Notes: generated by a model not told the origin, from the letters alone. A stretch of 64,000 nucleotides of DNA from Pavona decussata (GCA_977016875.1 CDRNST010000151.1:1674001-1738000); one strand, 5' to 3'. Positions 1-64,000 are shown, counted from the first letter of the stretch. Translations and numbers: made by a program.

Positions 1-1301
1 CCTTCCTTTGTTTATCTCTTAGTCGCTTCCCGCTCTGTTTGTTTTTTTCTGGACCTTTTGGTTTTTTTTTTCTCTCTGGCACTGCCTCCATCTTTTCTTT
101 TGCTCTCTTACCAAATCCGGATGATTTTTTCTCCATCTTTTTACTTGTTCCACCTTCTTCCCTTTCCCTTTTGTTGCCTTTTGTTTTATTGTTTCATTTT
201 CTTTCTTTAAACGCTGATCACTCTACCACATGTAAAAGTAATTAGCAGGTATTGCAATAAAAAGACAATGGAATGGATAAAAGTGTCTTTCTGTTTTTAT
301 ATAATAGTCTTGCAAAGCAAAGCAAAACCAAAGATCCATCTATGAAACTATTTTTTTTGACATTGCTGTAGTGCGAGTAAATATTACATCCTCTTCATCA
401 TCCTCGTGAATGTTGGTGTTTAGTAATTCTATTTCTACACGCTGTGATAATTGTCTGGACCACGTTGACTTGAACAATCGTAAAATTGATTGAATTAAAA
501 TTATACTCGTTGGTATAAACACTAGCGAACCAACAATAGTATAAATGTAGATTATGGAGTGATTATGATTTTCCGTGTTTATGAAGTGTTAATGATCTTG
601 GGTATTTCTTTTGGTGTTTGGAGTATAGGTGGAATCTTGCTGTGTAGTTGAACTTTTTTTTCCCTGTTTATTTATTTATTTACACTGTTACATAACATTT
701 TAAGAAAAATAATTAATTACAGGCATTGCTAGAAACGTGCAACACACACACTGTGGTAGGTGTAGTTGAACTTAGGAAGGACTGAACGAGATTTAATCTT
801 TTCAATGCTTCCTCTTGCGAGCTTCCTAGGAAGAATGGTTTTCTTTCGTTATCACCTATTTCAACTCCTTCACCAACATTAACTGAATAAAACATGATTG
901 TTCAACACTTACTTACTTTGGAAAATGTCTCCTCTAAAATTCTGCAATTTTCCTGTCTCCATCTTTTCTAGATTATTTTTATCCACCTTGCCGCTTTCTG
1001 TCTTGCATCGTGCACAGTAGAGCCTTTCTTTTGCTTTGGCTCCAAATTTTCCAAATTTAAAATAAAAATAAACAAAATGTGATTTAGAATTAAAGTTAAT
1101 AATAAAAACGCGTATAATAGTCTTATAATAGTCTTCTCTTCCTTTCCTCTAGCGGGACTTCGAGTTAAACTGTGATGTTTATTAAATGTTATTTCGCAAT
1201 CACTTCCTCAAAATTTATTTTTTTCAAATTTGAAACGTTTTTTCAATTAACCTTTTTCAATTAACGTTTATTAACCTTTTTAATTAATGCATACACGAAA
1301 T

Positions 1302-1985
1302 ATGGCGTCCGAAAGTTTTCTCGCTGTAGCGACTGTGACGAACGTTGAGCAGAATGCTGCTGATTATACAGTTAATGCAGATGCTGTTCAGCTGTTAAAA
1401 TCAAGGCTTTGAACCAAGAATTTAAAGAGGAAGAATTTAATCTTGAAGCGTTGCGTGAAATAAGCGATGCTATCTCCACACCGCCGGTTATGTATAGCAC
1501 AAACACTGGCCACGAGACTGCTTCTATTGCTAGTTCTAAAAGAGGGAAAGGGAAGGGTAGAAATTCTAATAAAGCAACTCAAGAGCAGCAGCAGCACCAC
1601 CAACAGCAGCAACTACAGAGGGAAGGAATGTGCTGTAGTGCCTGATAGCACTTCTCTTCTCTTTCAAAACAGTGGAGTGGCTGCAGAATATGTACCTTCG
1701 CAAACAATGGATTTTATTCAGATCAATAACATATCACCTGTTCAACATATGCCTTTGATTAATCTGCAGCTGGGATTAAACATTCCTGAAAACAGATCTC
1801 AAGCATTGCATTTGCCAGCAAAACTGCAATGTAATAGCATCACACCTTTGCAAGCCCTTTCACCACCTGGAGCTCAAATGGTGGAAGTTATGTTTACATC
1901 AAAGCCGGCTGATGACAATAGGAAGAATATAGTGAAGCCTTACTATCTCAATCAATGTAAGAATAGATTACGCAAGTATCAGTAG
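1302..1985 (+). pseudogene. Unknown, probably viral accessory gene; frameshifted, possibly spliced, truncated by Polinton A left end
   Basis: ATG 1302 (MASESFLAV...), frameshift near 1408 into ORF 1409-1645 (poly-Q), acceptor-like ttctctttcaaaacag ~1672; ORF 1467-1985 ends at a stop inside the AGTAGT terminus. Confidence 0.35.
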
Positions 1986-2340
1986 TAGTCTATTCGGGAT
2001 GACTAGATCAATTTTATTCATGTATTCAAATAGATTTAAGACCCCATGTAGGTATAGGAGAGAAGGTGTAATGAGATGCAAGCGATCTAGGTATAGGAGG
2101 GGTGTAATGAGATGCCAACGGTCTGGGTATAGTAGGGGTTTAATGAGGTGCAAGGGTATGTATGATTTGAAGTTTATTATTGTAAATTAATTGGAGTAAA
2201 GTGTACTGTGTTCTGGCTGTACGATTCCGCCCAACCATCCGGGTAGTACATCAAATATATAGGGAAAGAACAATAGGTGTGCTAAGAACCAATGAGAGAT
2301 CACTGACGGAAACTATTGAACGGGTCAAACTGGTTTTGAG
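1981..2340 (+). repeat. Left terminal inverted repeat of Polinton A
   Basis: Shares exact TAGATCAATTTTATTCATGTATTCAAATAGATT and diverged AATGAGATGCAAG and ATATAGGGAAAGAACAAT blocks with the reverse complement of 23060-23436; internal ~36-bp triplication at 2050-2160. Confidence 0.85.
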
Positions 2341-2549
2341 ACCGGTTGGATTTGAGGATTCAAAATGGTGGTCATATTGTTGAAAGGAAACCGGTCAATC
2401 TAGTTTTAAACCAACGGTTTGAATTTTAACGTCGGTTGGATGAGCGGATTAAAAATCGAAGCCAGATCTTGTGAGAAAACCGGTCAAACTAGTTTTAAGG
2501 AGATAATTTAAAAGTAACGGAAAAAAAAAATCTGTTCATATGAATAGAG

Positions 2550-2942
2550 ATGAATCACATGATTGAGCAACAGATCTTTGCTCTGGATATGGAGGCCTTA
2601 ATGTCCCGGTTTCAACGCTTACAGATTGAAGACAAAGTGGTAACTTTACTTAATGCACTTTGGGATGAATTGTGTATCCATACGACAGAGCGTCGCAAAG
2701 TTGAAATCAGTAATGATCAGAATGGGATGGAAGTAGTGATTGGTGAATTGCTAGTACCCACATTTTACTTTATGAACAAGAAGAAATTTTGGCGTCATCT
2801 AAAGAACATTTTAAAGTCACAAGTGCATTCCGAATACTGGCTAAAGATCATCATTCGACAAAACTTTGTAACTGACTGGAGCAATGAACCTTTTATACCA
2901 TGGTATTGGAGCATGAAAGAAACTTTCACCTTTAAACAGTAA
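2550..2942 (+). CDS. Hypothetical Polinton accessory protein (130 aa)
   Basis: Intact ATG-TAA ORF just inside the TIR, AATAAA downstream; no motif recognised. Confidence 0.55.
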   Translation: MNHMIEQQIFALDMEALMSRFQRLQIEDKVVTLLNALWDELCIHTTERRKVEISNDQNGMEVVIGELLVPTFYFMNKKKFWRHLKNILKSQVHSEYWLKIIIRQNFVTDWSNEPFIPWYWSMKETFTFKQ

Positions 2943-3181
2943 AGGAGACATCAAGTGTGTGAAAATTCATTTATTATTACAAAGATATGTGGGAAATAAA
3001 AGAAACAAAAAAGCGTATGAAATGAAACTATTTACATTTTGATTTTATATACAACAAGAAGAAGAAGAAGAAGAAGAAATAAATAAACCCTATTCAACAA
3101 CACCATTTTTGTTTTCTAATTAGAAGAATAGAATGAGAGACGAAAACTATATACATAGGCAGAGACTGCCGAGAAAGGTCC

Positions 3182-3898
3182 TTAAGAAAAATAATACCTG
3201 CGAACCTTTCTTATCAGCCTCCGACAGTGTCTACAATTTTCGTCTCCGTGGCAGTTGGAAGCTATACATGCCACTATTCTCCTAATTAAAAAACAAAATT
3301 CGTGTTGTTGAATAGGTTTTAACCCCTTAAAAAAATAGGTGCAAGCCACGCATTCTGCATCAAAATCGGTGTGGGGGTGTCTCTCGGGGCAGAACTATAG
3401 GAAAGAGAGAACAGAGAAAACGATGTATGAGAAATGACTAGCATGAAAGATTATGCAGAAAACATTTTATACATCGATAACATGCAATAGCTCATCAGTG
3501 TTACTAATAAAAACAATAAAAACAAAACGCATTCTTCCATTGTTTACATTTGTCCGTAAATGTGTTGTAAACTAAAACAAGAACTATCTTTCGAAATGAA
3601 AATACTATTCTTACTCTTTGCCAGCTCCTCATGATTTCTTCGTCAGCCGCCATATGTTCCTCTGACGGCTGACGAAATGGCGCCCGGCGCATTGGGCAAT
3701 TTTGGCTTGCCGGCGTTCTTTCTCTCATCCATCTGAAATGAAATAAATACTTCGTTTAGAAGTTTGAAACATCATACAGGAGCAAATGACATTTTTTTCT
3801 TACCTTTTGATGCACTTTAAGTGCAAAAACTGTCTGCAACAAGGCATGTGCCTTGTCTGGAAGCTTTCTTCCAGACAAATGAAGCATACGTTAAGTAC
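3182..3898 (-). CDS. Spliced RING-finger protein (putative E3 ligase); exons 3898-3804, 3732-3615, 3394-3182
   Basis: GT-AG introns with consistent phases give VLNVCFICLEESFQTRHMPCCRQFLHLKCIKRWMRERTPASQNCPMRRAPF...FCPERHPH...CVAC...CHGDENCRHC...YYFS*; last RING Cys is CGC (Arg). Confidence 0.8.
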
Positions 3899-3959
3899 CT
3901 GTAATAAAGTATAAGGAAGAAAAAAAAAACAGTCAGCAATACTTCATTAGTGTGGCGTC

Positions 3960-4356
3960 GTTTCTTTACAAAGCGGTTGTTGAATAAGGTGTATTGATTT
4001 CAAAACATGTCCTTAGAGAATATCCTATCAATTGACATCAATAGGCAAGTTATGTTTGAGCGGGTCCATTTTTCATACCGCTCTTTTAACAGAAAAAAAA
4101 AAAGTTCTCTTTTTAAACGAAGTAATAAGTTCCCGCTTGTTTCTTTACAAAGCGGTTGACGAATAAGGCGTATTCAAAACATGTCCTTAGAGAATATGTT
4201 TTCAATTGTTATCAATAGGTAAGCTATGTTTGAGCGTGTCCATTTTGCATACTTCTCTTTTAAGAGAAAAAAACAAACGTTCAGCACAGAAATGAAATTT
4301 TCTCATGCTTGCAAGGAAAAGGAAAAATTTCTTTTGAATGAAGTAATGAGTTCCCG
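3960..4356. repeat. Two-copy ~180-bp direct duplication
   Basis: gtttctttacaaagcggttg...caaaacatgtccttagagaatat...gaagtaat(a/g)agttcccg repeated at ~3960 and ~4139. Confidence 0.75.
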
Positions 4357-5184
4357 TGCAAGAGGACGTTTGTTTTTCAGCCAAAGGATGCCTACTTTTA
4401 TTGATTAACACAGCAACAGTTCATAACATTGAATGTCTAAATACGTATATGTTCAATTTACTGACATAAATACGCGTAACAGTTTGAATTGCTTTCCGAA
4501 ACTAAAATTACACTTGAGAGCGTTATCGTCTGTTCTTGTTGACTTCAATTTTTTTTTTTGCGCCTAATTTTTGGCGCCCATTTAATCGCGCGCGCCTTTC
4601 GTCAAGTTGATCTCATTTTCTCCGCTTGTAAGTATAAATAAAATTGAGGTGACATAAATGCGCGTAACAGTTTGAATTGCTTTCCGAAACTAAAATTATA
4701 TTTGAAAGCGTTATCGTCTGTTCTTGTTGACTTCAATTTTTTTTTTCGCGCCTAATTTTTGGCGCCCGTTTAATCGCGCACGCTTTTCGTCAAGTTGATC
4801 TCATTTTCTCCACTAGTAAGTATAAATAAAATTGAGGCGACATAAATACGCGTAACAGTTTGAATTGCTTTCCGAAACTAAAATTATATTTGAGAGCGTT
4901 ATCGTCTTTCCCTGTTGACTTCAAATTTTGGCGCCCATTTAATCGCGCGCGCCTTTCGTCAAGTTGATCTCATTTTCTCCGCTTGTAAGTATAAATAAAA
5001 TTGAGGTGACATAAATACGCGTAAAAGTTTGAATTGCTTTTCCGAAACTAAAATTATATTTGAAAGCATTATCGTCTTTTCCCTGAACAACGCAAAATAA
5101 TTTTCATTGAAATCAACTACACACAAAGTAATTGACAAATTTACTTACCATTCTAATGACAACTTTAGTAATTTCACAGTCCAT
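4170..5184 (-). pseudogene. Two-exon accessory gene (exon 1 5184-5149 MDCEITKVVIRM; exon 2 from 5082), disrupted by internal tandem repeats and stops
   Basis: Minus-strand TATAAAA ~5300, ATG 5184, GTAAGT donor 5148, ttgttcag acceptor 5083; frame GKDDNAFKYNFSFG...KQFKLLRVFMS...KEKYAKWTRSNIAYLL with several TGA/TAA stops. Confidence 0.5.
4462..5082. repeat. ~188-bp tandem repeat, ~3.4 copies
   Basis: Unit gacataaatacgcgtaacagtttgaattgc... at ~4462, 4650, 4838, 5007; contains TTTTGGCGCC and CGCGCGCG. Confidence 0.9.
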
Positions 5185-5501
5185 CTTTTTCGATTTGCTT
5201 TAAGCTCGCTTGCTTTCTACTCTTTCAATCTCTTTCGACTCTTTGCACCACTTCAAAGGTTAACACAACGTGCAAGGGTTCTCCGATGTAAGATGCATTT
5301 TATACCATACATGACGTCGGTAAAAGGTTATTGGATATTAACTATTCACAGTGATTCTTTACTTCATGGAAGAGTTGATTGGGCAAAATGCGTAAAACTA
5401 TCATTGAACTTCATACTGTACGAATGGTTTCAAAAGATGAACGCCTTTATTCAGCTATGTAAATTTTCAACCGTTCAGTTTACCATAACGTTAGACGTTG
5501 T

Positions 5502-6095
5502 ACTGTGTGATTGGAGTTCAATTTACAAGTTCGTTACAATACCGTTACACAATTTACTGTGCGTTTGGCGTATTTTAAATCTGACCGATTTATTAGCGTT
5601 TGGCGTTAAAATCGTTACTGGTTTGACAGCGTCCTTCACCGGATCCATACAATTTACAAGTGCGCTAAAAAACGTTAAACATAACACTGTGTGATTGGTG
5701 TATTTTAAATCTGACCGTTTATAAGCGTTTGGTCTTAAAATTGTAACTGGTTTGACAGCGTCCTTTTTGCTCGGACCGTTCAATTTATAAATTCGTTTAA
5801 AAAAAAAAAAGGTTAAACATTACACTGTGCGATTGGTGTATTCTAAATCTGACCGTTTATAAGCGTTTGGTCTTACAATCGTAACTGGTTTGACAGCGTC
5901 CTTTTTGGTCGGACCGTTCAATTTATCAATTCGTTAAACTTAGTACGGTTAAACAATTTACTGTACGATTGGTTTATTTAAAATCTTACAGGTTTATAAG
6001 TGTTTCGCCTTAAAATCATAACTTGTCTGACAGCGTCCTTTTTGGTCGGAAAATTGGCTATAAAAGTACAGATCCAGTACGAGTTTTTTCATTCC
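5502..6095. promoter_or_regulatory. ~130-137-bp x4 tandem repeat forming a probable bidirectional promoter/enhancer
   Basis: Units actgtg(c/t)gattggtgtattttaaatctgaccg...aactggtttgacagcgtcc at ~5557, 5686, 5824, 5960; ATTGG (reverse CCAAT) in most units; TATAAAAG at 6059 before ATG 6107; opposite TATA ~5300. Confidence 0.65.
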
Positions 6096-6106
6096 AAGCC
6101 AACAAA

Positions 6107-6964
6107 ATGAAGCAAAAAGTAATGTTCAACGCTAACGTCTCAAATGCTGTTTTCAGCAAAAGTAGAAAGACAGATGGATGCATTCAACGAATACAAAATA
6201 CACCTTTGGTTGAGGAAAGCGAAATTGTTTCACGCAATTCTGAATTTCAGTTGATAAACGCCGCTCAAAAGATAGCGCTACACGAACATCACTTACAGCG
6301 AAAGAGATGTCTACTCCCAATGCGACAGGACATTTTTGAAGCCTTTTGGACCATATACGAAGACGAGACGTGGAATCATCTGGTTTACGTGGTTGGTACT
6401 GTCGATATAACGTCAGTACATGTAGAAACATTTGCGCTCGAAGCTGTTCGGTCTGTGGACAAAAATGAAATCGTGAAGTTGTGGCACGAAAAATGCACGT
6501 TTCTTTTCCCATCCGTTGAGCAACATCAGATGGTTCCGTTTCGCGAACGTTGGTTGCAAACTCAATTTAAAGAAGAAAAGAACATTAAAAAAATGTTAAA
6601 CAAATTATCTGAAAGAGTGGAGAAATCAACACATTGGTTAAGCGATCTCGTAGACGAATTGGTGACCTCTCCTGATACGCCACAAACACCTGAATTCAAC
6701 TATGAAAGTGTTACGGAAGCTTTAGCTGAACTGGAATCATTCCATTCTGAGATCTTTTCGGAACACTCGACACCGGAAGAAGAAGAAAAAGAAGAAGAAG
6801 AAGAAGAAGGTATTCAACACGAAACGACTGATGATTTTGACTACGATGTAACGGACAGTGAGCTCGTGGAATGTATGGAATGTTGGGAAGAACAGCAACT
6901 AGGAAACGCAAAAGAAATGTGGGATTACAATTACCTTTTAAACGATGAGGTTAGCCAAATGTAA
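6107..6964 (+). CDS. Hypothetical accessory protein with highly acidic C-terminus (285 aa)
   Basis: Intact ORF after a TATA box; poly-E tract, SPDTPQTP, DFDYDVTDSELVECMECWEE. Confidence 0.7.
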   Translation: MKQKVMFNANVSNAVFSKSRKTDGCIQRIQNTPLVEESEIVSRNSEFQLINAAQKIALHEHHLQRKRCLLPMRQDIFEAFWTIYEDETWNHLVYVVGTVDITSVHVETFALEAVRSVDKNEIVKLWHEKCTFLFPSVEQHQMVPFRERWLQTQFKEEKNIKKMLNKLSERVEKSTHWLSDLVDELVTSPDTPQTPEFNYESVTEALAELESFHSEIFSEHSTPEEEEKEEEEEEGIQHETTDDFDYDVTDSELVECMECWEEQQLGNAKEMWDYNYLLNDEVSQM

Positions 6965-7444
6965 GAACCTTTAATCGTTTTGAGTAATTTTAATTTTTCA
7001 TTGCCATGTTCATTTGTTTTGTAATATACGTTTCAATCAAGATTGAAATGTTCTATTGTTTGAATTGATTAGACAAACACCATTTTGAATGAATGATTAG
7101 ACCGTCATTTTAATTAGTTTGTAACACCATTATTTGAATAGACAACAACACATCTATAGATAATTAATCAATTTTTTTTTTTGCTTTTGATTCCTACGTT
7201 TATTTGTTGGAGTATGAAGTAAGTGTGCAAGTACCACCGCTGATTATTATGCAAGGACGTTACTGTACTATTTTTCTGCAAGTAACGCCATAACGTTACT
7301 GATCTATTTTTCTGCAAGTACAACCACTGACTAGTATGCAAGTATCGCCAGAATCGTCCACCATTTTGACTTAAATAGGTATGAATCATTTTGAATTTAT
7401 TAGTTCTTTGATTTTTCTTACAGTTAATTTTCTTTTGTTCATAG

Positions 7445-10400
7445 TTTGAAGACGAAGAATGTTTGATAGCGGAGCAAGAGGTTGGCGCTGGTAACAATCT
7501 GTGGACCTCTGACCAGCATTATACTCTCCGTGAAGTGGCTAGGAGACGCGTCCGAAAATTTAATACCACGGGAACCGACTATCACCTTTCATTGAACCCA
7601 CAGCTTGATGGACTTCCGCTAATGGATCGACTTGGTAATGTTTTGGATTCAATGGTCGACGAGATGACGATGGGTATGGCTGACAATGATCTCGTCCGAT
7701 TTGTTCTACAAAGCCGTTCTCTAGAATATCCTATTTCTTTACCTTTCATGCCACGTCATGAACTGAATGCAGAAAGGATCATGAGTGAGGTGCAGCGAGT
7801 TTTGCAGTCAAACGAAAACGTCAACCTTAAGGATGGAATGAGTGTCCATTTGGTTCACGTTGGGATGCCACAGGGGGGAGTGGCCTCACGTAAGAGAAAA
7901 CATTATGGATTTAAGTTGTCCAAGTTTCTGGACAGCAAACAATGTGTCCTGCGCATCAAGAACAAAGATTTTCTATGCCTTGCCCGCGCTTTAGTAACGG
8001 ACATTGCTCGACAAGAGAAAGATCCTGAATGGAATTCAATTCGCCTAGGACGTAAGCAGCAACGGCTCCTTGCTCAACGAATGCATCAGAAGGCTGGTGT
8101 GCACGAAGGTCTCTGTGGCCTACCAGAAGTCGCCAAATTTCAAAACGTGATTGAAGATTACCAAATCATCGTTCTGTCTGCCAAACATTTCAACGCCATT
8201 ATCTATGAAGGACCACGACGAGATAAACAAATTTACCTATATCATCACGAAAATCATTATGACGTCATCACATCCGTCTCCGCTTTCTTAGGTAGAAGTT
8301 ATTGGTGCTTAGAATGTAAGAAAGGATACAACAACAAAGAAGAACATCGTTGCAGTAAAATATGCAAGTGCTGCTTCACCGAAGGTTGTCAAGGGTATAT
8401 CCAGAAAGTACCGTGGCGAGAGTGTGGGGAGTGTCACAGAATGTTCGCCAGAGACGAATGCTACGCTAACCACTGCCGACCCAACAAAGAAGGAGAATCG
8501 GTTTGTCAAAAGTTCTACAAATGTAAAAAATGTAACAAAGTCATGTCGCACAAGAAAAGAAGTCCAAAAGCTCACATGTGTGGTGAAAAAATGTGTTGGA
8601 ACTGTGAGGAATTTGTGGACCCCAATACGCATCGCTGCTACATGAAGCCTATCGTGTTTCAACAAGCAGAAGGGAAACAGACGTAAAAGAAGACGTGTTT
8701 CAGAAGAGCTGATTGACGATGACGTAGAGGAAAGTGATGAACAAAAAGGGCAGGAATATTTGTTCTTCGATATCGAGAGCAGGCAAGACGATGGACAGCA
8801 TATCGCCAATTTATTAATTGTACAAGATGAAACGGGGTTTGAAATGGTGTTCAAGGGGGATGACTGCGTGGACCAGTTTGGCACGTGGCTGTTAGATGGA
8901 ACTCATGAAGGTGCCATCGTCACCGCCCACAACCTCAGGGGTTATGACGGGTTTCTCCTCTGTGAATACTTCTACAAAGAGTGTCTATTACCAAGCCTAA
9001 TCCTGAGCGGTGCCAAAATCATGTCTATGGAACTCGAACAAGCCAAGATCAAGTTCCGCGATTCTTTAAATTTCCTCCCAATGCCACTGAAAGCCTTGCC
9101 CAAAACCTTTGGTCTGACGGAACTCAAGAAAGGTTACTTCCCTCATTTCTTTAACAGAAAAGAAAATCAGCAGTATGTTGGTCCTCTTCCCCCTGTTGAA
9201 AACTACGATCCAGATGGCATGAGTACGAAAGAACGTCAAGAATTCCTCAGGTGGTATGAAGAAATGACAAATGAAGAGCATGTCTTTGATTTTGAAAAGG
9301 AAATCGAGGAATATTGTCGCAGCGATGTAGACATTCTCAGACGGTGCTGCCTGGAGTTTAAACAGTTGATGGAAGAAACCTGCAATCTCGACCCTTTCAA
9401 GTACTGTGTTACCATTGCAAGTGCCTGTAACCGTGTGTTCCGACAAAATTTCTTAAAAGAAAACACTATTGGTCTCATTCCTGCACAAGGGTAGCAACCC
9501 GCCCGAAAATATTCTGTCATGGCCCTCCAGTGGCTAGTGTGGGTTCATCACCAGACAGGAGACCGTATTCTACACGCTTTGAATGGGGGAGAGCAACGAA
9601 TCGATGGTAACTACGTGGATGGCTATAATCCTGAGAAGACGACCATCTATGAATTCATGGGGTGCCTGTGGCATGGTTGTTCCCGATGCTATCTACATAA
9701 TACCATGAACCCAGTGAATGACACAAGCATGGAAGATCTCTTGGAAGGTACCATTCGCAAAGTTGAGCATTTCAAGAACCTTGGATTCCAAGTAGAAGTG
9801 AAATGGGAATGTGAATTCAAGCAAGAGCTAACAACCAACCCAGAGATGAAATCTTTTGTTGAAAGTCTCAAGTTTGACACGCCTTTAGAACCCCGGCATG
9901 CGTTTTTCGGTGGACGTACAAATGCTATCTGTCTTCACAAGGAAGTGAATGAGAACGAGAAGATCCATTACGTGGACTTTACATCATTGTACCCTTGGAC
10001 AAACAAGTATTGCAAAATTCCAATCCAGCATCCTGAGATTTTAACAATTGAAGCCTTAATCAACCGTTCACCCCGTGAGTTCTTTGGGCTGATCAAGTGT
10101 GACATCCTTCCACCCACCTTTCTGTTCCACCCTGTGCTGCCCTACCGTGCCAATGGAAAACTGATGTTCCCTCTCTGCAGAACATGTGCTGAGAGCCTAC
10201 AACAGGCACCCTGTGAACATACAGATGAAGAACGTATGCTGTCTGGAACCTGGTGCTCCATTGAAATTGATAAGGCGTTGGAGCTGGGATACCGCGTGGT
10301 TCGAATGATTGAGGTGTGGCACTTCCCTCAGAAATCGTCCGAGCTCTTTACAGGGTACATCGATACCTTCCTTAAAATCAAGCAGGAAGCGAGTGGGTGG

Positions 10401-11221
10401 CCCTCTTGATGTGAGTCAGAAGCTCAAAAACAAGAGTACATTAGAGAGTATAAACGGAAAGAAGGCATCAAGTTGGACCATGGAAAGATTAAGAAGAACC
10501 CTGGACTACGTTCACTCGCCAAGTTAATGTTGAATTCCTTCTGGGGAAAATTTGGCCAACGCGACAATATGCCTAGGGTGGAGCTTGTGAAGGACCCAGA
10601 ACGTTACTTCCGGCTTCTCACCTGTCGGTCGACGCAAGTCAAAAACATTCAACTCGTCAACGACGAATGTGTAGAAGTGTATTACACTCAAGGGGATGGA
10701 TTTGTTCCCATGTCTTATAAGACCAATGTCGTAATCGCTGCTTTCACGACAGCCCATGCCAGGCTGAAGCTCTACTCGGTGCTCGAACGTCTTCAGGGAC
10801 GGGTGCTGTACTTTGACACCGACTCTGTGATATTTACAAGCCAGACTGATGAATGGATACCACCCTTAGTGACTACCTGGGAGAACTGACGAACGAACTT
10901 GATGATGGTGAGTACATCACCACGTTTGCGTCTGGAGGACCTAAAAACTACACATATCAAACAAAGAATGGGAAAACAGTCTGTAAGGTCAGAGGATTCA
11001 CCCTCAATTTTCGTGGATCACAGAAGCTCAACTTTGAAACCATGTGTGGTCAAGTCTGCAATCCAAATGGAGAACCAATCTATCTGGAGAACCCTCATTT
11101 CATCAAACGTAATGCGAAAACAAAGACGATTCATACAAGCAAGTTGACGAAGAAATATAACGTGGTGTATGACAAAAGGGTTGTACAAGGTTTCAATACA
11201 TTCCCATATGGTTACCGCTGA
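7445..11221 (+). pseudogene. pPolB: Protein-primed family B DNA polymerase (pPolB) with terminal-protein/OTU-like N-terminus, Zn fingers and VSR-like nuclease insert
   Basis: FFDIES, AHNLRGYDG, YCRSDVDIL, EFMGCLWHGC/VKWEC, DFTSLYP, KLMLNSFWGK, YFDTDS, GPKNY; OTU-like DFLCLARA...HYD; frameshifts ~8680 and ~10865, stops 9492 and 10407; preceded by acceptor ttcatag 7444. Confidence 0.97.
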
Positions 11222-11310
11222 AGAGCGACGACCTCATTGTGGAGGATAGGGATGGCTATAAGGGGAGGTTTGGAGGCCATCTACCGCTCATTACACATTC
11301 AACTGTCAGT

Positions 11311-11706
11311 ATGAACAGACTGTATTTTTTCCTGGTGCGTGGCTGCGCTCAAACACTTGTACAGCCTACCTCTTTGCCAATCGTTTCCTCTCACCATTGG
11401 TTGGATGTTTTGAAAGAAATAGGAGCCATGCCCTGGGGTAGGCTGATGAGCTTTTATGCTTATATGGCTCGAAGCAACGCACCTCTGAGAGAACAATATG
11501 CATTTCACCTAATGTTATGTGATACGTATCCATCTCATTATCCTACTCCCTGGTGGATGATTCGCCAACTAATAAAGACTCCTTGGTTAATGTTATGGAA
11601 AAGGATAAAAGGCGGACGGAACAAGTTACATTGGTCATTCGTTAGACAGCCATGGGCAGTGCTACAAGTCGTCTTTGTGCAAGTTCAACTCCTACCCTGG
11701 CTTTAA
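11311..11706 (+). CDS. Putative viral Bcl-2-like protein (131 aa)
   Basis: Own TATAAG (~11257); BH1-like VLKEIGAMPWGRLMSFYAY; BH2-like WKRIKGGR (CGG one base from TGG); hydrophobic C-terminus. Confidence 0.45.
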   Translation: MNRLYFFLVRGCAQTLVQPTSLPIVSSHHWLDVLKEIGAMPWGRLMSFYAYMARSNAPLREQYAFHLMLCDTYPSHYPTPWWMIRQLIKTPWLMLWKRIKGGRNKLHWSFVRQPWAVLQVVFVQVQLLPWL

Positions 11707-11861
11707 GTGATATATGCCAGAGGATGCGATGTTTAGTTGCATGTTGCGGTAGTCAAGTACACATCGATGTAAGAGATGCCACAGAAGAATACGAAGAGGG
11801 AAACGAGGAAGACGAATACCAAAGATCACACGAATCGTTTACTAGAGAAACTGTATTATGA
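11652..11861 (+). CDS. Small Cys-Cys protein with N-myristoylation motif
   Basis: MGSATSRLC...MRCLVACCGSQV plus acidic tail; similar ORFs at 23892-24206 and 43880-44266. Confidence 0.6.
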   Translation: MGSATSRLCASSTPTLALSDICQRMRCLVACCGSQVHIDVRDATEEYEEGNEEDEYQRSHESFTRETVL

Positions 11862-13600
11862 ATTTGATCGCCCTTCCGCCTTAGGTGGAGTACAAAAATT
11901 GTATCGAGCAGCACGTCAGTATGGACTAACCCGCTTACAAGTTCTTCAGTGGTTGCAACAACAACCTGGCTACACTCTCCACAAACCAGCAAGAAAACGC
12001 TTTCGTCGCAATAGAGTATTTGTCAACGGTTTGGATGAACAGTGGCAAGCGGATCAGGCAGATCTTCAGAGTTTGAGTCGCTGGAACAGTGGTCATAAAT
12101 ACTTGTTGACTTGCATTGATGTCCTATCCAAGTATGCGTGGGTGGTTCCATTGAAATCTAAGTCTGCTTCGGCTTTGGTAGCGGCCTTTACAAACATATT
12201 TAAGCAAGGATGTAAACCAGAAAGGTTGCAGACAGATGCAGGGACGGAATTCATGAACCGTAGCTTTCAAACATTTCTCAAGAGTCATGATGTTCGTCAT
12301 TTTGTCACATACAACAAATTACATACAGAATTTTTATATGATAACGTCTATTTTGTTCGTTATAGGTGGATAGACAGCTTTATTTCAACAGGGTAACTCT
12401 TTCAGCAAAAACTACTACCATTATTAGACCCTAAATACAATAACCTGCCATACTAGCAGTGAAAGAATAGAATAGAATAGAATAGATACTTTATTCAGAC
12501 ATTGCAGCCATGGGCTAAATTACATCTTGACTAACAATCATAAAAGTGAAAAAATAGAATTAAAAATAGACCACAAGGTTAAAAAATTAATTAAAATGTT
12601 CATAAGCTGTATGCTTTGCTCCTAACAAAACTCTTCTTACAACGAACGGTCTTACAAAGGGGGCGACCGAACCCTCTCGAGTTTCTGAGCGAGTAATCGC
12701 CATTGTTTGTTGCTGGGAGAAGCTTGTGGAGCCTATGCTGCGGATTTGAGAGGACAACTAATCCACCTGACGATTTTATACGCTTATCGCGGCGAATTTG
12801 ATCGTCAGCGAAAATCGAACGATTGATGCCGACACACCTGGCAATGGTTTTCACCGACAGTCGCAGGGATGTGGCAGTTTTGTAAACTCATGTGATAAAA
12901 TCTCCCAACCTGATGGATTGGCTTTACTGGCGATTCGCAGCAATAAAAGTAGAAAATCGCAGGAACGGGTACACTTGGCGAATGCCGGTGAATTTAATTT
13001 CCGATATCTGACATTGCAGATATCGTCATTGTTGACGCAAGCAAGCGCTTTGCAGCCCATAGGAAAAATCAAGTGAAAATAATCATATTTTGTAGAAACA
13101 CAAGTAAAACGTTATCCTTTATTCAATTAACTCGTTAAAAAGCGTGATTTAAAAAAAAAATGTCGCAGACAATTCCTTTTGTCTTGAAATTAATGAATAA
13201 CGCTTGTTTATTCACAGGTGCAAAAAGAAAAAAGCTAAATCGCGTTTGACGTCACAAACAAACCTTTTAACTGTTGGGGGGGGGTAGTTAAGATTCATTC
13301 TTGTAAAGAACATTTTATTTCTTGGGCTACGGCAAAACAGTAATAATTATGGAGACAAAGTGTAAGACAAAGGCGCAAGTAGTTGAACGATTCAACAGAA
13401 CCTTGAAACATCTTCTATGGCGATTATTTACTATGAGCAGCTCGTATCATTACCTGGACAAGTTAGCCAAGTTGGTCAATGACAACTACAATCAGAGCGT
13501 ACATCGTAGTATAAAAATGAAACCCGCAGATGTGACAGTTTTTAATGCCCAAGACATATGGAGAACCTTGTATGGTAAACAGACCTCGACCATAAAGTAT
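11776..13600 (+). pseudogene. int: Retroviral-type (rve) integrase of Polinton A, split by insertion 12318-13366, C-terminus deleted
   Basis: LEKLYY..., WQADQADL, LTCIDVLSKYAW, QTDAGTEF, HFVTYN | TKAQVVERFNRTLK...HRSIKMKP. Confidence 0.93.
12465..12790 (-). mobile_element. LINE (CR1/L2-group) 3' fragment inside the integrase
   Basis: NPQHRLHKLLP...YSLR...CKTVRCKKSFV C-terminus, AATAAA and (CTATT)n tail. Confidence 0.7.
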
Positions 13601-13837
13601 GATACAGGAATGCAAATTGCAAAAGATGTCATCAAGGGTCAGTCTTTGAAGAAAGCAGCGAAAGCGAGGGCAAAGACTGCCGGTAAACAGTTTCTGACAG
13701 GTGCTTTTCAGGACCTTACGCAACAAGGTGGTGGGGGAAGACTACTTAAGCGCAAACGAAAAGCGACTCCTGCCAGTTCAAGACAGACCAAGAAACGGAG
13801 AACATCACCTTTAAAGTTCAAGACCATTTTCGACTAA
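13601..13837 (+). pseudogene. C-terminal half of basic virion core-like protein, fused in frame to the integrase
   Basis: GMQIAKDVIKGQSLKKAAKARA...QQGGGG...RKRK...TIFD* directly before MCP; GG protease-site-like motif. Confidence 0.7.
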
Positions 13838-13839
13838 AG

Positions 13840-15166
13840 ATGACCTCAGCTCACCCTCCCTCTGCCCCCGGTGAAAATTCGAGCTTACAGTTATTTCAAG
13901 TACCGGTCACAGATGTTTCCATTCTTAAAAGTAAATGGGTGGATTATGAACCAGTTCAAAGTGGAACCAACCCTATCGAGTTTGTCATCAAGCCTCTATC
14001 TGATTACATTGACATCAACAAAACAACTGCGATTGGTGGTGAAGATTACCAAACGAAATGGAGGGGATACAGGGGGTGGAAAGAAGTATACTTTGATCAA
14101 CAACGCGCTTCATTCGCTCATCAAACAGTTTACCATCAAGTTGAACGAAACACTTGTCACAGAACAGTCCGACACGCAAGCGTACATTGCCTACATCAAG
14201 ACCTTGCTTAATTTTACTGAACAGGCAAAGAAATCTTACCTAACCAAAGCATTGTACTACAAAGACACAGCAGGACATATAGATGTAGTAGGCAACACTT
14301 CTGACAATAACTGGGGGCTCAAGAAGAGGGGTGCATTTACCAATGCTAGTGCTGAAGTAGGGCTGGTTGGTGTACCCCTGTGTTATCTGTTGAACACCAA
14401 TGAGCTGCTGCTGGACAACATAGAAATCAAAATCAAGATTGATCTAAACGGCGATGAATTTGTTCTAATGAGTGGAGAAGAGGCGAATGATTGCAAGATA
14501 AAGATAATGTCAAATACTCTCAGAGTCCACACGGTACGCGTAGCTGACAGTACCAAACTATAGGATGTTAGTATCATGCAAGGACCGTCAGGACAAAAAG
14601 CCTTACCTGCTATCTACATGCTGACAAGGACCCCAACACACGCGAGGATTATCCCCAGGGGTGTGCTGAATCATACGGAGACGGATCTCTTCAACGGACT
14701 TATTCCTCAATGCATCATATTTGGAATGGTGCGAAATGATGCTTACAATGGTAGCTTGGCAAGAAATCCGTTCAATTTTCAGCTGTTTGATGTGAATGCA
14801 GTACAACTGACGGTCAATGGTGAAGAAATCCCTTATTCAGTGATAGATTTGGCAGGAGGAAAGAGAATCGATGGGTACAATACACTCTTCTCAGGCAGTG
14901 GTGAAATGAACTGTGGTCATGGTATTGATATTGACAGAGAGGATTGGGAAGGTGGATACGGCTTATTCCGCTTGGATACCACTCCTGCAGGTAGTGGCCA
15001 CCCAGATCACCTGATACCTCATCGCAGCGGCAACGTCAATTTGCATCTGAAATTTGGAACCCGGACACCAGAAGTTTTGAACTTAATCGTATACCCAGAA
15101 TTCCAAAATCATTTGGAGATTGCCCGCAATAGACGCTTGGTATACGATCTGTCTCAAGGTGCTTGA
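13840..15166 (+). pseudogene. MCP: Double jelly-roll major capsid protein
   Basis: LQLFQVPVTDVSI, PIEFVI, NNALHSLIKQ, YYKDTAG, AYNGSLARNPFNFQ; frameshift ~14025, stop 14561. Confidence 0.92.
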
Positions 15167-15168
15167 AG

Positions 15169-15698
15169 ATGCATACCACTCAAGAATTATGGCAAGCCTC
15201 AATACACGATCCTGTCCTAGCACCCGTCATGAAAGGAGTATTTCCAAGTGAGAAGTTACCAATCGTTGATACGTATCCTTCAGCAATGATTGCAAATACA
15301 AATCCTCATGATCAACCTGGAACGCATTGGATTGTGATGTACTTTGTATCGCCTCAAGAAAGCGAATTCTTTGACAGCTATGGATTCCTCCTGAGAGCTA
15401 TGGTATGGATGGATACGTACTGAGGGAAACAACATATTACAATGACAAGCCAATGCAAGGCTTAACCTCAGATGTGTGTGGAGACTATTCCCTGTTTTAC
15501 TTACTTCATCGAGCACGCAATATAGATTTAAACACTATTCAAAATAAATTTCTGCGATATGATTCACAATGGAACAATTCACAAGTAGCACAATTTGTAC
15601 ACACCTACATTCAGTCATTAACGAATGTTAGGAATGAAAACGTCTCACAATGTGAGGAGCAAGCTTGTAAATCTTTCAAATGTTGGCGTAATCAATAA
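15169..15698 (+). pseudogene. Adenain-like cysteine maturation protease
   Basis: GVFPS, NTNPHDQPGTHW, EFFDSYG, MQGLTSDVCGDY; frameshift ~15390. Confidence 0.92.
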
Positions 15699-15813
15699 AT
15701 AAAGTTTTGTTGATGTTAAAATGAATGATGTGTGCGCATCTTTGATATATCACTTTAAAAAGGAACATCGATCAACAAGTTATCATAACGTTGCTGCTTT
15801 TCATTGCGAGAAG

Positions 15814-16489
15814 ATGTCCCAATTCAAATGTCCAAGCAGTATTATGATAGCAGGGCCAAGTCAGTGTGGCAAGACGACGTTTACAAAACAGTTACTTTAA
15901 CAAGCGGATTCTTTATTTGAACGGCCTATTCGTAAAATTGTATATTGCTATGGACAATGGCAGGAATGTTTTAGGAACATGACAGCTCAAGTGACATTTG
16001 TAGAGGGTATTCCCGAAGATATTCCTAGTTTATTTCCAGCAAACTGCCGACCAGGAATACTCGTACTGGATGACTTAATGAGAAATTGCAGTGATGACGG
16101 ACGTATTCTCGATCTGTTTACTAAGGTGTCTCATCACTGTGATGTAACCTGTGTATTTGACCCAGAACCTTTTTCCACCTGGAAAGTTTTCGCGGAGTAT
16201 CTCTCTGAATGCCCACTTCATTATTGCTTTTAACAACCCTCGCGATACGCTGGGTTTTCGAACATTGGCTCAGCAGGCATTCGCAGGAAATGTACCTTAC
16301 GTATGGGAAAGCTTTCAAGATGCGACGTCAAACCCATTCGGTTATCTTGTCTTGGACTTACATCCTCATACCCAAAATATTCAACGGTTACGGACAAGGA
16401 TATTGCCAACGTCACATTCTTATCCCGTGATTTACGTAGACAAGAAATGTGATAAAACAGAAGAACCACTACCGGTGGATTTCAGTTAA
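15814..16489 (+). pseudogene. A32/FtsK-like genome packaging ATPase
   Basis: Walker A GPSQCGKT, Walker B LVLDDLM, SHH, TQNLF, ISLNAH, NPRD; stop 15898, frameshift ~16150. Confidence 0.93.
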
Positions 16490-16545
16490 CGTGATGACTT
16501 CCTGCAGGTCACGTCGCACAGCGAGTTGTTAGGAAAAGTGTTCAA

Positions 16546-17070
16546 ATGAAGCACGCGCAAAAGATGGTACCTGAAGATTTATTGCAAAGTATGGAAACAG
16601 AACACCGGTTGACGGCTCCTGCGCAGCTTCCCACTTTGACATGTTTAGATCAAGAAATGAAAAACATCATGGACTCGTCTTTACCTGAAGATCAAAAAGT
16701 GCTACTGTTGGATCAACTTTTGCAAAGGTATCAAGGGTTGGCAAAACAGATGAAAACTGAAGCGACTGTGAAACCAGCAGTGGTGATGCCTAAGTCAGAG
16801 CCATTACCTGCTAAGGAGTCTACCCCCAAACCACAGACAAAATCTACCAAAGTCTCTAAACCATTGAGAGGTACTCCTCTCAGTACTAAAGGGTCAAAAA
16901 TTCCCATCCGAATCGAAACACCGTCTTCCATTTCAACTGAAGAATCAGCACATGCACTCATGATGGATACACCACCAGATTCCAGGCGTAAAACAGGAAA
17001 ACGTCGTTACAAGGCAAGAACACCCTTGGTAGCGAGGTTACGAAGCAATACACAATGGGAACCGTACTAA
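16546..17070 (+). CDS. Conserved Polinton structural-type protein (family label uncertain)
   Basis: MKHAQKMV, LDQEMKNIM...LPEDQKVLLLDQLLQRY and terminal WEPY, a pattern recognised from animal Polintons. Confidence 0.7.
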   Translation: MKHAQKMVPEDLLQSMETEHRLTAPAQLPTLTCLDQEMKNIMDSSLPEDQKVLLLDQLLQRYQGLAKQMKTEATVKPAVVMPKSEPLPAKESTPKPQTKSTKVSKPLRGTPLSTKGSKIPIRIETPSSISTEESAHALMMDTPPDSRRKTGKRRYKARTPLVARLRSNTQWEPY

Positions 17071-17147
17071 ACTGGAAAAACCTGTTTACCTAAAGAGAAA
17101 GATATAAACCAGAAGGATATGCTTGCTATGGTTATTGAGTCCAGATC

Positions 17148-17534
17148 ATGGCACCAAACATAGTTGAAAATAAAAGCAACTATTGTGACGAGGAGAAAAT
17201 AAAGGAATCGTACTGGATCTGTTTTGCGTTCTTGGTGTATGAGGACATTTTTAAAAAGGAACAACTTTCATTGCATGATCATCGAAACGTGACGTCATGT
17301 TTGAAGGAAGCAGCTTTGGATAAATATCGCAGCAATGTTTATTGGTTGTGGTACGATTTATTAGATGTGTTGGATGCAGTGGCACCGTATGAACAAGACT
17401 GGATCGATAACACACAACCACATGAAGAGCGGAAACACATTGAGAAAGTGCTTCTGCAACCTGACCAGTTTTGCAAAACCTGTTGGTACTGGTTAGACTT
17501 GATCATTAACGACACTGATGAGGCTGACAGGTGA
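17148..17534 (+). CDS. Hypothetical Polinton protein (128 aa)
   Basis: Intact ORF with CxxC (FCKTCW). Confidence 0.55.
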   Translation: MAPNIVENKSNYCDEEKIKESYWICFAFLVYEDIFKKEQLSLHDHRNVTSCLKEAALDKYRSNVYWLWYDLLDVLDAVAPYEQDWIDNTQPHEERKHIEKVLLQPDQFCKTCWYWLDLIINDTDEADR

Positions 17535-17864
17535 TAAACTGGTTTTTAAAAACTGTATAAAGTGACCGTGACTTTGATCATTACACATCACTTTCAACTG
17601 ACTGCTACCAAGAAACACTTACAAGATGAGTTACTCAAAATATGGACTCTGCCTCCAAGACCTCGAAGTGATCATACCTGCCTCTAGTATAGCCTACATT
17701 CGGTGTTCAAATTGGAAAGAATGTCCGTTCTTCTGCCCTGAAGAGAGTATCCATGGCTATCAACAATGCGTGTGTGACTGTGTGATCCCTGAGTACAAAG
17801 TATGTGAAGGTGGTAAGCCGCTACTGTGCAAGCACATGGACACGCCTACGTTAAGGGTGTCAAG

Positions 17865-18037
17865 TGTTACAATATTGTTATTGCGTGACACTGTCACAGC
17901 CTCGTGGCATGCCTACGTCACAGTCTCGTTTTCAATAAAAACTTACTTGTTTGAACCGCCATCTTGAATGTGAGCTAATCTTCTTCTCTCATCGTCTGTT
18001 CGTCCGCTAAGGAAGACTACGCGTTCAACTTGTTACA
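17865..18037 (+). repeat. 5' LTR
   Basis: TGTTAC...TTACA followed by PBS. Confidence 0.9.
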
Positions 18038-18205
18038 TGGTGGCAGCGAGGGATAAAGAACAACTTCGTCAGTGACTACTGCTGTCGTCAATTCTCCGAA
18101 CCTTTAAAAACTCGCTGTTTGCTCCACGCATCTCTGCTGTTGCACGTGGACCTTCGCTGACCTTCGCAACTCGTAAGTCGCTCTTTTCAAAAAAATCGTC
18201 TAAAT

Positions 18206-21200
18206 ATGCCCAACAATGAAGCTCCCGGTGCTGAGGCGCCCATTGCTGAGGCCCCCGGTGCTGAGCCCAACGAAGCACCACGTTTTCGCCGTCCTCAAGT
18301 TTCTGCTCCAAAGCCTCTCGAAGTTGACGGCGATCGTGCTGATAATTGGAAAATATGGAAACAACGATGGGACAACTACTGCATAATCACTGGCCTCCTC
18401 GACCAACCTGAAGATTACAAGTGTGCTATGCTTCTCCATAGTATTGGAATTGAAGCCATGCGGATTTTTAATGGTCTAAAGTTCGGCGATGGTGAAGACC
18501 GAAACAAAATGGCCGATATTATTAAGAAGTTTGACCAACACTTTCTGGGACAAACCCAAGAGTTCTTTGAGCGTTTCCAATTTAACCGACGAAATCAGGA
18601 ATCCGGTGAGTCGATCGACGAGTATATGTCCGTACTCAGAAACATGGCTAAAACTTGTGGGTTTTGTGACTGTATGCGTGAACTGTTGATAATGGATCGT
18701 TTGCTACTTGGAATCTTGGATGACAAAACGCGGGAAGAACTACTCTCCACGCACGATTTAACCCTCATGAAAGCTATCGAGATATGCCGCGCTCGGGAAG
18801 CCGCAACCCTTCACATGAAAGCTTTGAAAAGTGAAGAAATCAACAAAGTCAAGGAAACTCCAAAACAAAAGAAGCATGTGAAGCACAGGGACCCCACTAA
18901 AAGCAAACCTCGCCAAACAGAAGACCCACGCGCAGTCACGAAGAAGTGCCATTTCTGCACTCAAGTTCATGTTATGAGAAAGGAATCTTGCCCTGCCTGG
19001 GGAAAGGTGTGCACATCCTGTGGTGGAAAGAACCATTTCTCTGCTTCAAGGAAATGTAAACGTCGAAGCGTTCATGGTGTGATGGATGACTACGCCTCTG
19101 ACTCATCGAACAGTAGCACTGGAACTATCAGCGCTATAACAGCTGAGCTGTGTCACGATGTTAATTCTGTACAACCCCAGCACCAACTGATCTACTGCGA
19201 AATGGAGATTAACCAACAACCTGTGAAGCTTCAGGTTGACTGCGGTGCAACTGTTTGCATTCTGCCCAAACGTTACCTTGGAAACCTCCAAATTCGCCCT
19301 GAGATTGTCAACCTTCAGATGTGGAACAAGTCGTCTGTTAAAGCCCTCGGTAAATGCAAAGTGTACGTCAGAAACCCGGCTACAAAGCAAAAGTTCAAGG
19401 TTGACTTTGTCGTTGTTGACAAGGATCTCACCCCACTGCTCAGTGGCAATGCAGCGCAGGCAATGGGTCTCATCACAGTAAACTATGACAACTTCAAGGT
19501 GGTTAACACTGTCTCCTCAGCTGATCACTACTATGTTCAGCAGTTTCCTGATGCCTCCAAGGACACACCAGGCACTCTTCCTGGCAAGAAGGTACACTTG
19601 ACCACTGAGGATGGAGCCGTCCCGGTCGTGCGTTGTGCTCGTACCCTCCCGGAAGCTAGGAAGGATGTTGTTAAAGCTGAACTTCAGCGACTCGTAAACG
19701 AGGCAATAATCGTACCAGTAGACGAGCCCACTGACTGGGTCAGTCAAATGTCCGTAGCTGAGAAGAAGTCTGGCATTCGCATCTGCATAGACCCCAGGCC
19801 ACTCAATGAGGTGCTAAAGCGTGAGCACTACAAGCTCCCAGTCCTAGAAGATGTACTACCAGAGCTCACCTCAGCCTGCAAGTTTTCAGTATGTGACCTC
19901 AAGTCAGGCTACCTCCACTGCGAACTGGACTACGAGTCAAGCCTGCTGACCTCTTTTGCAACTCCATTTGGGCGTTACCGCTGGCTCCGCCTCCCATTTG
20001 GCTTGAAAGTAAGCAGTGAAATCTTCCAGAAGAGGCTCCATCAAGCCCTGGAAGGTCTAGAAGGCGTCCGCTGCATAGCCGACGATGTAATCATCTGGGG
20101 TCGCACAGATGATGAACACGATGACAGAGTTCGCCTCTTCCTCCAACGCTGTAGCGAAATTGGAATCTCCCTGAACAAAGAGAAGTGTCGCTTCGGTTTG
20201 CACGAAATTCCGTTCATGGGCCATGTCGTCAGCAACGCCGGCCTTAAACCTGACCCATCTAAGATAGAAGCTGTCGTGAAGATGGACGCTCCAACCGACA
20301 AGGCAGGTGTCGAAAGGCTTAGAGGAACTGTGAACTATTTATCAAAGTTCGTTCCCAAACTCTCTGAAATAATGCGACCTATCAACGACCTCACTCGTCC
20401 CGACACTGAATGGACTTGGGACTCTGTTCATGACAAAGCCTTTGAGGAACTCAAGCACCAACTAACGCAAGCACCGGTGCTGGCCTACTTCGACCCAACC
20501 AAAGAATTATCTATACAGTGTGATGCTAGCGGGCAAGGTCTAGGAGCGGCACTCCTTCAAGAAGGACAGCCACTAGCATATGCCAGCAGAGCCCTAAGCG
20601 ACACCGAGACCAGATATGCTACCATCGAGAAGGAAATGCTGGCCATTGTGTTCGCCCTGGAAAAGTGGCACCAATACACCTTTGGACGACCTGTCACGGT
20701 ATATTCTGATCACAAGCCCCTAGAGGCCATCACAAAAAAACCACTTGACAGAGCTCCCAAGCGTCTTCAAGGGATGCTGGTACGGGCCCTAGCCTACGAC
20801 ATCAAAGTACAGTACCTCAATGGCAAAGAAATGTTCCTAGCAGACACCCTTAGCAGGGCATTTCTTCCCAAAGCCAGTGAAGATGCGCAAGACGAGTTTG
20901 AAACCATCAACGCCCTCACGTACCTAGTCATGTCTGATGAGAGAATTCGTGAGATCCGCCAGCACACCAGCAATGATCCGGCTCTACAACAGCTGAAGCG
21001 GACTATCCAAGAAGGCTGGCCAGACGACAAACTAGCACTATATCCCCTCGTTACACCTTACTTCAGCATTCGTGATGAATTAGCAGTCACCGATGGCTTG
21101 GTCTTCCGTGGAGAAAGACTGGTGATCCCCAAGAGCATGAGATCAGAAATTAAGAAGGACATACACAGCGGTCACCAAGGTGTTGAGTCATGCTTACGAA

Positions 21201-22309
21201 GGGCACGCGAACATGTATTCTGGCCCGGCATGAACAAAGAGCTGAAGGAGTGGATCCAAACCTGTGGAACATGCAGAGAATTTGAGCAGACCCACTGTAA
21301 GGAGACACTTATGAGCCATGACATTCCCGAGAGAGCATGGGAGAAGATCGCTGCTGATCTGTTCACCGACAAGAACAGAGACTATCTCATCACAGTCTGC
21401 TACAGGTCCAACTTCTGGGAGTTAGACCGCCTATACGACACCAAGTCTTCGACTGTCATTAAGAAGCTAAAAGCTCACCTCGCCAGATATGGTATTCCTA
21501 AACAGTTGGTTAGCGATAACGGCCCCCAGTTTGATTCCAATGAATTCAAGAAGTTCACCAAGAGCTGGGGCATCGAGCACACGACAACCTCACCCCATCA
21601 CAGCAAAGCCAATGGCAAAGTGGAGTCGGCGGTGAAAGTTGCCAAGCGAATGCTACGCAAGACTACCAAGTCAGGAGAAGACCAGTACTTGGCCCTGCTT
21701 AACATCAGGAACGTACCTACACAAGGCGTAGACAGCAGCCCAGCCCAAAGACTTCTGGGGAGGAGAACCAGAACCCTATTACCAACCACACAGTCCTTGC
21801 TCGAGCCGAAGACTCCAGTAAGTTCTCATGAATCTGAGCAACTACGCCTAAACCAAATGAGGCAGGCGAAATACTACAACCGCTCTGCTCATGACCTGCC
21901 TGTACTGAAGGCAGGTGACACTGTTCGCATGAAACCATTTGTGCTTGGTCAGAAATCATGGGACAAAGCTGAAGTGACCAAAAGGCTTGACGAGAGATCT
22001 TATGAAATTCAGTCAGCTGGAACCACCTACAGACGCAACAGACAGCACCTGGTCAAGACTGCTGAACCCTCTGTCCAGCCGGACATCTCTGAACAACCCA
22101 GACCTGACACAAACGTTGGAAGTGACCAGTCAGCCCACCAGCAATCTCAAGCCCCTGCTGTGGAGGCCAGTCCAGAGCAGGAGCATGTGCAGACCAGTCC
22201 AAGGACACACCCTACAGGAGAGAAAGGCGCTACAACCTCCCCTAGGCGCACCCGTTCCGGACGCATCATAAGAGAACCAGCGAAGCTAAGCGACTATGTC
22301 AGGATTTGA
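18206..22309 (+). CDS. Gag-Pol polyprotein (1367 aa)
   Basis: Zn knuckles, protease VDCGA, RT IADD, RNase H CDAS/EKEML/DHKPL, integrase HHCC and ADLF/SDNG/ESAV. Confidence 0.97.
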   Translation: MPNNEAPGAEAPIAEAPGAEPNEAPRFRRPQVSAPKPLEVDGDRADNWKIWKQRWDNYCIITGLLDQPEDYKCAMLLHSIGIEAMRIFNGLKFGDGEDRNKMADIIKKFDQHFLGQTQEFFERFQFNRRNQESGESIDEYMSVLRNMAKTCGFCDCMRELLIMDRLLLGILDDKTREELLSTHDLTLMKAIEICRAREAATLHMKALKSEEINKVKETPKQKKHVKHRDPTKSKPRQTEDPRAVTKKCHFCTQVHVMRKESCPAWGKVCTSCGGKNHFSASRKCKRRSVHGVMDDYASDSSNSSTGTISAITAELCHDVNSVQPQHQLIYCEMEINQQPVKLQVDCGATVCILPKRYLGNLQIRPEIVNLQMWNKSSVKALGKCKVYVRNPATKQKFKVDFVVVDKDLTPLLSGNAAQAMGLITVNYDNFKVVNTVSSADHYYVQQFPDASKDTPGTLPGKKVHLTTEDGAVPVVRCARTLPEARKDVVKAELQRLVNEAIIVPVDEPTDWVSQMSVAEKKSGIRICIDPRPLNEVLKREHYKLPVLEDVLPELTSACKFSVCDLKSGYLHCELDYESSLLTSFATPFGRYRWLRLPFGLKVSSEIFQKRLHQALEGLEGVRCIADDVIIWGRTDDEHDDRVRLFLQRCSEIGISLNKEKCRFGLHEIPFMGHVVSNAGLKPDPSKIEAVVKMDAPTDKAGVERLRGTVNYLSKFVPKLSEIMRPINDLTRPDTEWTWDSVHDKAFEELKHQLTQAPVLAYFDPTKELSIQCDASGQGLGAALLQEGQPLAYASRALSDTETRYATIEKEMLAIVFALEKWHQYTFGRPVTVYSDHKPLEAITKKPLDRAPKRLQGMLVRALAYDIKVQYLNGKEMFLADTLSRAFLPKASEDAQDEFETINALTYLVMSDERIREIRQHTSNDPALQQLKRTIQEGWPDDKLALYPLVTPYFSIRDELAVTDGLVFRGERLVIPKSMRSEIKKDIHSGHQGVESCLRRAREHVFWPGMNKELKEWIQTCGTCREFEQTHCKETLMSHDIPERAWEKIAADLFTDKNRDYLITVCYRSNFWELDRLYDTKSSTVIKKLKAHLARYGIPKQLVSDNGPQFDSNEFKKFTKSWGIEHTTTSPHHSKANGKVESAVKVAKRMLRKTTKSGEDQYLALLNIRNVPTQGVDSSPAQRLLGRRTRTLLPTTQSLLEPKTPVSSHESEQLRLNQMRQAKYYNRSAHDLPVLKAGDTVRMKPFVLGQKSWDKAEVTKRLDERSYEIQSAGTTYRRNRQHLVKTAEPSVQPDISEQPRPDTNVGSDQSAHQQSQAPAVEASPEQEHVQTSPRTHPTGEKGATTSPRRTRSGRIIREPAKLSDYVRI

Positions 22310-22486
22310 ACTGTTCTCTTTGCAAGACACATTGAGGCTTTGACAGCGCATTTCATGCTGCTGCCAATTGACTGTGAACACTATAGTACAAAGTTGTTGT
22401 TGTTGTTTTTTTTTCTACCACTTATTACTCGCCAGTTCTAGGTTATTAGGAAAATTTTGTTTAAAAAAAAAAAAAAATGGGGAGGA

Positions 22487-22651
22487 TGTTACAATATTGT
22501 TATTGCGTGACACTGTCACAGCCTCGTGGCATGCCTACGTCACAGTCTCGTTTTCAATAAAAACTTACTTGTTTGAACCGCCATCTTGAATGTGAGCTAA
22601 TCTTCTTCTCTCATCGTCTGTTCGTCCGCTAAGGAAGACTACGCGTTCAAC
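22487..22651 (+). repeat. 3' LTR (terminal 8 bp missing)
   Basis: 165 bp identical to 17865-18029. Confidence 0.9.

Positions 22652-64000: not shown

What the first reader, a model, noticed from the sequence alone, without database searches (positions are those of the whole stretch)
3182..11861. Adenovirus-like early host-control module in a cnidarian-type Polinton
Seen: around pPolB the element carries a repeat-built divergent promoter, a spliced minus-strand unit encoding a RING finger, an acidic plus-strand protein, E2F/CHR-like motifs, a Bcl-2-like ORF and a myristoylation-motif protein. Known: adenovirus early regions combine an acidic activator (E1A), a Bcl-2 mimic (E1B-19K), ubiquitin-ligase hijacking and E2F-driven polymerase expression. 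Inference: this is an analogous program, implying a true viral life cycle; ORF callers miss much of it because of introns.
Basis: partly seen in the sequence, partly recalled or inferred. Interest (0 to 1): 0.8.

Follow-up and report, generated by a model that had tools for sequence, protein, structure and literature searches.

The report
Accessory genes of a coral Polinton
This is the accessory and replication half of an endogenous adintovirus-type Polinton in a coral-like genome: its RING-finger, acidic and small helical genes are real and conserved, but their likeness to adenovirus E1A and Bcl-2-type proteins is not borne out.

Summary
A three-exon minus-strand gene (3182-3907) encodes a RING-type zinc finger. 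Coral proteins colinear with all three exons confirm the splice model. Three tandem arrays (174, 188 and 138 bp) fill the spacer up to a conserved gene for a helical, acidic protein of about 285 aa (6107-6964), which lies just upstream of pPolB. Between pPolB and the integrase lie a conserved helical domain of about 90 aa and a conserved Met-Gly-initiated, Cys-rich, acidic peptide of about 70 aa.

The adenovirus reading is only partly supported. The acidic protein has no E1A motifs and no family or fold match. The "Bcl-2-like" ORF has no Bcl-2 family hit in 21 relatives and only non-significant fold matches (TM 0.32 or less). The myristoylation ORF is fused to that helical domain in two relatives, one of them named as a coral adintovirus protein. 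The E2F-like sites come from one repeated unit and lack the usual pairing with a CHR.

This copy is interrupted in several core genes and carries a nested LTR retrotransposon. Accessory "Oncoid" genes upstream of PolB, and Bcl2/IAP homologues, were already described for adintoviruses (PMC8502044). I count this as a new member of a known kind.

The parts
1984..2308 (.). Left terminal inverted repeat of the element; contains a 36-bp tandem array at 2049-2154
   Evidence: Inverted-repeat pairs with 23111-23436. blastn 75% identity over 313 nt. The alignment starts at an AG-initial terminus.
2550..2942 (+). ORF of 130 aa, unknown, convergent with the RING gene
   Evidence: ORF list. No Pfam family. 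Not searched further.
3083..3321 (.). Inverted duplication (palindrome) that includes the 3' part of RING exon 3
   Evidence: Inverted arms 3084-3131/3274-3321 (90% complementary) and 3137-3179/3204-3246. Relatives' C-terminal residues also match the plus strand at 3083-3186 in tblastn.
3182..3907 (-). Three-exon gene for a RING-type zinc finger with a C-terminal Cys/His-rich domain, about 140 aa in relatives. Exons: about 3907-3804, 3732-3615, and 3394-3185 plus the stop codon to 3182.
   Evidence: GT..AG introns of 71 and 220 nt. Exon 1 hits zf-RING_2 at E=0.0067. Exon 3 has 14 relatives. P0045, P0050 and P0058 are colinear with all three exons. Relatives hit RING Pfam models at E 4e-5 to 6e-6. 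The family profile hits solved RING E3 ligases at E 1.4e-4. The window copy keeps 7 of 8 ligand positions, and no initiator ATG was found in the open frame.
3960..4282 (.). Tandem array, 174-bp unit, 1.8 copies
   Evidence: TRF, repeat families D6 and D9, blastn 85%.
4462..5085 (.). Tandem array, 188/169-bp unit, about 3.4 copies. Each full unit carries, on the + strand, a CHR-like hexamer, one or two E2F-like octamers and a TATA-like heptamer.
   Evidence: TRF, D1/D3/D4, motif positions, sequence.
5516..6050 (.). Tandem array, 138-bp unit, 4 copies, each with an inverted CCAAT pentamer. It ends just before the acidic gene's TATA at 6059.
   Evidence: TRF, D2/D5/D7/D8, motif positions.
6107..6964 (+). 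Gene for a conserved acidic helical protein (285 aa from the ATG at 6107). The listed ORF starts at a TTG at 6023. Contains a copy-specific (GAA)11 run at 6776-6809.
   Evidence: 14 relatives at 41-55% identity, 297-330 aa, starting at the position of this ATG. TATA at 6059. pI 4.6 and 34% D/E in the last third. AF2 core residues 100-200 are confident helices. No Pfam, PDB or fold match.
7463..11221 (+). Protein-primed family B DNA polymerase gene with a long Cys-rich N-terminal region. Split into five ORF pieces.
   Evidence: Pfam DNA_pol_B_2 on three pieces covers profile positions 11-197, 208-364 and 366-459 (E 1.7e-23, 3.3e-17, 1.5e-6). The N-terminal 407-aa piece has no Pfam or PDB hit.
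11311..11706 (+). ORF whose first 90 aa or so (to about 11580) are a conserved five-helix domain with an invariant WGR motif.
   Evidence: 29 relatives, many of exactly 91 aa, one named 'hypothetical protein [Rhodactis coral adintovirus]'. AF2 pLDDT 62-86 over residues 1-90 and below 50 beyond. No Bcl-2 family or PDB sequence hit. Only non-significant fold matches.
11652..11861 (+). ORF of 69 aa starting Met-Gly, with a Cys cluster and an acidic tail (myristoylation-consensus ORF). It overlaps the preceding ORF and the integrase start in other frames.
   Evidence: ORF list. The same peptide occurs as separate 73-aa proteins (P0092, P0094) and as the C-terminal half of single 174-175-aa ORFs (P0025, P0033).
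11776..13837 (+). Retrovirus-type integrase gene (rve), interrupted
   Evidence: Pfam rve E=2e-13 on the first ORF piece. The second piece continues the integrase by eye. No Pfam family in the intervening ORFs.
13840..16489 (+). Putative morphogenesis genes (capsid-like, adenain-like protease, packaging-ATPase-like), each split into two or three ORFs. Identities are not verified by any tool.
   Evidence: ORF list. Only a weak Peptidase_C5 match at E=0.051. No PDB sequence hits.
17865..22651 (+). Nested LTR retrotransposon (Ty3/Gypsy-type gag-pol ORF 18206-22309)
   Evidence: 165-bp LTRs 100% identical. Pfam RVT_1, RT_RNaseH, Integrase_H2C2, rve, gag-asp_proteas.
23111..23436 (.). Right terminal inverted repeat

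Best explanation
The stretch is the accessory-plus-replication half of an endogenous adintovirus-type Polinton (Maverick), about 21.4 kb between terminal inverted repeats at 1984 and 23436, in an anthozoan (coral-like) genome.

Shown: a three-exon minus-strand gene for a protein of about 140 aa with an N-terminal RING-type zinc finger and a C-terminal Cys/His-rich domain. A 2.1-kb non-coding spacer built from three tandem arrays. A plus-strand gene with its own TATA box for a conserved, helical, acidic protein of about 285 aa, directly upstream of pPolB. After pPolB, a conserved five-helix domain of about 90 aa followed by a conserved Met-Gly-initiated, Cys-rich, acidic peptide of about 70 aa. 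Relatives carry these last two either as two ORFs or as one ORF of about 175 aa.

Inferred: the RING protein is an element-encoded E3 ubiquitin ligase that acts on host or element proteins. The repeat spacer is the control region from which the RING gene is read leftward and the acidic gene and pPolB rightward. The acidic protein serves transcription or replication: either as an activator or as the terminal protein for protein priming. The Met-Gly peptide is lipid-anchored to membranes.

Together these form the lineage's accessory set, the counterpart of the 'Oncoid'/accessory region described upstream of PolB in adintoviruses. They are not homologues of adenovirus early proteins. As it stands this copy is interrupted in several core genes and carries a nested retrotransposon, so it documents the gene set rather than an active element.
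For: Element identity: pPolB and rve Pfam hits, TIRs, and a relative named as a Rhodactis coral adintovirus protein. RING gene: canonical splice sites; relatives in Acropora palmata, A. digitifera, A. millepora and Oculina patagonica colinear with the three exons; RING Pfam models at E 4e-5 to 6e-6; family profile against solved RING E3 ligases at E 1.4e-4, with nearly all of 82 hits being RING ligases. Acidic gene: 14 relatives with conserved start, length, N-terminal domain and C-terminal motif, and acidic composition conserved. Helical domain and Met-Gly peptide. Acidic-family and helical-family proteins occur on contigs of identical length in five cases. TATA 48 nt before the ATG at 6107. 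Prior description of such accessory regions: PMC8502044.
Against: No function was tested. All RING Pfam scores lie just below the gathering cut-offs. The window's RING copy lacks one of eight ligand positions and has no visible initiator codon. No TATA-like motif lies within about 1.4 kb upstream of the RING gene on its strand. The promoter role of the arrays rests on position and short motifs. Synteny in relatives is only indirect (equal contig lengths). The right-hand morphogenesis genes have no tool support. The best acidic-family relative is only 55% identical whereas the helical family reaches 92%, so the module may be mosaic.
Confidence: 0.7

Rival explanations
1. One reading: an adenovirus-like early programme. 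The acidic protein acts like E1A, the helical ORF like E1B-19K/Bcl-2, the RING protein redirects ubiquitination, and E2F sites drive polymerase expression.
For: Gene positions upstream of and around pPolB match where adintovirus 'Oncoid' genes lie. The acidic tail is conserved. WGR is invariant at the start of a helix, with a conserved WW about 40 residues later. Bcl-2, Bfl-1 and Bcl-xL chains make up most of the top 50 PDB fold matches, and two BALF1 entries and a Bak entry appear in the viral library. E2F-like octamers are enriched in the 188-bp array, about 60 nt upstream of TATA-like motifs.
Against: No conserved LxCxE, CR1 or CxxC motif in the acidic family. No Pfam hit to adenovirus E1A or anything else at E up to 10 apart from two chance-level hits. 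Best fold match E=1. The helical domain has about 90 aa and five helices. No Pfam Bcl-2 or E1B-19K hit in 21 members and no PDB sequence hit. The E2F-like sites are copies of one unit, giving about 0.03 expected per unit before correcting for the several motifs tried. They are 87-101 nt from the nearest CHR-like hexamer, not the 4-nt CDE/CHR spacing known from cell-cycle promoters.
Confidence: 0.15
2. The acidic protein is the terminal protein used by pPolB for protein-primed replication, so 6107-11221 is a replication module rather than a host-control module.
For: From established knowledge of phi29 (p3/p2), PRD1 (P8/P1) and adenovirus (pTP/Pol), the terminal-protein gene sits next to the polymerase gene, and the phi29 protein is about 270 aa, helical, with an acidic DNA-mimicking priming domain. 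Here the protein has about 285-330 aa, lies on the same strand directly upstream of pPolB, is modelled as all-helical, has an acidic last third, and has a strongly conserved C-terminal motif rich in Tyr/Ser.
Against: No terminal protein appears among the PDB fold matches or sequence matches. Terminal proteins are not alignable across families, so the test is weak either way. Polinton pPolB has a long N-terminal region that could carry this role instead.
Confidence: 0.25
3. The accessory ORFs are chance ORFs or neutral remnants in a dead element and encode nothing.
For: This copy is interrupted in several core genes, and its TIR arms are only about 75-80% alike. Short ORFs survive decay by chance. 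The Met-Gly pattern alone is expected about 0.6 times among the 44 ORFs of the region (my estimate).
Against: All three families have relatives at 40-58% identity that keep start, length and end. The RING exons keep canonical splice sites and colinearity. 91-aa versions of the helical domain recur in several lineages.
Confidence: 0.03
4. The RING gene, and perhaps the others, are host genes captured by or domesticated from the element, now serving the coral.
For: NCBI annotates relatives as uncharacterized host proteins in three Acropora species and in Oculina.
Against: In the window the gene lies inside the TIRs. Such annotation is what an endogenous element would receive in any case. The helical family includes a protein from an assembled coral adintovirus.
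Confidence: 0.07

Closest known systems
Adintoviruses / animal Polintons with accessory 'Oncoid', Bcl2/IAP and 'Adintoc' genes (Starrett et al. 2021, PMC8502044)
   Same: pPolB of the pfam03175 type with a long N-terminal region, retrovirus-type integrase, TIRs, and accessory genes of unknown fold placed upstream of PolB. One relative of the helical ORF is named as a coral adintovirus protein.
   Different: The acidic protein lacks the motif set that defines an Oncoid (LxCxE, CK2 site, CR1, paired CxxC). A spliced RING gene is not mentioned in that paper ('RING' and 'splic' have 0 occurrences). No true Bcl2 homologue is found here.
Adenovirus early regions (E1A, E1B-19K, E4orf6/E1B-55K ligase hijack, E2F-dependent E2 promoter)
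   Same: Loose functional analogy: accessory genes next to a protein-primed polymerase, a link to the ubiquitin system, an acidic protein, and E2F-like sites.
   Different: No named hit to any adenovirus early protein came back from the Pfam, PDB-sequence or fold searches. The ligase here is self-encoded. No Rb-binding motif. Different promoter architecture.
RING E3 ubiquitin ligases, cellular RING-H2 type and viral (synoviolin, RLIM, APC11; equine herpesvirus 1 RING domain)
   Same: Eight-ligand cross-brace pattern and the Trp after the sixth ligand. Profile hits at E 1.4e-4 to 0.024. Pfam zf-RING_2, zf-ANAPC11, zf-rbx1 and RINGv.
   Different: Adjacent Cys-Cys at ligands 3 and 4 (a C4HC3-like spacing). 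A private C-terminal Cys/His-rich domain with no family. Scores just under the Pfam gathering thresholds.
Bcl-2 family
   Same: Helical. Invariant WGR at a helix start, and a conserved WW about 40 residues downstream, recalling the BH1/BH2 spacing (a lead from memory, not a test). Family members dominate the non-significant fold matches.
   Different: About 90 aa and five helices instead of about 140 aa or more and seven to eight. No family or sequence hit. TM 0.32 or less.
Terminal proteins of protein-primed replicons (phi29 p3, PRD1 P8, adenovirus pTP)
   Same: Gene position next to pPolB, size, helical nature, acidic C-terminal part.
   Different: No sequence or fold similarity detected. 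No priming residue identified.

Membership tests
Polinton/Maverick (adintovirus type) | Protein-primed family B DNA polymerase | tested here: met
   Pfam DNA_pol_B_2 on three ORF pieces, E 1.7e-23 to 1.5e-6, profile positions 11-459 of 468.
Polinton/Maverick (adintovirus type) | Retrovirus-type (rve) integrase | tested here: met
   Pfam rve E=2e-13.
Polinton/Maverick (adintovirus type) | Long terminal inverted repeats | tested here: met
   About 320-450 nt arms, 75-80% identical, with a 33-nt identical core.
Polinton/Maverick (adintovirus type) | Target-site duplication of 5-6 bp | tested here: not met
   The flanks next to the two termini do not match.
Polinton/Maverick (adintovirus type) | Adenain-type protease, jelly-roll capsid proteins, packaging ATPase | tested here: inconclusive
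   Only Peptidase_C5 at E=0.051. No Pfam or PDB sequence hits for the capsid-like and ATPase-like ORFs. Their identities rest on position and reading by eye.
RING-type E3 ubiquitin ligase | Eight Cys/His zinc ligands in cross-brace spacing | tested here: met
   Met for the family: six N-terminal ligand columns are invariant in alignment A6, and the last pair is present in P0045, P0050 and P0058. The window copy has 7 of 8.
RING-type E3 ubiquitin ligase | Match to curated RING models | tested here: inconclusive
   zf-RING_2 at 24.1-26.9 bits against a cut-off of 27.3. RINGv, zf-ANAPC11 and zf-rbx1 are also below cut-off. However, the family profile hits solved RING ligases at E 1.4e-4.
RING-type E3 ubiquitin ligase | E2 binding and ligase activity | not testable with these tools
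   Biochemical property.
Bcl-2 family (including viral Bcl-2 mimics such as adenovirus E1B-19K) | Match to the Bcl-2 domain model or to solved family members by sequence | tested here: not met
   0 of 21 members hit Pfam Bcl-2 or E1B-19K at E up to 10. The profile gives 0 PDB sequence hits at E up to 10.
Bcl-2 family (including viral Bcl-2 mimics such as adenovirus E1B-19K) | Seven- to eight-helix bundle around a central hairpin | tested here: not met
   The conserved domain has about 90 aa and five helices. Foldseek TM 0.32 or less, E 1.3 or more. The model is only of moderate confidence (pLDDT 65).
Bcl-2 family (including viral Bcl-2 mimics such as adenovirus E1B-19K) | BH1-type NWGR motif at a helix start | tested here: inconclusive
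   G, R and L are invariant, W nearly so, and N is present in most members. A four-residue motif is a lead, not proof.
Adenovirus E1A-like / adintovirus Oncoid | LxCxE with CK2 site, CR1 motif, paired CxxC | tested here: not met
   None is conserved in the 15 family members scanned. No Pfam E1A hit.
N-myristoylated protein | Met-Gly start with the consensus at positions 2-7 | tested here: met
   The window, P0092, P0094, P0025 and P0033 all fit.
N-myristoylated protein | The Gly is at the mature N-terminus | tested here: inconclusive
   Separate ORFs in the window, P0092 and P0094. Internal to single ORFs in P0025, P0033 and P0089. Conservation starts within two residues of the Met.
E2F/CDE-CHR cell-cycle promoter | E2F consensus site | tested here: met
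   Four sites in the 188-bp array against 0.14 per kb in the window. They are copies of one unit.
E2F/CDE-CHR cell-cycle promoter | CHR placed a few bases downstream of the CDE/E2F site | tested here: not met
   The nearest CHR-like hexamers are 87-101 nt away.

The most novel reading that the evidence does not exclude
Coral adintovirus-type Polintons carry a conserved, partly intron-containing host-interaction cassette. It would consist of a self-encoded RING ubiquitin ligase, a minimal (about 90 aa) Bcl-2-like WGR domain coupled to a myristoylated and palmitoylated acidic peptide, and an acidic protein next to pPolB that is either a transactivator or the long-sought Polinton terminal protein.
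Probability: 0.15. Interest if true: 0.65.

Novelty: new member of a known kind. Interest (0 to 1): 0.4.

Why it matters
Animal Polintons (adintoviruses) are thought to be the stock from which adenoviruses arose, yet their accessory genes are mostly unnamed. This locus shows that three such gene families are conserved across stony-coral genomes and in a coral adintovirus. It also shows that one of them is spliced and therefore invisible to the prokaryote-style ORF callers used in surveys of coral polintoviruses. That gives concrete, searchable markers for asking how these elements deal with their hosts: a RING protein, an acidic protein beside pPolB, and a helical domain plus Met-Gly peptide. 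It does not show an adenovirus-type early programme.

Tried and rejected
- Pfam at E up to 10 on the acidic ORF, the helical ORF, the Met-Gly ORF, the pPolB N-terminal piece and RING exons 2 and 3 gave nothing meaningful.
- PDB sequence searches with profiles A1, A2 and A4 gave nothing.
- PDB sequence searches with the pPolB N-terminal piece and with the protease-like and capsid-like ORFs gave nothing. The OTU-like domain that the literature reports in adintovirus PolB could therefore not be confirmed.
- Foldseek of the acidic-protein model against PDB: best E=1.
- Foldseek of the helical model against PDB and BFVD: only E of 1.3 or more.
- Target-site duplication: not found.
- Literature search for a RING or E3 ligase in Polintons or adintoviruses: nothing specific.
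- I considered reading the interruptions of pPolB as short introns like those of the RING gene. I rejected modelling them, because no tool or relative supports an intron there.
- I considered an LxCxE-like reading of the first RING ligand pair. I rejected it because that Cys is a zinc ligand.

Full report
**Setting**

The finding lies inside one mobile element. Inverted arms at 1984-2308 and 23111-23436 enclose about 21.4 kb. The arms are 75-80% alike, with a 33-nt identical core. I found no target-site duplication.

Inside the arms are:
- a protein-primed family B polymerase: Pfam DNA_pol_B_2 on three ORF pieces, profile positions 11-459 of 468, E down to 1.7e-23;
- a retrovirus-type integrase: rve, E=2e-13;
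- ORFs to the right that look like capsid, adenain-type protease and packaging ATPase genes. These have almost no tool support: Peptidase_C5 at E=0.051 and no PDB sequence hits;
- a Ty3/Gypsy-type LTR retrotransposon nested at 17865-22651. Its LTRs are 100% identical, and its ORF matches RVT_1, RNase H, integrase and aspartic protease models.

One relative of an ORF in the finding is named by NCBI nr as "hypothetical protein [Rhodactis coral adintovirus]". Relatives of another ORF are annotated in Acropora palmata, A. digitifera, A. millepora and Oculina patagonica. The element is therefore an endogenous adintovirus-type Polinton of an anthozoan.

**The RING unit (3182-3907, minus strand)**

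Read on the minus strand, an open stretch ends at 3804 with a consensus donor. An acceptor precedes 3732 and the frame continues. A second donor follows 3615, and an acceptor precedes 3394, from which the frame runs to the stop at 3182-3184. The introns are 71 and 220 nt, both GT..AG.

- Exon 1 alone gives zf-RING_2 at E=0.0067.
- Exon 3 alone in the full representative library found 14 relatives.
- Three of these (P0045 137 aa, P0050 141 aa, P0058 206 aa) carry the exon-3 homology at their C-terminus and a RING finger at their N-terminus.
- In tblastn they match the window as three colinear pieces, at 3889-3803, 3734-3630 and 3394-3191, with 48-53% identity for P0045. The exon 2-exon 3 junction is colinear with no residue missing.
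- The relatives hit zf-RING_2 (E 4e-5 to 6e-6), zf-ANAPC11, zf-rbx1 and RINGv, all just below the gathering scores.
- A profile of the family hits solved RING E3 ligases: synoviolin 1.4e-4, RLIM 4.8e-4, then APC11, RNF13, CBL, TRIM2 and the equine herpesvirus 1 RING domain. Nearly all of the 82 hits at E up to 1 are RING ligases.

The spliced RING gene is confirmed. In the window copy, 7 of the 8 ligand positions kept by the relatives are Cys/His, and I found no initiator ATG in the open frame ahead of the finger. The C-terminal Cys/His-rich domain has no known family. The joined three-exon product was not sent to any tool, because it has no reference.

**The spacer (3908-6106)**

Three tandem arrays fill most of it: 174 bp x1.8, 188/169 bp x about 3.4, and 138 bp x4.

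- Each 188-bp unit carries on the plus strand a CHR-like hexamer, one or two E2F-like octamers and, about 60 nt further, a TATA-like heptamer.
- Four of the window's nine E2F-type octamers lie in this 0.6-kb array, against 5.4 expected in the whole window. They are copies of one unit, so they count as about one event. I estimate roughly 0.03 expected per unit, before correcting for the several motifs tried.
- CHR-like and CCAAT motifs occur near background density.
- The nearest CHR-like hexamers are 87-101 nt from the E2F-like sites. This is not the close CDE/CHR pairing of cell-cycle promoters (established knowledge).
- The 138-bp units each carry an inverted CCAAT. The last one lies about 90 nt before a TATA at 6059, which is 48 nt before the ATG at 6107.
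- No TATA-like motif lies upstream of the RING gene on its own strand within the first 1.4 kb.

"Repeat-built" is shown. "Divergent promoter" is a reasonable inference from position alone.

**The acidic protein (6107-6964)**

The word search found 14 relatives, all without a Pfam domain apart from one that carries a chromodomain. The full-length ones are 297-330 aa and 41-55% identical over 91% of the query.

- The alignment shows a strongly conserved N-terminal domain of about 200 residues, a variable acidic linker and a conserved C-terminal motif. The relatives start where the window has its ATG at 6107.
- Full-length members have pI 4.6-4.8, with 23-34% Asp+Glu in the last third. The acidic tail is therefore a family trait, while the window's poly-Glu run is a (GAA)11 microsatellite.
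- No LxCxE, CR1-type or CxxC motif is conserved.
- Pfam at E up to 10 gives only two chance-level hits and no adenovirus E1A family.
- The family profile gives no meaningful PDB sequence hit.
- AlphaFold2 gives a confident helical core at residues 100-200 (pLDDT 85-94; overall 60.5). Foldseek against PDB gives nothing better than E=1.

The gene is real and conserved. Its likeness to E1A is limited to net charge and position. An alternative I find at least as good is that it is the terminal protein for protein priming. It has the right position beside the polymerase gene, the right size, a helical build and an acidic C-terminal part, as in phi29, PRD1 and adenovirus (established knowledge). Nothing here can test that (no terminal protein among the fold matches).

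**The "Bcl-2-like" ORF and the myristoylation ORF (11239-11861)**

The 155-aa ORF has 10 relatives by single-sequence search and 29 by profile.

- The conserved part is a domain of about 90 aa starting at the ATG at 11311. Several lineages encode it as a protein of exactly 91 aa. The window's extra C-terminal 40 residues are not conserved and are modelled with pLDDT below 50.
- Gly, Arg and Leu of a WGR-Leu motif are invariant, and a WW pair about 40 residues later is nearly invariant. This motif is evidently what suggested Bcl-2 (BH1).
- None of 21 members hits Pfam Bcl-2, or any apoptosis-regulator family, at E up to 10.
- Family profiles find no PDB chain by sequence at E up to 10.
- The AlphaFold2 model (pLDDT 65, five helices in residues 1-90) gives no Foldseek match below E=1.3.
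- Most of the top 50 PDB matches are Bcl-2, Bfl-1 or Bcl-xL chains, and two BALF1 entries and a Bak entry appear in the viral library. Their values are E 2.6-9.1, probability 0.14 or less, TM 0.32 or less and rmsd 7-12 A.

I read this as a local sequence echo of the same motif, not a fold match. A very reduced Bcl-2-like domain is not excluded (I put it near 0.15-0.2), but membership is not supported.

The Met-Gly ORF is conserved: a Met-Gly start fitting the myristoylation consensus, a Cys cluster and an acidic tail. It occurs as a separate 73-aa protein (P0092, P0094). It also occurs as the C-terminal half of single 174-175-aa ORFs that begin with the helical domain (P0025, P0089, and P0033 from the coral adintovirus). 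In the window, and in P0029/P0034, the two parts are in different frames. They form one unit, with the arrangement varying among lineages. Conservation begins within two residues of the Met, which favours a real N-terminus. Whether the peptide is made separately is open.

**State of this copy (counts only)**

- pPolB is split into five ORF pieces: two changes of frame and two in-frame interruptions.
- The integrase has one interruption by about 0.9 kb of unrelated sequence.
- The putative capsid gene has one change of frame and one in-frame interruption.
- The putative protease has one change of frame, and so does the putative ATPase.
- There is one nested retrotransposon insertion.
- The RING gene has one ligand position substituted, and no initiator codon was found.

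The Pfam polymerase profile is covered almost continuously across the pieces, so little is missing. Some interruptions could be short introns like those of the RING gene. No tool or relative supports that here, so I modelled none. The acidic gene, the helical ORF and the Met-Gly ORF are open.

**Comparison with what is known**

Starrett et al. (PMC8502044) defined adintoviruses. They reported "Oncoid" genes with Rb-binding-type motifs "upstream of the PolB gene", homologues of Bcl2 and IAP, conserved unknowns ("Adintoc") and an OTU-like N-terminal domain in PolB. The survey of stony-coral polintoviruses (PMC11131425) found several frequent proteins of unknown function and expression of the hallmark genes.

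What this locus adds:
- a RING gene that is spliced. No mention of RING or splicing appears in PMC8502044, and no paper in the library links adintoviruses to an E3 ligase;
- the definition of three conserved accessory families in corals;
- indirect linkage of the acidic and helical families, which occur on contigs of identical length in five cases.

- I sent no joined-exon sequence to any tool.
- Slip: while reasoning I recalled from memory some letters of two animal-virus proteins, a herpesvirus small tegument protein and a papillomavirus oncoprotein motif context.
- Slip: my first notebook entry states where the integrase ORF stops and resumes, and my reasoning located some interruptions from the ORF table. 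Three scripts printed plain frame translations in which stops are visible. I have deleted nothing and repeat none of those places here.

**Verdict**

The adenovirus-like interpretation is partly supported, as analogy only. I classify this as a new member of a known kind, of moderate interest.

Noticed in passing
window 3083-3321: The 3' part of RING exon 3 is duplicated in inverted orientation just past the gene's stop. This makes a palindrome of about 240 bp between the convergent ORF 2550-2942 and the RING gene. It may be a hairpin or terminator, or an accident of this copy.
   Followed up: partly
window 17865-22651: A Ty3/Gypsy-type LTR retrotransposon with an uninterrupted 1367-aa gag-pol ORF and 100% identical 165-bp LTRs is nested in the right arm of the Polinton. 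It is a very recent insertion into an older element.
   Followed up: yes
window 7463-8686: The N-terminal 407-aa piece of pPolB is rich in CxxC pairs and has no Pfam or PDB sequence hit. The literature reports an OTU-like deubiquitinase domain at this position in adintovirus PolB, which would be a second link to the ubiquitin system. I could not confirm it here.
   Followed up: partly
window 6107-6964 versus 11311-11580: The best database relative of the helical domain is 92% identical to the window, whereas the best relative of the acidic protein is only 55% identical, although the two families share contigs. This suggests either modular exchange or very unequal evolutionary rates.
   Followed up: no
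window 25884-37466: About 3.3 tandem copies of a 3.5-kb unit, 94-98% identical, with repeated ORFs of 131-159 aa that have no Pfam family.
   Followed up: partly
window 49600-52400: A degenerate satellite with 39-bp and 102-bp periods (about 27 copies of the 39-mer) and strong G-over-C skew (0.39).
   Followed up: no
window 41453-41914: An ORF with a Myb/SANT-like DNA-binding domain (Myb_DNA-bind_4, E=7e-8), of the kind often carried by Harbinger-type transposons.
   Followed up: no
window 2049-2154 and the matching part of the right arm: A 36-bp tandem repeat (2.9 copies) sits inside the terminal inverted repeat.
   Followed up: no
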